Shown here piece after piece: positions 1 through 64,000 of a stretch of 64,000 bases of DNA. Every line of letters begins with the position of its first letter. Position 1 is the first letter of the stretch. The position numbers were made by a program, and so were the translations under genes. Source of the stretch: Desulfosoma sp. (GTDB lineage: Bacteria > Desulfobacterota > Syntrophobacteria > Syntrophobacterales > DSM-9756); assembly GCA_037481835.1 (NCBI GenBank), contig JBBFKW010000017.1, positions 32,001 through 96,000 on the forward strand, read 5' to 3'. The notes below the pieces were generated by a model. It was not told where the DNA came from and ran no database searches. It saw only the letters and a program-made list of their open reading frames with translations.

Positions 1-527
1 ACAGCGGCGGCGTCTTGGATATCCCGGAAGCCCACCACCAGCTGGTCCGCCCCGGCATCATGCTCTACGGCTCTTCACCTTCCGACGAAATCCGCGATCC
101 GGCTCCCCTGCGGCCCGTCATGGCCTTCAAAACAAAGATCCTCCAGATCAAACGGGTCCCGGCGGGCCAAAGCATCGGCTACGGAAGGACCTTCGTCTGC
201 CCCCGGCAGATGCGCATCGCCACCGTCGCCGCCGGCTACGACGACGGCTATCCCCGGGTGCTTTCCAATCGGGGTGAGGCTTTGGTGCGCGGCGCTCGCG
301 CCCCCATCGTCGGGCGGGTTTCCATGAACCTCATCACCCTCGATGTGACCCATATTCCCGAAGCCGCCGAAGACGACGAGGTCGTCCTCCTGGGCGCTCA
401 AGGATCCGAAAGAATCACGGCCGAAGAAATCGCCCAGAAGGCCGGAACCATCAGCTATGAAATCTATTGCGCCGTCGGGAAGAATCCTCAGCGCCTTTTC
501 CGCAACCGGACCAACGGGCTTGCGTGA
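1..527 (+). CDS. alr: alanine racemase, C-terminal part (5' end outside window)
   Basis: VRPGIMLYG, SIGYGRTF, GYDDGYPR, IVGRVSMN, GTISYEI motifs; frame open to window edge. Confidence 0.95.
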   Translation, partial: SGGVLDIPEAHHQLVRPGIMLYGSSPSDEIRDPAPLRPVMAFKTKILQIKRVPAGQSIGYGRTFVCPRQMRIATVAAGYDDGYPRVLSNRGEALVRGARAPIVGRVSMNLITLDVTHIPEAAEDDEVVLLGAQGSERITAEEIAQKAGTISYEIYCAVGKNPQRLFRNRTNGLA

Positions 528-601
528 GCCGGCACGGCGCATTATAAAGGCACGCTTTACAGAGGATTCGCCATGTTTTTCCGTTGAGGAGGACAACCGT
601 C

Positions 602-2275
602 ATGAGTCTCGTTCGATCCCGACTGCACGCCATGATTCATCGGGCGGCACGATCGCTCTTGCAGGATCAGGGCATTGGCAACGAAGAAGACCTTGTGCTG
701 GAACTGGAAATCCCCAAGATCGCCGACCACGGCGATTATGCCACCAACGCCGCCATGACCCTCACCCGGCTTCTTCGCAAAAACCCCAGAACCATCGCCC
801 AGGATCTCGTCGAACGCATGGACGGCCGGGACGATCTTTTGACAAAAATGGAGATCGCCGGGCCCGGCTTCATCAATTTCTTCGTGCGCCCCGAACTCTG
901 GAGCGATATCCTGCGCACCATCCATGCCGAAAAGGACATTTTCGGCCGACAGGATTTCGGGAAAGGCACACGGGTCCAGGTGGAGTTTGTGAGCGCCAAC
1001 CCCACGGGCCCGCTCCACATCGGCCACGGTCGAGGGGCCGCCGTCGGGGACGTGCTCGCCAACATCCTGAAAACCTGCGGCTACACGGTCGATAAGGAAT
1101 ACTACATCAACGACACCGGAAAACAGATGGACACCCTGGGCCGCAGCCTCTACCTGCGCTATTTGGAATGCCTGGGTCGGGTTGTGAATTTTCCCGACGA
1201 CCATTACAAGGGCGACTACATGAAGGATTTGGCCCGGGAGGTTGTGGAGCGCTTCGGGGACCGATACCTGGACGTTGCCGAAGAGGAGGCTCTCCCCTTT
1301 TTCACGAAGTATGCGGGGGATCGCATTCTGGAAGGCATCCGGGAAGATCTGGAAGTTTTCGGGGTCAAACACGACATTTGGTTCAGCGAACGGACGCTCC
1401 ACGAAGACGGCGCGCTCATGAGAACCATCGAAGCGTTGGAACAAAGCGGAATGATCTACGAACAGGACGGGGCCAAGTGGTTTCGCAGCACGGCCTACGG
1501 GGACGAAAAGGACCGCGTGGTGGTGCGGGCCAACGGTGTAACGACCTATTTCGCCGCGGATCTGGCCTATCACAAGAATAAATATGAACGGCACTACGAT
1601 CTGGTCATCGACATCTGGGGGGCGGACCATCACGGCTATGTGCCGCGAATGCTGGCGGGCGTTCAGGCTCTGGGCCGTCGTGCGACGGATCTGCGCATCA
1701 TCCTCGTGCAGCTCGTGAACCTGCTGCGCGGAGGAAAGCCTGTGGCCATGTCCACGCGAGCCGGCGAGTTCGTCACGCTGCGGGAAGTGGTGGACGAGGT
1801 GGGAAAAGACGCCGCCCGATTCATCTTCCTCACCCGCCGCTCCGACAGTCCCCTGGATTTCGACCTGGAAACGGCCAAAAAACACAGCAACGACAACCCC
1901 GTCTATTACGTCCAGTATGCCCATGCGCGGCTGTGCAGTGTCTTCGAAGTGGCCAAAGAGCGCGGCGTGCCCACATCATGGGACGTGCCCCCGAACTTAA
2001 GCCGGCTCACCGAACCCGCCGAATGGGACCTCATGAAGCAGCTGGGGGAATTCCCTTACGTTTTGGAAACCGCGGCCCGCAATCTGGAGCCGCATCGGGT
2101 TCCCTACTACCTGACGGATCTGGTTTCGGCTTTTCACAGCTATTACAACCATAACCGGATCTTGAGCGAGGATGCGGAACTGACCCAGGCTCGCCTTTAC
2201 CTCGCCGACGCCCTGAGAACGGTCATCCGAAACGGGCTCGCCGTGCTCGGGGTTTCGGCGCCGCAAAAAATGTGA
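602..2275 (+). CDS. argS: arginine--tRNA ligase
   Basis: HGDYATNAAM, VEFVSANPTGPLHIGHGRGA (HIGH), WGADHHGY, MSTRAG, YYVQYAHAR; GAGGAGGA RBS before ATG 602. Confidence 0.97.
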   Translation: MSLVRSRLHAMIHRAARSLLQDQGIGNEEDLVLELEIPKIADHGDYATNAAMTLTRLLRKNPRTIAQDLVERMDGRDDLLTKMEIAGPGFINFFVRPELWSDILRTIHAEKDIFGRQDFGKGTRVQVEFVSANPTGPLHIGHGRGAAVGDVLANILKTCGYTVDKEYYINDTGKQMDTLGRSLYLRYLECLGRVVNFPDDHYKGDYMKDLAREVVERFGDRYLDVAEEEALPFFTKYAGDRILEGIREDLEVFGVKHDIWFSERTLHEDGALMRTIEALEQSGMIYEQDGAKWFRSTAYGDEKDRVVVRANGVTTYFAADLAYHKNKYERHYDLVIDIWGADHHGYVPRMLAGVQALGRRATDLRIILVQLVNLLRGGKPVAMSTRAGEFVTLREVVDEVGKDAARFIFLTRRSDSPLDFDLETAKKHSNDNPVYYVQYAHARLCSVFEVAKERGVPTSWDVPPNLSRLTEPAEWDLMKQLGEFPYVLETAARNLEPHRVPYYLTDLVSAFHSYYNHNRILSEDAELTQARLYLADALRTVIRNGLAVLGVSAPQKM

Positions 2276-2326
2276 CGGGGCGAAAGGAGCGCGCATTAGG
2301 GCGCCGCATGTCGAGGAGTGCCGATC

Positions 2327-3079
2327 ATGAGCCGCCTCAAGGATCGCATCCATCAATACGAGGAAGAAAACGAACCCCGCCGCATACGGGTGCAGTTGAC
2401 CGGGGTGCAGGCCTTTGTGTGCGTCCTTGTTTTCTTCTTTTCTTTGACGTGCGTGTTCGTGGCCGGCGTTTTGACGGGTCGCGGCGTTTCGAGGGAAGCT
2501 CGGGAATCCACCACGGTCCAGGGCGCGCTGTACCGCCTTTTGGGGCTGCGCCCGGCAGTGGAAGAACCCGTGGACAACGCCTCCGAAACCTGGATCCCTG
2601 CAGAAAAGATTTTGGCCACCTTGGAATCGGAAAAGGAACTCGCGACGGTCCAGAAACCGGGGTCGTCCAAGACTGCGCCGACGGCCCTTCCGGCTTCCCC
2701 GGCCGGAAAACCCCCGGCTCCTTCTCCGAGTTCCGAAACCCCGAACTTCGCGGAACAACCCCCGCCCCTTTCGGGGCAGGAAGAGCCGCCGGAGACGGCC
2801 CTGCCCACACCGCCCGCTTCCGGATCCTATGCTTTGATGGTGGCTTCCATGCGCCGCCAGGAAAACGCCGTCGCCCTCCTGGACCGCCTCAAGAAAAAAG
2901 GCCATAAGGCGGCCATGGAACGGATCGCCGTCAGCGACCAGGACGTGTGGTATCGCGTGATCCTCGGCGGGTTCGACACCCGGCAAAAAGCCCTGGAATA
3001 CGCCGCCCGCCTCAATAAGGAAGAAAAACTCGAAGCCATCGTCATCCGCCGGGAGTCCTCCGGCACCACGGACAACTAG
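2327..3079 (+). CDS. SPOR-domain membrane protein (FtsN/DedD-like)
   Basis: N-terminal TM helix, Pro-rich linker, C-terminal SPOR-like domain (YALMVASMRRQENA...WYRVILGGF); usual position after argS; GAGGAG RBS. Confidence 0.85.
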   Translation: MSRLKDRIHQYEEENEPRRIRVQLTGVQAFVCVLVFFFSLTCVFVAGVLTGRGVSREARESTTVQGALYRLLGLRPAVEEPVDNASETWIPAEKILATLESEKELATVQKPGSSKTAPTALPASPAGKPPAPSPSSETPNFAEQPPPLSGQEEPPETALPTPPASGSYALMVASMRRQENAVALLDRLKKKGHKAAMERIAVSDQDVWYRVILGGFDTRQKALEYAARLNKEEKLEAIVIRRESSGTTDN

Positions 3080-3121
3080 GAGCTTATCCGATAAGGGTAA
3101 ATTCCCATGGGCCGACCTCTT

Positions 3122-3194
3122 CCGTCATCCCCGCGAAAGCAGGGATCCAGAATTGTCAGCACCTTGTGGACCCCCGCTTGCGCGAAAGTGACGG
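3122..3194. repeat. inverted pair of CGTC-type REP-like palindromes
   Basis: ccgtcatccccgcgaaagcagggatccag (3122-3150) and its degenerate inverse tggacccccgcttgcgcgaaagtgacgg (3167-3194). Confidence 0.7.
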
Positions 3195-3275
3195 TTTGAC
3201 GGGGTCTCGAGCAGGCGGGTCTCGAGTTCCCCCCTTGTCGTGACAGCGCGACACGTGAGCGCGCACGCCATTTGT

Positions 3276-3429
3276 GTTGGGGTTCGCTGCGCTCACCCCA
3301 ACCTACAGCCAGCCAACGTCCTTGAATAAACTCGTAGGTTGGGGTGAGCGAAGCGAACCCCAACCCACATTCGCTGGCCAACGTCCTTGAATAAACTCGT
3401 AGGTTGGGGTGAGCGAAGCGAACCCCAAC
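3276..3429. repeat. cluster of three GTAG-type REP palindromes
   Basis: GTAGGTTGGGGTGAGCGAAGCGAACCCCAAC at 3334-3364 and 3399-3429 (inside an exact 53-bp direct repeat, 65-bp period) and inverted at 3276-3306. Confidence 0.9.
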
Positions 3430-3449
3430 ACAGACCTGGATCCGGCGAG

Positions 3450-3585
3450 ACAACGAAGAATTAAAATTATGTAATTCCGGTCTGTTACAGAGACTCTCTT
3501 ATAAAACCCCCATCACGGGCAGCCCGTGACAACGAAGGATGGAACTCTTGTAGTTCGGGTATCTTACATAGACTCTCATATAAAA
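3450..3585. repeat. degenerate AT-rich 57-bp direct repeat, two copies
   Basis: 3450-3506 vs 3529-3585, 45/57 identical ungapped by manual alignment. Confidence 0.75.
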
Positions 3586-3602
3586 GCGGCCGATTGGCCG
3601 CT
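3582..3602 (-). terminator. probable intrinsic terminator after the GNAT gene
   Basis: minus strand AGCGGCC-AATC-GGCCGCT followed by a short T run. Confidence 0.5.
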
Positions 3603-3630
3603 GTCCCACACGCTTAAAACCCCACGCCTT

Positions 3631-4767
3631 TCAGCGGATGAGCCGCCCCCCTTCCTCCGGGGGCGGCCCTCCGTATCGGCCGAGAATGGAATGGGCCGTG
3701 CGGGTTTCTTCTTCCCCGTAAAACTTGATGTAGTGCTGCACCGAGGTGGTTTCAAAGCCGCGGTACGTCTTGTGTTCCCCCCCGAAGCCCGGGTCGAGGA
3801 CCTGGATCCCCTGGGCGATGGCATAGCGGATGGGCTGGTAATAACAGACGGCGAAGTGGAGAAAGGGGACCTGATCGTAGCTTCCCCAGTAGCGGCCGTA
3901 GAGGTGATCCCCTTTGCGATAAAAGAGGGCCAGAGCCAAAAGATCGCGACCTCGGTGAGCGACTGAAAAAAGGATCCGGTGCCGAAACAGGCGCCCCAGC
4001 GTGCGGAAAAACTCCCTGTTGAGAAACGGGCGCACCTCGTCGCCCATGTACTTTTTCCAGGTCAGGCCATACAGGTCGTATATGACGTCGTAATAATCTT
4101 CCGGGGCGTCTTCTCCGGCTACCATCGCCAAACGAATGCCTTCCGCTTCGATGTCTCGCATTTCCCGGCGAATCTTGTGCCGCCGCGGGGATCGAAAATC
4201 CTGGAGGAAATCGTCGAAAGCCCTGTAGCCTTTGTTGCGCCACAGACAATAATCGCTTCGCAGGCCGACGAACCCTTTGAGCAGCAAGGCTTCGTGGAGG
4301 CCCGGGGCGGGATCGCAAAAGAAGTAGATCCGACACGTGGCAAACCCGCGAGTCTCGCACACGAAGTCCACGTATTCCCCGACAATGCTATAGACTTTCA
4401 CGGGATCGTGTTCGGAACCGTACAGGAACTGGTAGGCCGGCACCGGCGTCAAGGGCACCGTGGCCATGAGTCCCACGTAGTAGGGATAGCCGGTCAGTTC
4501 CCCGAGGAAGCGCAACAAGCCGCCGTCGCCGAATTCCACCCACGGGCGCACCCGTTCGTAAAGCGGCGCGATGGCCATGATCTTTCCGTCTTCATAGGCC
4601 AGAATGTGACGCGGCACAAAGCCCCGTTCCGGGGTCAGCACGCCGGAACGTTCCAGGCAATACAGGTATTCCCACTCCATCATGGGAGCGGCGTTTCGAC
4701 TCAGGCGGTTCCACACGGCCGGATCCACCCTCTCGACACCGGAAACCATTTCAAAGCGCACAGCCAT
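3631..4767 (-). CDS. GNAT/FemAB-like peptidoglycan biosynthesis/recognition family protein (DUF482-like)
   Basis: PLTPVP, WRNKGYRAFDDFL, LYGRYWG, LHFAVCYYQPI, GFGGEHK motifs. Confidence 0.85.
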   Translation of the reverse strand: MAVRFEMVSGVERVDPAVWNRLSRNAAPMMEWEYLYCLERSGVLTPERGFVPRHILAYEDGKIMAIAPLYERVRPWVEFGDGGLLRFLGELTGYPYYVGLMATVPLTPVPAYQFLYGSEHDPVKVYSIVGEYVDFVCETRGFATCRIYFFCDPAPGLHEALLLKGFVGLRSDYCLWRNKGYRAFDDFLQDFRSPRRHKIRREMRDIEAEGIRLAMVAGEDAPEDYYDVIYDLYGLTWKKYMGDEVRPFLNREFFRTLGRLFRHRILFSVAHRGRDLLALALFYRKGDHLYGRYWGSYDQVPFLHFAVCYYQPIRYAIAQGIQVLDPGFGGEHKTYRGFETTSVQHYIKFYGEEETRTAHSILGRYGGPPPEEGGRLIR

Positions 4768-4935
4768 CGCTCCAAGCCCCTCCGTGTCGGCCCTTATGGT
4801 GCGCCGATCCTATTCCAGGAGCCTGCTCAGGTCAACGGACAGGAAGGTTCTTTGCGAAGCGGCCAAAAGATTGTATGGTGCGTCCCGGCCTGTTTCGGCT
4901 CATGAAAAAGACCGTGCCCACAAGGAGCAACCCCG

Positions 4936-6318
4936 ATGAGTCTGACGGACATCTTCCAAAAGATCGATTCCAACCACGACCGCTACGTGAGGGAACTCAA
5001 GGAACTCCTGGCGATCCCCAGCGTCAGCACGTACTCCCACCAGCGGGGTGACGTGCGCCGTGCCGCCGAATGGGTGCTCAACCACTGCAAAAGAATCGGC
5101 CTCGAAGCCCGTCTCCACGACACCGGAGGCCACCCCGTGGTGCTCGCATCCCGGTGCCCCCACCCGGGCCGTCCCACCCTGCTCATCTACGGCCATTACG
5201 ACGTGCAGCCTGCGGAACCGGAGGAAGAATGGAACACGGCGCCTTTCAAGCCCACCGTGCGCGACGGGTTCCTCTACGCCCGAGGCGCCAGCGACGATAA
5301 AGGGCAGTTTTTCACTTATCTCAAAGCCCTCGAGGTCATCCTGGCGGTCAAAGGGGATCTTCCCATCAATGTGAAGATCCTCGTGGAAGGGGAAGAAGAA
5401 ATCGGCAGCCCCCATCTGGGCGCGTTTCTGGAAAAGAACCGCGAGGAGCTGCGCGCCGACGCCATCGCCATTTCCGACGGCTCCCAGTTTTCCGAAGACA
5501 TCCCGGCCATCACCTACGGCCTTCGCGGCCTTTCTTACGTCCAGCTCAACGTTCAGGGGCCTCGAACGGATCTCCACTCCGGATCTTTCGGCGGCATCGC
5601 CCCCAATCCCGTCAACGGCCTGGTGTCCATCTTGGCTCAATTGAAAAATCCCGACGGAACGGTCGCCGTGCCCGGGTTCTACGACACCGTGGCGCCCTTG
5701 GAACCCTGGGAGCGGGAGGCCATGAAGGCTTTGCCCTTTGACGAAGAAAGGCTCAAAGCCTATCTCGGTCTGGAAAGCCTCTGCGAAGAACCGGGATACA
5801 GCGCTCTGGAATCCAAAACGGCGCGGCCGACCCTAGACATCAACGGCATCTCGGGCGGGTTTTCGGGAGAAGGCGCCAAGACGGTCATTCCGGCCAAGGC
5901 GGGGGCCAAGGTGAGCATGCGGCTGGTGCCCAATCAGAAGCCTCAAGAAATCGCCGCCCTTTTTACCCGCTACGTCATGGAACTCTGCCCCCGCGAAGTG
6001 CGCCTCCAGGTGGAAGCCCTCCACGGCGCCGAACCCGTGCTCGTCTCCCGCGATCTGCCTCAGATGCAGGCGGCCGTTCGCGCGATCCGGGCGGGCTTCG
6101 GGGTCGCCCCCGTTTTCATCCGCGAAGGGGGATCCATTCCCATCGTCAATCTGTTCAAGGAAATTCTCGGCTTGGAGGCGATTCTCTTGCTGGGCTGGGG
6201 ACGCCCTGACGACGGCGCTCACGCCCCCAATGAACGATTTTCTCTCGAGGACTTCAAAAAGGGAATCCGTTCCGCCGCCGCCCTATTCTTCGAATTGCAC
6301 GCGTGCTGCTGCCCTTGA
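4936..6318 (+). CDS. M20 family dipeptidase
   Basis: YGHYDVQPA, ARGASDDKGQ, EGEEEIGS, DLHSG, GGSIP, HAPNE. Confidence 0.92.
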   Translation: MSLTDIFQKIDSNHDRYVRELKELLAIPSVSTYSHQRGDVRRAAEWVLNHCKRIGLEARLHDTGGHPVVLASRCPHPGRPTLLIYGHYDVQPAEPEEEWNTAPFKPTVRDGFLYARGASDDKGQFFTYLKALEVILAVKGDLPINVKILVEGEEEIGSPHLGAFLEKNREELRADAIAISDGSQFSEDIPAITYGLRGLSYVQLNVQGPRTDLHSGSFGGIAPNPVNGLVSILAQLKNPDGTVAVPGFYDTVAPLEPWEREAMKALPFDEERLKAYLGLESLCEEPGYSALESKTARPTLDINGISGGFSGEGAKTVIPAKAGAKVSMRLVPNQKPQEIAALFTRYVMELCPREVRLQVEALHGAEPVLVSRDLPQMQAAVRAIRAGFGVAPVFIREGGSIPIVNLFKEILGLEAILLLGWGRPDDGAHAPNERFSLEDFKKGIRSAAALFFELHACCCP

Positions 6319-6321
6319 GGG

Positions 6322-6615
6322 CTAGTGGCGGTCGCCGTCGTGGAGCACCAGGGGTTTTTGATCGCCGTAGGCGACGCGGATTTCTTCCAGGAGCTGGTTC
6401 GTCGCCTGCTCGATGCGCGTGACGTCCTGCTCGCTGACGTTTTCGTCCGACACGTGCCTGAGCGATTCCTTGAGGCGAAGGAACTGCTTGATGACTTCCG
6501 GGCGGATTTTCCCTTCTCCCAAGTGGTTATTCAACTCAAGGATGGTATTGACACAGCTTTCCACCCGCGCTCGAAAATGTTTCGAGCGCTGGGAATCCCC
6601 CCCACGACGGAACAT
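6322..6615 (-). CDS. hypothetical helical protein (97 aa)
   Basis: ATG ORF directly downstream of, and co-oriented with, 6636-7295; plausible amphipathic helices. Confidence 0.65.
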   Translation of the reverse strand: MFRRGGDSQRSKHFRARVESCVNTILELNNHLGEGKIRPEVIKQFLRLKESLRHVSDENVSEQDVTRIEQATNQLLEEIRVAYGDQKPLVLHDGDRH

Positions 6616-6635
6616 CCGAGTCCAGGATTTGCGGA

Positions 6636-7295
6636 TCAGAGCTGCCCCCTTTCTTCCAAGGCTTCCTTAAAGAGACGATAAAAGCTGCGCGCGCTCTTGA
6701 GTTCCCTGTGCAATACCGGCTGCATTTTCACCAAGTCATCCGTGTGGATGACCAGATCCACCTCTTTTCGAAAAGCGGCCAAAGAATCCATGGTGCGCTC
6801 TCGAGGGCTCACGAGGCAGGTGAAAAGGGTGCGTCGTTGCGTCATGGGCAGGGCCTTCAGGAAATCGACGAGGACATGGCGGCGGTCCTTGTCGTCGAGA
6901 GGTTCTCCCATCACGAGCACCTCGTAGGCCCCCTGGCGCAGCCTTCGCACCGCGCGATCAGGATCGTCTTCCACGTAGGGCTGAAAGCCCATTTCTTTAA
7001 GTTCTCGGACGACGGTGGCCTGATGCCCGGCGTCGGCAAGACAGACAAGCGCCGCTCTCACCCCGCCTTCCAGGACGTCCAGGAAGGTCTCGTCATCGTC
7101 CGCGCTCCTTTCCGCCGTGAGCACCTCATCGAGCGGCGGCGGGGCCGAGTCAGCCTCTTCCGGTGCGGCTGTGCGCACCACAATCGCATGGCGGCATCGG
7201 GGGCACTGGACGCGGAAGGACTTGACCTGAGGGATCTTTTCATCGGGCAGGTTGAGGGACGCTCGGCATTGTTCGCACGTAATCTTCACGGGCAT
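6636..7295 (-). CDS. zinc-ribbon (MJ0042-like finger) protein with degenerate receiver-like domain
   Basis: MPVKITCEQC...VQCPRC N-terminus; C-terminal alternating beta/alpha pattern like CheY; AAAGGA RBS. Confidence 0.8.
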   Translation of the reverse strand: MPVKITCEQCRASLNLPDEKIPQVKSFRVQCPRCRHAIVVRTAAPEEADSAPPPLDEVLTAERSADDDETFLDVLEGGVRAALVCLADAGHQATVVRELKEMGFQPYVEDDPDRAVRRLRQGAYEVLVMGEPLDDKDRRHVLVDFLKALPMTQRRTLFTCLVSPRERTMDSLAAFRKEVDLVIHTDDLVKMQPVLHRELKSARSFYRLFKEALEERGQL

Positions 7296-7505
7296 CGGTC
7301 CTTTGCTTTCGGATGGAAGAGCCCTCCAAACCCTACACGTCTGTTGTGTTTTTATGCGAAATGCCGCCCTCGGGTCAACCCGCTCTTGTTCGGCCGCCAC
7401 CCCCCAGAGAGACCACACCCCCAATCTCGTTTCACGGTCGCCGAGGGCTCCGTCGAGGCGGTTTCGCCCTCGATTCGGATCGAGGGGAAGGACGATGGGC
7501 GGTTT

Positions 7506-8828
7506 TCAGGCCGACGGGCGGTTTCGCGCGCCCATGCGGACGTGGACGGACCGGGCGTGGGCATCCAGCCGTTCCAAGGCCGCCAGGGCCGCCACAGCCG
7601 ATGCGTCCCGGGCGAAAGCCTCCCGGGTGTAGGCGAGAACCGTCGTCTTTTTGACAAACGTTTCCACGCCCAAGGCTGAGGCGAATCGGGCCGTGCCGCT
7701 TGTGGGCAGCACGTGGTTGGGCCCGGCGAAGTAGTCCCCCAGGGCTTCGGGCGTGTGAGCCCCCATGAAGACGGCACCGGCGTTATGCACCCGCGGCAGG
7801 AGCGCCCAAGGGTCTTCCACGATCAGTTCCAGATGTTCCGGAGCCAAGCGGTTGGTCACCTCCACGGCTTCCTCCAGGTTTGTCGTCCGGATGACAGCCC
7901 CGTAGCGGGAAAGGGCCTCCCGAGCGACCTCCTGCCGGGGAAGTTCTTTCGTTTGGGCGTCCAAGGCCGCCAGGACCCCCTTGACGAGCTCGGCGTCATC
8001 GGTGAGGCACACCGCGCTGGCCATGGGGTCATGCTCCGCCTGGCTCAAGAGATCCGCCGCGACGACGTTCGGATCCGCCGTCCTGTCCGCGATGACCACC
8101 ACTTCGCTGGGGCCGGCCAACCCGTCGATTCCCACGCGGCCCGAAACCATTTTTTTCGCCAGCGTCACGTAAATGTTTCCCGGCCCGACCACAACATCCA
8201 CGGGAGGAACGCTTTCCGTGCCGTAGGCCAGAGCCGCCACGGCCCAGGCGCTCCCCACCTTGTGAATGCGATGAACCCCGGCCTCCTTTGCGGCGACAAG
8301 CAAATAGGGGTTGAGCGTCCCGTCTCGGCGCGGCGGAGTCACCATGGCGATGTCAGAGACCCCGGCCACCACGGCAGGCACGGCGGTCATGAGCACCGTG
8401 GACACCAGGGGCGTCTCGCCGCCTTGTCCTCCAGGCACATAGAGTCCCGCCGCCGATACCGGCCGCACCATTTGGCCCATGTAGCAGCCATCGGAACGGG
8501 TCATGAACCAGGACGACGCCCTCTGGTGCTCATGAAAACGGCGAATGTTGTCTCGAGCCTTTCGGATGACGTCCACGAGTCCGGGCTCGACGGTTTCGTA
8601 GGCTTTATCGATCTCCTGGGCGCCTACCCCAATCCCGGTCTTGGTGAAATCCGGCGCGTCGAACCGCCTCGTAAAATCCACCAAGGCCTCATCGCCGTCC
8701 CGTCGAACCGCCTCCAGGATCTCTCGGACCCGGTTTTCCAGGTCCGGGTCCACAACCACCTGCCGCTCCGTCACCGCGCTCAGAAACCGCTCGGCCTCTG
8801 CGGACGGATAGATCAAAACCGGCACCAT
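7506..8828 (-). CDS. hisD: histidinol dehydrogenase
   Basis: GLYVPGG, GPGNIYV, AGPSEV, DLLSQAEHD, APEHLEL, GDYFAGPNHVLPT. Confidence 0.97.
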   Translation of the reverse strand: MVPVLIYPSAEAERFLSAVTERQVVVDPDLENRVREILEAVRRDGDEALVDFTRRFDAPDFTKTGIGVGAQEIDKAYETVEPGLVDVIRKARDNIRRFHEHQRASSWFMTRSDGCYMGQMVRPVSAAGLYVPGGQGGETPLVSTVLMTAVPAVVAGVSDIAMVTPPRRDGTLNPYLLVAAKEAGVHRIHKVGSAWAVAALAYGTESVPPVDVVVGPGNIYVTLAKKMVSGRVGIDGLAGPSEVVVIADRTADPNVVAADLLSQAEHDPMASAVCLTDDAELVKGVLAALDAQTKELPRQEVAREALSRYGAVIRTTNLEEAVEVTNRLAPEHLELIVEDPWALLPRVHNAGAVFMGAHTPEALGDYFAGPNHVLPTSGTARFASALGVETFVKKTTVLAYTREAFARDASAVAALAALERLDAHARSVHVRMGARNRPSA

Positions 8829-8829
8829 C

Positions 8830-9636
8830 TCACTGCCCCTCCAAAGCGATCACGAAGGCATCGCGATAGCCGTTGCGTTGCAAGGTTTCCATGGACTGCA
8901 TCGCGCGGTCCAGATCGGGGAAGGCCCCCAGCTGCACCCTGTAGAAGGCCGTGCCGTTGATCAAAGCCGTGCGCACGGCGGCCGAGCCATATCGCTTGTC
9001 CATTTCTTTTTTCAGGCGCTGGGCGTTATCGGCGTTTTGAAAGGATCCCACCTGGACGACGAAAGGCCCTTGCCGATAGGGGCGCACAGGGTCCACCTGC
9101 CATGACGGACCCGATCCGGCAACCATCACGGGGGTGGTTACGCGAACCGCTTCCACGACCACCGGAGCGAGCCCGTCGTTATGGATGCCCAAAGCGCGCG
9201 CCGCCTCATAGGACAAATCGATGATGCGGCCCGCCACGAAAGGCCCGCGATCGTTGATCCGCACGATGATGGAGCGCCCCGTCCTTTTGTCCGTCACTTT
9301 GACGTGCGTCCCGATGGGAAGGATCTTGTGGGCGGCCGTCATGGCGTACATGTCGAAGGGTTCGCCGCACGCCGTGGCCCGGCCGTGAAAATCCCGGCCG
9401 TACCAACTGGCGTAGCCTTCTTCCCGGAACCCTTCGGCGCTGGGGATGGGGTAATACCACACGCCGTTGATCTGATACGGTCTTTGCGTGCCCAACGGGG
9501 GGGGAGTCCCCGGAGGAAGGGTGCCGGGCGAGGGAGGTTTTTTGGACGCACAGCCCGCACCCAACACGACCACGGCCACAAGGACCGCCACGGCCGCCGC
9601 CGAAGCCGCCCCGTTTTTGGGTGTGTTTCGCCCCAT
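8830..9636 (-). CDS. rlpA: septal ring lytic transglycosylase RlpA family lipoprotein with SPOR domain
   Basis: lipobox-like [32 protein letters not shown]-terminal SPOR (VQVGSF...YRVQLG). Confidence 0.93.
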
Positions 9637-9657
9637 CCCCTCCCCCGTGATTCGGTC

Positions 9658-11496
9658 CTAGACGCGGCCGTTCTTTTCCATCTCTTCCATTTTGGCCAGA
9701 TCTTCAAAGCGGATGTCGATACCCAAGATGCCCACGATTTCTTCAAAATCGTTTCGGATGGGCGCCGATACCGTGATGCACAAGGCCCCGGTGTAGCGGG
9801 ACGTGTAGAAATCAGTCACATGGACCTTGCCGTCCCGCATGGGTTCGATGAACCACGGGCGGTCGGAAAGGTCTTCTCCCACTTGGGCCGACTCGTACTT
9901 GGCCCGGTCCGTGATGTGGGTGATGTTGCGGGTGATCTTTCGCCCTTCGGCGTCCGTCACGTACACGTATTGGATGAACGGGTTGAGTTCCAAAAGGGTT
10001 TGCAGGACGGGTTCCTGCAACGAAGGATCCATGCTCTTGACGGCCGCGTTCTCCACCACTTCCGCCACCAAATGGGCCGCCAGGGACCGGGCGCGTTTTT
10101 TGAGCCGATCGAATTCGCTCACGAAGTACTCGGGCAGGTAGCGTCTCGCCCACCGCTCCAGCTCCTCGTTGGAAATGGACGTGGTGCGCCCCGCCGCATA
10201 TTCTTCCATGACGCGCTTGTGAATTTTCACAATGCCCGGATGGCGCTTGTCGAGCCTTTGCTCGCCGCTCAGACGCAGCCGGTTGTTCACCCAGTAGGCG
10301 ATGCCGGCCACCCCGGACTTGTCCGTGATAATGACGCTCACGGGCCGTTTCAGGAGCCGCTTGGTATCGAAAATATTATAGATTTCTTCGTCCTTGACGA
10401 GCCCGTCGGCGTGAATGCCCGCCTTCGTGGCGTTGAAGTCTTCACCCACGAAGGGATAATTGGGCGGAATGCGATAGCCCAGCTCTTTTTGAAAGTATTC
10501 GGCGGCATCGGTGATGGCCGTTGTATCAATGCCGTCCATGGACCCTCGAAGGCCGATGTATTCCATGAGGAGGCCTTCGATGGGGGCATTGCCGGTGCGT
10601 TCCCCGAAGCCCAAAAGGGTGCCGTTGGCGCCGCTGCACCCATAGAGCCATGCCGTGGCGGCGCACACGAGCACCTTGTGGAAATCGTTATGGCCGTGCC
10701 ATTCCAGCAGATGCCCGGGAACGCCCGCTTCATCGATGAACGCCCGCACCAGTTTGGGGACGCTGCGAGGCAGTGCGGCCCCCGGATAGGTCACCCCGAA
10801 GCCCATGGTGTCGCACAGGCGGATCTTGATGTCGATGCCGCTTTCTTCCCGAAGTTTCATGAGTTCGATGGCAAAAGGAATGCAAAACCCATAAGTGTCG
10901 GCCCGAGTCACGTCTTCGAAATGGCAGCGTGGAACGATCCCCTTGTCCAGGGCCGCTTTCACGATGGCGAGATATTTTTCCAGGGCTTCCTTGCGGGAGA
11001 GCTTCATCTTGAGGAAGATGTGGTAGTCGGAAACCGAGGTGAGAATGCCCGTTTCCTTGAGGCCGGCATCCACCACCAGTTGGAGGTCGGCGGCCACGGC
11101 CCGCACCCACCCGGTGATCTCCGGATAGCGATAACCCTTGGCGAGGCAGGCTTCCAAAGCCCGTCGGTCCTTGTCCGTGTAAAGGAAAAATTCCGACTGG
11201 CGGATGACGCCCCTGGGCCCCGCCATGCGATGGAGGAATTCGAAAATCCTCTCGATCTGCTCCACCGTGTAGGGCGGCCGCGCCTGCTGCCCGTCCCGGA
11301 AAGTGGTGTCCGTGATGAAGATGTCTTCCGCCGGGTCGATGGGGAGCAGCTTGTGGTCGAAATCAATCCGGGGCACTTCCACATAGGGGAAGACATTGCG
11401 CATCAGGTTGGGTTCCGGAATGTCCACGAGCCGGTGGTGCCAAAACCCTGAGTGCTCGTGGTCCAGAACGCGTTTCTTTTCGTTCCATCGGGCCAT
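9658..11496 (-). CDS. DRE-TIM metallolyase, Re-citrate synthase-like, with C-terminal Cache-like domain
   Basis: ITDTTFRDGQQ, SVSDYHIF, RCHFEDVTRAD, CDTMG, EWHGHNDF, GERTGN, AGIHADG; C-terminal DRPWF...CITVSAPI...GILGIDI. Confidence 0.82.
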   Translation of the reverse strand: MARWNEKKRVLDHEHSGFWHHRLVDIPEPNLMRNVFPYVEVPRIDFDHKLLPIDPAEDIFITDTTFRDGQQARPPYTVEQIERIFEFLHRMAGPRGVIRQSEFFLYTDKDRRALEACLAKGYRYPEITGWVRAVAADLQLVVDAGLKETGILTSVSDYHIFLKMKLSRKEALEKYLAIVKAALDKGIVPRCHFEDVTRADTYGFCIPFAIELMKLREESGIDIKIRLCDTMGFGVTYPGAALPRSVPKLVRAFIDEAGVPGHLLEWHGHNDFHKVLVCAATAWLYGCSGANGTLLGFGERTGNAPIEGLLMEYIGLRGSMDGIDTTAITDAAEYFQKELGYRIPPNYPFVGEDFNATKAGIHADGLVKDEEIYNIFDTKRLLKRPVSVIITDKSGVAGIAYWVNNRLRLSGEQRLDKRHPGIVKIHKRVMEEYAAGRTTSISNEELERWARRYLPEYFVSEFDRLKKRARSLAAHLVAEVVENAAVKSMDPSLQEPVLQTLLELNPFIQYVYVTDAEGRKITRNITHITDRAKYESAQVGEDLSDRPWFIEPMRDGKVHVTDFYTSRYTGALCITVSAPIRNDFEEIVGILGIDIRFEDLAKMEEMEKNGRV

Positions 11497-11502
11497 GGAG
11501 GG

Positions 11503-13329
11503 TTACCTCCCCTCTTTTTCCACCTTGATGCACAGCTCCAGGAGCTGGCTCACGTCCGGCTCCGACGGCGCTCCGCTCATGAGGCAGGTGGCTTTTTGCG
11601 TTTTCGGGAACGCGATGACATCCCGAATGGAAGAGGCGCCCGTCATGAGCATGACCAAGCGGTCGAAACCGAAGGCAATCCCGCCGTGGGGCGGTGCGCC
11701 GTATTGCAGGGCATCGAGCAGAAAGCCGAACTTTTCCCGAGCTTCCCGCTCTCCGATGCCGAGGGCCGCGAAGATCCTTTTCTGGACGTCTTCGCGGTGG
11801 ATGCGGATGCTTCCCCCGCCGATTTCCGTGCCGTTGAGCACCAAATCGTAGGCTCGGCTGCGCACCTTGAGGGGATCCGCTTCCAGAAAATCCATATCCT
11901 CTTCCAGCGGGGATGTGAAGGGATGATGCACCGCCACATAGCGTTTTTCATCCGCATCCCATTCGAGGAGCGGGAAATGGGTGACCCAGCAGAACCGATA
12001 TTCTCCCTTGGGAATGAGGCCGATCTGCTGTGCGAGCCGTGTGCGCACGTTTCCCAGGGTTTCATGCACCACGGCGCTCTGATCGGCCACAAAGAAAAGG
12101 ATGTCCCCGGGCCGGCCTTCCATTTTTTCCGTGACGGCCTCACGTACGGACTGGGGAAGGAACTTGGCGATGGGCGACTGCCATCCGTCGGCTTGCAGCT
12201 TGGCCCACGCCATGCCCTTGGCGCCGAATTCCTGGGCGTATTGAACCAGATCGTCCAGATCCTTCCGGGATAGCCGTCCCCCATCGGGAAGGCGAAGACT
12301 TTTCACCACACCGCCTCGTTCCACCGCGTCCCGAAAGACGCGAAATTCGCAGCCTTTGACGATCTGGGTGAGGTCCGTGAGCTCCAAGCCGAAGCGCAGA
12401 TCGGGCCGATCGGTGCCGTAACGGTCCATGGCTTCCCGGTACGGAAGGCGCGGAAACGGCACGGGAACATCCAGTCCCAAAAGGTCCCGGAACAAAACGG
12501 CGATCCACCCTTCGATCAGCGGGTAGATGTCCTCTTCCTCGATAAAGCTCATTTCCAGGTCCAGCTGCGTGAATTCCGGCTGCCGGTCCGCCCGCAGGTC
12601 CTCGTCTCGAAAGCACTTGACGATCTGCATGTAACGTTCGAAACCGGCCACCATGAGCAGCTGTTTAAAGAGCTGGGGGGACTGGGGCAGGGCGTAGAAC
12701 TTGCCGGGGTTGACGCGGCTGGGCACGAGGTAGTCCCGGGCTCCTTCCGGCGTGCTCTTGGTCAGCACCGGAGTTTCCACTTCGATGAAGCCCCGCTCGG
12801 CGAAATAGTTGCGGGTGAGAAAAGCGGCTCGATGCCGCAGCCTCAAATTGGCCTGCATGGACGGCCGCCTGAGATCCAGGTATCGGTATTTCAACCGCAC
12901 GCTTTCGCTGGCTTCCGTGTCATCTTCGATGAGGAAAGGCGGCGTCTTGGACACGTTGAGGATTTTGAGGGCATGCACGAGAACCTCGATCTCCCCCGTG
13001 CGCAGTTTGGGATTGGCCATGCCCTCCGGACGCGCGCGCACCGTTCCTTGAACGGCGATGACATATTCGCTGCGCAAGGCGTGGGCCGTCTCATGCGCCT
13101 CGGCATCGGCCTGCGGGTCGAAGACGATCTGGGTGATTCCGTCTCGGTCCCTCAGGTCGACGAAGATGAGGCCGCCGTGGTCGCGGCGCCTTTGGACCCA
13201 GCCCATCAAGACCACCTGTCGGCCCACGTGTTCGAGCCCAAGGCCGCCGCACTCATGGGTGCGGCGCCAGCCGTTTAAGGATTCCAGAACGATCGACGGG
13301 GATTCCATGTGTTTCGCTTCTTGATCCAC
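11503..13329 (-). CDS. aspS: aspartate--tRNA ligase (probably non-discriminating Asp/Asn type)
   Basis: [60 protein letters not shown]. Confidence 0.97.
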
Positions 13330-13367
13330 TGCGCGCTCCTATCCGTTCGACGCCCGCCCCCCTGGGT

Positions 13368-14675
13368 TCATCTCGAGGAGGGTGTCGGGCCGAACCCCGG
13401 GGTTCGGCCCCGGGAGGACACGATGTGCCCTTTGAAATATTCCACAAGATCCGACAGAGAGACTTCCGTCTGCGACTTCTCTTTCATGTTGCGTACGACG
13501 GCCACACCCTTGGCGAGCTCCTCCTCGCCGAGGATGACCACGTGGGCGGCGGCCAGTTTGTCCGCACGGCGCATTTGGCTCTTCAGGCTCCCGCCGCCGT
13601 AGGCCATTTCCACGGCAACGCCGGAGCGCCGAAGGGCCTGGACAGCACGAAAGGCTTCCAAAACGGGCTTTTCGCCCAGCACGGCCACGAAGACGTCCGG
13701 CGCCCCGGCTTCAAGGCTCCGCCCTTGCTGGAGTAAGAGGATCAAGCGTTCCATGCCGATGGCAAAGCCGATTCCCGGAAGATCCGGCCCCCCGAGATCC
13801 CGCATGAGGCCGTCGTAACGGCCGCCGCCGCCTACGGCGTTTTGCGCCCCCAAACGGTCGGTGACGACTTCGAAAGTCGTCCTCATGTAGTAGTCCAAAC
13901 CGCGCACCATGCGGGGATCAACAGTAAAAGCCACATCGAGCCCCGTCAAATATGCTCGAACCTTTTCGAAATGACGGGCGCAGTCCTCGCACAAGTACCG
14001 GACCAATTCGGGCGCCCCCGCAAGCGCCTCCCGGCACCGATCCACTTTGCAGTCGAAAACCCGCAGAGGGTTCACGTGACGGCGCCGATCGCAGTCGGGG
14101 CAGAGTTGCGGGGATCGCTCGTGCAGGAATTTTTTCAAATCGTCCCGAAAAAGGGGACGGCATCGGGGACAGCCCAAGGAGTTGATATGGAGCCCGACCC
14201 CTTGGAGGCCGAGGCGCTGGAGAAAATCGCACAACATGACCATGACCTCGGCGTCCAAAAGGGGATCGTCGATCCCGAACACCTCGGCGTCAATCTGATG
14301 AAACTGACGGTATCGGCCCTTCTGAGGCCGCTCATGCCGAAACATGGGGCCGATGGTGTAGAATTTTCGAGCCAGCGGGTCCGCCTGAAGGTTGTGTTCA
14401 ATAAAGGCACGGACCACGGACGCCGTCGCTTCGGGCCTCAGCGCCAGCCACTGGCCTTTGCGATCCGCAAAGGCGTACATTTCCTTTTCCACGATATCCG
14501 TGCTTTCGCCGATGCTGCGCGCGAAAAGCTCCAACTTCTCCACAACCGGTGTTCGGATCTCCCGGTACCCGTAAAGCTCCAGGACGTCCCGCGCCGTCCT
14601 TTCCACCATCTGCCACCAATGGACGGCGTCGGGCAAAATGTCGTTCATCCCCCGGATCGCTTGCACTCGTTCCAC
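13368..14675 (-). CDS. hisS: histidine--tRNA ligase
   Basis: LRPEATAS, FRHERPQKGRYRQFHQ, VRGLDYY, GGGRYDGL, GFAIGMER; GTG start chosen from RBS. Confidence 0.97.
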   Translation of the reverse strand: MERVQAIRGMNDILPDAVHWWQMVERTARDVLELYGYREIRTPVVEKLELFARSIGESTDIVEKEMYAFADRKGQWLALRPEATASVVRAFIEHNLQADPLARKFYTIGPMFRHERPQKGRYRQFHQIDAEVFGIDDPLLDAEVMVMLCDFLQRLGLQGVGLHINSLGCPRCRPLFRDDLKKFLHERSPQLCPDCDRRRHVNPLRVFDCKVDRCREALAGAPELVRYLCEDCARHFEKVRAYLTGLDVAFTVDPRMVRGLDYYMRTTFEVVTDRLGAQNAVGGGGRYDGLMRDLGGPDLPGIGFAIGMERLILLLQQGRSLEAGAPDVFVAVLGEKPVLEAFRAVQALRRSGVAVEMAYGGGSLKSQMRRADKLAAAHVVILGEEELAKGVAVVRNMKEKSQTEVSLSDLVEYFKGHIVSSRGRTPGFGPTPSSR

Positions 14676-14961
14676 TACCCCATCCTCATGGTTCCAAGCC
14701 GAGAGCTCCAAACCTCCCGGGCTCCACCGAGCCTCTTGCCCTGAAAAACCTTCACATCCCCCGAATCATAAACGGTTTCTAGTAGAAAAGGGCCATGATA
14801 AAGTCAAGCAAAACCTCGGAAGGCCTCAGTATTGCGGCGTTCTATGGGGGCCGCCGGCGCCTTGTGACGTCAAAGTCTTGACTGCAAATCAAAATCCTTT
14901 ACACTGCGGGACAGTGGATGCCTGGCAACCCGAACACGCCTTTCACAACAGGGAGCGGCGG

Positions 14962-16356
14962 ATGGACACACGGGCCCCTCTGAGCGAGATCCTGGTGGTG
15001 GATGACACGCCCGAGACCCTTCAGGTGGTGGTGGAAGGGCTCCAAGAAGAAGGCTATCGAGTGGACATGGCCTCGAGCGGTCTCGAAGCCGTCAAGAAAG
15101 CGTCCCAACACGTCTACGACATCGTTCTGACGGACCTCGTCATGCCGGGCATCGACGGCTTGCAGGTGCTCGCCCATTTTGCCGAACACCATCCGGAAAC
15201 CGTGGTGATCGTCCTCACCGGCTATGCGACCATCGAAACGGCCGTGGAGGCCATGAAGCGGGGAGCCTTCGATTACCTCACCAAACCGGCCAAGTTGGAC
15301 GAAATCCTCGTGGTCTTGGAAAAAGCTCGGGAATTCATCGCGCTGCGTTCCGAAAACGATCTCCTGAAATCCCAGCTTCAGGCCCGATACGGATTCGATA
15401 AAATCATCGGCCAAAGCCAGGCCATGCAGTCCATCTATCGCATCATCGAGCGGGTCGCACGAACGGAAACCACCGTGCTCATCACGGGGGAAAGCGGCAC
15501 GGGCAAGGAACTTATCGCCAACGCCATCCATTACAACAGCGAACGGCGCGATAAGCCTCTGGTGCCCATCAATTGCGGCGCCATTCCCGAAGAACTCCTG
15601 GAAAGCGAGCTTTTCGGCCATGAAAAGGGGGCCTTCACGGGAGCCCTGCGCGACCGCAAGGGGCGTTTCGAGCTCGCCCATCAAGGGACCGTGTTCCTGG
15701 ACGAAATCGGGGATATGAGCCCCAAGCTCCAGGTGAAGCTCTTGCGGTTTTTGCAAGAGCGCAAGTTCGAAAGGGTGGGAGGCTCCCGCACCATCGAGGT
15801 GGATGTGCGCATCATCGCCGCCACCAACAAGGATCTGGACAGCGCCGTGAGAAACGGCTCATTTCGCGAAGATCTCTATTTCCGGCTCAACGTCATTCCC
15901 ATCCATGTCCCGCCCTTGAGGGAGCGGGAAGGGGACATTCCCCTGTTGATCCAGCATTTTCTTCGCCTCCACTGCCAGAAGAAGAACCTCCCTTTGAAGA
16001 AAATGGAAAAGGACGCCATCCGCTGCATGGAATCCTACGAATGGCCGGGAAATGTCCGCGAGCTGGAAAACCTCATCGAACGCCTGGTGATCCTCACGGA
16101 AGGAGACGTCATCCAGATTCAGGACCTTCCGGAGCGCATCCGCAAGGCCGCCCCCAAACCCGCCGCTCCCGCCGTGGAAATCGGGGAGGAAGGTATCGAC
16201 CTCAAGCAGATCCTTGAAGATTTGGAAAATAAACTCATTCTGGACGCCTTGAGGAAAGCCGGTGGCGTCAAAAACCAAGCGGCCAAACTCCTGGGCTTGA
16301 ACCGCACCACTCTCATCGAAAAGCTCAAGAAAAAACAGCTCCAGATACCCCTCTGA
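14962..16356 (+). CDS. sigma-54-dependent Fis-family response regulator (NtrC/AtoC-like)
   Basis: receiver (ILVVDD, TDLVMP, KP), GESGTGKE, ELFGHEKGAFTGA, FREDLYFRL, WPGNVREL, C-terminal HTH. Confidence 0.95.
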   Translation: MDTRAPLSEILVVDDTPETLQVVVEGLQEEGYRVDMASSGLEAVKKASQHVYDIVLTDLVMPGIDGLQVLAHFAEHHPETVVIVLTGYATIETAVEAMKRGAFDYLTKPAKLDEILVVLEKAREFIALRSENDLLKSQLQARYGFDKIIGQSQAMQSIYRIIERVARTETTVLITGESGTGKELIANAIHYNSERRDKPLVPINCGAIPEELLESELFGHEKGAFTGALRDRKGRFELAHQGTVFLDEIGDMSPKLQVKLLRFLQERKFERVGGSRTIEVDVRIIAATNKDLDSAVRNGSFREDLYFRLNVIPIHVPPLREREGDIPLLIQHFLRLHCQKKNLPLKKMEKDAIRCMESYEWPGNVRELENLIERLVILTEGDVIQIQDLPERIRKAAPKPAAPAVEIGEEGIDLKQILEDLENKLILDALRKAGGVKNQAAKLLGLNRTTLIEKLKKKQLQIPL

Positions 16357-16389
16357 ACCCGCCCCACAGCCCCAACCCATGGAGGTGCC

Positions 16390-16628
16390 GGTTGGGGGAG
16401 CGCAGCGAGGCCCAATAATCAATAAAGCCCAACGCGCGTTGAATCGGGCCGTGGCTTTCCCGCATGGTCCAAAGAGGGCCCTTGTCCGGACGCCATCCGA
16501 AACCGGATATCGGCACACGGCCAACCAGGCCGCGGCGGGGCAAACGAGGCCGTGTCCGGCGGAGTTGGTGCGCCCCTCCGGGGCTGGGGGATGCGGGGGG
16601 CCGCGGAGCCAGGGCTGCGCCCTGGGCT
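16390..16628. repeat. degenerate REP-like palindromes
   Basis: ggttgggggagcgcagcgaggcccaa (16390-16415) resembles the GTAG REP; hairpins cgcccctccggggct (16571-16585) and agccagggctgcgccctgggct (16607-16628). Confidence 0.5.
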
Positions 16629-16813
16629 TTAATCCCGCGATCCTCCGGGGCCTCGCCCGCGGTGGAACCCCACCGGTGCCCATGGCGTTTTCCCTTCTTG
16701 GTTTGCGAGGGCAATGGGTGTATAGATCCCCTCTTCCGAAGAAGGAACGCATCATCCGGCCGTTCATGTCTTTGTGTCGCAGGTGAGCGCCTTTTCGTTA
16801 AAGGAGACCGTCC

Positions 16814-18040
16814 TTGCAGACCGCCATCATCGCCGTGTTCGTCATCGCTTACATCGGGGTGGCCCTTGGGCGAATTCCCGGGCTCGCCCTGGATCGGACG
16901 GGAATCGCGCTCCTGGGGGCCATGATCATGGTGGCCATCGGCACCATGAGCACCCACGAAGCGCAAAATGCCATCGATATCCCGACAATCCTTCTGCTCT
17001 ACGGCCTCATGATCCTTTCCGCCCAGTTCCGACTGGCGGGCTTCTACACGTGGACGGCGCTCAAGATCACCCGATGGCTGGACCATCCCTTGCGCTTTCT
17101 CCTGGTTTTGATGCTGACCACCGCCCTTTTTTCCGCCGTGCTGGCCAACGACATCGTCTGCCTCGCCTTCACCCCCGTGCTCACGGTGACCCTGGCCCGA
17201 AGGTCCCTCAACCCCGTCCCTTTTCTCATCGCCGTGGCCGTTGCCAGCAACATCGGATCGGCGGCCACCATCATCGGCAACCCTCAAAACATGCTCATCG
17301 GCCAGGTGGGAAAATTGGATTTTCTGAACTTTTTCCTCTGGAACCTCCCGCCGGTCCTGGTTTCTCTCGTGGCCGCCTACGGCCTGATCGTCGTCCTGTC
17401 CCGAAACCGCAGGGTCTTGGACCCCGGGAAACCCGCCACCATCATTGAAGGACACTGGCCGTCCTTCGACCGGCATCAGACTCGAAAGGGGCTGTTCTAT
17501 ACCATGCTTCTCATCGTCCTTTTCTTTTCGCCCATCCCTCGTCATGTGACGGCTCTTGGTGTGGCGGGATGTCTGTTGTGCAGTCGAAGGATGAAAACGC
17601 GATCCATCCTGGGCCTTGTGGACTGGCATCTCATCACGCTGTTTTGCAGCCTCTTCATTCTGGTCGCAGCCGTTGAAAAGGCGGGACTTCCCCGCATGAT
17701 CATGGGCGAACTCAACCACCACGCCCCGCACGTCACCGACCCCTATGGGCTGGCTCTCGTCTCTGTGGTGCTGTCCAACGTGACGAGCAATGTTCCAGCC
17801 GTCATGCTCCTGTCCAAATTTCTCCCACTGGGCCATGAGACGCTTTGGTACGTCTTGGCCGCTTCCAGCACCTTTGCCGGAAACCTGGTGACCATCGGCA
17901 GCATCGCCAACCTCATCGTGATTGAAGAAGCCGCCGCCCACGGCGTCGGCATCTCCTTCCGGGAACACGCCCGATATGGCATTCCCGTCACGGTGGTGTC
18001 CATGGCCGTCTTGTGCCTGTGGATTTTTTTCAGCCGGTAA
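16814..18040 (+). CDS. ArsB/NhaD-superfamily anion permease (YbiR/CitMHS-like)
   Basis: highly hydrophobic; LDRTGIALLGA, SAVLAND, ASNIGSAATIIGNPQN, SNVPAV, STFAGNLVTIGSIAN; AAGGAG RBS before TTG. Confidence 0.9.
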   Translation: MQTAIIAVFVIAYIGVALGRIPGLALDRTGIALLGAMIMVAIGTMSTHEAQNAIDIPTILLLYGLMILSAQFRLAGFYTWTALKITRWLDHPLRFLLVLMLTTALFSAVLANDIVCLAFTPVLTVTLARRSLNPVPFLIAVAVASNIGSAATIIGNPQNMLIGQVGKLDFLNFFLWNLPPVLVSLVAAYGLIVVLSRNRRVLDPGKPATIIEGHWPSFDRHQTRKGLFYTMLLIVLFFSPIPRHVTALGVAGCLLCSRRMKTRSILGLVDWHLITLFCSLFILVAAVEKAGLPRMIMGELNHHAPHVTDPYGLALVSVVLSNVTSNVPAVMLLSKFLPLGHETLWYVLAASSTFAGNLVTIGSIANLIVIEEAAAHGVGISFREHARYGIPVTVVSMAVLCLWIFFSR

Positions 18041-18162
18041 GGGCTTGGGCCGGAAAAGAGCAGTGCCCTCGTTTCCCGAAACGCCGGCCTTCGGCCCGCG
18101 AAAAGGACGGGCACGACGGCGGCGTTTCCCAGGGAAGGGCCGTGATCCGAGGGATCCTTGTT

Positions 18163-18732
18163 TCAGAATCGTTTCAAAATGGGCAGGGCCTTGCGAAACT
18201 GCGCCGTTCCGGCGCGGTTTAACCACTCGAAACAAACCATTTCCGTGGACGTGATCACGGCGCCGGCGCGATCGAGCCTCTGGAGGCCGATCTGCCAATT
18301 GTGCTCGCTGCGGCTCGTGACGGCATCGCTCACCACATGCACCGTATAGCCCAAGCGCACCCCGTGAGCCCCCGTGTGGAAGATGCACACGTGGGACTCG
18401 ATTCCGGCCAAGACCAGCGTCTTTCGCCCCGACCCTGACACGGCTCGGGCCATGGCCTCGTTTTCGAAGCAACTGAATTCCACTTTGTCCAAAATGACGG
18501 GATCGGCGACTTTGGCCGTGAGTTCGGGCAGAAACCCACCCAGTTTTTCCGCGTTGTGCTGGGAAAACAGCACGGGGATGTTCAGCACCGCGGCCATATC
18601 CAGCAGGGCGACGACATTGTTGACGACCCGATCTTTGTGGACGCACAAATCCAACATGACGCTTTGAAGATCCACGAGAAAGAGCAGGCTTTCTTCCGGA
18701 CGGATAAAACGGCCGTGCAGGTTTTGGCTCAT
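18163..18732 (-). CDS. isochorismatase-family (cysteine) hydrolase
   Basis: LVDLQ, KVEFSC, GIESHVC, DAVTSR. Confidence 0.9.
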   Translation of the reverse strand: MSQNLHGRFIRPEESLLFLVDLQSVMLDLCVHKDRVVNNVVALLDMAAVLNIPVLFSQHNAEKLGGFLPELTAKVADPVILDKVEFSCFENEAMARAVSGSGRKTLVLAGIESHVCIFHTGAHGVRLGYTVHVVSDAVTSRSEHNWQIGLQRLDRAGAVITSTEMVCFEWLNRAGTAQFRKALPILKRF

Positions 18733-18769
18733 GGTGTCTCCTGTGTGCTGCGCCGTGGGGCGGAAAAGG

Positions 18770-18797
18770 GAAAGCCTGGAGAGCTCTCCAGGCTTTC
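18770..18797 (-). terminator. hairpin/terminator after fadL
   Basis: perfect 28-bp palindrome GAAAGCCTGGAGAGCTCTCCAGGCTTTC about 25 bp past the fadL stop. Confidence 0.65.
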
Positions 18798-18821
18798 ATT
18801 TCGACCACCCCCGGCGATGTT

Positions 18822-20180
18822 CTAGAACTTGTAGGAAGCGCTGATCCCGATGAGGTGAGCGTCCCCGTTTTCAAACTTGGATTGATAGACGCCGTCGGCA
18901 AGGCGCGGCTCCACCGTACGTTCTTCGATCATGAGATACGTGTAGGAAAGATCCAGAGTCCATGCGTTCCAGTGGAAGCCGGTCCCGATGCCGAACATGT
19001 GCCGGTCGTTGGCCGGCACCAGGTAGTCCACCGTGGAATCGGGGATGGGCGATTCATCGAAAATGTAACTCGCGCGAAGGTCGAACCAATCGGTCACTTT
19101 ATATTCCGCCCCGATGCTCAGGCGCCACACGTCCATCCAGTTTTTCGCCTTGGTCACGCTCGTCACGCCCGGCAAAATGGCTTCGTCGTACTTGATGGTC
19201 AGATCTTTATAACTGCTCCAACCGGTCCAGATGGCTCCCAGCTCGATAAGCAGTCGGTCCATGGGGCGAATGCCCGCACCCAAAAAGAGCATATCCGGCA
19301 GCATGACACTGCCTTCGGCTCCGGTGTCGTTAAACCATGTGGCCGTGGCGGCAGCGAGGGGACCGGAGGTGAGGGCCGCTGGCTTGGTGAAATCGGCGTC
19401 CCCGTCGATGTGTTGTTTCACGTTGCTGTGATAGGACGCGCCCAGAGAAAGCCAGTCCGCCGGTTTCACGTGGAGCCCCAACGTGAAGCCGTACCCGAAG
19501 GTATCCCCCGTGAGCTTGCTCTTGACATCGAGGGCGCTCGTGGTGGGATCATTGATCCTCGTGGAATAGCCCAAAGCCGCCAAGGTCGAGCCCGCTCCGC
19601 CTCTGACGAAAGGCGCCGTGGCATCGATCTTCTGCTCCAGGGTGAGATCGAACCACATGACTTCGACGCCGGCGGCAACGGAGACCATGTCGTTGAGCTT
19701 CACCGCCACGTTGGGATTAAAAGACAGGGTTTGAATGACGGCGTTATAGTTGTTGTAGCGGCCCCACCAGTTCTTGTCGAATTCGGTGCCCAAGCCGAAG
19801 CGGGAATAAAGACCCGCCCCGAACCACAGTGCGTCCGAAAACTGATAGCTGGCATACAAGTGGGGCGGGATCCACACGTTGCTTTCCGCCGACTTGGTGT
19901 TGCTCTGCCCGGAATAGGGATTGACCGTCGTCACATCCGTCATGGGTGCAATAAAGGTGGCGCCGGCCATGACCTGTACGCCGGGAAGCTGCGTGATCCC
20001 CGCCGGGTTGAAAAACAAGGCCGAAACATCGTCAGCGCTTCCTGTGAGGTTTCCGCCCAAAGCATTGCCGCGGGCGCTGCCTTCATAGAGGGCAAAACCC
20101 GCCGCACCGGCCTGGGAGGCCACCATGAGGAGCAGCGCACCGAGCCCCAAAAAAGCCGCACACCAACGCTTTCCTTTCAT
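18822..20180 (-). CDS. fadL: OmpP1/FadL long-chain fatty acid outer membrane transporter
   Basis: signal peptide, AGFALYE, FFNPAG hatch motif, FGLGTEF, terminal YKF; GAGGAGGAG RBS. Confidence 0.92.
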   Translation of the reverse strand: MKGKRWCAAFLGLGALLLMVASQAGAAGFALYEGSARGNALGGNLTGSADDVSALFFNPAGITQLPGVQVMAGATFIAPMTDVTTVNPYSGQSNTKSAESNVWIPPHLYASYQFSDALWFGAGLYSRFGLGTEFDKNWWGRYNNYNAVIQTLSFNPNVAVKLNDMVSVAAGVEVMWFDLTLEQKIDATAPFVRGGAGSTLAALGYSTRINDPTTSALDVKSKLTGDTFGYGFTLGLHVKPADWLSLGASYHSNVKQHIDGDADFTKPAALTSGPLAAATATWFNDTGAEGSVMLPDMLFLGAGIRPMDRLLIELGAIWTGWSSYKDLTIKYDEAILPGVTSVTKAKNWMDVWRLSIGAEYKVTDWFDLRASYIFDESPIPDSTVDYLVPANDRHMFGIGTGFHWNAWTLDLSYTYLMIEERTVEPRLADGVYQSKFENGDAHLIGISASYKF

Positions 20181-20607
20181 CTCCTCCTCCTCGAAATGCC
20201 TAGAAGTTTCCGCAAAAGCCCCCTCTTCCCTTGGGAAGCCCGCCCAAGTCGGTTTGTCCTTTTTCGGACGAACTCCCACACCGTAAATCGCGCTCTCACC
20301 CCCTTTCCCTGAGGATCTCCCTTCTTCGGCCGATTCCCATAAAGCCCCAAGGGATCTCCGAGGACAAGGCCCGCTGCCCGCCACCCCGTGCCCCATCCGC
20401 CGTCGGGGTTGTCAACGGGCTCATTTTCGATCACATTGGAAGCCGTTGGCCCGGTGCGCTGCGGTGACATTGAAAGAAGAGGAACCCACGGACTTTTCGA
20501 CTACCGGGCAGAATCACCCTATCGAAGGCCTCAAAGGCGGTCAATGGGAAAGTGAAGAAAAGAACGCATCAAAGCCGGCGTTGTTCGCCAAAAATCAAGG
20601 AGAGGTC

Positions 20608-21978
20608 ATGACAAGAGCCGCTGGGTTGGCCCCTCGACCTTACCCCTTGAAAAATCCCATCCGCCACTACGACTGGGGAGAGCGGGGCCCATCGGCCTTT
20701 ATCGCCAAGCTCCTGGGCATCTCGGACCCGAAGCCGATCCCCTATGCGGAACTTTGGGTAGGAGCCCACCCGTCGGCACCGTCGCTGATCGTGCGGGATG
20801 AGGCGGATTTCATTACATTGAACGACGGGGTCCGGCTCTGGCCTCTCCAGATCCTGGGCCCTCGGGTCTCCGGCACCTTCAAAGAACAGTGGCCTTTCCT
20901 TCTCAAAATCCTTTCCGCAGCCGAAGCCCTGTCCATCCAGGCGCATCCGGACCGTTCCTTGGCCCCCCTCCTGCACGCCCAAAACCCCGATCATTACCCC
21001 GACGCCAACCACAAGCCGGAAATCGCCGTGGCCTTAGGGCGTTTCCAGGCCGTTGCGGGTTTTAAACCCGTGGACGGCTGGCAGGCCGTCTTAACCGCCT
21101 TTCCGGAAATCGCCGCCTTTATGGGCTGTGACATCCCCGCCCTGAAGGCCATGATGCCGAAAACCGCGTCGAAAGCCGAGGCGCCACCATGCGTTCCGGA
21201 TGGGTGTTCCGCCGAAACGTTTTGGCAGACCCCCAAAGCCTCCACGCTCCGAGAGGCCGAAGAATCCAAGGAAGCCCCTCGATCGCCATCCGCCGCGGAC
21301 TTCGTGAAAAACGCCTTCTCCCGCCTGCTCTTCAGAGCCTTAAAAGACCCCAAGGGGCTCGCTGACACAATTCATGCCACGGCACGGCGGATGGGTGACG
21401 CCCCGGAACCCTTTTCGGCCATGGCCGATCTTTTCCACGAACTCCTCGCCAAATACGGTCCCGAAGACGTGGGGCTTCTCGTGCTCCTCTTTCTCAATCC
21501 GGTGGAGCTGCTCCCGGGGCAGGCCGTCTTTCTCCCGCCGGGCCTTCCCCATGCGTACCTTCGGGGAAACATCGTGGAATGCATGGCCAATTCCGACAAC
21601 GTGGTGCGTCTCGGCCTGACCCCCAAGCACAAAGATTTCCACGCGATTCTTCAGGTTCTGCACTTCGATCCCGTGCTCCCCCCGGTGATGACGCCGCCCG
21701 AGCACACCCATACGGTCTATTCCGCCCCGTGCGCGGAATTCCAGGTCCACCGCTGGATCATCCAAGCCGGGCAAAGCCTTTCCATGGCCCGTTCCGACGG
21801 GCCGGAAGTGATCCTTGTCATCGAAGGGCGGGGGACGATCTTTTGGGGAGGAAGTGACCCCCCCAAGGAGCAGCGCTACGACAGGGGACAGAGCTTTCTC
21901 ATCCCGGCCTTGCTCACGGATTACGGCCTGGAGGCCCAAACGCGCACCCTGGCCTTCAGCGTGCGCGTTCCCCCATGA
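20608..21978 (+). CDS. manA: mannose-6-phosphate isomerase, class I
   Basis: HYDWG, AELWVGAHP, PFLLKILSAAEALSIQAHP, NHKPEI, PHAYLRG, ECMANSDNVVR. Confidence 0.93.
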   Translation: MTRAAGLAPRPYPLKNPIRHYDWGERGPSAFIAKLLGISDPKPIPYAELWVGAHPSAPSLIVRDEADFITLNDGVRLWPLQILGPRVSGTFKEQWPFLLKILSAAEALSIQAHPDRSLAPLLHAQNPDHYPDANHKPEIAVALGRFQAVAGFKPVDGWQAVLTAFPEIAAFMGCDIPALKAMMPKTASKAEAPPCVPDGCSAETFWQTPKASTLREAEESKEAPRSPSAADFVKNAFSRLLFRALKDPKGLADTIHATARRMGDAPEPFSAMADLFHELLAKYGPEDVGLLVLLFLNPVELLPGQAVFLPPGLPHAYLRGNIVECMANSDNVVRLGLTPKHKDFHAILQVLHFDPVLPPVMTPPEHTHTVYSAPCAEFQVHRWIIQAGQSLSMARSDGPEVILVIEGRGTIFWGGSDPPKEQRYDRGQSFLIPALLTDYGLEAQTRTLAFSVRVPP

Positions 21979-21985
21979 GCCCCCC

Positions 21986-22579
21986 TCAGGTTTTGACCAT
22001 GCCGTAGAGGAAAAGGTCGGCGATTTCCTGGGCGACCTCTTCCAAGGACAAGGATCCATGGGGCTTGAACCAGAAATAAAGCCAGTGGAGAGAACTGATG
22101 ATCGAAAAGGTCATCACGGTGGGGTTGATCGGCCGGATGATGCCCTGATCCATCAAGGAAAGGAGAAACGCCCGCAATTGGTGGACGTTTTCCTTTTCCT
22201 TGTCCAGAATGATGCGCTTCTTGTCTTCCGGCAGATACTCCATGTCGTGAAAGAGGATTTTGTTGAAGTTTTCGTTTTTGAGGTAGGTGCGCAGGTATTC
22301 GATGAGAATATCGGTGAGTTGCTCTTTGAGCGGCTTTCCGGAGCCGACGTTTCGAGCGATGGCCCGGCGCATGTTGCCCACCAGTTCGTCCGCCGCCTCC
22401 AGGCAGATCTTGAAAAGGATCTCCTCCTTGTTTTTGAAATGATGGTACAAGGCGGCCTTGCTGATCCCGACCCGCGCGGAGATCTCTCGAGTGCTGGCCG
22501 CCTCGTAGCCTTTTTCGTAAAAGAGCTGACGGGCGGCCTTGAGAATTTCGGCCGCCGTGTCCTTCCTTTCGTCTTTCAC
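21986..22579 (-). CDS. TetR/AcrR family regulator (KstR2-like C-terminus)
   Basis: ILKAARQLFYEKGY..STREISARVGISKAALYHHFKNKEEIL; WLYFWFKPHGSLS. Confidence 0.92.
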   Translation of the reverse strand: MKDERKDTAAEILKAARQLFYEKGYEAASTREISARVGISKAALYHHFKNKEEILFKICLEAADELVGNMRRAIARNVGSGKPLKEQLTDILIEYLRTYLKNENFNKILFHDMEYLPEDKKRIILDKEKENVHQLRAFLLSLMDQGIIRPINPTVMTFSIISSLHWLYFWFKPHGSLSLEEVAQEIADLFLYGMVKT

Positions 22580-22604
22580 CCGACGCCCGCCTTGTCGTGG
22601 AGGG

Positions 22605-23756
22605 TTAGCCCTTGGTGTGTTCCTTGAGCACGATCTTGGCGATCGTGAGTTTTTCCGCTTCCTTGGTTCCCTCGTAGATTTCCAGGATCTTGGCATCTCG
22701 GTAGTAGCGCTGCACGTCGTATTCGTCGATATAGCCGTAGCCGCCGTGCAGTTGCAAGGCCTTGTCCGCCACCCACACGGCCGTTTCCCCGGCATAATAC
22801 TTGGCCATGGCACTGAGCTTGGGATCGATTCGCCCCTGATCCACCAGCCATGCGGCCTTGTAGGTGAGCGTGCGGGCGAGTTCGATGCGGGTGGCCATTT
22901 CCGCCAGCTGGAACTGGACGCCTTGGAAATTGGCCAGAGGCTGGCCGAAAGCGGTGCGTTCCTGGACGTACTGCGCGGCCTTGTCCAAGGCCCCCTGAGC
23001 CAGCCCGACCCCTTGACCGGCCACCATGGCCCGGGTGGTGTTGAAAAAGTCCATGAGCTGGTAGAAGCCGTTGCCTTCCTGGCCCACGAGGTTTTCCACC
23101 GGAACTTTTACGTCTTCGAAGCTGATTTCCGCCGTGTCGCTGGCGCGGATCCCCATCTTGCCGTGAATCTTGTTGCGGGTGATCCCGGGGGATGAGGCGT
23201 CCACGATGAGCAAGCTGAAGCGCTTATGGCGCGGCGCGTCCGGATTGGTCACACAGAAGACGCAGAAATAGTCGCAGATGGTGCCGTTGGTGATGAACAT
23301 CTTTTGACCGTTGAGGATGTAGTGGTCGCCGTCGCGCACCGCCCGCGTGCGGATGCCGGCCACGTCCGTGCCCGCATTGGGTTCCGTGTAGGCGCCGGCG
23401 AAAATGATTTCGCCGCTGACGATCTTGGGCAGGTACGTCTTCTTTTGCTCTTCGGAACCGTAGAGATAGATGTTTTCCGATCCGAAGCCGGCGGCCGTGA
23501 TGAGCCCGATGCCCATGTCGATCCGGCTGAACTGTTCCGTGATGATGGTGTTGCCCAAAAAGCCCGCGCCCGGTCCCCCGTATTCCTCGGGAACCCAGGC
23601 TCCGATGAAACCATATTCGCAGGCTTTCTTCCACACCTCGCGCGGATACTTCTCTTCTCGGTCGCATGCCTTGGACACGGGCGTGAATTCCCGCACGGCG
23701 AACTTGTAAGCCTCTTCTTTCAAAATCTTCAGTTCCTCGGGCAGATCGAAATTCAT
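22605..23756 (-). CDS. acyl-CoA dehydrogenase
   Basis: TEPNAGTD, NGQKMFITNG, KMGIRASDT, RTAFGQP, QLHGGYGY, YEGTKE. Confidence 0.95.
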   Translation of the reverse strand: MNFDLPEELKILKEEAYKFAVREFTPVSKACDREEKYPREVWKKACEYGFIGAWVPEEYGGPGAGFLGNTIITEQFSRIDMGIGLITAAGFGSENIYLYGSEEQKKTYLPKIVSGEIIFAGAYTEPNAGTDVAGIRTRAVRDGDHYILNGQKMFITNGTICDYFCVFCVTNPDAPRHKRFSLLIVDASSPGITRNKIHGKMGIRASDTAEISFEDVKVPVENLVGQEGNGFYQLMDFFNTTRAMVAGQGVGLAQGALDKAAQYVQERTAFGQPLANFQGVQFQLAEMATRIELARTLTYKAAWLVDQGRIDPKLSAMAKYYAGETAVWVADKALQLHGGYGYIDEYDVQRYYRDAKILEIYEGTKEAEKLTIAKIVLKEHTKG

Positions 23757-23775
23757 AGGGGCCTCCTTGGAAGAT

Positions 23776-24921
23776 TCAAATGAGCTGCATGCGCTTGGCG
23801 ACAATGAGCTTCATCACTTCGGTCGTCCCCGCGAAAATGGGGATGGGCCGAACATCCCGGTAGAAGCGGCTGATGGGGTATTCCTCCATGTAGCCGTAGC
23901 CGCCGTGGAGTTGGACGCACCGGTAGGCCACCCGGTTGGCCATTTCCGCAATCCAGGCCTTGCCCATGGACACATCGGTGACGATATCCTTGCCGGCCAT
24001 GTGATCCGCAACAAGCCGGTCCAGGAAGGTGCGGCCCAGCTTCACTTCCGTGGCCATGTCCACGATCTTGAAGGCGTTGTGCTGGAAAGAGGCGATGGGG
24101 CGGCCGAATGCGGTGCGGCCCCGGGCGTACTCGATGGTCATGGCGAGCATGGCTTCGGCCATGGCCTGGGCCATGATGCACGCCATGAGCCGTTCCTGCT
24201 GCAGGTGGTCCATCATGTGGTAAAAACCGCGGTTGAGATGGCCGAGAAGGTTTTCTTCAGGGACTCGGCAGTCATCGAAAATGAGCTCCGCCGTGTCTTG
24301 CGCGTGCAGGCCCATCTTCTTTAAATTCCGACCCCTGTGAAAGCCCGGAGCCCCCCGCTCCACAGCGATGAGGCTGATGCCCTTGGCCCCCGAGTCGGCT
24401 GATCCCGTGCGGCACGCGACAATGACCACATCCGCCAGGATTCCGTTGGAAATGAAAGTCTTTTGGCCGTTGATTACCCAATGGTTTCCATCCTTTTCGG
24501 CTCGGGTGCGGATCGCGGCCAAGTCGGAACCCGTGTTGGGTTCGGTCATGGCCACCGCCAAGATGATCTCCCCCCGGGCCGCTCCGGGAAGCCACCGCCT
24601 TTTTTGCTCTTCCGTCCCCAAGGCAGCGATGTAAGGGGCCACAATGTCGCTGTGAAGCGGCGCCATGAGGCTCACCGCACCCGCTTTGGCCAATTCTTCC
24701 GCGATAATCACCGAATAGAGAAAGTCGGCGCCACTTCCGCCGTATTGTTCAGGAACCCACGGGCACAAGAAACCCGCTTCCCCCATGGCCCGCCACACAT
24801 CCCGGGAAACGATCCCCTCTTCTTCCCATTGGTCCATGTGCGGCACAACGTGGCGATCCACGAAGCGCCGGAACGACTCCCGGAAGATGTGGTGCTCTTC
24901 CCGATAAAAATCCGCCATCAT
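23776..24921 (-). CDS. acyl-CoA dehydrogenase (LCAD-like)
   Basis: AMTEPNTGSD, NGQKTFISNG, KMGLHAQDT, QQERL, QLHGGYGY. Confidence 0.95.
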   Translation of the reverse strand: MMADFYREEHHIFRESFRRFVDRHVVPHMDQWEEEGIVSRDVWRAMGEAGFLCPWVPEQYGGSGADFLYSVIIAEELAKAGAVSLMAPLHSDIVAPYIAALGTEEQKRRWLPGAARGEIILAVAMTEPNTGSDLAAIRTRAEKDGNHWVINGQKTFISNGILADVVIVACRTGSADSGAKGISLIAVERGAPGFHRGRNLKKMGLHAQDTAELIFDDCRVPEENLLGHLNRGFYHMMDHLQQERLMACIMAQAMAEAMLAMTIEYARGRTAFGRPIASFQHNAFKIVDMATEVKLGRTFLDRLVADHMAGKDIVTDVSMGKAWIAEMANRVAYRCVQLHGGYGYMEEYPISRFYRDVRPIPIFAGTTEVMKLIVAKRMQLI

Positions 24922-25022
24922 TGCCCCCTCGACCTGCCCAGCGCCCCCCCTTATGCCTTACCGGACGCTCGTTCGTCAACGCACGAATCCTCAACCGAAG
25001 CTCCCATCATCCCTTCGCGATC

Positions 25023-25859
25023 CTAGACCACCTCGGCCAGGGCGTGAGAAAGGACGATGGAGCGTTCCGTGGCCGCTTCGATGGCGTATCGGCCGTCTTC
25101 CAAGAGCCAACCGCGCGTGGTGATGGTATCCCCCGGATAGACCACGTCGGCGAACCGCACCTGAAACGCCTTGAAGCGCGACACGTCCCCGCCGCACGCC
25201 CCTTGGAGGATGGCTCTGACGGCAAACCCGAAGGTGCACAGCCCGTGAAGGATCGGTCTCGGAAATCCCGCAGCTTCCGCCGCCTTGGGATCGATGTGGA
25301 GTGGGTTCACATCGCCGGAGAGGCGATAGAGGGCCGCCTGGTCTTGGGTCGTCTTGTAAGACACCTCAAAATCGGGACTCCTGTCCTTGGGCACCGGAAC
25401 CGCTTCCGCCTTGGGACCAGGGTCGCCCCCCCATCCCCCGAGACCCCGGCAGAAAAGGCTCATGCGCGTTGCACACACGAGAGCGCCTTTTTCGTCCGTG
25501 CTTTCCGTTTCCAAGACCACCAGAGCCGCTTTTTTCTTGTCGTAAATCCCGGCGACTTTCACCGTGCTCAAAAGCTTTCCCCGGGAAGGCAGGGGCGCGT
25601 AAAGCCGGACGGCTTCCTCCCCGTGCAGCACCGTTTTGAGATCGATCTTGAGTTTTTCCAGGACCTCGAAAAACGGGTGAAACACGGGGATCACCGCATA
25701 GGACGGGCAAACCTTGAGGCCTCCTTCCGCACGTTCGTAGACGTAATCCAGATCCGAAGCGCCGAAACCAATTCCAAGATGATACAGGATAATGTCGCGC
25801 CAATGCATCCGGTGTTCGAAAGGCCCAATGGTAAGGCCCACTTGGTTGACGTCGATCAT
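25023..25859 (-). CDS. double-hotdog (R)-specific enoyl-CoA hydratase (MaoC/MFE-2 type)
   Basis: ILYHLGIG, LHGEE, hydratase-2 motif YRLSGDVNPLHIDP...GFPRPILHGLCTFG. Confidence 0.92.
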   Translation of the reverse strand: MIDVNQVGLTIGPFEHRMHWRDIILYHLGIGFGASDLDYVYERAEGGLKVCPSYAVIPVFHPFFEVLEKLKIDLKTVLHGEEAVRLYAPLPSRGKLLSTVKVAGIYDKKKAALVVLETESTDEKGALVCATRMSLFCRGLGGWGGDPGPKAEAVPVPKDRSPDFEVSYKTTQDQAALYRLSGDVNPLHIDPKAAEAAGFPRPILHGLCTFGFAVRAILQGACGGDVSRFKAFQVRFADVVYPGDTITTRGWLLEDGRYAIEAATERSIVLSHALAEVV

Positions 25860-26080
25860 ATCACTCCCCCTTTCTCTCTTTGACTGAAGAGGCTCGCAGG
25901 CCGCGGAGCCCCCCCTCCCGTAGCGACCTGCCATGGCCGCGCCCTCGCGACACCCCCCAGCCTTCTTTTTACGAAGGTCGCGGCCCGAATCTGGGAGGGC
26001 AGGACTTTCATGCTTCGCTGTCTCGCCCCGCGCGATCCGGGTTATGGCCAGCGCCCGATCCCCGCCTCGCGACCTTCCTC

Positions 26081-26905
26081 CTACCATCCTCCGGTCACCT
26101 TGATCACCTGCCCGGAGACGTAATCCGATAGGGGCGACGCCAAAAACAGCATGACCCGGGCGGCTTCTTCGGGCGTTCCCGGCCGTCCCAGGGGGATCAT
26201 CATGCGAAAGGCCTCCAGTTGGTTCTTGGGCACACCGATGGCGATCTTCTTACCGTCCTTTTCCAAAACCGTGTCTTCCGCCTTCGGTTGGGTGAGCCGC
26301 GTCTCGATCCAGCCGTAGGCCACGGCGTTCACGTTCACGTTCAAACGGCCCCATTCCTTGGCCAAGGTCTTCGTAAAGCCCAGGATGCCCGATTTGGCCG
26401 TCGAGTAATTGGCCTGGCCGGCGTTGCCGTCCGTTCCGGCCACAGAACTCACGTTAATGATCTTGCGCATGACGACGCGGCCTTGTTCCGCTTCCTTCTT
26501 GGCGTTTTCGCGGATGTAGGGTGCCGCCGCCCGAATGATTCGAAAGGGCGCCGTACAGTGCACCTTGAGCATGGCCTCCCATTGTTCGTCGGTCATCTTG
26601 TGCACCACGCCGTCCCAGGTGTAGCCGGCGTTGTTGACGATGATGTGGATGTCCGGCCCGAAGGCGTCGACGGCCGCTTGGACGAACTTTTCCGCAAAGC
26701 CGTCGGCGGTCACATCCCCCACCACGGCAACGGCCTCCCCGCCTCGATCCCTAATGTTCTGCACCACTTCGTGCACCGGGCCGGGATCCAGATCGCTCAA
26801 AACCAGCTTGGCCCCTTCCGCCGAAAAAAGCAACGCCGCCGCGCGGCCGATCCCCCGGCCCGCTCCCGTGATCAGACACACCCTTCCTTCCAGCATCTTC
26901 TCCAT
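26081..26905 (-). CDS. SDR oxidoreductase (3-hydroxyacyl-CoA dehydrogenase/FabG-like)
   Basis: TGAGRGIG, NNAG, SSVAG, NYSTAK. Confidence 0.92.
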   Translation of the reverse strand: MEKMLEGRVCLITGAGRGIGRAAALLFSAEGAKLVLSDLDPGPVHEVVQNIRDRGGEAVAVVGDVTADGFAEKFVQAAVDAFGPDIHIIVNNAGYTWDGVVHKMTDEQWEAMLKVHCTAPFRIIRAAAPYIRENAKKEAEQGRVVMRKIINVSSVAGTDGNAGQANYSTAKSGILGFTKTLAKEWGRLNVNVNAVAYGWIETRLTQPKAEDTVLEKDGKKIAIGVPKNQLEAFRMMIPLGRPGTPEEAARVMLFLASPLSDYVSGQVIKVTGGW

Positions 26906-27030
26906 GGATTCTCCCTCCTTGTTCGACCCCAATGATGCTCCTTTCACTCCAAGAAGCATTCATGTGGGGTCGGCTCATCGAAAAATGACGCAGATTTTTG
27001 TTCGCGGTCAGAGCCTCCCTGCATAGCCGC

Positions 27031-28686
27031 TTAAGCTCCGATCTTTTTTCGGATGTCCCGGCGCAGTTCTTTTTTGAGAATCTTCCCCACGGGGTTTCGC
27101 GGGATGGCCTCCACCACCTCCAACCGTTCGGGCAATTTGTACGTCGCCACCCCCTGTTCCCTCATGTAGGCCGTGATGCTTTCCATCGTGACCGTCTGGC
27201 CGGGTTTGGGCACCACATAAACGCAGGTGCGCTCCCCCAGGTTTTCGTCGGGCATGCCCACCGCCGCCACATCCTGGACGGCGGGATGCGCCAAAAGGAC
27301 GTTTTCCACTTCCTGGGCGCTGATGTTGTAGCCGCCTCGGATGATGATGTCCTTGGCCCGTTCGAAAAACTTCAGGTATCGGTCTCCGGCGATCTGGAAA
27401 AGATCCCCCGTGCGGAAGTAGCCTTCCGCATCGAAAGCCTGGGCGTTCAGATCCGGCCTTTTGAAGTAACCGGGGATCACGTTGGGGCCGCGGTAGAGCA
27501 GCTCGCCCACGGCGCCGTCTTCGCTCAGTTCCGACCCGTCGGGACCCACCACCTTTGTTTGGACGAACCGGGCCATGGGGGTGGACCATTCCACGCCGGG
27601 AGCCCCGTATCGGGGCAGGTGGTCGACGCGGATCTTCATGTCCGGCACTTCCCGAACCCCGGAAACCAAGGCGGTGCCTTCGTTTTGGCCCCAGATGTTC
27701 CCAATGTCCACGTTCCAGCGCCTCTTGAATTCTTCCATGGACCACAGGGACGGCGGCGCGGACCCCACAGTGATGACACGGACGGAACTGAGATCCACCC
27801 CTTGGGCGGCCGGATGCTTGAGGATGAGGTTCACCACGGCGGGCACGAGCAAGGTGTACTGGATCTGTTCCTGCACCATCTGCTTCAAGAGCAGCTGGGG
27901 ATCGAAGGGATGGTGCAGGATCACCGTGCCGCCGAAGCGCAGCCACGGCACGTAAACCGTCCCGACGGAGGCCATATTGACCAAAGGGCCGGCCGTGAGC
28001 ATGACATCGCCGGGCTCCATGCCGCTGGCCAGAGCCACGGCCGCCTGGCATCGCCAGTTGTTGTGGCTCAAGGGACAGCCTTTGGGCTGGGCTTCGGTCC
28101 CCGACGTCCAACAGAGCGTGAAGATGTCGTCCGCATCCACGCGGATTGCGCTGAGAGCGGGATCCGGCTTTTCTTGGATCATGCGCCGCACATCTTCGTA
28201 GGTGTAGATTTTCTTTAAGGTCGGCACCTTCCGGGCGACCTCTTCGGCCATGGCCCGATGGCCGAAGCCGTGAAACGTGTTCACCGTGATCATGGCCTTG
28301 GCCTGGGTCAATTCGGCGACGTAGGTGATTTCCTTGGCGCGCCATTGCATGGGCATGGGGGAAATCACGGCGCCGGCCCGAGCGACGGCGAGGTAGAGCA
28401 TGGCCAGTTCCCAGCAATTGGGAAGCTGCACGAGCACGATGTCGTCCTTGTCGATGCCTTCGGCTCGCAATGCTGAAGCCGTCGCTTCCACAGCCCTGTC
28501 GAAATCGGCGTAGCGCACCCGTTCCGGAGCCGTCCCGACGAGGGCTTCCTTATTGAGGGGGTCCACGACGGCGGTGCGTTCCGGTGTCGTGCGGGCGTGC
28601 TGCTTGAAGTCGTCCAACAGCGCGCGGGCGCCCCAGCATCCCTTGGTGGTGTATTCCAAGATCCGTTCGGGAGAAGCGAGAATCAT
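27031..28686 (-). CDS. acyl-CoA synthetase (class I adenylate-forming enzyme)
   Basis: WTSGTEAQPKG, WGQNEG, FRTGD, RAKDIIIRGG, PRNPVGK. Confidence 0.92.
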   Translation of the reverse strand: MILASPERILEYTTKGCWGARALLDDFKQHARTTPERTAVVDPLNKEALVGTAPERVRYADFDRAVEATASALRAEGIDKDDIVLVQLPNCWELAMLYLAVARAGAVISPMPMQWRAKEITYVAELTQAKAMITVNTFHGFGHRAMAEEVARKVPTLKKIYTYEDVRRMIQEKPDPALSAIRVDADDIFTLCWTSGTEAQPKGCPLSHNNWRCQAAVALASGMEPGDVMLTAGPLVNMASVGTVYVPWLRFGGTVILHHPFDPQLLLKQMVQEQIQYTLLVPAVVNLILKHPAAQGVDLSSVRVITVGSAPPSLWSMEEFKRRWNVDIGNIWGQNEGTALVSGVREVPDMKIRVDHLPRYGAPGVEWSTPMARFVQTKVVGPDGSELSEDGAVGELLYRGPNVIPGYFKRPDLNAQAFDAEGYFRTGDLFQIAGDRYLKFFERAKDIIIRGGYNISAQEVENVLLAHPAVQDVAAVGMPDENLGERTCVYVVPKPGQTVTMESITAYMREQGVATYKLPERLEVVEAIPRNPVGKILKKELRRDIRKKIGA

Positions 28687-28711
28687 GGTGTCCTCCTTGG
28701 CGAGGAAACGT

Positions 28712-29908
28712 TTAGAGGCCGAAAATGCCCACACTGCACACGCTGAAGGATGGGATCCCGCCCAGGTTGTGGGTGAGGCCCAGCTTGGGGTCCTGAATCT
28801 GACGCGGCCCGGCCCGATGGAGCAGCTGGGTGTAGACTTCGTAAATCATGCGGATGCCGGACGCCCCGATGGGATGGCCGAAGCACTTCAGGCCTCCGTC
28901 GGACTGGCACGGTATCTTGCCTTCCAAATTGAAGAACCCATCGTTGATGTCCCGGATGGCCCGGCCTCGCTCGGAAATCTGGAGATCCTCGTAGGTGACG
29001 AGTTCCGTGATGGAAAAGCAATCGTGCACCTCCAGAACGCTCAGCTCGTCCCGCGGCCGCGTGATGCCGGCTTCCGCATAGGCCCGCTTGGCCGCTTCCG
29101 TCGTGGTCTTGAGATAGGTCCCGTCCCAGCGGGTCGTCACCATTTCCTCACCCGATGTGGCGGCGATCTGCAGCGCCTTGACGAACACCGGAGTCTTTCC
29201 CAAACCTCGGGCGACGTCCGGCGTCGTCACAATGGCCGCCGCCGCTCCGTCGCTCACGCCGCAACAGTCGAAAAGCCCCAAGGGCCAGGCGATGATGGGG
29301 GCTTTGAGGACCTGTTCCGGGGTGATTTCTTTTCGCAAGTGCGCCTTGGGGTTCATGGCCCCGCAGCGGTGGCTCTTGGCGGAAATCTTGGCCAAGGCCA
29401 TCTTGCCTTCTTCTGGGGAAATGCCGTACTTGGCAAAATAGCGCGTGGCCATGAGGGCGAAGCCGCCCGGGGCCGTAAAATTGGGCAGGATGAACCGATT
29501 GAGGGTTCCCATGGCCGTGTCGAAACCCGGAAGACCGCCGTAGCCCGTGTCCTTGAGCTTTTCCACGCCGAGGGCCAAGGCGATGCGGCAGGCGCCCGAA
29601 GCCACCGCATAGCAGGCGCCGCGAAAGGCTTCCGTTCCCGTGGCGCAGAAATTTTCCACCCGCGTCACCGGAATGTTGGGAAGTTTCAATGCCTGGGCCA
29701 AAGGAATGGCACTCTTGCCGATGTTGACCTCATCGAAACACGTGCCCAACCAGGCCGCATCGATCTCTTTCTTTTCAATCCCCGCATCCTGCAAGGCTTC
29801 CTGGAAGGCCTCCACCATGAGGTCTTCGGCCCCGTCGTTCCACCGCTCCCCGAACCGGGTGCACCCCATCCCGATGATCGCCACCTTGTCCTTGATTCCC
29901 GTCGCCAT
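28712..29908 (-). CDS. SCP2-type thiolase (acetyl-CoA acetyltransferase)
   Basis: RVENFCATG, SDGAAA, EVHDCF, GHPIGASG. Confidence 0.92.
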   Translation of the reverse strand: MATGIKDKVAIIGMGCTRFGERWNDGAEDLMVEAFQEALQDAGIEKKEIDAAWLGTCFDEVNIGKSAIPLAQALKLPNIPVTRVENFCATGTEAFRGACYAVASGACRIALALGVEKLKDTGYGGLPGFDTAMGTLNRFILPNFTAPGGFALMATRYFAKYGISPEEGKMALAKISAKSHRCGAMNPKAHLRKEITPEQVLKAPIIAWPLGLFDCCGVSDGAAAAIVTTPDVARGLGKTPVFVKALQIAATSGEEMVTTRWDGTYLKTTTEAAKRAYAEAGITRPRDELSVLEVHDCFSITELVTYEDLQISERGRAIRDINDGFFNLEGKIPCQSDGGLKCFGHPIGASGIRMIYEVYTQLLHRAGPRQIQDPKLGLTHNLGGIPSFSVCSVGIFGL

Positions 29909-29920
29909 GGGCTCCCCTCC

Positions 29921-31381
29921 TTATCGTCCCGCCGATTCCACGGGCACGGCCTTCCAGAAATACGTGTGCACGCCCCGCTGGGGGTCGTGGTATTTTCGCC
30001 GAAGATGCAGCTCCACAGGCTGATCCACCCGAATGGACTCCAACGCGCAGTCGGTGAAATCCAGCATCATTCGCCCGCCCCCTTGGAAGTCCACGATGCC
30101 GTAGATCTGAGGCGGATCCAGCGAAAAGGCCAGGTTGTCTCCCGTGTAGCTGAAGATCCGAGCCGGCTTGTCCGAAAAGAGGTAGGGTTCCGTCTCGTCC
30201 ACGGCTTGGCATTCGCCGACGGCACAGATCCTTTGCGGCGGAAACTGCGGGGTGCCGCACCGCCGGCACCGAGTGCCCTCCAACCCCAAGATGGCCCGCC
30301 GATACCGCCATTGGACCGATAGAGGCGTTTCCGCTTGAAATTCCCCCCGAAGGCCTGTTTCCACGGGAATGAGCTCCCGGAAGGCCGCCGCTTTTTCATA
30401 GGGGGCGAGCATGGCTTTGCGCGCAGCAAGGGCATCGAAAGTCCAGGCGGGCTTAAAAGAAGGTGCAGCCTCGGTGACGCGGAAATGGAGGACGTCCACG
30501 CCGCTTCCGTACCCCACAACGAGGATGTGGGACCCGGGGGAAGCGGATTCCAGCGCCCTGCACAGCATGAGGAGCGGGTGAGCGGCGCCGGTGTCGCCCA
30601 CCTGGGCCGCCAAGGGATCGGCGATCCGATCCGGGGCCAAGCCCAGCCTGGCACCGATGACGGCATGCTCCCGTGGGTACGGGCAGGGGTATATCACCGT
30701 GGAAAAGGCGTCCAGGGGCATCTGGGCTTGAGCGAGATAGTTCTGGACGGCCTTGGGGATGAGGGAGAGATACCCTTCGTCACGCATCCAGCGCTCTTCC
30801 CAAGACCGAGGGAGCTTCTTCTCGTTTTCCCGAATGGGGCCCGGAAAATCGGCACTGAGGGAGTAGGACCCGACGAGCTCGGCAAGAATCCCGTCGCGGC
30901 CCATGAGGAGCGCCGCGCCGCCGTCGCCGTACAGGAGTTCTTCGGCGCTTCCCATTTTGGCCCGTCGGGCATCGGAGGCCACGGCCAGGGCCTGGGTCGA
31001 AGCGCCGGAAGACACCTGAGCGGCCGCCGCCAGGACGGCCGATGTCCCCGCCCGCGTCGATCCCGTGACATCCACGGCCAGAGCGCCTTCGGGAAGACTG
31101 AGCGCCTCCCGGAGAATCGCCGCATTCTGGCGTTCCGCGTAGGGAAAGTTGGACGATCCGGCGAAAAGGGCCGTGCAGGCGGACTCGACCCGGAAACGAC
31201 AGGCATTTCGACCCGCCGCCGCGGCCAGGGTGATGGCGTCTTCGTCCGCCCCGGCCACGGCCTTTTCCCCGCCGGCAAGTCCCCATGCGGCGGGGTTGAT
31301 CCAGGCCATGGCTTTCGCCACCATTTTCCTTTCCAGCCGATATCGCGGCAGATACGCACCATAGGCAACAATGCCGACCAT
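29921..31381 (-). CDS. HMG-CoA-synthase-like protein fused to DUF35 (Zn ribbon + OB fold)
   Basis: GIVAYGAYLP, DEDAITLA, VGDTGAAH, YGSG; C-terminal CRRC...PPQRICAVGEC + OB fold ending YFWKA. Confidence 0.88.
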   Translation of the reverse strand: MVGIVAYGAYLPRYRLERKMVAKAMAWINPAAWGLAGGEKAVAGADEDAITLAAAAGRNACRFRVESACTALFAGSSNFPYAERQNAAILREALSLPEGALAVDVTGSTRAGTSAVLAAAAQVSSGASTQALAVASDARRAKMGSAEELLYGDGGAALLMGRDGILAELVGSYSLSADFPGPIRENEKKLPRSWEERWMRDEGYLSLIPKAVQNYLAQAQMPLDAFSTVIYPCPYPREHAVIGARLGLAPDRIADPLAAQVGDTGAAHPLLMLCRALESASPGSHILVVGYGSGVDVLHFRVTEAAPSFKPAWTFDALAARKAMLAPYEKAAAFRELIPVETGLRGEFQAETPLSVQWRYRRAILGLEGTRCRRCGTPQFPPQRICAVGECQAVDETEPYLFSDKPARIFSYTGDNLAFSLDPPQIYGIVDFQGGGRMMLDFTDCALESIRVDQPVELHLRRKYHDPQRGVHTYFWKAVPVESAGR

Positions 31382-31427
31382 GGAAACCTCCTTGCTTTCA
31401 GGGGAATGGAACCGAGGGACACGCAAC

Positions 31428-31476
31428 CTAACCGAGCGCTCGTTCAGTTCCTGACAGAGCCGACGGCTCATGTCAA
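31428..31476 (-). promoter_or_regulatory. promoter (-35 TTGACA) and palindromic operator of the acyl-CoA operon
   Basis: minus-strand TTGACA at 31476-31471; CTAACCGAGCGCTCGTTCAG palindrome at 31428-31447; -10 box weak. Confidence 0.6.
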
Positions 31477-31582
31477 GCAAAAGATGAAGCTTGGGCGTGA
31501 GGTCGCTCTCGAGTTAAACTGGTTTCGTTGCCTTTGTATATGAAAGTCGCCTTCGAAATCTGAAAGGGCAGGACTTTCCTGG

Positions 31583-31676
31583 TTCGTTGTCTCGCCGGAT
31601 ATGGATCCGGGTTGGGGTTCGCTGTGCTCACCCCAACCTACGAGTTTATTCAACGAGACTTTCATCCTTCGTCGTC
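31583..31676. repeat. GTAG-type REP with shared flanks (inverse of 3387-3457)
   Basis: REP at 31611-31641, gagtttattcaa at 31642-31653 and ttcgttgtctcgccggat at 31583-31600 all match the 3.4-kb cluster in reverse. Confidence 0.88.
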
Positions 31677-32002
31677 TCGCCCCGCGCGATGGGGGGTATT
31701 GCTGGCTCGGACCGAGACGGCGGTCCTAGTGCCCGCCGGTTCGCGGCGAACGATGGGGAAGGCCTCTCATGGGCGAAGGAGCAATGGGGGGTGCAGTCTT
31801 CGGGGGCGCTGAGCTCACCTCAGCGGCCCTCTCGATCCATCGCGCTGAGAATTGGACGGGGCCGACGCAGCCGTGATTTTCGCGGCCGGGGATAAAGCCC
31901 GCCCCTGCCGTGAAAGGCTTCCCCCATCTCCCGAGCGCGACTCATCGCCATGATGGATGGGGCAGTGCGGTTTTCATTGGAAAGGGCTTGAAGGACGAAT
32001 CC

Positions 32003-32530
32003 ATGAGCATGAAAACTCTCAAGAGCCCCGGTCCGCCGGATCCGGCCCGGCACGTGCTCCAGGCCTGTCGGCTCTATGAAGAAATCGGAGACGACATCCT
32101 GGCGGACACCGAGCTCGCCCGGGCTCTGAAACGATACCGATCCGCTATCCAGGAAACGCGGGCCGCTTTTGCCCGCGCGGGCGTTTTTGACGCCTGCAGC
32201 GCTTGCGCCGCCCATGTCTTCGGGGGATGTTGCTTTCCCGACATGGAATGGAACTACACGGTGGTCCATCTCCTCATCAACCGGCTGCTGGGCTGCAAAC
32301 TCCCCACTCGGCACGCCTATGCCGACCAATGTCTCTTTCTGGGCGACAAGGGCTGCCTGCTTACGGCCAAAAACCATTTCTGCCTCAATTACTTTTGCCA
32401 GGACATCCAGAGAAACCTGGGCCCCACCACCCTGAAGGCCCTTCTCCAGATCGTCGGCCGGGAAATCATGGCGGGCTGGGAAGTGGAACTGCTCCTCCTC
32501 CACCGTTACCGGTCCGAAATCTTTGTCTAG
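32003..32530 (+). CDS. Cys-rich hypothetical protein (YkgJ/CxxCxxxxxCC-like, putative Zn/Fe-chelating)
   Basis: CSACAAHVFGGCC...CLFLGDKGCLL...FCLNYFC; AAGGA RBS. Confidence 0.75.
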   Translation: MSMKTLKSPGPPDPARHVLQACRLYEEIGDDILADTELARALKRYRSAIQETRAAFARAGVFDACSACAAHVFGGCCFPDMEWNYTVVHLLINRLLGCKLPTRHAYADQCLFLGDKGCLLTAKNHFCLNYFCQDIQRNLGPTTLKALLQIVGREIMAGWEVELLLLHRYRSEIFV

Positions 32531-32549
32531 TGTGCCTGGACAACTATTT

Positions 32550-33172
32550 CCCGCCCCAAGGAAAAGTATCGCCTCGTCGTTCGATTCTATGAAATCCACG
32601 TCGAAGAAAAAGACGGCACGGCGGTAAGGCTTTCCTGGGAGCTCAAGGATGAGCAGAGGCTTCAGAAGCGATTTTCCGGTCGTTACCGGATTCGATCTTC
32701 ACGAACGGATCTTTCGGACAAGGAGCTTTGGGATCTCTACAACATGCTGACCCAGCTGGAGGACTCCTTCCGCAGCCTCAAGCACGAGCTTTCCTTGCGC
32801 CCGGTCTATCATCGTGTGTCACGGCGGATCCAAGGGCACCTTTTCATCACCGTCCTCGCCTACCACCTGCTGTGCGTCATCCAGAGAAAGCTTCACCAAC
32901 GCGGAATTCGCCACCACTGGACCACGTTGCGAACGCACCTGAGCGGGCAGGTCCGCGTGACGACCACCACGGTCAACGACAAGGGTCAGGTCATCCATAT
33001 CCGACACACTTCGGAGCCGGAGCCGGTTCACGTGGGTATTTACAAGGCCCTCGAACTGCCGGTTCGGCCGTTGAGAAGGCTCACGAAAATCGAGTGAAAA
33101 ATCTGTAGTGTAGAATTTGAAATCACATCTCAGCAAAATCAAAATCTTACGCACAAAAGTGACAAACTTGGG
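32550..33172 (+). mobile_element. IS1634-family remnant: 3' part of transposase and right end
   Basis: open frame KEKYRLVVRFYEI...LWDLYNMLTQLEDSFRSLKHELSLRPVYHR...GHLFITVLAYHLL, stop at 33097; AT-rich tail ending AACTTGGG at 33172; no N-terminus. Confidence 0.85.
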
Positions 33173-33443
33173 TTACGACTTTTCCCGCGGCGAGACCCTC
33201 ATTCGGGTGGGATACGACGCGGCTTCTTCCTTTTTTGCCCGGCTGGATGTGATCGGCCCGGGCGTTTACGGATCTCCCCATTCCCATGGAAAAGAACCAT
33301 GATTACACAAAGAGCATTTGCATCGCAGTACATATCGTTGAAATGTGCGCTCGTGACGGGTTGGATCGTTCCCCCAGGATAACGCCGAAGGGAGCCCCCT
33401 GATCGAGTCAATTCGTGCACGGAACGGAAGCGAGGAGTTCACC

Positions 33444-36400
33444 ATGTCCTTTGATCCCCGAGAGTGGGTGCGGATGGACTGGGAAGCCGCACCCATCTAC
33501 GTTCGACCGGATCCCCCCTGCTGGTTCGTCCCCAACGGGATGGGAGACCGCCTTCTTCAAGAAGCCTTGACAAAGCCAGACATTCCCCTGACCCAAGACG
33601 CGGCCCGCTTCTGGCGGCGCCTTCCCGAGTCGTCCCCGTCCCGCTATGCGGGTCGAGCGGAGATACTCAAACCGCATCGTCTGAAGGAATTCTGGATCCA
33701 TCTCACCGACCGGTGCAACCTGGCGTGCCGGCATTGTCTTTTCGCCTCCTCGCCCTCCCGGGCCCGGGAGCTGCCGGCGGACCGGGTGCTGGAAGCCGCC
33801 CGCCAGGCGCATGAACTGGGATGCCGCCTTTTTGCCCTCACCGGCGGCGAGCCCTTCGTTCACCCCCACATCCACCGCATCCTCCAAGGCCTGCTGGCCC
33901 TTCCCGACGCCCACGTGGCGGTGCTCACCAACGGCCTGGCCGCCCGGTCCGTCCTGGAAAAGCTCCCGTGGGATCCCGAACGGATCCATCTGCAGGTGAG
34001 TCTGGACGGGCTGGAAGAAAGCCACGACGCCCTGCGCGGCAAGGGAACGTTTGCGAAAACCTTGAGGGAACTCCGGGCGCTCTCCCGCATGGGAATTCCC
34101 TTCACCCTTTCCATGTGCCCCACCCGCTCCAACTTATCCGATGTGCCGCACATGGCGGATGCGGCACGGGACGCGGGCGCGTCCAACATCCACTTCATGT
34201 GGTACTTCGTGCGGGGGCGTGCCGTTTCAAAGGAATTCGTGCCTCCGGATGAACTCTTGGACGCGGTGCGCTGCGCCGTGGAGCGCGCCGAAGATTCGGG
34301 TGTCTCGGTGGACAACGTTCAGGCGCTGGCTACCCAGGTCTTTTCCCCCCCGGGAACCCGCTACGACGGCGGCGGCGCGGCCTGGGAATCCCTGGCCCTG
34401 GGACCCGACGGAAACCTCTATCCGTCCGCGGCCCTGGTGGACGTCCCCGAACTGGCCATGCCTTGGCCCCGGGGCCTGGAAAGGGCCTGGAAGGACAGCC
34501 CCGTCTTCGAGCGCATCCGGCAGGAAACGGCGGCGCGGCTCGATCATCCGCTTCGCTTCCTCCTGGGAGGGGGCGATCCCGATCACAGCTACCTGGCGGC
34601 AGGCCGGTTCGTGGGAGCCGATCCCTACTTGGAGCTCCATCAGAAACTGGCCCTCTGGCTCATCGCCCGTCGTGCCCCCCGGTCCGTCGTCACCAGCCGG
34701 CCGGCCCTTCGCCTCAAGATGGGGGACATCCTTCAGAGCTGCGGAAGCGGAGAGCACGGCGTCTCCTTCGTCCATTCCAATTGCCTGCTCGCTCTTGCCT
34801 CCCCGTCGAGCCTTTCCGTCGTTCGGGACTTCTATTCCGACGCCGCGGCCCGTCCCAAGTTGGACATCCTCAATCCGGTGACCTATCCCGAGGCATGGAC
34901 GGCTCACATCCCTGAAGAATACCGGTTTCGCGGCTACGGGTGCGGCAATCCCGTGGTGGATGCGGCTCTTCAAGAGGGCGAGACCGTGGTGGACCTGGGC
35001 TGCGGAAGCGGTGTGGAATGCTTCATGGCGGCCAAGCAGGTGGGACCGGACGGTCGCGTGATCGGGATCGACATGCTGGAAGCCATGTTGAAACGCGCCC
35101 GGGCGGGAGCCCGCGCCACGGCCGAGCGGCTGGGCTACGACAACATGACCTTCCTCCATTCCCTCCTGGAAAGCCTTCCCCTGGACGATCACACCGCGGA
35201 CGTGGTGCTTTCCAACTGCGTGCTCAACCTTTCCAGCGACAAGCGCCGCGCCTTCCGGGAGATCCACCGCATCCTCCGCCCCGGCGGCCGCCTGGCGGTT
35301 TCCGACGTGGTCTGCGACACCGACCCGGATCCGGCCATCCGAAACGATCCCGTGCTCCACGGGGAATGCATCGGCGGCGCGCTCACCCAGCGGGACCTGG
35401 TGGGGATCCTGGAAGAATCCGGCTTCCGGGCGGTTCGCTTTCTCAAGAGGTTTCCCTACCGCACGGTTCGCGGCCACCGGTTTTACAGCCTCACCTTCGA
35501 AGCTCGGAAAGAAACCGACGCAGACGCCGTCCCTGTCCTCTATCCGGGACCCTTTGCGGCCGTCCAAACCTTCGGGGGAACCGTGCTCACTCCCGGACCG
35601 GTGCACCGCATCCCGCAATGGGAAGCCCAGATCCTGGAAGACCAGCTCTGGATCCTGGACGATGGGGGAGCCGTGACGAACCGGGAACGCGAAAGCTGCT
35701 GCGCCTGCGCCGCGCCGGAAGACCAGCCGGCCGCGGATCCCGCTTCGGCCCCTTGGCACGTTCCGGGCCCAGCCGGCCGAAAGACCGGCCAAAGCATTCC
35801 GCTTCGGCGCCGTTCCGGCTGCATGGTCTGCGGCGAGCCGCTTTCCTACGAATCTTCGGAAACCCTGGAAACGTGCATCTACTGCGAAGGCCGCTTCCTT
35901 TCGTCGGCCCGCTGCCTCAAGGGCCATTTCGTCTGCGACGCGTGCCATTCCCGGGACGCTCTCGCGGTGATCGAGCACCTCTGCCTTTCTTCCACGGAAA
36001 CCGACCTCATCGCCCTCATGGACAAAATCCGCCGCCATCCGGCCATGCCGGTCCACGGGCCCGAACACCACGCCCTGGTGCCCGCCGTGGTGGTAACCGC
36101 GTACCGCAATGCCGGCGGACCGGTGGACGAGGAGGCCATCCGTTCCGCCCTTCGCCGCGGTTCCCGCGTTCCCGGAGGATCCTGCGGGTTCATGGGCTGC
36201 TGCGGAGCGGCCGTGGGTGTGGGGATCGCCTTTTCGATCCTCCTGGAAGCCAATCCGGTCAAGGGACCGGAACGGCGCCTGGCCCAGCAGGCGACCCAGC
36301 AGGCCCTGGCGGACATCGCCTCCCTGGACGCCGCCCGATGTTGCCAGAGGGATTCCTGGATCGCTCTCAAGAAGGCGGCCGAACTTTCCGCCCAAATCCT

Positions 36401-36530
36401 GGATCGCCCCCTCCACGCCAACCACACCCTCAAGTGCCGACAGCAGGCGAAAAACCGCGAATGCTCGGGCGCCCGATGCCCGGTGCTCAGAAGCCTCAAC
36501 GGACGCGCCGGCCAGGGGCTTTCGGCATGA
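33444..36530 (+). CDS. radical SAM / ArsM-like SAM methyltransferase / DUF5714-like fusion protein
   Basis: [79 protein letters not shown]. Confidence 0.9.
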
Positions 36531-36537
36531 GAGGAGG

Positions 36538-36760
36538 GATGAGTGATGGGGGATGGGTGATGAGTGAGAGGGAGCGCCGCGGGGTGCGATTTTCTTTGAG
36601 TGGCGCCATGCGGTTGTGACATTGCGGGCCATCTCCGTTGCGGTTTGCGCCGCTCCCACAAGGGACAGAACCGAAGGTTGTTTTCACCACATAAGATGTC
36701 GCGCTCCCTCGTTCTTGCTCACGATACTTTCTTTGCGCCTTTGCGTCTTTGCGCGAGACC
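36538..36760. repeat. short tandem repeats and a REP-like palindrome
   Basis: five heptamers (gatgagt-like) 36538-36572; GTGG-type REP-like cggtttgcgccgctcccaca 36641-36660; three octamers ctttgcgy 36731-36754. Confidence 0.65.
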
Positions 36761-36816
36761 TTTTTGGCCTCCCGCCAAGCCGCGACTTTCTTTCACGTTC
36801 ATCGAGGACGGAGAAG

Positions 36817-38367
36817 ATGAGAGACTCCGCACAAAGGTCTACGGTGTTGGAGCCATGGGATGAGGCGAACCGGGAGCTGGCTTCTCTCATCCGCCCCGCG
36901 CACTGGAGGAACCCCGCGCCCGCGCCCCGCTACAACCTGGTGGTCATCGGGGCGGGGACCGCGGGGCTGGTGACCGCGGCCGGGGCCGCGGGACTGGGAG
37001 CCAAGGTGGCCCTGGTGGAAAGGCACCTTCTCGGCGGAGACTGCCTCAATGTGGGGTGCGTGCCTTCCAAGGCGCTTCTGGCGGCCTCCCGCGCCGCCGC
37101 CGCGGTCCGGGATGCTCACCGCTTCGGGATTCATGTGCCGGAAGGGGTCCGGGTGGATTTTCCAAGGGTCATGGAGCGCATGCGCCGCCTGCGGGCATCC
37201 ATCGCCCCCAACGATTCCGCCCGGCGCCTCACGGAACTGGGCGTTGACGTCTTTTTCGGAAACGCCCGCTTCATGGATTCGGAAACGGTGGATGTGGACG
37301 GAACACGGCTCCGGTTTCAGAAGGCCGTGATCGCCACCGGAGCCCGGGCCGCCGCTCCGGCCATCCCCGGCCTGGACCGGGTGCCCTACCTCACCAACGA
37401 GACGCTCTTTTCGCTCACCGAACTTCCCCGGCGGTTCGGCATCATCGGAGCCGGCCCCATCGGCTGCGAGATGTCCCAAGCCTTCGCCCGCTTCGGGTCC
37501 AAGGTTTTTCTGGTCGAAGCCATGCACGGGATTCTTCCCCGGGAGGACCCGGACGCATCCGCCATCGTCTGGAAGGCCATGGAGACCGACGGTGTGGAAC
37601 TCCTTTGCTGCGGGCAGGACCTGGTTCTGGAGCCGGGCCAAGACGGCTCCGCGGTCATGCAGCTCCATTCCCACGGGCGCACGACCCGCGTGGAGGTGGA
37701 CCGGGTTCTGGTGGCGGTGGGGAGGGCTCCCAATCTGGAAGATTTGGACCTGGATCGCGTGGGGGTGGCCGCCACGCCCAAAGGCGTCGTCGTGGACGAT
37801 CACCTTCGGACCACCAACCCCAGGATCTATGCGGCCGGCGACGTCTGTTCCCCCTATCAGTTCACCCACGCGGCCGACTTCATGGCGCGCCTCGTCATCC
37901 AAAACGCCCTCTTTTGGGGCCGGGCCAAGGCGAGCGCCCTCACCATCCCCTGGTGCACCTACACGGACCCGGAAATCGCCCATGTGGGCCTCTATGAAAG
38001 GGACGCCCGGGCCCGCGGCTGGGAGCTTCAGACCATCACCCTGCCCCTTTCCCATGTGGACCGGGCCGTCCTGGAAGGCCGGGCCGAAGGGTTGGTTCGG
38101 GTTCATGTTCGAAAGGGAACCGACCGGATCGTGGGGGCCACCATCGTGGCACCCAACGCCGGAGATATGATCGGGGAGCTGAGTCTGGCCATGACCCACC
38201 GGATCGGCCTTCGGGGCCTGGCCGCCGCCATCCACCCCTACCCCACCGTGGGAGAAGCCCTGCGCAAGGTGGGCGATCTTTACAACCGATCCCGGCTCAC
38301 GCCGCGGATGAAAAAGTTGGTCGCCCAAATCCTGGCCTGGCGTCGAGGAAAGCGGCACTGGAGCTGA
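36817..38367 (+). CDS. MerA/LpdA-like pyridine nucleotide-disulfide oxidoreductase
   Basis: VIGAGTAG, GGDCLNVGCVPSK, GAGPIGCE, YAAGD, IHPYPT. Confidence 0.92.
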   Translation: MRDSAQRSTVLEPWDEANRELASLIRPAHWRNPAPAPRYNLVVIGAGTAGLVTAAGAAGLGAKVALVERHLLGGDCLNVGCVPSKALLAASRAAAAVRDAHRFGIHVPEGVRVDFPRVMERMRRLRASIAPNDSARRLTELGVDVFFGNARFMDSETVDVDGTRLRFQKAVIATGARAAAPAIPGLDRVPYLTNETLFSLTELPRRFGIIGAGPIGCEMSQAFARFGSKVFLVEAMHGILPREDPDASAIVWKAMETDGVELLCCGQDLVLEPGQDGSAVMQLHSHGRTTRVEVDRVLVAVGRAPNLEDLDLDRVGVAATPKGVVVDDHLRTTNPRIYAAGDVCSPYQFTHAADFMARLVIQNALFWGRAKASALTIPWCTYTDPEIAHVGLYERDARARGWELQTITLPLSHVDRAVLEGRAEGLVRVHVRKGTDRIVGATIVAPNAGDMIGELSLAMTHRIGLRGLAAAIHPYPTVGEALRKVGDLYNRSRLTPRMKKLVAQILAWRRGKRHWS

Positions 38368-38391
38368 AGGATTTCCAATCCGCCGGGCGGA

Positions 38392-39102
38392 TCAGCTCCG
38401 AGACGAAGGTTCCACACTGACCAGGAGCGTCCGCCCCTGGACGGCGATCCGACCGCTTTCGCGGAGCTTTCCCATGGCCCGCGTGATGCTCACCCGGTGT
38501 GCCCCCGCGAGAAAACTTAACTCCTCGTGTGTGAGAGGAAAATGGATGGCGTAGCCCGTGGTCGTGGGCTTTCCGTGCTCCTTGGCCACGGCAACCAAAA
38601 TCCTGTAGAGACGGTCTTCCAGGTTCGAAAGGGACAGACTCTCCGCCCGATCCGTCAGGAGATGGATCCTCTCACTCAAGTTTCGAATGACTTGAAGCCC
38701 GATGTTGGGGCGCTCACGCACCAAGGCCTCGAAGCGCTCCCGGGTAAACCCGCAGATGAGGGTGCGCTCCATGCACACGGCGCTCACCGGGTAGTCCGTT
38801 TCTTCGGAAAGCATCTGTTCGCCGAGAAAATCGCCCGGTTTGCGCATGTCGAGCGTGATTTCGTGGCCGTCTTCCTGGACCTTGGAGAGCTTCACCCGCC
38901 CGGCCTTGATCAAAAACATGCGGTGCGCCGGGTCTCCCTGGTGGAAAATCATCTCCCGCGCTTGGTAAATCCGACGCTCCGCCGCCGAAACCAGCGCCAA
39001 GGTATCCTCCGGATCCAGGTTCCTGAAGAGCCACAGGTTCCCCAGGCACTCCGGACTGACGGCCACCTCCTTGCCGAGCCATTCTTCGCACAGGCATCCC
39101 AT
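38392..39102 (-). CDS. Crp/Fnr family regulator (HcpR-like, N-terminal Cys motif)
   Basis: MGCLCE...ECLGNLWLF; cNMP domain (IFHQGD, GDFLGE); HTH LTHEELSFLAGAHRVSITR. Confidence 0.9.
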   Translation of the reverse strand: MGCLCEEWLGKEVAVSPECLGNLWLFRNLDPEDTLALVSAAERRIYQAREMIFHQGDPAHRMFLIKAGRVKLSKVQEDGHEITLDMRKPGDFLGEQMLSEETDYPVSAVCMERTLICGFTRERFEALVRERPNIGLQVIRNLSERIHLLTDRAESLSLSNLEDRLYRILVAVAKEHGKPTTTGYAIHFPLTHEELSFLAGAHRVSITRAMGKLRESGRIAVQGRTLLVSVEPSSRS

Positions 39103-39122
39103 GGCGGGCTCTCCAGAACGGC

Positions 39123-39677
39123 TTATCCGATGAATACCTGAAGACGGGCGCAAAAGTCCCGGACATCCACCGGTTCAATCACCAGCGGCACCTGAACCAG
39201 ATCGAAAAAGTGGAGGATTTCTTCGTCGCTGAGGGGATTGAGTCCGGCATCCAGGACGAGAATTCGGTCGTAGCGCCCCAACTGGATTCTGGCGTCCACC
39301 TGGTCCCAGCCCATGACGGCCATGATTTGCGGCCAGACACGCACCCAGGCCGGCGTCATGAGCATGGTGCGATCCTTTTCTATCTCTCGGGCTTGCGGAC
39401 CGGCCAACCATTCCAGGCAGTTGCGAAAAGGGGCGGTTTCAAAGCCGCCCTCCTCGGCAATCCTTCGAAGCTCGGGATGACACCCCGCTCCGAAGACGAG
39501 GTATCGCGGCCCACTCTCTGGGGAGAGATCGTCGGACTTGCAGTGAAGGTCCTTTTCCAGTCGGTCCAGATCCGCATGGAGCGCCGCATCAACCCAGAGG
39601 ATCTTAACATCCGTTCTTTCCCCGATGCAGGCCTGCAATTCATCTTCGAAAATCCGACACGCAATGATGGTCTTCAC
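39123..39677 (-). CDS. DUF1638-like protein
   Basis: IIACRIFEDE, AALH, FGAGCHP, NCLEWL, MTPAW motifs; GTG start. Confidence 0.78.
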   Translation of the reverse strand: MKTIIACRIFEDELQACIGERTDVKILWVDAALHADLDRLEKDLHCKSDDLSPESGPRYLVFGAGCHPELRRIAEEGGFETAPFRNCLEWLAGPQAREIEKDRTMLMTPAWVRVWPQIMAVMGWDQVDARIQLGRYDRILVLDAGLNPLSDEEILHFFDLVQVPLVIEPVDVRDFCARLQVFIG

Positions 39678-39685
39678 GGCCCGCC

Positions 39686-40342
39686 TCACATCATCCGCTG
39701 GGATCGCAACCGCTCCCGAAGCTCCCCGCCCACTTCCCCGGCCCGACGCCACACCTCTTCTTGATCCTCAACAGAATAGAACTTGTCCGGCGTCACGCGC
39801 GCACCTTCCCCGAAGATCCACGGGACGGCGCTCATGGGACAGGTTTCTCCGTATCCGCATACCATGCATTCGGGGTTGCCGACAATCTTCAAGGTCTCCA
39901 GCACCATCATACCTTCCAAACGCAGGGCATGGATCATCTGCGCAGAAGCGTCCTCCAGGCCGGGTGCTCCACGCCCGATGCCCGTGGTCACGATCACGGC
40001 CAATTTGCCTCTGTTCAGGCCGTTTTGATGCCTCAAGGAAAAGAGCCTCTCCAGGAAGGCCTTCGTAAAGCCGTCCACCGCCCCGTAAGGGGCATAGCCT
40101 CCCACGACCAGGGCGGACGCCTTTCGGACCTTTTCCGCCAGCGGCGGGAAATCGTCGGAGACTTTGCAAACGTTGTCCTTCTTGCAACCAAGGCAAGCGA
40201 TACAGGGTCGAACGTTGAGACGACTCAGTTTGATGAACTCGTAGGCCAATCCGCTGGACTCCAAGACTTTCAACACCAAGCGGTCCGTGTTGCTGTTCTT
40301 GATCGGGCTTCCTGAAATTCCAACAATCGGGACATGGGTCAT
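39686..40342 (-). CDS. iron-sulfur flavoprotein / NADPH-dependent FMN reductase family
   Basis: GISGSP..NSNT, PCIACLGCKKDNVC, KAFLER; extra C-terminal CMVCGYGETC. Confidence 0.88.
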   Translation of the reverse strand: MTHVPIVGISGSPIKNSNTDRLVLKVLESSGLAYEFIKLSRLNVRPCIACLGCKKDNVCKVSDDFPPLAEKVRKASALVVGGYAPYGAVDGFTKAFLERLFSLRHQNGLNRGKLAVIVTTGIGRGAPGLEDASAQMIHALRLEGMMVLETLKIVGNPECMVCGYGETCPMSAVPWIFGEGARVTPDKFYSVEDQEEVWRRAGEVGGELRERLRSQRMM

Positions 40343-40413
40343 ATCGCTTTCTCCCGCACGTTCTTTTACTGAGTACGTCGAGGGGGGCGCCGCGGCGAGC
40401 CCCCCGGAACCGG

Positions 40414-40548
40414 TCACTTCTTTTCGTCCTTTTCCTTGTTCTTCTCTTCAGCCAGCACCACTTTCCTGCCGCATAGGTCGCATCGACCGTCTTCCGTGAT
40501 GCACGGCTGACGCGGCGCCTCACCTCCGCAGATTCCGCACTTCGGCAT
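40414..40548 (-). CDS. 44-aa Cys-rich small protein (not in ORF track)
   Basis: manual translation MPKCGICGGEAPRQPCITEDGRCDLCGRKVVLAEEKNKEKDEKK*; AAAGGAGGTG RBS just upstream; co-oriented with the cluster. Confidence 0.8.
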   Translation of the reverse strand: MPKCGICGGEAPRQPCITEDGRCDLCGRKVVLAEEKNKEKDEKK

Positions 40549-40709
40549 GGCAAATCACCTCCTTTCTCACGTTCGTTCCGGCATGCCGTGATATAGGTTC
40601 TAGACGGAAGACACGAGCTTTTCCGTAGCAAGGGCTACACACAATGCATTTGGGAGGAATCCTTAAAGGAGGGCTTGGATGATTCTTCTCTAGTCGGGGC
40701 TATGACGAA

Positions 40710-40775
40710 CGGGCATAAGACACACCCTTATAAGAAGGCAGTGACGTCTTGGGTAGGGCGGGGTTTGTCCGCCCG
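40710..40775. repeat. degenerate inverted REP-like pair
   Basis: GTAGGGCGGGGTTTGTCCGCCCG (40753-40775) with degenerate inverse at 40710-40730. Confidence 0.45.
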
Positions 40776-40842
40776 CTCAGCGTGCGGCAATAGGGAATCC
40801 AATAAAAGAATCCAGCCGTTTGGCTTAAAGATAGTCCAACTG

Positions 40843-41037
40843 CTACTCTTCCCAGTGGATGCATTCGGCCGGACAGGTCGCGATCGCCTCCTCGGTGCAG
40901 TCCTCATCCCCTCCCTCAGCAAGGATCACGTGGGCCTTTTCGGCCTCCTCGTCGAATCCGAACACCTCCGGACACAGTTCCACACAGCTTTCGCAACCGA
41001 TGCATTCTTCCGTTTTAATGTATACCTTCTTGGTCAT
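40843..41037 (-). CDS. monocluster [4Fe-4S] ferredoxin
   Basis: CIGCESCVELCP...CPAECI; GGAGG RBS. Confidence 0.95.
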   Translation of the reverse strand: MTKKVYIKTEECIGCESCVELCPEVFGFDEEAEKAHVILAEGGDEDCTEEAIATCPAECIHWEE

Positions 41038-41122
41038 GGTTTCCTCCAAACTTGAATCAACGCTGAATTTGGTTAGAGTTTGGTATTTTCAATATCTAAC
41101 ACTGCACATTTTTCAGGAATAT

Positions 41123-41683
41123 CTATCCCAAGCCGAAGTAATGACGACCTAATTCATGCAAAAACTCGTGGAACTCTTCGTGTTTTCCAGCCCCAACGCG
41201 TTCATTTTCGATGCGTTCGAATGCCTCCAGGAGCCTGCCGTCTTCGGCTGCATCCAGGTTCGCCTCCGCCATCACAAAAAGGACGGTGTTTTCCTTCGCT
41301 ATATGCTGTGTCAAAAGCTCCACATAGCTGCCCATGCGGCTCTTGATGATGTCTGCTGCGGATTTGTCATCCGATGGATAGTTTTTTACGGCGTCTCGGA
41401 GTTCGGAAACGATCCTGCGCCCTTCTTCGTGCTCGGCAAGCAAGACCCCTATCGGGCCTCCATCCCTTGGAATGCCGCTTGCCTCCAAGGCCGGGAACAG
41501 AAATTCCTCTTCTTTTCCATGGTGGCACTTATCCACAAATATCGACAGAAACTCCATGATGCCGTCAAGGTGCCGGACATCCACCTGTTCACCGTGAGAG
41601 AGTTTTTTTGATACCGCCTGCAGGACCTGCAGCATCACCATTATCCCTTCGTGTTCTTTCCTGAGGTCTTCGGTGGCTTTCAT
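41123..41683 (-). CDS. hemerythrin/HHE cation-binding domain protein
   Basis: LRKEH, DKCHHGKEEEFLFP, LAEHEEGR, QHIAKENTVLF; AAAGGAGG RBS. Confidence 0.92.
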   Translation of the reverse strand: MKATEDLRKEHEGIMVMLQVLQAVSKKLSHGEQVDVRHLDGIMEFLSIFVDKCHHGKEEEFLFPALEASGIPRDGGPIGVLLAEHEEGRRIVSELRDAVKNYPSDDKSAADIIKSRMGSYVELLTQHIAKENTVLFVMAEANLDAAEDGRLLEAFERIENERVGAGKHEEFHEFLHELGRHYFGLG

Positions 41684-41757
41684 GCGTGCCTCCTTTCGTT
41701 CAAGGATTCTTGACTCTCAGAGTCCGGCCTTTTCGGTCGACCGACATGAGGCCCTCC

Positions 41758-41919
41758 TTACCATTTTCGAAGATGCACACTGGGCGCCGCATCTTTCAGC
41801 CAATAATCCGCCTGCAATCGGTCCTTGCTCATAGCCCGAGGCCATACGCGATCCACCAGGATCCGCGTTCCGTCGTCGTCGCCCAAAGGCTCAAAGACAC
41901 GTTTCGTACGTATGTTCAA
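41758..41919 (-). pseudogene. truncated DUF488 (YeaO-like) gene
   Basis: [27 protein letters not shown]...[14 protein letters not shown] then TAA; C-terminal half absent. Confidence 0.8.
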
Positions 41920-42002
41920 CGGCACCACCCTTCGCCGTTTCAGCACGGGAAGGAAATCACAGGGGCTCTGGGGGGCATGAAAGCCGCTTCCAGATGCTTG
42001 CC

Positions 42003-43181
42003 TCACATCAAACCGTGTTCCCTGTGCCTTTGGGCTATTGCCTCGGCAAGGCGGGTGAGGGCCGCGTAATCGGGCTCTTTCGGCAGCCCCTTGCACAGAA
42101 CCGGGTCCAGCACCTCCACTTTCAGGTTGGGAATCATTCCCGCCAGGGTTTCCACCGTCTTTCCGCCCCAGCCGTAGGATCCCACAATGGAGAGGAACCG
42201 CGCCTTGGGCCGCAGGGCGTTGGCCAAGAACACCGCGTACACGGCCAACGGGTGGGGACCGGCCAGCACCGTGGGGGTGCCCACCACGATCGTGGCGCCG
42301 TCCACCAGGGCCTCGGCCAGCTTGCCGATGTCCGTCACCGCAAGATTAAAGAGATCCACACGAATCCCGTACCCCACCAGGGCATCCGTCAGGTGATCGA
42401 CCATTTTTCGGGTGCTGCCGTGCATGGACACGAAAGGAAAAACCACAGCGTTGTGGGGCGTCGGAGAAAGCCAATCTCGATGGGCTTCCAGGATCCAGGC
42501 CGGGTCCCCGTAAACCTGGCCGTGGCTCGGGGCGATCATTCCGATATCGTAACCGGCGACCTTCTCCACATTCTTGGCGATCACGGCGCGAAACGGCATC
42601 ATGATCTCGGCGAAGTACCGTTTGGCCGCTTCGTAGACCCGGCCCCGGTCGGTGACGAAAAGATCGGTGGTGGCGATATGGGCGCCGAAAAAGTCGCAGC
42701 TGAAGAGAATTCGATCCTCCGCCAGGTAGCTCACCGTGGTCTCGGGCCAGTGCACCCAGGGGGTGTGCAGAAACTTCAGGGTTTTGTCCCCTAGGGACAG
42801 CGTCTCCCCGTCTTCCACGGTGACCAGAACGTCCTCGGAAAGGTTCAGCAAATCCATGAGCAGGCCCTTGGCCTTTGGGGTGGCAACCACCTTGGCCTCG
42901 GGAAAGCGGGCCAGCACCGCCGGGATGGTCCCGGAATGGTCCTGCTCCGCATGGTGCGAAACGATGAAATCGACCTTGGAGACATCCTCCAGTTGTGCCA
43001 GAAGTTGGTCGGACTTGGAGGGATCGACGGTATCCAGAAGAGCCGTCTTCTCGCTTCCTTCCACCAGGTAGGCATTGTAGGTAGTGCCGTCCGGCAGCGG
43101 AATCAGCGAATCGAACAGGCGACTGTCCCAGTCCACCGCGCCCATCCAGGAAACCCCTTCGGTGATTTTTCTCCTGCGCAT
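42003..43181 (-). CDS. fprA: A-type flavodiiron protein (NO/O2 reductase)
   Basis: [36 protein letters not shown], flavodoxin domain SMHGST, GSYGWGG. Confidence 0.95.
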
Positions 43182-43220
43182 GCGTCTTTCTCCGTTTTGC
43201 AGGGTGTGAGGCCACGGCTC

Positions 43221-43280
43221 CAACCATGTGAATGTGCATTCACATGGTTGAAACATAGACATCCGCGCCGGCCGGAGCAA
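43221..43280 (-). promoter_or_regulatory. fprA sigma-70 promoter with a perfect 14-2-14 operator
   Basis: minus strand TTGCTC-17bp-TATGTT (43280-43252); CAACCATGTGAATG-tg-CATTCACATGGTTG at 43221-43250. Confidence 0.75.
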
Positions 43281-43632
43281 GCAACAAACTGGCTCCTCGC
43301 CATTTTTTTCAGCGTGGCGGCAATCGAGGTCCTGCGTTGCCCGTGGGAGTCGGGGGCTTTCGCGCTCGTTGGCCTGGTCAAATTAAACTGGTGGGCACGG
43401 GAGCCCATAAGACGGGAGGTGAGGCGTGCTCGAGATGGACGGATGCGAGCAAATTGGAACGGGTGTCCTTCTCAAAATCATCGGAAAAACATAACGACAC
43501 AGATCGGCCCCTGGCGAACAGCCCTTGGGCATGATGGATCGCCGTCCAGGGCGGGCAAAATTGTTTCAAGTTCGGGCCTCTTTATGCCGTTGACTTACCT
43601 GTATGAACCTCAGCGGATGGAAAGGACGGCCC

Positions 43633-44757
43633 ATGGGAACGAACAATGTGGTCTTTTTGGAGGTCATCGAGTGGTTCGACCCTACCGGGAAGGACATGCT
43701 CCATCGCATCCCGGAAGAAGGATCAGGAGAAATCAAATTCGGCGCGCAACTCATCGTGCGGGAAAGCCAAGCGGCGGTGCTCTTTTATCAAGGCAAGGCC
43801 GTCGCCGCTTTCGGTCCGGGACGGCATACGCTGCACACGGCCAATATCCCCGTTTTGACCAAGATTCTCAGCTTTCCCTGGGGATTTACCATCCCGCTTC
43901 GCGCCGAAGTCTATTTTCTCAACACCAAGGTTTTTACAAACCTCAAGTGGGGAACCCGCGACCCCGTGGCCTTCAAGGACGCTTCCTTGGGTCTCATTCG
44001 GCTTCGAGCCCATGGGGTCGTGAACGTGCGGATCGTCCAGCCCCTTCTTTTCATCAACAGGCTTGTGGGCACCCTGGGCCGTTTCACCACGGAGGATGTG
44101 GAGGAATACTTGAGCCGCGTGATCGTCTCGCGCCTCAATGACCTCATGGGCGAGGAACTCACCAGCATCTTGGATCTTCCCGGCCGCTACGACGCCTGGG
44201 CGGAACGACTCAAGGCGCGCCTCGCAGAGGACGCCTCTCACTTCGGCATGGCCCTCACCCACCTCTACATCAACGCCATCACGCCCCCCGAAGAGGTCCA
44301 ACGGGCCATCGACGATCGGAGCAAACTGGGCGTCTTTGACGATTTGAACAAGCTCCTCAAACTCAAGGCAGCCTCAGCCATGGAAAAAGCCGCGGAAAAC
44401 CCGGGAACGGGTGGCGAAGCCGCAGGCATCGGACTCGCCTTCATGATCCCGGGCCTCATGGCTGAAGCCCTTCGCGAACGGAAAGCCGATCCCGGCCCCG
44501 GCCCCGCAGGGCCTCACTGCCCCGACTGCGGCCGCACGGTGCCGCAAGAGGCGCAATTTTGTCCCTACTGCGGGCACCACCTGGTCGTGTTCAATCAGTG
44601 CCCTTACTGCGGCAAAAACCTGACGCCCAACGCCCGATTCTGCCCGCGCTGCGGGAACGCCGTTTCGAAAGAGCTTCTGGAAAAGAAATGCACGCGTTGC
44701 GGCGCGTCCAATCTGCCTCAGGCCGTCTTTTGCGATCAGTGCGGTGAACGGCTCTAG
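43633..44757 (+). CDS. SPFH/band-7 domain protein (YdjI-like) with C-terminal zinc ribbons
   Basis: GAQLIVRESQ, GPGRHTL, KWGTRDP, INAITPPEEV; six CxxC motifs at the C-terminus. Confidence 0.88.
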   Translation: MGTNNVVFLEVIEWFDPTGKDMLHRIPEEGSGEIKFGAQLIVRESQAAVLFYQGKAVAAFGPGRHTLHTANIPVLTKILSFPWGFTIPLRAEVYFLNTKVFTNLKWGTRDPVAFKDASLGLIRLRAHGVVNVRIVQPLLFINRLVGTLGRFTTEDVEEYLSRVIVSRLNDLMGEELTSILDLPGRYDAWAERLKARLAEDASHFGMALTHLYINAITPPEEVQRAIDDRSKLGVFDDLNKLLKLKAASAMEKAAENPGTGGEAAGIGLAFMIPGLMAEALRERKADPGPGPAGPHCPDCGRTVPQEAQFCPYCGHHLVVFNQCPYCGKNLTPNARFCPRCGNAVSKELLEKKCTRCGASNLPQAVFCDQCGERL

Positions 44758-45988
44758 CGTCCCTATTCACCACCCGTGCCCTCAGTGCGGCGGTCGCGTG
44801 ACCCTGGAAGATACGGATCGTCTCTTCCAGTGCCCGTATTGCCGCATCCGGCTCGTGCTCCGCTCGAGCCCGCACTGGACCTACGTCCTTCCCGCCGCCG
44901 AACCCTACCGGTTCCGTCCCCTCGTTTACGTGCCCTACTGGCGGTTTCGAGGCCTGGTCTTCGCTCTGGATGCGTCCGATGTCACCGACAGAATCCTGGA
45001 TACCAGCGCCCCGGCCGTTGCCGCCTCCGGCCTTCCTCCGTCTCTCGGCCTTCGCCCCCAAGCCATGGCGCTCAGGTTTTACGATCCCAATGACCCCGGA
45101 ACGTTCCTCGAGCCGACCGTCACCTTACCCTCCTTCCTGCACTCTCTGGGGAGTGGTCTCAGAGGCCGCCTGAAAGGCGCGGCTGCTCAAATCTATTCCC
45201 AGGCTTTTATCGGCGAAAGCGTGAGCGTGATCTACACGCCGTTTTTCGAACAAGAGGGGCGGCTATGCGACGCCGTCACCGGGCGCGCCTTGGGACCGTG
45301 GCCTGACGGGCTTGCCCGTGAGGCCACGGTCTCAAAGGCGCACAGCCGGATCCTCTTCGTTCCCACCCTGTGTCCGGATTGCGGTGGCGATCTTGACGGG
45401 GAAAGGGACGCCGTCGTCCTTCGGTGCCGCACATGCGGCGGCTTCTGGGAAACGAGCGGTTCGAGCTTCCACAGGGTGGAAGCGACGTTTTGCCCCGCTG
45501 CGGGAGGCGAAGCCGTTTGGATTCCCTTCTGGGAACTGGAAGCAGCGTGTCACGGGTTTTCCTTGGAAACGTTCGGCGATTTCGTCAGCCTGGCCCGAAT
45601 CCCCACGCACCTTGTTCCACAGAAGGCTGCCCGGCCTTTTCGCTTCCGGATCCCCGCCTTTAAAGTCGCCCCGCGATTTTTCCTTCGCTTAGCCCGGGCG
45701 GCCACCATCGGGCAAACCGACACCCCCGCATCGGAGGCACTTCCCGACGCGCCCTTGTACCCGGTGACCCTCCCTTCCGTGGAAGCCTTCCAGGCATGCC
45801 CCATCCTTCTGGGTGCCGCGAGCCCCGCCAAGGAAGAGCTCTTCCCAAAAATCCGCCAAGGGCGCATGGCCTTTCACGGAAAGCGCTTGGGCTACCTTCC
45901 TCTAAGGCGCCTTAGCGCCGAATGGGTCTTGGACGCCTTCGGCTTTACACTCCCCCTCAATGCCCTCCGCTGGGGCCGCACCCTCTGA
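44744..45988 (+). CDS. hypothetical multi-zinc-ribbon protein
   Basis: CPQC..CPYC, YVPYWRF, CPDC..CRTC, WIPFW; overlaps upstream gene by 14 bp. Confidence 0.78.
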   Translation: MNGSSVPIHHPCPQCGGRVTLEDTDRLFQCPYCRIRLVLRSSPHWTYVLPAAEPYRFRPLVYVPYWRFRGLVFALDASDVTDRILDTSAPAVAASGLPPSLGLRPQAMALRFYDPNDPGTFLEPTVTLPSFLHSLGSGLRGRLKGAAAQIYSQAFIGESVSVIYTPFFEQEGRLCDAVTGRALGPWPDGLAREATVSKAHSRILFVPTLCPDCGGDLDGERDAVVLRCRTCGGFWETSGSSFHRVEATFCPAAGGEAVWIPFWELEAACHGFSLETFGDFVSLARIPTHLVPQKAARPFRFRIPAFKVAPRFFLRLARAATIGQTDTPASEALPDAPLYPVTLPSVEAFQACPILLGAASPAKEELFPKIRQGRMAFHGKRLGYLPLRRLSAEWVLDAFGFTLPLNALRWGRTL

Positions 45989-46078
45989 AAGGGAAGATCG
46001 GTTCGGGCAGAACCTGGACTCCCGGTGTCCGTTCAAACCCACGACCCGCTTGGAAGGCGCGGTGCGCACAAGAGCGGC

Positions 46079-47731
46079 TCAGGAAAACAAGCTGCCGTAG
46101 TGGCGCCGGAGATCCCTCTTGAGGATTTTTCCCGTGGGGGTCTTGGGCAAGGCTTCCACGACGACGACGGCTTTCGGCACCTTGAAACCCGCCAATTCCT
46201 GCTTGCACAGCGCAATGATTTCTTCCTCCGAGATCGTCTCGCCGGCCTTGGGGACGACGATGGCCGTGACCGCCTCCACCCATTTGGGGTGCGGCACGCC
46301 GATCACCGCGACTTCCGAAACCCGCGGGTCTTGGTAGATCACTTCTTCGACTTCCCGGGTGGAAACGTTTTCGCCGCCTGTTTTCACCATGTCCTTTTTG
46401 CGGTCCACCACGGTGATGTAGCGATCATGGTCGTAGACCCCCACGTCTCCCGAATGGAACCAGCCGCCTGCCATGGCGTCTTCCGTCTTTTCGGGATCCT
46501 TGAAGTACATGAGCATGACGTGCGGACCGCGGCCGCAGATTTCGCCGGGAATGCCGGGACCGTGTACCGGGCGGCACAGGTCGTCCAGGAGCACCGTTTC
46601 CATGTTCAGGCCGCCCATGCCCGCCGACCCGGGTTTGGTCAGCTGATCGGCCGGCTTGAGGATGGTGTGGTACGGGGACAGTTCCGTCTGGCCGTAGTAG
46701 TTGTAGAGGCGGCGGCAGGAGGGGAGCCGTCTCTGGATTTCCTTGAGGATTTCCACGGGCATGATGGATGCTCCGTAATAGCCTTTCTGCACCGAGGAAA
46801 GATCTCTTTTTTCGAAATCGGGGTGGCGAAGCAGGCCGATCCAGACCGTCGGGGGCGCGAAGAAAACCGTCGCCCGATGTTCCTCGATCTTCTGCAGGAT
46901 CGTGGGCACGTCGGCCGTGGGGAGGAGCACGTTGGTGGCGCCGAGCCACAGGAACGGGGTGAGGAACACGTCCCGCTGGGCGCAATGGAAAATGGGCAGC
47001 GCATTGAGGTTCACGTCTTCGGGGCTGTATTCCCCGTCCACAATGCAGCCCATGTATTGAGCCATGAGAGACTGGTTCGTGAGCACCACGCCCTTGGGAA
47101 GGGATTCGGTGCCGCTGGTGTAGGTCATCTGTACGGGATCTTCGATGAAGAGTTCCACATCGGGTTCTTCGGCGGATTGTGCGTCGACCCAGGCATCGAA
47201 GTCGAGCCATCCGTCGGGAGCCGCTCGCCCCGCTCCTTGATTGGACCAGATCCTATGGGCCACGGTGGGCATATCGTCCAGGACCCCGTCCACCAATTCC
47301 GCCAGGGCGTCTTCCACGATGAAGAAGCGCGCTTCCGAATGGTTGATGCAATAGGCGATGTCTTTCCCGCGAAGGAGGTAGTTGATGGCCAGGTAGATGC
47401 CGCCGGCTTTCGCCGTGCCGAGCCACGTGAGGACATGGTGAATGGTGTTGTGCGCCAGGATGGCGACGCGATCGAAGCGCTTCAGCCCGAGATGGAGCAG
47501 CCCCTGGGCCACCCGGTTGGTGGCTTCGTCCAGTTGGGCGTAGGTGAGCACCCGATCGCCGAAGATCAAGGCGGGCTTTTCCGGATAGCGGTAGGCGCTG
47601 CGCCGCACGAGGTCCGCGATGACCCAGCGCGTGATCCGGTTGTAGCGCGAGCGCAGAAAGGCGATGCTCTCCCGGTCGAACCGATGGTAGTGTCTCTTGG
47701 CATCCTCCGTGAGCGGATTCCTTTGAAACAT
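46079..47731 (-). CDS. fatty acyl-CoA synthetase
   Basis: YTSGTESLPKG, YGQTE, FHSGD, DRKKDMVKTGGENV, PKTPTGK. Confidence 0.93.
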   Translation of the reverse strand: MFQRNPLTEDAKRHYHRFDRESIAFLRSRYNRITRWVIADLVRRSAYRYPEKPALIFGDRVLTYAQLDEATNRVAQGLLHLGLKRFDRVAILAHNTIHHVLTWLGTAKAGGIYLAINYLLRGKDIAYCINHSEARFFIVEDALAELVDGVLDDMPTVAHRIWSNQGAGRAAPDGWLDFDAWVDAQSAEEPDVELFIEDPVQMTYTSGTESLPKGVVLTNQSLMAQYMGCIVDGEYSPEDVNLNALPIFHCAQRDVFLTPFLWLGATNVLLPTADVPTILQKIEEHRATVFFAPPTVWIGLLRHPDFEKRDLSSVQKGYYGASIMPVEILKEIQRRLPSCRRLYNYYGQTELSPYHTILKPADQLTKPGSAGMGGLNMETVLLDDLCRPVHGPGIPGEICGRGPHVMLMYFKDPEKTEDAMAGGWFHSGDVGVYDHDRYITVVDRKKDMVKTGGENVSTREVEEVIYQDPRVSEVAVIGVPHPKWVEAVTAIVVPKAGETISEEEIIALCKQELAGFKVPKAVVVVEALPKTPTGKILKRDLRRHYGSLFS

Positions 47732-47837
47732 GAGCCTTCTCCTTTGTCCCTGGGGTCCATCGTCCGCGGGCCGCCGCTCGACGGCGATCCCCGCCGCCGG
47801 CTGTGATCTCATCGGCCGGTCCCGATTCGTAAAAATT

Positions 47838-48617
47838 CTAAAAAAACCGAGGCGGCCGTTTTTCCACGAAAGCCCGAAGGCCCTCCCGTCCGTCTTCATG
47901 ACGGGCGCACGCCGTCAGGTAGCGGCGCTCCCACTCCGCCTGTTCTTCAAAGGACCTTTCAAAAGACTTGTTGAAGAGTTCCTTGCAGCACCGAAAAGAA
48001 TGGAGCGATCGGCGCGCCAAGTCCTGCGCCATGGCCAGAGCCGCTTCTCGGCCCGTGCCGTCTTCGGCCAGACGCGTCACCAAACCCCATTCCTGGGCCT
48101 TCTGGGCCGGAATTCTTTCGTCGAAGGCGGCGATTTCCAAAGCCCGGGCCATGCCCACGAGACGGGGCAGGGAAAAGGTCCCACCGCCGTCGATGCACAG
48201 CCCGTTGGACGTATAGGCCTGCTGGAAAAAGGCGGATTTTTCCATGACTCGAAAGTCACACGCCAAAGCCAACATGAACCCGGCCCCGGCCGCCGCCCCC
48301 AGGATCGCCGCCACGACGGGCTTGGGCATGGAGCGGATTTCCACGACGAGGCGGTTGAGCTGGGCCGCCAGGACATGGAATGACCTTCCCGGATCGTCGC
48401 CATAATCCAGCGCCCACTTGAGATCGCCTCCGGCGCAGAAAGCGCGCCCCCGCCCCGTGAGCATCACCCCGCGAACGGCGGGATCTGCGGCGGCCTCCAT
48501 CATGGCGTCGGCCAATTCGGTCATGAGCCCCAGGTTCATGGCGTTAAGATTCTTCGGGCGGTTCATGGCCACTTCCCGAATCGCTCCGTGATCCGCAGTC
48601 TCGACGAATTCCGGCAT
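47838..48617 (-). CDS. enoyl-CoA hydratase/isomerase (crotonase)
   Basis: NRPKNLNA, AFCAGGDL, AAAGAG, LACDF, DGGG, AFVEKRPP. Confidence 0.93.
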   Translation of the reverse strand: MPEFVETADHGAIREVAMNRPKNLNAMNLGLMTELADAMMEAAADPAVRGVMLTGRGRAFCAGGDLKWALDYGDDPGRSFHVLAAQLNRLVVEIRSMPKPVVAAILGAAAGAGFMLALACDFRVMEKSAFFQQAYTSNGLCIDGGGTFSLPRLVGMARALEIAAFDERIPAQKAQEWGLVTRLAEDGTGREAALAMAQDLARRSLHSFRCCKELFNKSFERSFEEQAEWERRYLTACARHEDGREGLRAFVEKRPPRFF

Positions 48618-48676
48618 GGTCACCTCCGTCTTCTCCTCGGATTAAAAGATCCTCCCGGACACAGCGCGCGGGCGGC

Positions 48677-50341
48677 TCATCCTCCGTAGTGGCCCGCGTA
48701 TTGCTCCCGGGCGATGCGTTTGGCGAATTTCCCGACGCTCGTCTTGGGAATGGCCTCCACGAAGAGGATGTCGTCCGGAAGCTGCCATTTTGCAAAATGC
48801 GGCCGGATGAAATCCAGGACGGCCTGCTTGGTGAGGGTCCCTTTGGCGGCCTCTTTGGGCACCACCAGGGCCAAGGGGCGCTCTTCCCACTTGGGATGAG
48901 GAATACCGATCACCGCCGCCTCCAAGACATCCGGATGGGCCATGATGGCGTTTTCCAAATCGATGGAGGAGATCCATTCGCCGCCGCTCTTGATGAGATC
49001 CTTGAAGCGGTCGGTGATTTTGAGGTATCCGTTGGGATCGATGGTTCCCGCATCCCCGCTTCGCCAGTAACCGTCTTCGGTGAAAGACTCGGCGCTTCGC
49101 GGATCGTTGTAATACGTGCGCGTGATCCAGGGCCCCCGGATGAGGACCTCCCCCACACTCTTGCCGTCCCGGGGCAGCTCCCTGCCGTCGGCCCCGGCTA
49201 TGGTCACATCCAACCCGACCACGGACAGGCCCTGCTTCTTTCGCAATTCCCATCGGTCGGCTTCGGGAAGGCCCCGCAGAGACGGCTTCAGGTGGTTGAC
49301 GGTGACGAGGGGAGCCGTCTCGGTCGCCCCGTAGGCATGGATGACCTGGGCGCCGCCCAGTTCGTAATAGCCTTTCATGAGCGCCAGGGGCGGTTCCGTG
49401 GCGCCGCTGATCATGCGCAACCCCGTCAGATCCGGCTTGGCGGGCAGACTCTTGATGTAGTGGAGCATGGGCAAGAAGATGGCCGGGGCGCCGCACGTGA
49501 CGGTCACCTTTTGGTCCACGAGGAGGTTCACGAGCGGCGACGGGTCTTCCATGGTGTAGCGGCCGGGAAAGACGAGCTTGGCCCCCAGCATGGGCCCGCA
49601 AAAGAACATGCCCCACCCTTGGGCGTGGAACATGGGGACGATCTGCATGATCACATCGCCCTGGGTCATGTGGAGGGCTTGGGCGATGGCCAAGGTGTGG
49701 AGGTACATGGCCCGGTGGGAATTGTAGACGCCCTTGGGCTTTCCCGTGGTCCCCGACGTGTAGCACGCCGTGCACGCGGACGTTTCGTCAATCCAGGGGA
49801 AATCGAAGGCGTCATCGCTTTCGGCAATGAGGGCTTCATAGTCGTAAGCGGCGGGAAAGGCGCTTTCGCCGACACCCTTTCCCATGTCGTCCAGGACGAT
49901 GAGCCCCTGCACCGCAGGGCATTCCCCCGCCAGGGGTTCCATGAGCGGTCGAAGCGAGGCGGCGACGGCCACAAAGCGGGCTTCACTGTGGTTGACCACG
50001 TAGGCGCGCTCGGCAGGCGAAATGCGGGGGTTCAGCTCCAAGAGCACGGCCCCGATGCCGGAGACGGCAAAGTACAGTTCCATGAACCGATGGGTGTTCC
50101 AATCCAAGGCGCCAACCCGATCGCCGGGGGTGACTCCGAGCTTCACGAGGGCTTTGGCCAGTCGACGCACGCGCTGGTAAACCTCGCCATAGCTGGTTCT
50201 GTGCAGGCTGCCGTCCAGGTTCCGGGAGACCACCTCCGTTTCCGGATAATTGCGGGCGGCGTGCTTCAGGAAGCTGATCATATTCAAAGGATAGGCATCG
50301 TTGGACGTCGCGGGAAAACCTTTGATCATCGCTGTGGACAT
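48677..50341 (-). CDS. long/medium-chain fatty acid--CoA ligase
   Basis: YTSGTTGKPKG, PMFHAQGWG, YGATET, DRFKDLIKSGGEWISS, PKTSVGK. Confidence 0.93.
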   Translation of the reverse strand: MSTAMIKGFPATSNDAYPLNMISFLKHAARNYPETEVVSRNLDGSLHRTSYGEVYQRVRRLAKALVKLGVTPGDRVGALDWNTHRFMELYFAVSGIGAVLLELNPRISPAERAYVVNHSEARFVAVAASLRPLMEPLAGECPAVQGLIVLDDMGKGVGESAFPAAYDYEALIAESDDAFDFPWIDETSACTACYTSGTTGKPKGVYNSHRAMYLHTLAIAQALHMTQGDVIMQIVPMFHAQGWGMFFCGPMLGAKLVFPGRYTMEDPSPLVNLLVDQKVTVTCGAPAIFLPMLHYIKSLPAKPDLTGLRMISGATEPPLALMKGYYELGGAQVIHAYGATETAPLVTVNHLKPSLRGLPEADRWELRKKQGLSVVGLDVTIAGADGRELPRDGKSVGEVLIRGPWITRTYYNDPRSAESFTEDGYWRSGDAGTIDPNGYLKITDRFKDLIKSGGEWISSIDLENAIMAHPDVLEAAVIGIPHPKWEERPLALVVPKEAAKGTLTKQAVLDFIRPHFAKWQLPDDILFVEAIPKTSVGKFAKRIAREQYAGHYGG

Positions 50342-50429
50342 GGCCATCCTCCACGTGTTTAGAAAAGAATTGTTGCCACTGCCTGTGCGGCGGAGCTCAC
50401 ACAAGCCCTTCCCGTTGGTTCTCTCCTGA

Positions 50430-50660
50430 TCATGAAGGAATCACAATGTTTCGAATATCTTTCTTCAGTCTCTTTCCCGCGGCGCTCTTGGGAATTTCAT
50501 TTCGAAAGAAGACTTTCTTGGGGCATTTGTATCCCGCCAGGTTCTTATGGCGATGGTTAAGGAGGTCCTCTTCGGTAACAACCGCCCCAGGGTTGGGCAC
50601 TACCACGGCCGTCACCTTTTCGCCCCAGCGTTCATCGGGAAGGCCCACCACAACCGCTTT
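50430..50660 (-). pseudogene. orphan C-terminal fragment of an acyl-CoA synthetase
   Basis: AVVVGLPDERWGEKVTAVVV...LAGYKCPK...IPKSAAGKRLKK (AMP-binding C domain) with no upstream catalytic domain. Confidence 0.85.
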
Positions 50661-50797
50661 AAAAACCCCCGAAGGGCTGGGGTGGATGGTTCGAGGCGCG
50701 GCTCGCAAGGGGCCCGCCGCTGAGGCCCTGGGAGGGGCATGGGGTGCGCGGGAGCAGACGGAACGGGACAGGCAGCGGAGCGCCGGGCTCTTTGAGC
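50657..50797. mobile_element. possible degenerate MITE-like element
   Basis: imperfect terminal inverted repeats gctttaaaaaccc / gggctctttgagc; abuts the truncation point of the ligase fragment. Confidence 0.35.
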
Positions 50798-50805
50798 CCG
50801 CCTCC

Positions 50806-50855
50806 CCAACTGGGCGCTCGTTCAGTTCAATGCCTCAAAACAAAGAGCCCGTCAA
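50806..50855 (-). promoter_or_regulatory. operator copy and -35 (TTGACG) for the leftward CoA-ligase operon
   Basis: CCAACTGGGCGCTCGTTCAG shares an exact 15-mer GCGCTCGTTCAGTTC with 31436-31450, at nearly the same distance from a TTGAC. Confidence 0.55.
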
Positions 50856-50883
50856 GAAGAAAGGATTTCGCCGCAAACCGCCC

Positions 50884-50921
50884 TTGACAGGGGATTAACC
50901 TTACCGTTAACGTTAGGGTTA
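50884..50921 (+). promoter_or_regulatory. promoter with LiuR-like palindrome
   Basis: TTGACA-18bp-TAACGT; TAACCTTACCGTTAACGTTAGGGTTA imperfect palindrome 50896-50921. Confidence 0.65.
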
Positions 50922-50936
50922 CAAGGAGGGACCGCC

Positions 50937-51353
50937 ATGGCGACCCGCACCACTAAGCCCAAACACACCTTTACCATTTCCGAATTGGCCGCCCAACTGG
51001 ACATCAGCCCCAGGACCATTCGATTCTACGAAGAAAAGGGCCTGATCAGCCCCCGCCGCACGCCGGGCAACCAGCGCGTCTACACCCCCAAGGACCGTGC
51101 CAGGCTGAAGCTCATCCTGCGCGGCAAGAGATTCGGCTTCTCCTTGGACGAAATCGCCGAAATGATCGGCATGCCCGACTCCGACATGGCAGAGGTGGAA
51201 CAGATCCGCAAAAGCCTCGATTACGGCCGCAAGAAATTGGAAGAAATCCGCGACCGCATGAAGGACCTCATCATCTTGGAACAGGACCTTTTGGCCGTGC
51301 AGAAGAAGCTCCTCAAGCGCCTGGAAGAACTCACCAAGGAGGACGGCTCATGA
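50937..51353 (+). CDS. MerR family regulator (LiuR-like)
   Basis: FTISELA..SPRTIRFYEEKGL...RARLKLILRGKRFGFSLDEI. Confidence 0.92.
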   Translation: MATRTTKPKHTFTISELAAQLDISPRTIRFYEEKGLISPRRTPGNQRVYTPKDRARLKLILRGKRFGFSLDEIAEMIGMPDSDMAEVEQIRKSLDYGRKKLEEIRDRMKDLIILEQDLLAVQKKLLKRLEELTKEDGS

Positions 51354-52870
51354 ACCTCGTGGAAATGCTGGATCGCAACGCCCGAAAATTTTCAACGAAG
51401 GAGGCGGTGCGGGCCCAAGGGCAAGGCGTCAGCTTTTCTCAGCTTAAAGAATCGGCTGAAAGGGCGGCCGCCGTCTTTCAGTCTCAGGGCATCGGCCCAG
51501 GGGCCGTGGTGGCCATCATGAGCCAAAACACGCCCGATTTCATCCAGGCCTTTTTCGGTGCCCAGAAGGCCGGAGCGGCCGTCGTTCCCGTCAATCACAA
51601 GCTGGCGGCCCCCGAAGTGCGCTACATCCTGGAGCACAGCAAGGCCCAAATGTTCCTCTTCGACGGCTCCCTCCTTCCCGTCGCCGACGCCTTGGCTTTG
51701 TCCATCCCGGCCCTCTCCCTCGACACGGCCGTTCCCGGAAAGCCCTTTTTCGCCGATCTGCTCACGAAGGCTCCTCCCTTCAAGCCGGTTTCCGTTCAAG
51801 ACGACGCCACGGCGGAAATCCTCTATACCAGCGGCACCACCGGAAAACCCAAAGGATGCGTCCTCACCCACCGAAGTGTCCTCATGGCCGCCATCACTGG
51901 AGCCCTGGCCTTGAAGATGGACGAAAACGACCGACTCCTCATGGCCATGCCCATCTGGCATTCTTCGCCGCTCAACAATTGGTTTCTCGGGGCTTTCTAC
52001 GTCGGGGCCACAACGGTGCTCCTTCGCGAATACCACCCGTTCCATTTCCTCCAGACCGTCCAGGATGAACGATGCACCGTCTATTTCGGGGCTCCCGTCT
52101 CCTACCTTCTGCCCCTGCAAATGATCCCCAACTTCGACGATTTCGACCTCGCTTCCATGCGCGCCTGGATCTACGGGGGCGGTCCCATTGCGCCGGAAAC
52201 GGTCAGGGTGCTCCAAAAGCGCTACAAGAGTGATCGCTTTTTCCAGGTTTACGGCATGACGGAAGCGGGGCCGACAGGCACCATGCTGCCCCCCGAGGCC
52301 CACGCTCACAAAGCGGGGTCCATAGGCAACAAGAGCTTGCCCGGAACGGACCTCGTCGTCATGAAATCCCTCACCGATCCTGCCGGCCCCGGCGAAACAG
52401 GAGAAATCTGGCTGAAAGCCGATTCCATGATGCTCGGTTATCTCAACGACCCCGAGGCGACCGAGAAAGCCTTTCATGACGGCTGGTACCGGACCGGAGA
52501 CATGGCCCGAATTGACGCGGACGGCTACCTGTTCATCGTCGACCGGCTCAAGGACATGATCATCACCGGCGGTGAAAACGTCTATTCCAAGGAAGTGGAA
52601 GACGCCCTGGCGGAACATCCCCACGTGGCCCAGGCGGCGGTGATCGGAACGCCGCACCCGGACTGGGGGGAGACGGTGACGGCGGTCATCGTCCCCGCAC
52701 CGGGATCTCAGCCCACTTCGGAAGAACTCACGGCATTTCTCCAGTCTCGGCTGGCCAAATACAAGATCCCCAGAATCTATCACTTCGTCAGTGCCCTGCC
52801 CCATACGCCCACGGGAAAGGTGATGAAGTATCGGTTGCGGGAAATGTTCGAAAAATCGGAGGAGCCCTGA
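51350..52870 (+). CDS. acyl-CoA synthetase
   Basis: YTSGTTGKPKG, YGMTE, YRTGD, DRLKDMIITGGENV. Confidence 0.93.
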   Translation: MNLVEMLDRNARKFSTKEAVRAQGQGVSFSQLKESAERAAAVFQSQGIGPGAVVAIMSQNTPDFIQAFFGAQKAGAAVVPVNHKLAAPEVRYILEHSKAQMFLFDGSLLPVADALALSIPALSLDTAVPGKPFFADLLTKAPPFKPVSVQDDATAEILYTSGTTGKPKGCVLTHRSVLMAAITGALALKMDENDRLLMAMPIWHSSPLNNWFLGAFYVGATTVLLREYHPFHFLQTVQDERCTVYFGAPVSYLLPLQMIPNFDDFDLASMRAWIYGGGPIAPETVRVLQKRYKSDRFFQVYGMTEAGPTGTMLPPEAHAHKAGSIGNKSLPGTDLVVMKSLTDPAGPGETGEIWLKADSMMLGYLNDPEATEKAFHDGWYRTGDMARIDADGYLFIVDRLKDMIITGGENVYSKEVEDALAEHPHVAQAAVIGTPHPDWGETVTAVIVPAPGSQPTSEELTAFLQSRLAKYKIPRIYHFVSALPHTPTGKVMKYRLREMFEKSEEP

Positions 52871-54114
52871 TGTTCGACTGCCTGATGGACGAAAAGACCC
52901 GGCGGTGGCGGGATGAAGTCCGCGAATTCGTCAAGTCCATCCCCCGCCAGATGATCCTGGACATGGATGCGGACAAGATCCGATTTCCCAAGGAATTCTT
53001 GCAGGAAGCAGGCCGGAGAAACCTTCTGGGCTGCCGGTATCCCAAGCGGTGGGGCGGCCGGGATATGGACTGGGTGAGCACCTGTGTGGCCATGGAAGAG
53101 GTGGGGACGCTGGGCTACATCTTTGCATGCACCTTCGGCGTCGGCGCGGAACTGGTCTGCGACGCCGTTGTCCTCCATGGCACGGACGCCCAAAAGGAAC
53201 GCTACGTCACCCCGCTGCTCAAAGGAGAAATCTTCGCCGCGGAATGCCTCACGGAACCGCGAGGCGGGTCGGACTTTTTCGGCACGACGACCACGGCCGT
53301 GGACAAGGGCGATCACTTCGTCCTCAACGGCCAAAAGCGCTTCATCGTCGGCGGCGAAGGCGCCGACTATTTCCTCGTCTACGCCCGAACGGATCCCACG
53401 GCCAAGCCCCATGAAGGCATCACCTGCTTCATCGTGGACCGCGGCCCCGGCGTGGAAACCGCTTACCTCTACGGGCTCATGGGCTGCCGCGGCGGCGGAA
53501 CCAGCCGATTGGTCTTCCGGGACGTGAAAGTCCCCAAGGAAAACGTCTTGGGACGGGTGAACGGCGGCTTTGAGGTCTTTAAGACCATGATGATCCCTGA
53601 GCGGCTCGGCACGGCCGCCATGACCATCGGGGCCGCTCGACCGGCCCTTGAAGTGGCCACGGGCTATTCCACGCGCCGCAAGGCCTTCGGCCGGCCCATC
53701 CACGAATTTCAAGGGGTGAGCTTCCAGGTGGCGGAGGCGGCCATGCTCCTGGACGTCTCCCGCGCCATGGTCCACGCCACGGCCCAGGCCGTGGATCGAA
53801 AGGCTCCGGCGGCCACGGTCCGGCGCCTGATTTCGGAGACGAAAAAATTCGTCACCGAATCGTGCCAGAAAGTGGTGCACAACGCCATGCAGGTCATGGG
53901 CGGCATCGGCTACACCACGGTTTTTCCCGTGGAGCGCATCTACCGGGATCTGCGCCTGGCTTCCATCTGGACCGGGACGAACGAAATCATGGCCGGGATC
54001 ATCGCCCACGAATGGTACAAAGAATACTGGGCCATGAAGGAGGCTCGGCTCACCCGGGACGCGGAACAGGATGCTGCGGGCGCCGACGACGTGGAAGAAA
54101 AGGTGTACGAATAA
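52870..54114 (+). CDS. acyl-CoA dehydrogenase
   Basis: LTEPRGGSD, NGQKRFI, RKAFGRP, QVMGGIGY, WTGTNE. Confidence 0.94.
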   Translation: MFDCLMDEKTRRWRDEVREFVKSIPRQMILDMDADKIRFPKEFLQEAGRRNLLGCRYPKRWGGRDMDWVSTCVAMEEVGTLGYIFACTFGVGAELVCDAVVLHGTDAQKERYVTPLLKGEIFAAECLTEPRGGSDFFGTTTTAVDKGDHFVLNGQKRFIVGGEGADYFLVYARTDPTAKPHEGITCFIVDRGPGVETAYLYGLMGCRGGGTSRLVFRDVKVPKENVLGRVNGGFEVFKTMMIPERLGTAAMTIGAARPALEVATGYSTRRKAFGRPIHEFQGVSFQVAEAAMLLDVSRAMVHATAQAVDRKAPAATVRRLISETKKFVTESCQKVVHNAMQVMGGIGYTTVFPVERIYRDLRLASIWTGTNEIMAGIIAHEWYKEYWAMKEARLTRDAEQDAAGADDVEEKVYE

Positions 54115-54118
54115 GCCC

Positions 54119-54949
54119 CTATCCCATGCGGGCCCAGTACCGGCCGGCGTCGCACGCGACCCGCATGGGCACGCCGAAAGCCGCTTCAAGGTTGGCGGCG
54201 GTCAGCACGTCCCGTTTCGGCCCGCAGGCGGCGCACCGGCCGTCTTTGAGCAGCAGCACGTGGGAAAAGACGGGCATGATTTCTTCCAGGTGGTGAGTCA
54301 CCAAGACCAAGGTCGGCCCGGAGGGCTTTCGGCCCATGCGGTCGAGAGTCTCCAGGAGCCGCTCCCGGGCCACCAGATCCAACCCCGAGCAGGGTTCGTC
54401 CAGGATGAGGAGCTGCGGGTCGGCCATGAGCGCCCGGGCGATGAGGACCCTTTGTTTTTCCCCCTGGGACAGCACGCCGTAAGGGCTTGTAAGAACCGAA
54501 GCGCAGCCCATGACGTGGGCGAGATGTTCCGCCTTTTGGTAGTCTTCCGGCGAGGCCTTTTCGAACACGCCGATGGAGGCGAACTTGCCGCCCACGATGA
54601 GCTCCAGGGGCTTTTGCCGGGGCGGCACCTGTTCCTGCAGGAAAGACCCCACCCAGCCGATGCGCCGACGCACCTCGCGAAGATCCACGGCGCCGAAACG
54701 GCACCCCAAAACGGTCACGGAACCCCGCGTCGGCCACAGATAACCGGCCAAAAGCAAGAGAAGCGTGGTCTTTCCCGATCCGTTGGCCCCGAGGACGACC
54801 CAGTGTTGCCCGGGGTCCAACCGCCAGGTGATGTCGGTGAGGATTTCCTTTTTGGACCGAACGAAATGGACCCCTTCCAGGACGATCCATCCCGAGCCGT
54901 CGCCGTCCCCGCCGGGCCGTGCCTCATTCTCGGTTTTTTGATCCCTCAT
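54119..54949 (-). CDS. ABC transporter ATP-binding protein (ModF/YlmA-like)
   Basis: GANGSGKT, LSQGEKQR, LILDEP, VTHHLEE. Confidence 0.9.
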   Translation of the reverse strand: MRDQKTENEARPGGDGDGSGWIVLEGVHFVRSKKEILTDITWRLDPGQHWVVLGANGSGKTTLLLLLAGYLWPTRGSVTVLGCRFGAVDLREVRRRIGWVGSFLQEQVPPRQKPLELIVGGKFASIGVFEKASPEDYQKAEHLAHVMGCASVLTSPYGVLSQGEKQRVLIARALMADPQLLILDEPCSGLDLVARERLLETLDRMGRKPSGPTLVLVTHHLEEIMPVFSHVLLLKDGRCAACGPKRDVLTAANLEAAFGVPMRVACDAGRYWARMG

Positions 54950-54959
54950 GGTCTGCGGC

Positions 54960-55964
54960 CTATTCCTTCCATCGCACGACGACCTTGCCGAAATGTTTTC
55001 CTTCGCGGAGGTAGACATGGGCCGCTTCCACGTCGGAGACCGCAAAAATCTTGTCCACAACGGGCCGGATTAATCCTTTTTCCAGGAGAGGCAGCAGTTC
55101 CGCTCGGCACCGGGCGATAATCGCCGCCTTTTCCGCATCGGAGCGACTGCGCAGAACCGAGCCGATGAGGCGGATTCTTTGGGTGAGCAGGGGCGCCAGC
55201 GAAAACGAGGCCTGGTGTCCTCCCATGAGCCCGATGAGCACGAGGCGGCCTCGGGGGGCGAGAATTTTGAGATGCTTTTCCACGTAAGGAGCCCCCACGA
55301 AATCCAGGATCACGTCCACGCCGCGGCCTCCCGTCCAGGACAAGACCGCTTCGGAAAAATCTTCGCGCGTGCGGTTGACGGCCAGGTCGGCTCCCAGACT
55401 GCGGCACCTTTGCGCCTTTTCATCGGTTCCGCACGTGGTCGCCACGGCCAACCCGCGGGCCTTGGCCAGCTGGATCGCCGCCGTCCCGACGCCGCTTGAC
55501 CCGCCGTGGACCAGCAGCGTCTCGCCGGCCTGGGCGCCCGCTTCCCCAAAAATGTTGGCATGGGCCACGACGAAGACCTCGGCGGCCGCCGCCGCTTCCA
55601 CGAAAGATAAATTTTCGGGAACAGGCATCAAATGGTCGGCCCGCACGACCGCGTAACGCGCATAGCCGCCTCCGGCCGTAATTCCGAAGACGCGGTCCCC
55701 TTCGTGCCAAGGCACGTCTTCCGACCCCCTGCGGATGACATATCCCGCCAGATCCAGCCCCAAGATGGGGGAAGCCCCAAGCGGCGGCGGGTACAAGCCG
55801 CGCCGCTGCAACAGATCGGCCCGGTTGACGGAGAAGGCTTCTATTTGCACGAGGACTTCTCCCGGTCGAGGTTCGGGAATGGGGACCTGGTCCAGTTCCA
55901 GCGCGTTCCAGCCACCCGGATCGTCCGTCTTTCGCACCAAAACGGCGGGCATGGTCCGTTCCAT
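54960..55964 (-). CDS. NAD(P)H-quinone oxidoreductase (PIG3 family)
   Basis: VNRADLLQRRGLYPPP, HGGSSGVG, GSVLRSR, HFGKVV. Confidence 0.92.
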   Translation of the reverse strand: MERTMPAVLVRKTDDPGGWNALELDQVPIPEPRPGEVLVQIEAFSVNRADLLQRRGLYPPPLGASPILGLDLAGYVIRRGSEDVPWHEGDRVFGITAGGGYARYAVVRADHLMPVPENLSFVEAAAAAEVFVVAHANIFGEAGAQAGETLLVHGGSSGVGTAAIQLAKARGLAVATTCGTDEKAQRCRSLGADLAVNRTREDFSEAVLSWTGGRGVDVILDFVGAPYVEKHLKILAPRGRLVLIGLMGGHQASFSLAPLLTQRIRLIGSVLRSRSDAEKAAIIARCRAELLPLLEKGLIRPVVDKIFAVSDVEAAHVYLREGKHFGKVVVRWKE

Positions 55965-56644
55965 CAGTCCATCTCCCCTCTTTCCGCAAAGGAATAATAG
56001 CGTTTTCCCGCCAGGATGATGTGGTCGTGCACGGTGATGTCCATGTCCTGCAGGAGGCGCTTGAGTTTCTTGGTCAACTGGCGGTCGGCGGCGGACGGCT
56101 CCGGGTCGCCGCTGGGATGGTTGTGTGCCAGAATCACCGCCGTCGCCCGATGGCGCAGGGCCGCTTCCACCACAAGGCGTGGGAAGACGGCCGTGCGGTT
56201 CACGGTGCCTTCCTGAATGCGTTCCATGGCGATGAGGCCGTTTTGGCTGTTCAGAGCCAAGAGGCAAAACACCTCGATCCGTTCCGCCTCAAAATGCCCC
56301 ATGAGGTAGTGAACGGCTTCCTGGGTGGACCCCAGCGTCTTGACGGAACGCCATCGATCCTTGTGGTAGCGTTCCAGGAGGCGCGGCACCAGGCTGAGCA
56401 GGACGGCCGCCTGGGCGCCGATACCGGGAACGGCGGTGAGTTCTTCCGGTTTGGCGTCCAAGACGGCCGAAAGGGATTGGAAATGGTCCAAGAGAGCCTT
56501 GGCGGCGGGTTTCACATCGCGCCGTGGGATGGCGAAGGTCAGGAGGAGCTCCAGCACTTCGTGGTCGTGGAAGGCATCCAACCCTCCGGCCATGAAGCGT
56601 TCCCGGAGCCGCCGGCGATGCCCTTCAGGTCCCAAAGCGGTCAT
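55964..56644 (-). CDS. radC: RadC family JAB-domain protein
   Basis: GHRRRLRERF, LELLL, AHNHPSGDPEPSAAD, HDHII. Confidence 0.95.
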   Translation of the reverse strand: MTALGPEGHRRRLRERFMAGGLDAFHDHEVLELLLTFAIPRRDVKPAAKALLDHFQSLSAVLDAKPEELTAVPGIGAQAAVLLSLVPRLLERYHKDRWRSVKTLGSTQEAVHYLMGHFEAERIEVFCLLALNSQNGLIAMERIQEGTVNRTAVFPRLVVEAALRHRATAVILAHNHPSGDPEPSAADRQLTKKLKRLLQDMDITVHDHIILAGKRYYSFAERGEMD

Positions 56645-57278
56645 TTTTTTCCAGCTCCGCCACCTTCTGTCTCAAGGAATCCAAAAAGTCGGCGACCGAC
56701 CGATTCACGAGAATGCTGTCAAACTGCGACCGATAGTTGCTCACGTAACTCACGCCTTCGATGACCACGTCATAGACCATCCATCGGTCGCCGTTGAGGA
56801 TCATGCGGTATTCCACGGGAATATCCTGATCCTGGTAGCGCACCCGCGTCTTGACCAAGGCAAAGCGGCCTTCCACGCGTTCTTCATCGTAACGGATCAC
56901 GTCCCCCTGACCGCAGGTGTACGTATCCACTTTGCCGATATAGGTAAAATACAAAAGGTCCTTGAAGAGGCGGATAAATTCCGTGCGCTGTTCAGGACTC
57001 AAGCTTTTCCAGTGCCGGCCCAGCGTGCGCTTTCCCGCTTCCTCAAAATCCACATATTCCTCGGCGATGGCGCGGGCGGCTTGCCGCCGCGCCTTGATGT
57101 TTTCCGGGGTGCCGCCGGGGCACGTCTGCAACGTGTGGAGCGCCCGATCCGTCGCGCTCTTGATGACTTCCACGGGGCTTTTCTGAGCGGAAGCGGAGGC
57201 GACGCCGAGCCCCCCGAAGAACGCCACAAACGTGAATGCCGCCAAGACACCACGTTTTCCCCATCCCGTCCTTTTCAT
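56625..57278 (-). CDS. mlaC: MlaC/Ttg2D phospholipid-binding protein
   Basis: signal peptide, LGRHW, YDVVIEGVSYVSNYRSQF. Confidence 0.9.
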   Translation of the reverse strand: MKRTGWGKRGVLAAFTFVAFFGGLGVASASAQKSPVEVIKSATDRALHTLQTCPGGTPENIKARRQAARAIAEEYVDFEEAGKRTLGRHWKSLSPEQRTEFIRLFKDLLYFTYIGKVDTYTCGQGDVIRYDEERVEGRFALVKTRVRYQDQDIPVEYRMILNGDRWMVYDVVIEGVSYVSNYRSQFDSILVNRSVADFLDSLRQKVAELEKNDRFGT

Positions 57279-57361
57279 CAACACACCTCCTTGTCGTTCG
57301 CCGTGGGAACTGTCCATTGTTAATGCACCTTTCAATCCCTTGTAAAGCCTTGCGTCGGCCT

Positions 57362-58528
57362 TCAGCGCACTTCAAGAATTGCGCACTTGAGGTAACGCGT
57401 CTCGGGCATGGCCAGAAGCGGCGGATGATCCAAGGCCTGGCCGCGCGCTTCCAGGAGTCGAAGGGAACGCCCGGCCGCCTGGGCGGCTCGGAGCAGCATC
57501 TCGTAGAAGGCTTCCTCCTTCAGGTGGTAGGAGCACGAGCACGTCACAAGAATGCCGCCTCGACGCACGGCCAGCATGGCTCGACGGTTGAGGTCCGTGT
57601 AGCCCTTGAGGGCGTTCGGAAGAGCGCTCTTGGTTTTGGCGAAAGCCGGCGGATCCATGATGATCACATCGTAACTTTCGCGCGTGCTCCTCTTGAGAAA
57701 ATCCAGAACCTCCCCGGCCTGAAAACGACATCGATCGCTCAAGCCGTTTTCCCGTGCATCCCTTTCGGCCCGCTCGACCGCCTCCCGGGACTGATCCACC
57801 CCGATGACCCTTGAGGCCCCCGATGCCGCCGCCACAAGGCTCCACAACCCCTGATAGCAGAAAAGATCCAGGACCTCCGCTCCCAAAACATATCGGCGCA
57901 CCGCTTCCCGATTATCCCGTTGGTCCAGGAAGAGGCCCGTCTTCTGTCCCTCCAGAGGATCCACGCGGACGCTGAGCCCGTGCAGGGACACATCCACCGG
58001 CCCGTCCACCGCTCCGAAAAGAACCCCTTTGGTCAAAGGCAGCCCTTCCAGGCTCCGCGCCGACGTATCATTTCGCGCAAGGACCGTTCGGGCACCCTGC
58101 CTTTGGACGAGCACCTCCGCGATCACCGGTTCCATGGCGGCCATACCGGCCGTAGTCGTTTGCATCACCCATGCCGAATCGTAGCGATCGATCACGAGCC
58201 CCGGCAGTCCGTCCGATTCGCCGTAGACCGCCCGGTAGACCCTCTCTCCGGGATAGACTCTTTCGCGAAACGCCACGGCCTGTCGCAGTTTTTCCTCAAA
58301 AAAGGACGGCGTCGGTTCGGTGCCCGGGGGCGCCGCGATCCGGCAGGTGATGAGTGAATGGGGGTTGACGTAACCCGTGCCCCAGCGAAGTCCCGAAGCG
58401 GATACCACCTGGACCCATTCCCCCGGAGAAAAGGCCTTGAGCGTGCTTTCCACCTCATTGCTGAACACCCAGCGATGCCCCTGGAGCAGCCGTCGCTCGC
58501 AGCTTCGTTTGACCACCAATTCCTGCAT
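57362..58528 (-). CDS. rlmI: RlmI-like class I SAM-dependent rRNA methyltransferase
   Basis: GHRWVFSNE, ESDGLPGL, GQKTGLFLDQRDNR, DPPAF, TCSCS, PETRYLK. Confidence 0.9.
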   Translation of the reverse strand: MQELVVKRSCERRLLQGHRWVFSNEVESTLKAFSPGEWVQVVSASGLRWGTGYVNPHSLITCRIAAPPGTEPTPSFFEEKLRQAVAFRERVYPGERVYRAVYGESDGLPGLVIDRYDSAWVMQTTTAGMAAMEPVIAEVLVQRQGARTVLARNDTSARSLEGLPLTKGVLFGAVDGPVDVSLHGLSVRVDPLEGQKTGLFLDQRDNREAVRRYVLGAEVLDLFCYQGLWSLVAAASGASRVIGVDQSREAVERAERDARENGLSDRCRFQAGEVLDFLKRSTRESYDVIIMDPPAFAKTKSALPNALKGYTDLNRRAMLAVRRGGILVTCSCSYHLKEEAFYEMLLRAAQAAGRSLRLLEARGQALDHPPLLAMPETRYLKCAILEVR

Positions 58529-58570
58529 GGATTTTCCTCCAAGAAAACCTCGAAGTCGGTCCTCAAAAAT

Positions 58571-58594
58571 AAAAAAAGCGCTCCCGAGGAGCGC
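58571..58594 (-). terminator. intrinsic terminator
   Basis: minus strand GCGCTCC-TCG-GGAGCGC followed by T7. Confidence 0.8.
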
Positions 58595-58621
58595 CCGCGA
58601 GATGACAGGCCTCGCCGAGGG

Positions 58622-58891
58622 CTAGCCCGCATCCGATTGGATCGACTCCAAAACTATCCGGTAATCTTCGTAGATGCGCGCGTCGCTTTCGATGACTTCG
58701 TAAAGATCATCGAGATCCATGGCAATGACGGCGTCCTTGTCCGGCGCTTCTTCTTTGAGTTCGATCCAGATCCAATCCAGGAGCATTTCTTCGGGATCGT
58801 TGTAGCCTTCCTCATTCTTGTCCAAAACCCCGTCGGCAAGTTTGCGGCTGACTTTCTTCAGAGCCGCTTTCACAAATTCTTTCATTTCCAT
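58622..58891 (-). CDS. hypothetical acidic protein (89 aa)
   Basis: GGAGG RBS, own terminator, protein-like composition. Confidence 0.8.
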   Translation of the reverse strand: MEMKEFVKAALKKVSRKLADGVLDKNEEGYNDPEEMLLDWIWIELKEEAPDKDAVIAMDLDDLYEVIESDARIYEDYRIVLESIQSDAG

Positions 58892-58936
58892 GTCTTATCG
58901 CCTCCATGTCTTGCATCGGGAAAAAGCCTTCTTGAG

Positions 58937-59059
58937 GCCGTATCGCCCTTTCTTCCCCGGGGACGTCGTCCTGTTCCAACGGCCCGCCGAACGGGAGACC
59001 TTCATGGCCTGCGCGTTTCCGAGGCATGCCAAAGAACGTCGTCCCACGGCGCACACGGC
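58937..59059 (-). ncRNA. candidate structured RNA (5' leader or sRNA)
   Basis: long closing stem with G-U pairs on the minus strand, inner GAAA tetraloop hairpin, TTGAAA-17bp-TATCAA directly upstream. Confidence 0.4.
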
Positions 59060-59210
59060 TTGATAGCGGATTTGACAGAGCTTTTCAACATGCAAACACC
59101 TTGAGGCTTAAGAAAAAGCGTGTGTTTTTCTTTTCCCGCCCACATTTCCTGTGCTAACTTCTCCGCGTTTTTGACCCCAGAGGCCGGACACAAAGGAGCC
59201 GAAAGCAACC

Positions 59211-59864
59211 ATGAGAGAACGTCAATACGTGATCGATGCCATGACCATTCAGGATTCGTGGCGGCTTTTCAAAATCCTGGCAGAGTTTGTGGAAGGTTTT
59301 GAAATCCTCGGCGATATCTATCCGGCGGTCTCCATTTTCGGTTCGGCCCGCGTGCGTCCCGGAGACCCCACTTATGAGTTGACGGTGGAGATCGCCAAGA
59401 AGTTGGCGCAAAACGGCTACAACATCATTACCGGCGGCGGACCGGGGGTCATGGAAGCGGGCAACAAGGGCGCCCGGGAAGGCGGAGCCCGCTCCATCGG
59501 GTTGAACATCGAGCTGCCCATGGAGCAGGAAGCGAACCCCTACGCCGACGTCAAAATCAACTTCAAGTACTTTTTCGTCCGCAAGGTCATGTTCGTCAAA
59601 TACGCCCAGGCCTACGTGGCCATGCCGGGCGGCTACGGCACCTTGGACGAAGTCTTCGAAGCCCTCACGCTCATCCAGACCAAGCGCATCAAGCCCTTCC
59701 CCATTATTCTCGTCGGCAGCGAGTACTGGGGCGGGCTCCTTCACTGGATGCGCCACACCCTTCTGGCTCGGGGCCTCATTTCACCCGAGGACCCTGAGCT
59801 GGTCATGCTGGCGGACGAACCTGATCAGGTGGTCAAGATCATCAAGAAATACGTCATTGTGTAG
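59211..59864 (+). CDS. LOG family protein (TIGR00730-like)
   Basis: FGSAR, TGGGPGVMEA, YFFVRK, PGGYGTLDE. Confidence 0.93.
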   Translation: MRERQYVIDAMTIQDSWRLFKILAEFVEGFEILGDIYPAVSIFGSARVRPGDPTYELTVEIAKKLAQNGYNIITGGGPGVMEAGNKGAREGGARSIGLNIELPMEQEANPYADVKINFKYFFVRKVMFVKYAQAYVAMPGGYGTLDEVFEALTLIQTKRIKPFPIILVGSEYWGGLLHWMRHTLLARGLISPEDPELVMLADEPDQVVKIIKKYVIV

Positions 59865-61347
59865 GGGCGCTGGACCCCTCGGCCGACACGAATTCCAAAT
59901 GACCCTCGTGGGGCGCCAGGAGGGCGGAGGCCTCGATGTGGATCTCTTTCTTGAAGTGCTCTTCCAAGGCCATGAGGTCCTTGCGCTTTCGGTTCAGCAG
60001 GTAGTGGGCGATATCGGGGGCAAGGCGGGCATGGACGGCGATGACATCGTCTTTGAGGAACCCGTTCCAGATTTTTCTGAGATACCAGACGGCCGAGGCT
60101 TCCGTGGAGCGCACCATGCCACTTCCTTCGCAAAAGGGGCACGGCCGATAGGAACCCAGTTGGATGCTCAACCCCAGGTGTTCCCGGGAAATTTCAAGAA
60201 GGCCGAAGGAGGAAATCTTTCCGACCTTGACCTTGGCCTTGTCTTTCTTGACCTCTTCCCGGATGCGCCGCTCCACGTTACGGATGTGCTGCGCCTGGCG
60301 CATATCGATGAAATCCACCACCACTAACCCGCCCAAATCCCTCAGGCGAAGCTGTCGAGGAATCTCTTCCGCCGCTTCCATATTGACGCGGTAGATGTTT
60401 TCTTCCTGGGCCGTTTCCCGGGTGGCACGGCCGGAATTGACATCGATGGCCACCAACGCCTCGGTGCTGTCAATGACGAGGTAGCCACCCGATTTGAGAG
60501 GCACTTTCTTTTGAAAGAGCTGGTCGATTTGGTCTTCCAGATGAAACTTGTTGAAAAGGGGCGCGTCCCCCTTGTAGAGCTTGACCAGCCGCTGGTGCCT
60601 GGGGCTGATGATGCGGATGAATTCCTTGACTTGTCGGTGCACATCCGGATTGTCCACCATGATGGATTTGATGGCCGGGTGGAAGTAGTCGCGCACCACG
60701 CGGATGGCCAGATCCCGTTCCCGATAGATGAGGGCCGGCGCCTGGGCTTCTTTGACTTTCTCGAGGATGCCTTCCCAGATGCGAATGAGGGAGCGGAGGT
60801 CCTTTTGGATCTCCCGCTTCGTGCGGTTTTCGGCGGCCGTGCGGACAATGATGCCCATCTCTTCGGGAACTTCCAGTTCCTGGGCGATCTGCTTCAGGCG
60901 TTCTCTTTGGGCCTCGTCTTCGATCTTTCTCGACACCCCCCTTTGATTCTGTCCGGGGGCCAAGACCAGATAGCGGCCCGCAAGAGACACATAGGTCGTC
61001 AAGGCGGCGCCTTTGGTGCCGATTTCTTCCTTGGTCACCTGCACCAGGACTTCTTGCCCCTGGCGGATGACGTCCTGGATCTTGGGCGGCCCTTCGATTT
61101 CTACGGCATAATAGTCGGGATGAATTTCACTCAAGGGAAGAAAGCCGTTGCGTTCTCCGCCGTAATCCACAAAGGCGGCCTGGAGCGACGGCTGCACGTT
61201 GACCACGACGCCCTTGTAAATGTTGCCCACCACTTTGCCCCGCGTCGCCGTTTCGATGAAAAAACCTTCCAGCGACTGGCCATCCACCAAGGCCACGCGG
61301 AGTTCTTCGGGATACTGCGCATTGATGAGGAGATGCTGGGCGCTCAT
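59854..61347 (-). CDS. Rne/Rng family ribonuclease
   Basis: GNIYKG, AAFVDYG, LAGRYLV, AIDVNSG, RQLRLRDLGGLVVVDFIDM, CPFCEG. Confidence 0.95.
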   Translation of the reverse strand: MSAQHLLINAQYPEELRVALVDGQSLEGFFIETATRGKVVGNIYKGVVVNVQPSLQAAFVDYGGERNGFLPLSEIHPDYYAVEIEGPPKIQDVIRQGQEVLVQVTKEEIGTKGAALTTYVSLAGRYLVLAPGQNQRGVSRKIEDEAQRERLKQIAQELEVPEEMGIIVRTAAENRTKREIQKDLRSLIRIWEGILEKVKEAQAPALIYRERDLAIRVVRDYFHPAIKSIMVDNPDVHRQVKEFIRIISPRHQRLVKLYKGDAPLFNKFHLEDQIDQLFQKKVPLKSGGYLVIDSTEALVAIDVNSGRATRETAQEENIYRVNMEAAEEIPRQLRLRDLGGLVVVDFIDMRQAQHIRNVERRIREEVKKDKAKVKVGKISSFGLLEISREHLGLSIQLGSYRPCPFCEGSGMVRSTEASAVWYLRKIWNGFLKDDVIAVHARLAPDIAHYLLNRKRKDLMALEEHFKKEIHIEASALLAPHEGHLEFVSAEGSSAPTQ

Positions 61348-62702
61348 AGGCTCTCGGTACGGGATCCCCGCGCCGTGCGGCGCTGTTGGGCTTGATAGAG
61401 AAAAGTTTTCAGGATGACGTCCCGGTTGGGTTGGGTCGTCCCGTCGTAAGGGGCGTCCACGTAAGGGATATGTTTTTCCGAAAGGATCGGTTTAAGGATT
61501 GCGGAACAGACGGTGCTGGGCATGCAGGTAAAGGGAAAGACGTTCACGATGCCGTCGAAACCTTCATGAACGTATGCCAGGGCGCCGCCGATGCTCAAAG
61601 CCGCTTCGGTGCCGATATCGAAGCTGAAATGACGGTTGTTATCCAGAAAATGTTCAATGTGACGCACCGAATGATCCGGCTGAATATCCAGGTGGCGCAG
61701 AACCCGGGCGTAGACCTGATGCTGGCGCCAGGACTGGTAGCCGTTTTCCAGGCGCTGGTGCAGCACCGCCTTCGCCGCTCGCACAGCCGCCGCTCGGCGG
61801 CCTCTGCGCCACGCCTCGGCACAGCGCTTCTTTTCCTTGCGCAGCCGCTCATAGCTCACGAAGTTGATCCACTCCGCAATGGAGGCGTCCACCACCTCGC
61901 CGCCGTAGGCTTCCAGCTGCCGGATGATGTTCTGGTTCGACTCCGGGTGGCTTCTCAGGTAAATCTCGCCGATGATCCCGATTTTCGGTCTCCTGGGCTT
62001 TCTCGGATCGATGAAGGAGGCCGCCGTTCGGGCCACGTCCTCCACGAGATCGTAGAGGCGGCCGAAGTCCCGCATAGGGCCGTATTTCCTCACAGCCTCT
62101 TCCATGGCCTGCAGGGCTTCTTCCATGAAGGCGTCCGTCATCCCCGGCCGCAACTCGTACGGGCGCACCCGCCAGACGATGCGGTCGAAAACGTCGGCGA
62201 TCACGGAAGCCACATAGGCCACCCGTCGGAAATATCGGGCTTTTTTTGCGGGCATCAGCCCGGCGACGGAATAGGCGTCTTGGGTGGACAGATACGTAAT
62301 GGGAATTTCTCGGTATTCCGGAAACCGATCGAGGACGATCCGCTGAAACTTGTTGTACATGCCGAACCGACACGGCCCGTCCGATTCCGGCAGGAAATAG
62401 ACATAGCGTTCGGGGTCGAAGTCTTTGCCCAGGCGGCTTTTTTCCTGTTCCAAGAAATAGAGGATATCGCCAAGGGTCACTTGGCACGGGAAGCATTCCT
62501 TGCCCGAGGTAAACTCCTTGCCCAACGCCAGGCCCTTGTAGGTTTCCAGCACCATGGCCGGAACGCCGAACGCCCGAAAGCTCGCCGCCAAGAGCCGTGT
62601 GCCGAACGGCGTCATCTGAGGCAGCAGGAGCATGCGTCCGGTGACGTCGAAACGATCAACCCCTTGGTGCAGACGGTCCAAAGCCTTTCCCTCGGCGGGC
62701 AT
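61344..62702 (-). CDS. CoA-activase-associated / 2-hydroxyacyl-CoA dehydratase-like subunit
   Basis: SGKECFPC, GPCRFGMY, IGIIGEIY, GTEAALSIG, PFTCMP. Confidence 0.82.
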   Translation of the reverse strand: MPAEGKALDRLHQGVDRFDVTGRMLLLPQMTPFGTRLLAASFRAFGVPAMVLETYKGLALGKEFTSGKECFPCQVTLGDILYFLEQEKSRLGKDFDPERYVYFLPESDGPCRFGMYNKFQRIVLDRFPEYREIPITYLSTQDAYSVAGLMPAKKARYFRRVAYVASVIADVFDRIVWRVRPYELRPGMTDAFMEEALQAMEEAVRKYGPMRDFGRLYDLVEDVARTAASFIDPRKPRRPKIGIIGEIYLRSHPESNQNIIRQLEAYGGEVVDASIAEWINFVSYERLRKEKKRCAEAWRRGRRAAAVRAAKAVLHQRLENGYQSWRQHQVYARVLRHLDIQPDHSVRHIEHFLDNNRHFSFDIGTEAALSIGGALAYVHEGFDGIVNVFPFTCMPSTVCSAILKPILSEKHIPYVDAPYDGTTQPNRDVILKTFLYQAQQRRTARGSRTESL

Positions 62703-62721
62703 GGAACCTCCAGAGGCTCTT

Positions 62722-64000
62722 TCAGTTGCTCAACGTGCCGGCCAGCACATCCCAATCGGCGGAGCCCAGCAATCCTTCGTGGACGTTTTTCACCACGTTG
62801 CGAAAGGCTTCCACACGGGTCAGGAGCCCCGCCACGGCGCTGTGTTCGTCCAGTTCCAGGATGAGGGCCGGTTTGTCTTCCAGGATATGGCGGTAGAAAT
62901 GTTCAATAAAGGAATCGGGCCCGCAACTGAAATTGCTCAAGTGCACGCCGAACCACTGGGGGGTGCGGGCGATGCGCTTGGCGCTCTTCAGGATGCGGGC
63001 GCCCAAGCCCCAGTACATCCTGGGAAAATCACTCAAATGCTCCCGGTCCATCTCCAGCAGGTCCGCCGGAACGGCCCAGATCCCCAGTTTGGCCAAATGG
63101 CGCCCCAGCCTCAGGTTCAATCGTTCATCGTAGAGGTTGTACGGCCGGCCGGTGACGATCCAGACGGGTTCAAGGCCGGGCACCTGAGCCAGCATGCTCC
63201 GGCCCAGATCCGCAACGCGGCTGCGGAACAGCTGCTGATAGGCCCAGGCGGCGCGGACGGCCGCTTCCACCCGGCCCCTGCCCATCCGCCAGGATTGGGG
63301 CAGAGCGGCCGCAACGGCCGGGACGAGCCCTTCAGGCCCCTGCTTCAAATAAAGGGTCGGGCGGATGATCCGCTCATCGGCAAGGCCGAGCGCCGCCCGC
63401 ACCATGTACTGGGAACTCTCCACCAGCGGGCAGAACATGCCCGCTTCATGTCGGCCGGAAACGGGCATGTCGATGACATTGGGCAAAAAGAGGTATTCGG
63501 CATGGTCCAGCAGCATGCGCACATGCCCGTGGAACACCTTGACGGGAAAGCAGGTTTCCGCCGTCATGGATTCCACGCCCTTGAGCGCGATGCGGTTGTC
63601 CGTCTTTGGGCTCACCACCACGCGGCAGCCCAAAGCCGCCAGGAGGCGCACCCAGAAGGGTCCCCATTCCAAGGCGTGCAGGGCCAGGGGCACGCCCACC
63701 ACGGGACGCCCTTCATTCGATGGGTTGACTTCGCTCGGTTCCCCCGCCACGTCCGCGTGTTCCCGAACCATCTCCCAGAACAGTCGCTGGCGGGCTTCAA
63801 AGGCGTTGAAGGCCGTCTGCCCCCGGTAGTGGCTCACTTCGTACCGGCCGCAATCGCCCCCCCAAACGCTCTTTCGGCCGACGAAATCGTAAATCTTGAG
63901 CTTGCATTCGTTGTGGCAGTTCTTGTCGGCTCGACACAAGGATTCCGTAAATTCCACGGTCGCTTCGGCCAGGGCCCGAAAATCCCGTGTTTTTTCGGAA
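62722..64000 (-). CDS. acyl-CoA dehydratase activase-related protein (DUF2229-like), 5' end outside window
   Basis: CHNEC, GGDCGRY, ETCFPVKVFHGH, GRPYN, FSCGPDSF, ELDEHS. Confidence 0.85.
   Translation of the reverse strand, partial: SEKTRDFRALAEATVEFTESLCRADKNCHNECKLKIYDFVGRKSVWGGDCGRYEVSHYRGQTAFNAFEARQRLFWEMVREHADVAGEPSEVNPSNEGRPVVGVPLALHALEWGPFWVRLLAALGCRVVVSPKTDNRIALKGVESMTAETCFPVKVFHGHVRMLLDHAEYLFLPNVIDMPVSGRHEAGMFCPLVESSQYMVRAALGLADERIIRPTLYLKQGPEGLVPAVAAALPQSWRMGRGRVEAAVRAAWAYQQLFRSRVADLGRSMLAQVPGLEPVWIVTGRPYNLYDERLNLRLGRHLAKLGIWAVPADLLEMDREHLSDFPRMYWGLGARILKSAKRIARTPQWFGVHLSNFSCGPDSFIEHFYRHILEDKPALILELDEHSAVAGLLTRVEAFRNVVKNVHEGLLGSADWDVLAGTLSN

Follow-up and report, generated by a model that had tools for sequence, protein, structure and literature searches.

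A single-chain radical SAM, ArsM-like methyltransferase and DUF5714 fusion protein: a candidate organoarsenical-building enzyme of anaerobic bacteria

The 64,000-nucleotide stretch of Desulfosoma sp. DNA analysed here (the window) encodes on its forward strand a single open reading frame (ORF) of 1028 amino acids that joins a radical SAM (rSAM) domain, an ArsM-like methyltransferase and a domain of the DUF5714 family. The frame contains no internal stops, is the longest ORF at the site and has a GC3 of 0.78, typical for coding ORFs of this 60.7% GC window. Pfam places Radical_SAM at residues 86-239 (E 2e-22), Methyltransf_31 at 510-658 (E 2e-30) and DUF5714 at 843-1013 (E 4e-62), all above their gathering scores. 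An earlier note, drawn from the letters alone, had described one three-domain frame of this length and named these families for a profile scan; both translation and Pfam bear it out. The parts of the protein and the two features flanking it are as follows.

32744..33097, + strand: C-terminal fragment of an IS1634-family transposase, just upstream of the fusion (annotation of the ORF)
33444..36530, + strand: the whole 1028-aa ORF, rSAM + ArsM-like methyltransferase + DUF5714 (translation, Pfam, database relatives)
33444..33680, + strand: N-terminal domain, residues 1-79, three strands then helices (predicted structure, homologue alignment)
33681..34343, + strand: radical SAM core, residues 80-300, with CX3CX2C at residues 91-98 (nt 33714-33737) (Pfam, NCBIfam, alignment, fold)
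34344..34847, + strand: SPASM-like extension without auxiliary-cluster cysteines, residues 301-468 (alignment, fold)
34851..35687, + strand: ArsM-like SAM methyltransferase with ArsM C-terminal subdomain, residues 470-748 (Pfam, PDB alignment, tree, fold)
35688..35798, + strand: predicted disordered linker (pLDDT about 31), residues 749-785 (predicted structure, alignment)
35799..36491, + strand: DUF5714 module, residues 786-1016 (Pfam, predicted structure, comparisons with free-standing proteins)
36817..38367, + strand: MerA-like FAD/NAD(P)H disulfide oxidoreductase, downstream (NCBIfam PRK06370.1-3, 782 bits, above cut-off)

That the ORF is not a chance product follows from its best 120 database relatives, which are 943-1109 amino acids long and each carry the same three Pfam domains. 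Every motif listed in the earlier note was located in the translation: the rSAM cysteines C91/C95/C98, YGCGNP (C500), DLGCGSG, SNCVLNL (C592) and GECIGGA (C642) in the N-terminal and methyltransferase half, and SCCAC (C752, C753, C755), HGPEHH (871-876), C914/C919/C920 and RCCQR (C966, C967) in the C-terminal part. Across 46 full-length homologues of 50-93% identity, C91/C95/C98, C500, C592 and C642 are kept without exception, so that the three As(III)-type cysteines to which the note had drawn attention, with their 50-residue gap between C592 and C642, are a conserved property of the group. The family is large, extending over Thermodesulfobacteriota, Chlorobium, Planctomycetota and others, and the sole name it bears in the sources is 'DUF5714 domain-containing protein'. 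At one locus (L079) the target ORF is frameshifted; among the 18 loci in which gene calling had missed the target ORF, no selenocysteine (in-frame TGA) forms were found. The note knew of no characterised enzyme with such an architecture, in agreement with our literature search (subscription journals outside its reach), which found no publication on the rSAM, ArsM-like and DUF5714 combination and no paper on DUF5714. With the same reach, queries joining ArsM and radical SAM gave none on the fusion, those joining arsenosugar, glycosyltransferase and arsM gave nothing, and those for MbdU, a family sharing the DUF5714 module, gave only unrelated abbreviations among the matches listed.

The N-terminal 470 residues find their best relatives, by sequence and by fold, among the SPASM/twitch peptide maturases (AlbA, SkfB 6efn, CteB 5why, PqqE 6c8v, SuiB and anSME), a likeness that includes the N-terminal recognition-like domain. 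In that domain W8, W27, F28 and P30 are invariant in the homologue alignment, and the modelled topology resembles, in our reading, that of the peptide-recognition (RRE/PqqD-like) domains of SPASM maturases. The core has the features of the radical SAM superfamily, a CX3CX2C motif together with a GGEP-type motif, and matches PF04055 with 80.5 bits (cut-off 29.5). No variation is seen in the GGEP-type motif (T133-G135-E136-P137), and C91, C95, C98, G135, E136 and P137 are kept in all 46 homologues. Unlike the maturases, which possess Cys ligands for auxiliary Fe-S clusters, the fusion has none of these and its rSAM domain is joined to a metalloid-type methyltransferase. The seven-Cys SPASM motif is absent: between C225 and C433 the sole cysteine is C277, kept in 2 of the 46 homologues. 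Invariant positions of the extension are S328, D378, D380 and H381, to which C433 and C447, directly before the methyltransferase, are to be added.

The earlier note had compared the protein with ArsS. As a pairing the comparison is apt, in that ArsS is likewise an rSAM enzyme paired with an ArsM-type methyltransferase, has the same TIGR04282/TIGR04283 glycosyltransferase (GT) partners and shows a largely complementary distribution. The rSAM part itself, however, is of the SPASM/twitch-like maturase type and not ArsS. It attains 58.4 bits against the TIGR04167 cut-off of 300, the match covering profile positions 2-147 of 303 and thus the rSAM core only, and genuine ArsS proteins score merely 30-40 bits on a profile HMM built from the fusion's rSAM domain. 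ArsS also has a Cys-rich C-terminal domain of its own, whereas the fusion has a Cys-free SPASM-like extension plus DUF5714. Judged by sequence, the two rSAM domains are not orthologous.

The arsinothricin system provides a second likeness, since there too an rSAM enzyme (ArsL) and an ArsM-type methyltransferase together build an organoarsenical. No ArsL family stood among the best 25 of 62 NCBIfam matches to residues 1-470, and residues 580-754 reach 162 bits on NF040538, the model for the arsinothricin ArsM, its cut-off being 500. ArsL is described as a noncanonical rSAM enzyme transferring a 3-amino-3-carboxypropyl group (bioRxiv 10.1101/2024.02.01.577332), whereas the fusion has canonical motifs; no arsQML-like context was seen for the fusion. 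The best 150 representatives of its own rSAM clade include 23 proteins with rSAM, methyltransferase and DUF5714, 29 with rSAM and methyltransferase, and 3 with the methyltransferase preceding the rSAM domain; one GT-positive, ArsS-negative genome (G016) has an 828-aa form with rSAM and methyltransferase. By domain composition, this clade is repeatedly joined to ArsM-like domains.

The middle domain was identified by the note as an ArsM-type methyltransferase, and sequence, fold and the three cysteines all sustain this. Its best PDB sequence matches are ArsM and AS3MT proteins, with E values from 4e-40 (CmArsM 4fr0) to 1e-29, against 1e-11 for the next methyltransferase. For the predicted model, ArsM and AS3MT proteins fill Foldseek ranks 1 to 12 (E 2.5e-20 to 1.3e-17, 288-301 aligned columns, 28-34% identity), and these matches, together with Methyltransf_31, identify an ArsM-type class I methyltransferase fold with the C-terminal subdomain. 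Motif I reads DLGCGSG. The cysteines of the YGCG, SNCV and GEC(I/L)GGA motifs, C500 (nt 34941-34943), C592 (nt 35217-35219) and C642 (nt 35367-35369), fall in the alignment on those that bind As(III) in CmArsM (4kw7/4fr0), which we take to be C72, C174 and C224, respectively. The fold, the C-terminal subdomain and the three aligned invariant cysteines are thus shared with both Cyanidioschyzon ArsM (4fr0/4fsd) and human AS3MT (8xt7).

Two qualifications apply to this assignment. Identity to short ArsMs passing the NCBIfam cut-off (298-358 bits) amounts to 47-54%, but with 216 bits the domain itself falls short of the 263 required by NF008823; and it differs from ArsM/AS3MT in being internal to a 1028-aa protein and in lacking the N-terminal 40 or so profile positions that hold a fourth cysteine. 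The PRK11873 match sets in at profile position 41, and in the PDB alignment the first chain residue is 58, from which we conclude that the usual N-terminal Cys region is absent. This fourth, N-terminal ArsM cysteine is used in a disulfide cascade; the invariant C433 and C447 directly upstream of the domain could stand in for it. In a tree of 52 selected rows the domain forms a clade of its own (SH-aLRT 100), separate from the canonical, the arsinothricin-like and two other ArsM-like clades.

Beyond the methyltransferase, the linker preserves a CxC element (C752-C755, nt 35697-35708), with C753 present in 44 of 46 homologues and C755 in all 46. The DUF5714 module that follows (PF18978, 209 bits against 26.2, profile positions 1-171 of 173) opens with a zinc-ribbon-like hairpin (C793, C796, C811, C814; C824, H828, C831, C834, H835) and continues as a helical bundle containing H871/H876, C914/C920, C966/C967 and C998/C1007/C1012. 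Free-standing DUF5714 proteins of 220-280 amino acids are 47-58% identical to the C-terminal 230 residues of the fusion. The module is also common to MbdU (NF045648), the 'metal-binding double selenoprotein', although the fusion has Cys where MbdU has Sec; it scores 122-127 bits on that model, the cut-off being 600, over profile positions 4-267 of 468, and has no in-frame TGA. The earlier note had counted the Cys-rich tail as a working part of a single assembly line. Since the tail is dispensable in many relatives and occurs free-standing elsewhere, we regard it as an accessory module and not as core.

Structural comparison of the DUF5714 model (pLDDT 92) yielded no clear match to a solved structure: Foldseek returned nothing from the PDB at E<=0.001, and the best VIA-align results, CyuA 9fsl (Z 6.1, rmsd 4.2, 145 aligned) and a split-Soret cytochrome 1h21 (Z 5.6), are below the level deemed meaningful for helical proteins. 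A search of the ESM Atlas with residues 780-1028, skipping PF18978 clusters, gave no usable match. Kinship with the C_GCAxxG_C_C family, suspected from a GxCGAAxG motif, was discarded, as Pfam at E<=10 found only DUF5714 and noise in the tail. Free-standing DUF5714 genes occur in operons for corrinoid methyltransferases and beside regulators of the ArsR type.

The surroundings of the gene are not those of an ars operon. None of the ars-operon families was represented among 124 immediate neighbours from 68 loci, and no ArsR, efflux or arsenate reductase genes were seen nearby; the fusion sits among housekeeping genes, and the idea of an ars operon was given up. Neighbouring FMN reductases were considered as ArsH and are not ArsH-like by NCBIfam. 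In the BLAST clustering of 69 loci, no neighbour recurred in more than 10. In the window the upstream IS1634-family fragment is a sign of a mobile or rearranged context. Downstream, the longest ORF of the MerA-like gene starts at 36616, but its family match sets in at residue 73, and an ATG at 36817 is the likelier start. Members of this family occur no more than 8 kb from the fusion at 6 of the 80 loci, too few for a core partner; it is a possible supplier of reductant.

A consistent genomic association was found with the TIGR04282/TIGR04283 pair, which owes its name 'arsenosugar biosynthesis glycosyltransferase' to annotation by association. Of 80 loci, 12 have GT-pair homologues no more than 8 kb from the fusion; in 9 the distance is at most 2 kb and in 3 it is 0-12 bp. 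The neighbour at one locus (L028) passes both models (TIGR04282, 221 bits, cut-off 134; TIGR04283, 252 bits, cut-off 182). The sample drawn from the window's phylum comprises 251 genomes, 18 of them with the fusion; TIGR04283, counted at E<=1e-40, is present in all 18 against 122/251 overall. All five fusion genomes sampled outside this phylum likewise have TIGR04283 above cut-off, which brings the GT genes to all 23 fusion-bearing genomes examined. Within the window's family, three genomes (G000, G172, G202) have both fusion and GT and a same-genus genome (G232) has neither. The pair of the window's own genome is on contig 3, TIGR04282 passing at 195 bits and TIGR04283, at 172, lying just under 182. 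ArsS-positive genomes of the same sample show a similar tie (88 of 91 with TIGR04283).

The fusion and ArsS tend not to occur together. Of the 122 GT-positive genomes in the phylum sample, ArsS is found in 2/18 with the fusion against 86/104 of the others (Fisher p = 6e-9, phylogeny ignored). Exclusivity is not absolute, the two co-occurring in 2 of the 18 fusion genomes of the phylum sample and in 3 of the 5 from elsewhere, but where present the fusion mostly replaces ArsS. The window's own genome has no ArsS and no other ArsM-like gene above 95 bits. None of these co-occurrence statistics takes phylogeny into account, their thresholds were chosen by us and many of the genomes are MAGs. That the fusion tracks the GT pair and largely complements ArsS is support that was unavailable to the earlier note. 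In 5 genomes a true ArsS is likewise joined to an ArsM-like domain, with both orders represented, a precedent for fusing these two activities.

The constant company of arsenosugar-type GT genes points to what is probably an undescribed organoarsenical-building route in anaerobes. We put at about one half the probability that the fusion is a non-orthologous stand-in for ArsM plus ArsS, methylating As(III) and then forming an As-C bond by radical chemistry, so that one chain would do the work of both in an arsenosugar-type pathway. The ArsM-like domain would bind As(III) via C500, C592 and C642 and methylate it with SAM to di- (or mono-) methyl As(III). The N-terminal domain would reductively cleave a second SAM on a [4Fe-4S] cluster held by C91/C95/C98, and the 5'-deoxyadenosyl radical would add to arsenic, giving 5'-deoxy-5'-dimethylarsinoyl-adenosine or a close analogue for further processing by the separately encoded TIGR04282/TIGR04283 GT-like proteins. 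ArsS is reported to adenosylate DMAs(III), yielding DDMAA (PMC13598754). The role we infer for DUF5714, as for substrate and product, is provisional: with the CxC linker it may be an accessory unit that binds metal(loid) or Fe-S through Cys/His and serves for arsenic hand-over, electron supply or disulfide reduction, and the neighbouring MerA-like flavoprotein might be a source of reductant.

Three other explanations deserve weight, of which the first accepts the GT-linked pathway and changes its substrate: the Cys triad might bind another soft metalloid, a thiol- or selenol-bound species, or else a sugar- or lipid-linked compound of housekeeping metabolism. The abundance of the linked genes speaks for it, as the GT pair (122/251) and ArsS (91/251) occur in more phylum genomes than would be expected of a niche arsenic trait. 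So does the distribution of ArsM: an ArsM-like gene (E<=1e-35) accompanies only 46/91 ArsS-positive genomes, against 52/144 with neither ArsS nor fusion, and five genomes with ArsS and GT had no ArsM-like gene at E<=1e-20, such that the native substrate of the cassette in anaerobes is itself uncertain. The housekeeping setting of the fusion in 68 loci fits as well, and ArsM-like domains combined with other redox domains are selenoprotein families, according to NCBIfam names and a table in one paper (PMC13188914). We nonetheless judge a different substrate unlikely, given that the As(III)-binding cysteines of solved ArsM structures are invariant and have ArsM spacing, that bona fide short ArsMs share about 50% identity with the domain and that the sole characterised members of the linked families, ArsM and ArsS, act on arsenic.

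A purely detoxifying As (or Sb) methyltransferase, to which rSAM and DUF5714 would supply electrons or reduce catalytic disulfides under anoxic conditions with no new As-C bond being made, would agree with the MerA-like neighbour, with the lack of another ArsM in the window's genome and with other NCBIfam families in which ArsM-like domains are fused to AhpD, DUF2284 and UXPK-star thiol/selenol redox domains. Such a role appears decidedly improbable to us, for the intact CX3CX2C and GGEP-type motifs are radical-generating machinery and not simple electron transfer, rSAM plus methyltransferase is the conserved core with DUF5714 optional, ArsR, efflux and arsenate reductase genes are missing among the neighbours at the 68 loci, and the strict GT link (23/23 genomes) would be left unexplained. 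The likeness of the rSAM half to peptide maturases suggests, finally, that RRE-like and SPASM-like parts could recognise a peptide, possibly the protein's own CxC linker or DUF5714, on which the methyltransferase would modify Cys or another residue; both the strand-helix domain at the N-terminus and the invariant Cys in a disordered linker are in keeping with this. Against it stand the missing auxiliary-cluster cysteines, the metalloid-binding triad of a specifically ArsM-like methyltransferase and the existence of forms without linker and DUF5714, and the fusion loci compared showed neither a conserved small ORF nor a neighbour resembling a precursor. We think peptide modification very improbable.

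Returning to the fusion as a stand-in for ArsM plus ArsS, a wider and more speculative version of it can be entertained tentatively. Strict anaerobes (sulfate/sulfur reducers, green sulfur bacteria and anaerobic planctomycetes) might make adenosyl- or sugar-linked organoarsenicals by means of a convergent rSAM clade, unrelated to ArsS and joined to its own ArsM, with DUF5714 as a new Cys/His metalloid-carrier or Fe-S domain channelling arsenic or electrons between active sites via the flexible CxC arm.

Organoarsenical biosynthesis is, to our knowledge, known from very few enzymes (ArsM, ArsS and ArsL), and there is little understanding of how arsenosugars, arsenolipids and volatile or soluble methylarsenicals come about in anoxic sediments, paddy soils and hot springs. 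Since the fusions score below the curated ArsM cut-off, surveys that use ArsM as a marker gene may miscount them. A widespread and conserved single-chain rSAM-ArsM enzyme represents a concrete, clonable candidate for organoarsenical chemistry in anaerobes, and would give a first handle on the Cys/His-rich DUF5714. Should the convergent clade prove real, enzymatic As-C adenosylation would have been invented a second time, independently, and DUF5714 would gain its first function.

The fusion gene is a single 1028-aa frame without interruption, and its GC3 of 0.78 is in line with that of other coding ORFs in the window (60.7% GC). The three-domain architecture that the earlier note had observed in the sequence was borne out: in the HMM scan that it proposed, all three Pfam domains exceed their gathering scores, and every motif that it named was located in the protein at the position given, including the 50-residue gap between the last two methyltransferase cysteines (C592 to C642).

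Window 33444-36530 (+): fusion gene (P0001)
Residues 86-239: Radical_SAM (rSAM)
Residues 510-658: Methyltransf_31
Residues 843-1013: DUF5714

In an alignment of 46 homologues, all full-length and taken from the 120 listed (50-93% identity), the rSAM cluster (C91, C95, C98), the SAM motif (T133-G135-E136-P137), C225, C433 and C447, methyltransferase motif I (D517, L518, G519, G521, G523) and the methyltransferase cysteines C500, C592 and C642 are unchanged in all 46. C755 is present in 46/46 and C753 in 44/46, and the tail holds further invariant residues, namely C793, C796, C811, C814, C824, H828, C831, C834, H835, H865, H876, C914, C920, C966, C967, C998, C1007 and C1012. The full-length AlphaFold model has a mean pLDDT of 83.4 and a pTM of 0.69.

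A collection of 5.8 billion proteins gave 1105 matches out of 8000 scored candidates, and every one of the best 120 is 943-1109 aa long with the same three Pfam domains. Among the matches listed, identity to the query runs from 93% (Desulfacinum infernum DSM 9756) to about 50% at the low end, in Desulfosoma, Desulfuromonas, Syntrophotalea, Maridesulfovibrio and Planctomycetota MAGs. Their database names are generic (for example 'DUF5714 domain-containing protein', 'methyltransferase type 11'), none of the curated NCBIfam models claims the fusion protein, and literature searches gave no paper on an rSAM + ArsM + DUF5714 fusion, in agreement with the earlier note, which knew of no characterised enzyme built in this way. 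Contigs from one genome per species provided 559 stretches with an encoded relative; the 80 loci kept, most of them full-length genes, come from Thermodesulfobacteriota, Chlorobium, Prosthecochloris, Pirellulaceae, Planctomycetota, Acidobacteriota, Nitrospiraceae and Anaerolineales. DUF5714 is present in 26 of 251 genomes sampled from the window's phylum, with a frame of at least 900 aa in 18 of those 26, and is absent from a genome of the same genus (G232). In the window the fusion is immediately preceded by a fragment of an IS1634 transposase. The window's own genome also carries a partial second copy outside the window, possibly a truncated paralogue, possibly a pseudogene:

G000:C10:160531-160935: 272-aa frame, 53% identical to fusion residues 4-138 (N-terminal domain and start of the rSAM core)

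The core of the family is the pairing of rSAM with ArsM. Residues 1-470 served as query for an exhaustive phmmer search of 1.84 billion representatives, which found 123 proteins at E<=1e-30; the best 150 representatives were scanned with our own domain HMMs, built from the fusion-homologue alignment. These 150 comprise rSAM+MT+DUF5714 (23; MT, methyltransferase), rSAM+MT (29, many of 740-850 aa), the order MT+rSAM (3), rSAM only (85, many of them fragments) and repeated rSAM matches (the other 10). Genuine ArsS, the arsenosugar radical SAM enzyme, is likewise joined to ArsM-like domains in single frames scoring above the TIGR04167 cut-off, and rSAM-ArsM fusion thus arose repeatedly, from two unrelated rSAM lineages. 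These frames, of both domain orders, are 666-704 aa long:

G162:C4:45582-47450: ArsS, then ArsM-like
G156:C22:70825-72672: ArsS, then ArsM-like
G222:C1:37626-39203: ArsM-like, then ArsS
G131 and G250: ArsM-like, then ArsS

The closest PDB sequences to the methyltransferase domain are ArsM and AS3MT (E 4e-40 to 1e-29; next methyltransferase 1e-11), with YGCG, SNCV and GEC(I/L)GGA matching Cyanidioschyzon ArsM position for position. Foldseek ranks 1-12 for the AlphaFold model are exclusively ArsM or AS3MT, in alignments of about 290-300 columns that include the ArsM C-terminal subdomain. Against the NCBIfam model for arsenite methyltransferase the domain reaches 216 bits, where 263 are required, and the match is confined to profile positions 41-235, so that the domain lacks the Cys region normally found at the N-terminus. 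The same cut-off is passed, at 298-358 bits, by short ArsMs of 254-285 aa with 47-54% identity to the fusion domain. In the proposed tree against ArsM (52 chosen rows: 18 of the 46 fusion domains, 33 search matches and one distant outgroup, whose very long branch makes the rooting unsafe), the fusion domains group together in a separate clade (SH-aLRT 100) inside a poorly ordered ArsM-like radiation with canonical, arsinothricin-ArsM-like and two other ArsM-like clades. We take the domain to be a distinct subfamily of the ArsM-like methyltransferases.

The linker (residues 749-785) is predicted to be disordered and carries the conserved CxC. Modelled alone, residues 786-1016 fold into a long β-hairpin with a helical bundle after it (pLDDT 92, pTM 0.90), and none of the solved structures clearly matches this DUF5714 model in fold searches. 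DUF5714 also occurs free-standing (about 220-280 aa, 47-58% identity, for example in [Eubacterium] cellulosolvens): adjoining a DGC-domain protein and an ArsR-type regulator in G123, within a RACo/DUF1638/CobW/URO-D corrinoid methyltransferase cluster in G014, and beside TrmO and CopD-like genes in G218. These varied contexts, together with the absence of TIGR04283 (E<=1e-40) from 5 of the 7 genomes with only free-standing DUF5714, mark DUF5714 as a general Cys/His-rich module that is not pathway-specific. Both forms occur together in G164, G224 and G030, where about 350 bp separate the fusion gene from a free-standing 230-aa gene upstream of it (G030:C2:179982-180509; L111:5968-6660, -).

Neighbour families were compared at 69 loci in which our simple ORF caller left the target ORF intact, and none is common to more than 10 of them. 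The proposed neighbourhood survey took in 124 immediate neighbours at 68 loci; these are chiefly lineage-specific housekeeping genes (class II aldolase 6, VTT/DedA 6, ComF-like 6, ribosomal protein L21 5, TrmO 4, DUF2064 4), and no ars-operon family is among them. Six of the 80 loci, from three phyla, have a MerA-like flavoprotein gene no more than 8 kb from the fusion, in one case fused to a VTT domain. Separate VTT-domain genes stand immediately upstream of the fusion in six Desulfuromonadales or Pelobacter loci. ODP-type metallo-beta-lactamase-fold proteins, one of which is encoded a few kb downstream in the window, are an oxygen- or NO-related di-iron family. The beta-oxidation-like block calls to mind gene clusters that degrade steroids or branched side chains.

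Window, likely start ATG 36817, not 36616: MerA-like flavoprotein downstream of the fusion (PRK06370.1-3, 782 bits)
L048:2813-5113 (+): MerA-like FAD oxidoreductase (PRK06370.1-3, 833 bits) with fused N-terminal VTT/DedA membrane domain
Window 38392-40631 (-): Crp/Fnr regulator, DUF1638 protein (the family also beside free-standing DUF5714 in G014) and unassigned 287-aa ORF, syntenic with Desulfacinum hydrothermale (L001)
Window 41123-43280 (-): hemerythrin-domain protein and ODP-type protein
Window 22605-31480 (-): beta-oxidation-like block with two acyl-CoA dehydrogenases, MaoC hydratase, SDR, AMP-ligase, thiolase-like protein and ChsH2-type OB/zinc-ribbon protein

The recurrent association is with 'arsenosugar biosynthesis glycosyltransferase'-type genes (TIGR04282 and TIGR04283, the GT pair). 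A DUF2064+GT2 neighbour at L028 passes both models (221 bits, cut-off 134; 252 bits, cut-off 182). Homologues of the pair occur in the flanks of 12 of 80 fusion loci, within 2 kb in nine and 0-12 bp from the fusion stop in three (L043, L053, L071). TIGR04283 (E<=1e-40) is found in 122/251 genomes of the phylum sample and in 18/18 fusion genomes (Fisher p 1e-6, not corrected for phylogeny); the two genes lie at most 4 kb apart on one contig in G070, G080, G133, G144 and G196, as do DUF5714 (in a 379-aa frame) and TIGR04283 in G194. All five fusion genomes of other phyla carry TIGR04283 above cut-off, as does 1 of 14 control genomes (Synechococcus elongatus). In the window's own genome the pair is fused in a 444-aa protein on contig 3, the TIGR04282 half passing at 195 bits and the TIGR04283 half, at 172 bits, falling slightly below the cut-off of 182.

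ArsS (E<=1e-40) is present in 91/251 genomes of the phylum sample, 88 of them GT-positive, and the fusion occurs in 16 of the 34 GT-positive, ArsS-negative genomes. The two coincide only in G080 and G236; among GT-positive genomes, ArsS-positive to ArsS-negative counts are 2/16 with the fusion vs 86/18 without it (p 6e-9, not corrected for phylogeny). With the rSAM domain as lone query, four further relatives appeared among the 34 (G194, G016, G060, G099), that of G016 being an 828-aa rSAM+MT protein and that of G060 adjoining its own glycosyltransferase gene. Exclusion of ArsS is a tendency and no rule, since 3 of 5 fusion genomes outside the phylum also carry it. Profile searches of the window's own genome found no ArsS and, besides the fusion, no ArsM-like gene above 95 bits. 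The fusion's own domain is the sole ArsM-like domain found in 13 of 18 fusion genomes. About 30 ArsS matches among those listed for the phylum sample contain a single in-frame TGA, and many of its ArsM-like matches have one too; selenocysteine forms are known in the ArsS family, with which the TGA codons in ArsS matches are consistent.

ArsS adds a 5'-deoxyadenosyl radical to DMAs(III), giving DDMAA (PMC13598754). The data as a whole are most simply explained by taking the fusion as a single-chain, non-orthologous counterpart to ArsM plus ArsS, a reading to which we assign a probability of roughly one half. Its product would pass to the same TIGR04282/TIGR04283 enzymes downstream, and DUF5714 with the CxC arm would serve as an accessory module that binds metal(loid)s, thiols or Fe-S clusters. 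Two points weigh against this reading: the 'arsenosugar' names of TIGR04282 and TIGR04283 rest on association, and an ArsM-like gene of any kind occurs in only 46 of the 91 ArsS-positive genomes of the phylum sample, which leaves the native substrate of the cassette in anaerobes unsettled. The rival reading of the same pathway with a non-arsenic substrate we consider unlikely.

Plain detoxifying methylation, with the other domains as helpers, we consider quite improbable, and peptide or protein modification very improbable.

The fold matches of the rSAM part are SkfB, CteB, PqqE, SuiB and anSME (Foldseek), and the first 60 residues, modelled as three strands with helices, may resemble the peptide-recognition domains of SPASM-type maturases. 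Despite the similar fold, the auxiliary SPASM cysteines are absent: one Cys lies between C225 and C433, kept in 2/46 homologues, and S328, D378, D380 and H381, unchanged in the aligned homologues, stand in what we take to be the region where SPASM domains usually carry Cys. The best NCBIfam relatives of residues 1-470 (AlbA, Rv1681-type, ScmE/F, NirJ, PqqE, mycofactocin maturase and MoaA, 66-89 bits) all fall well short of their own cut-offs; ArsS ranks 16th, with 58 bits where its cut-off is 300, and the match covers just the rSAM core.

The fusion would be a variant of a kind already known, rSAM plus ArsM organoarsenical biosynthesis, with a different rSAM lineage, an undescribed Cys-rich module and a broad distribution among anaerobes.
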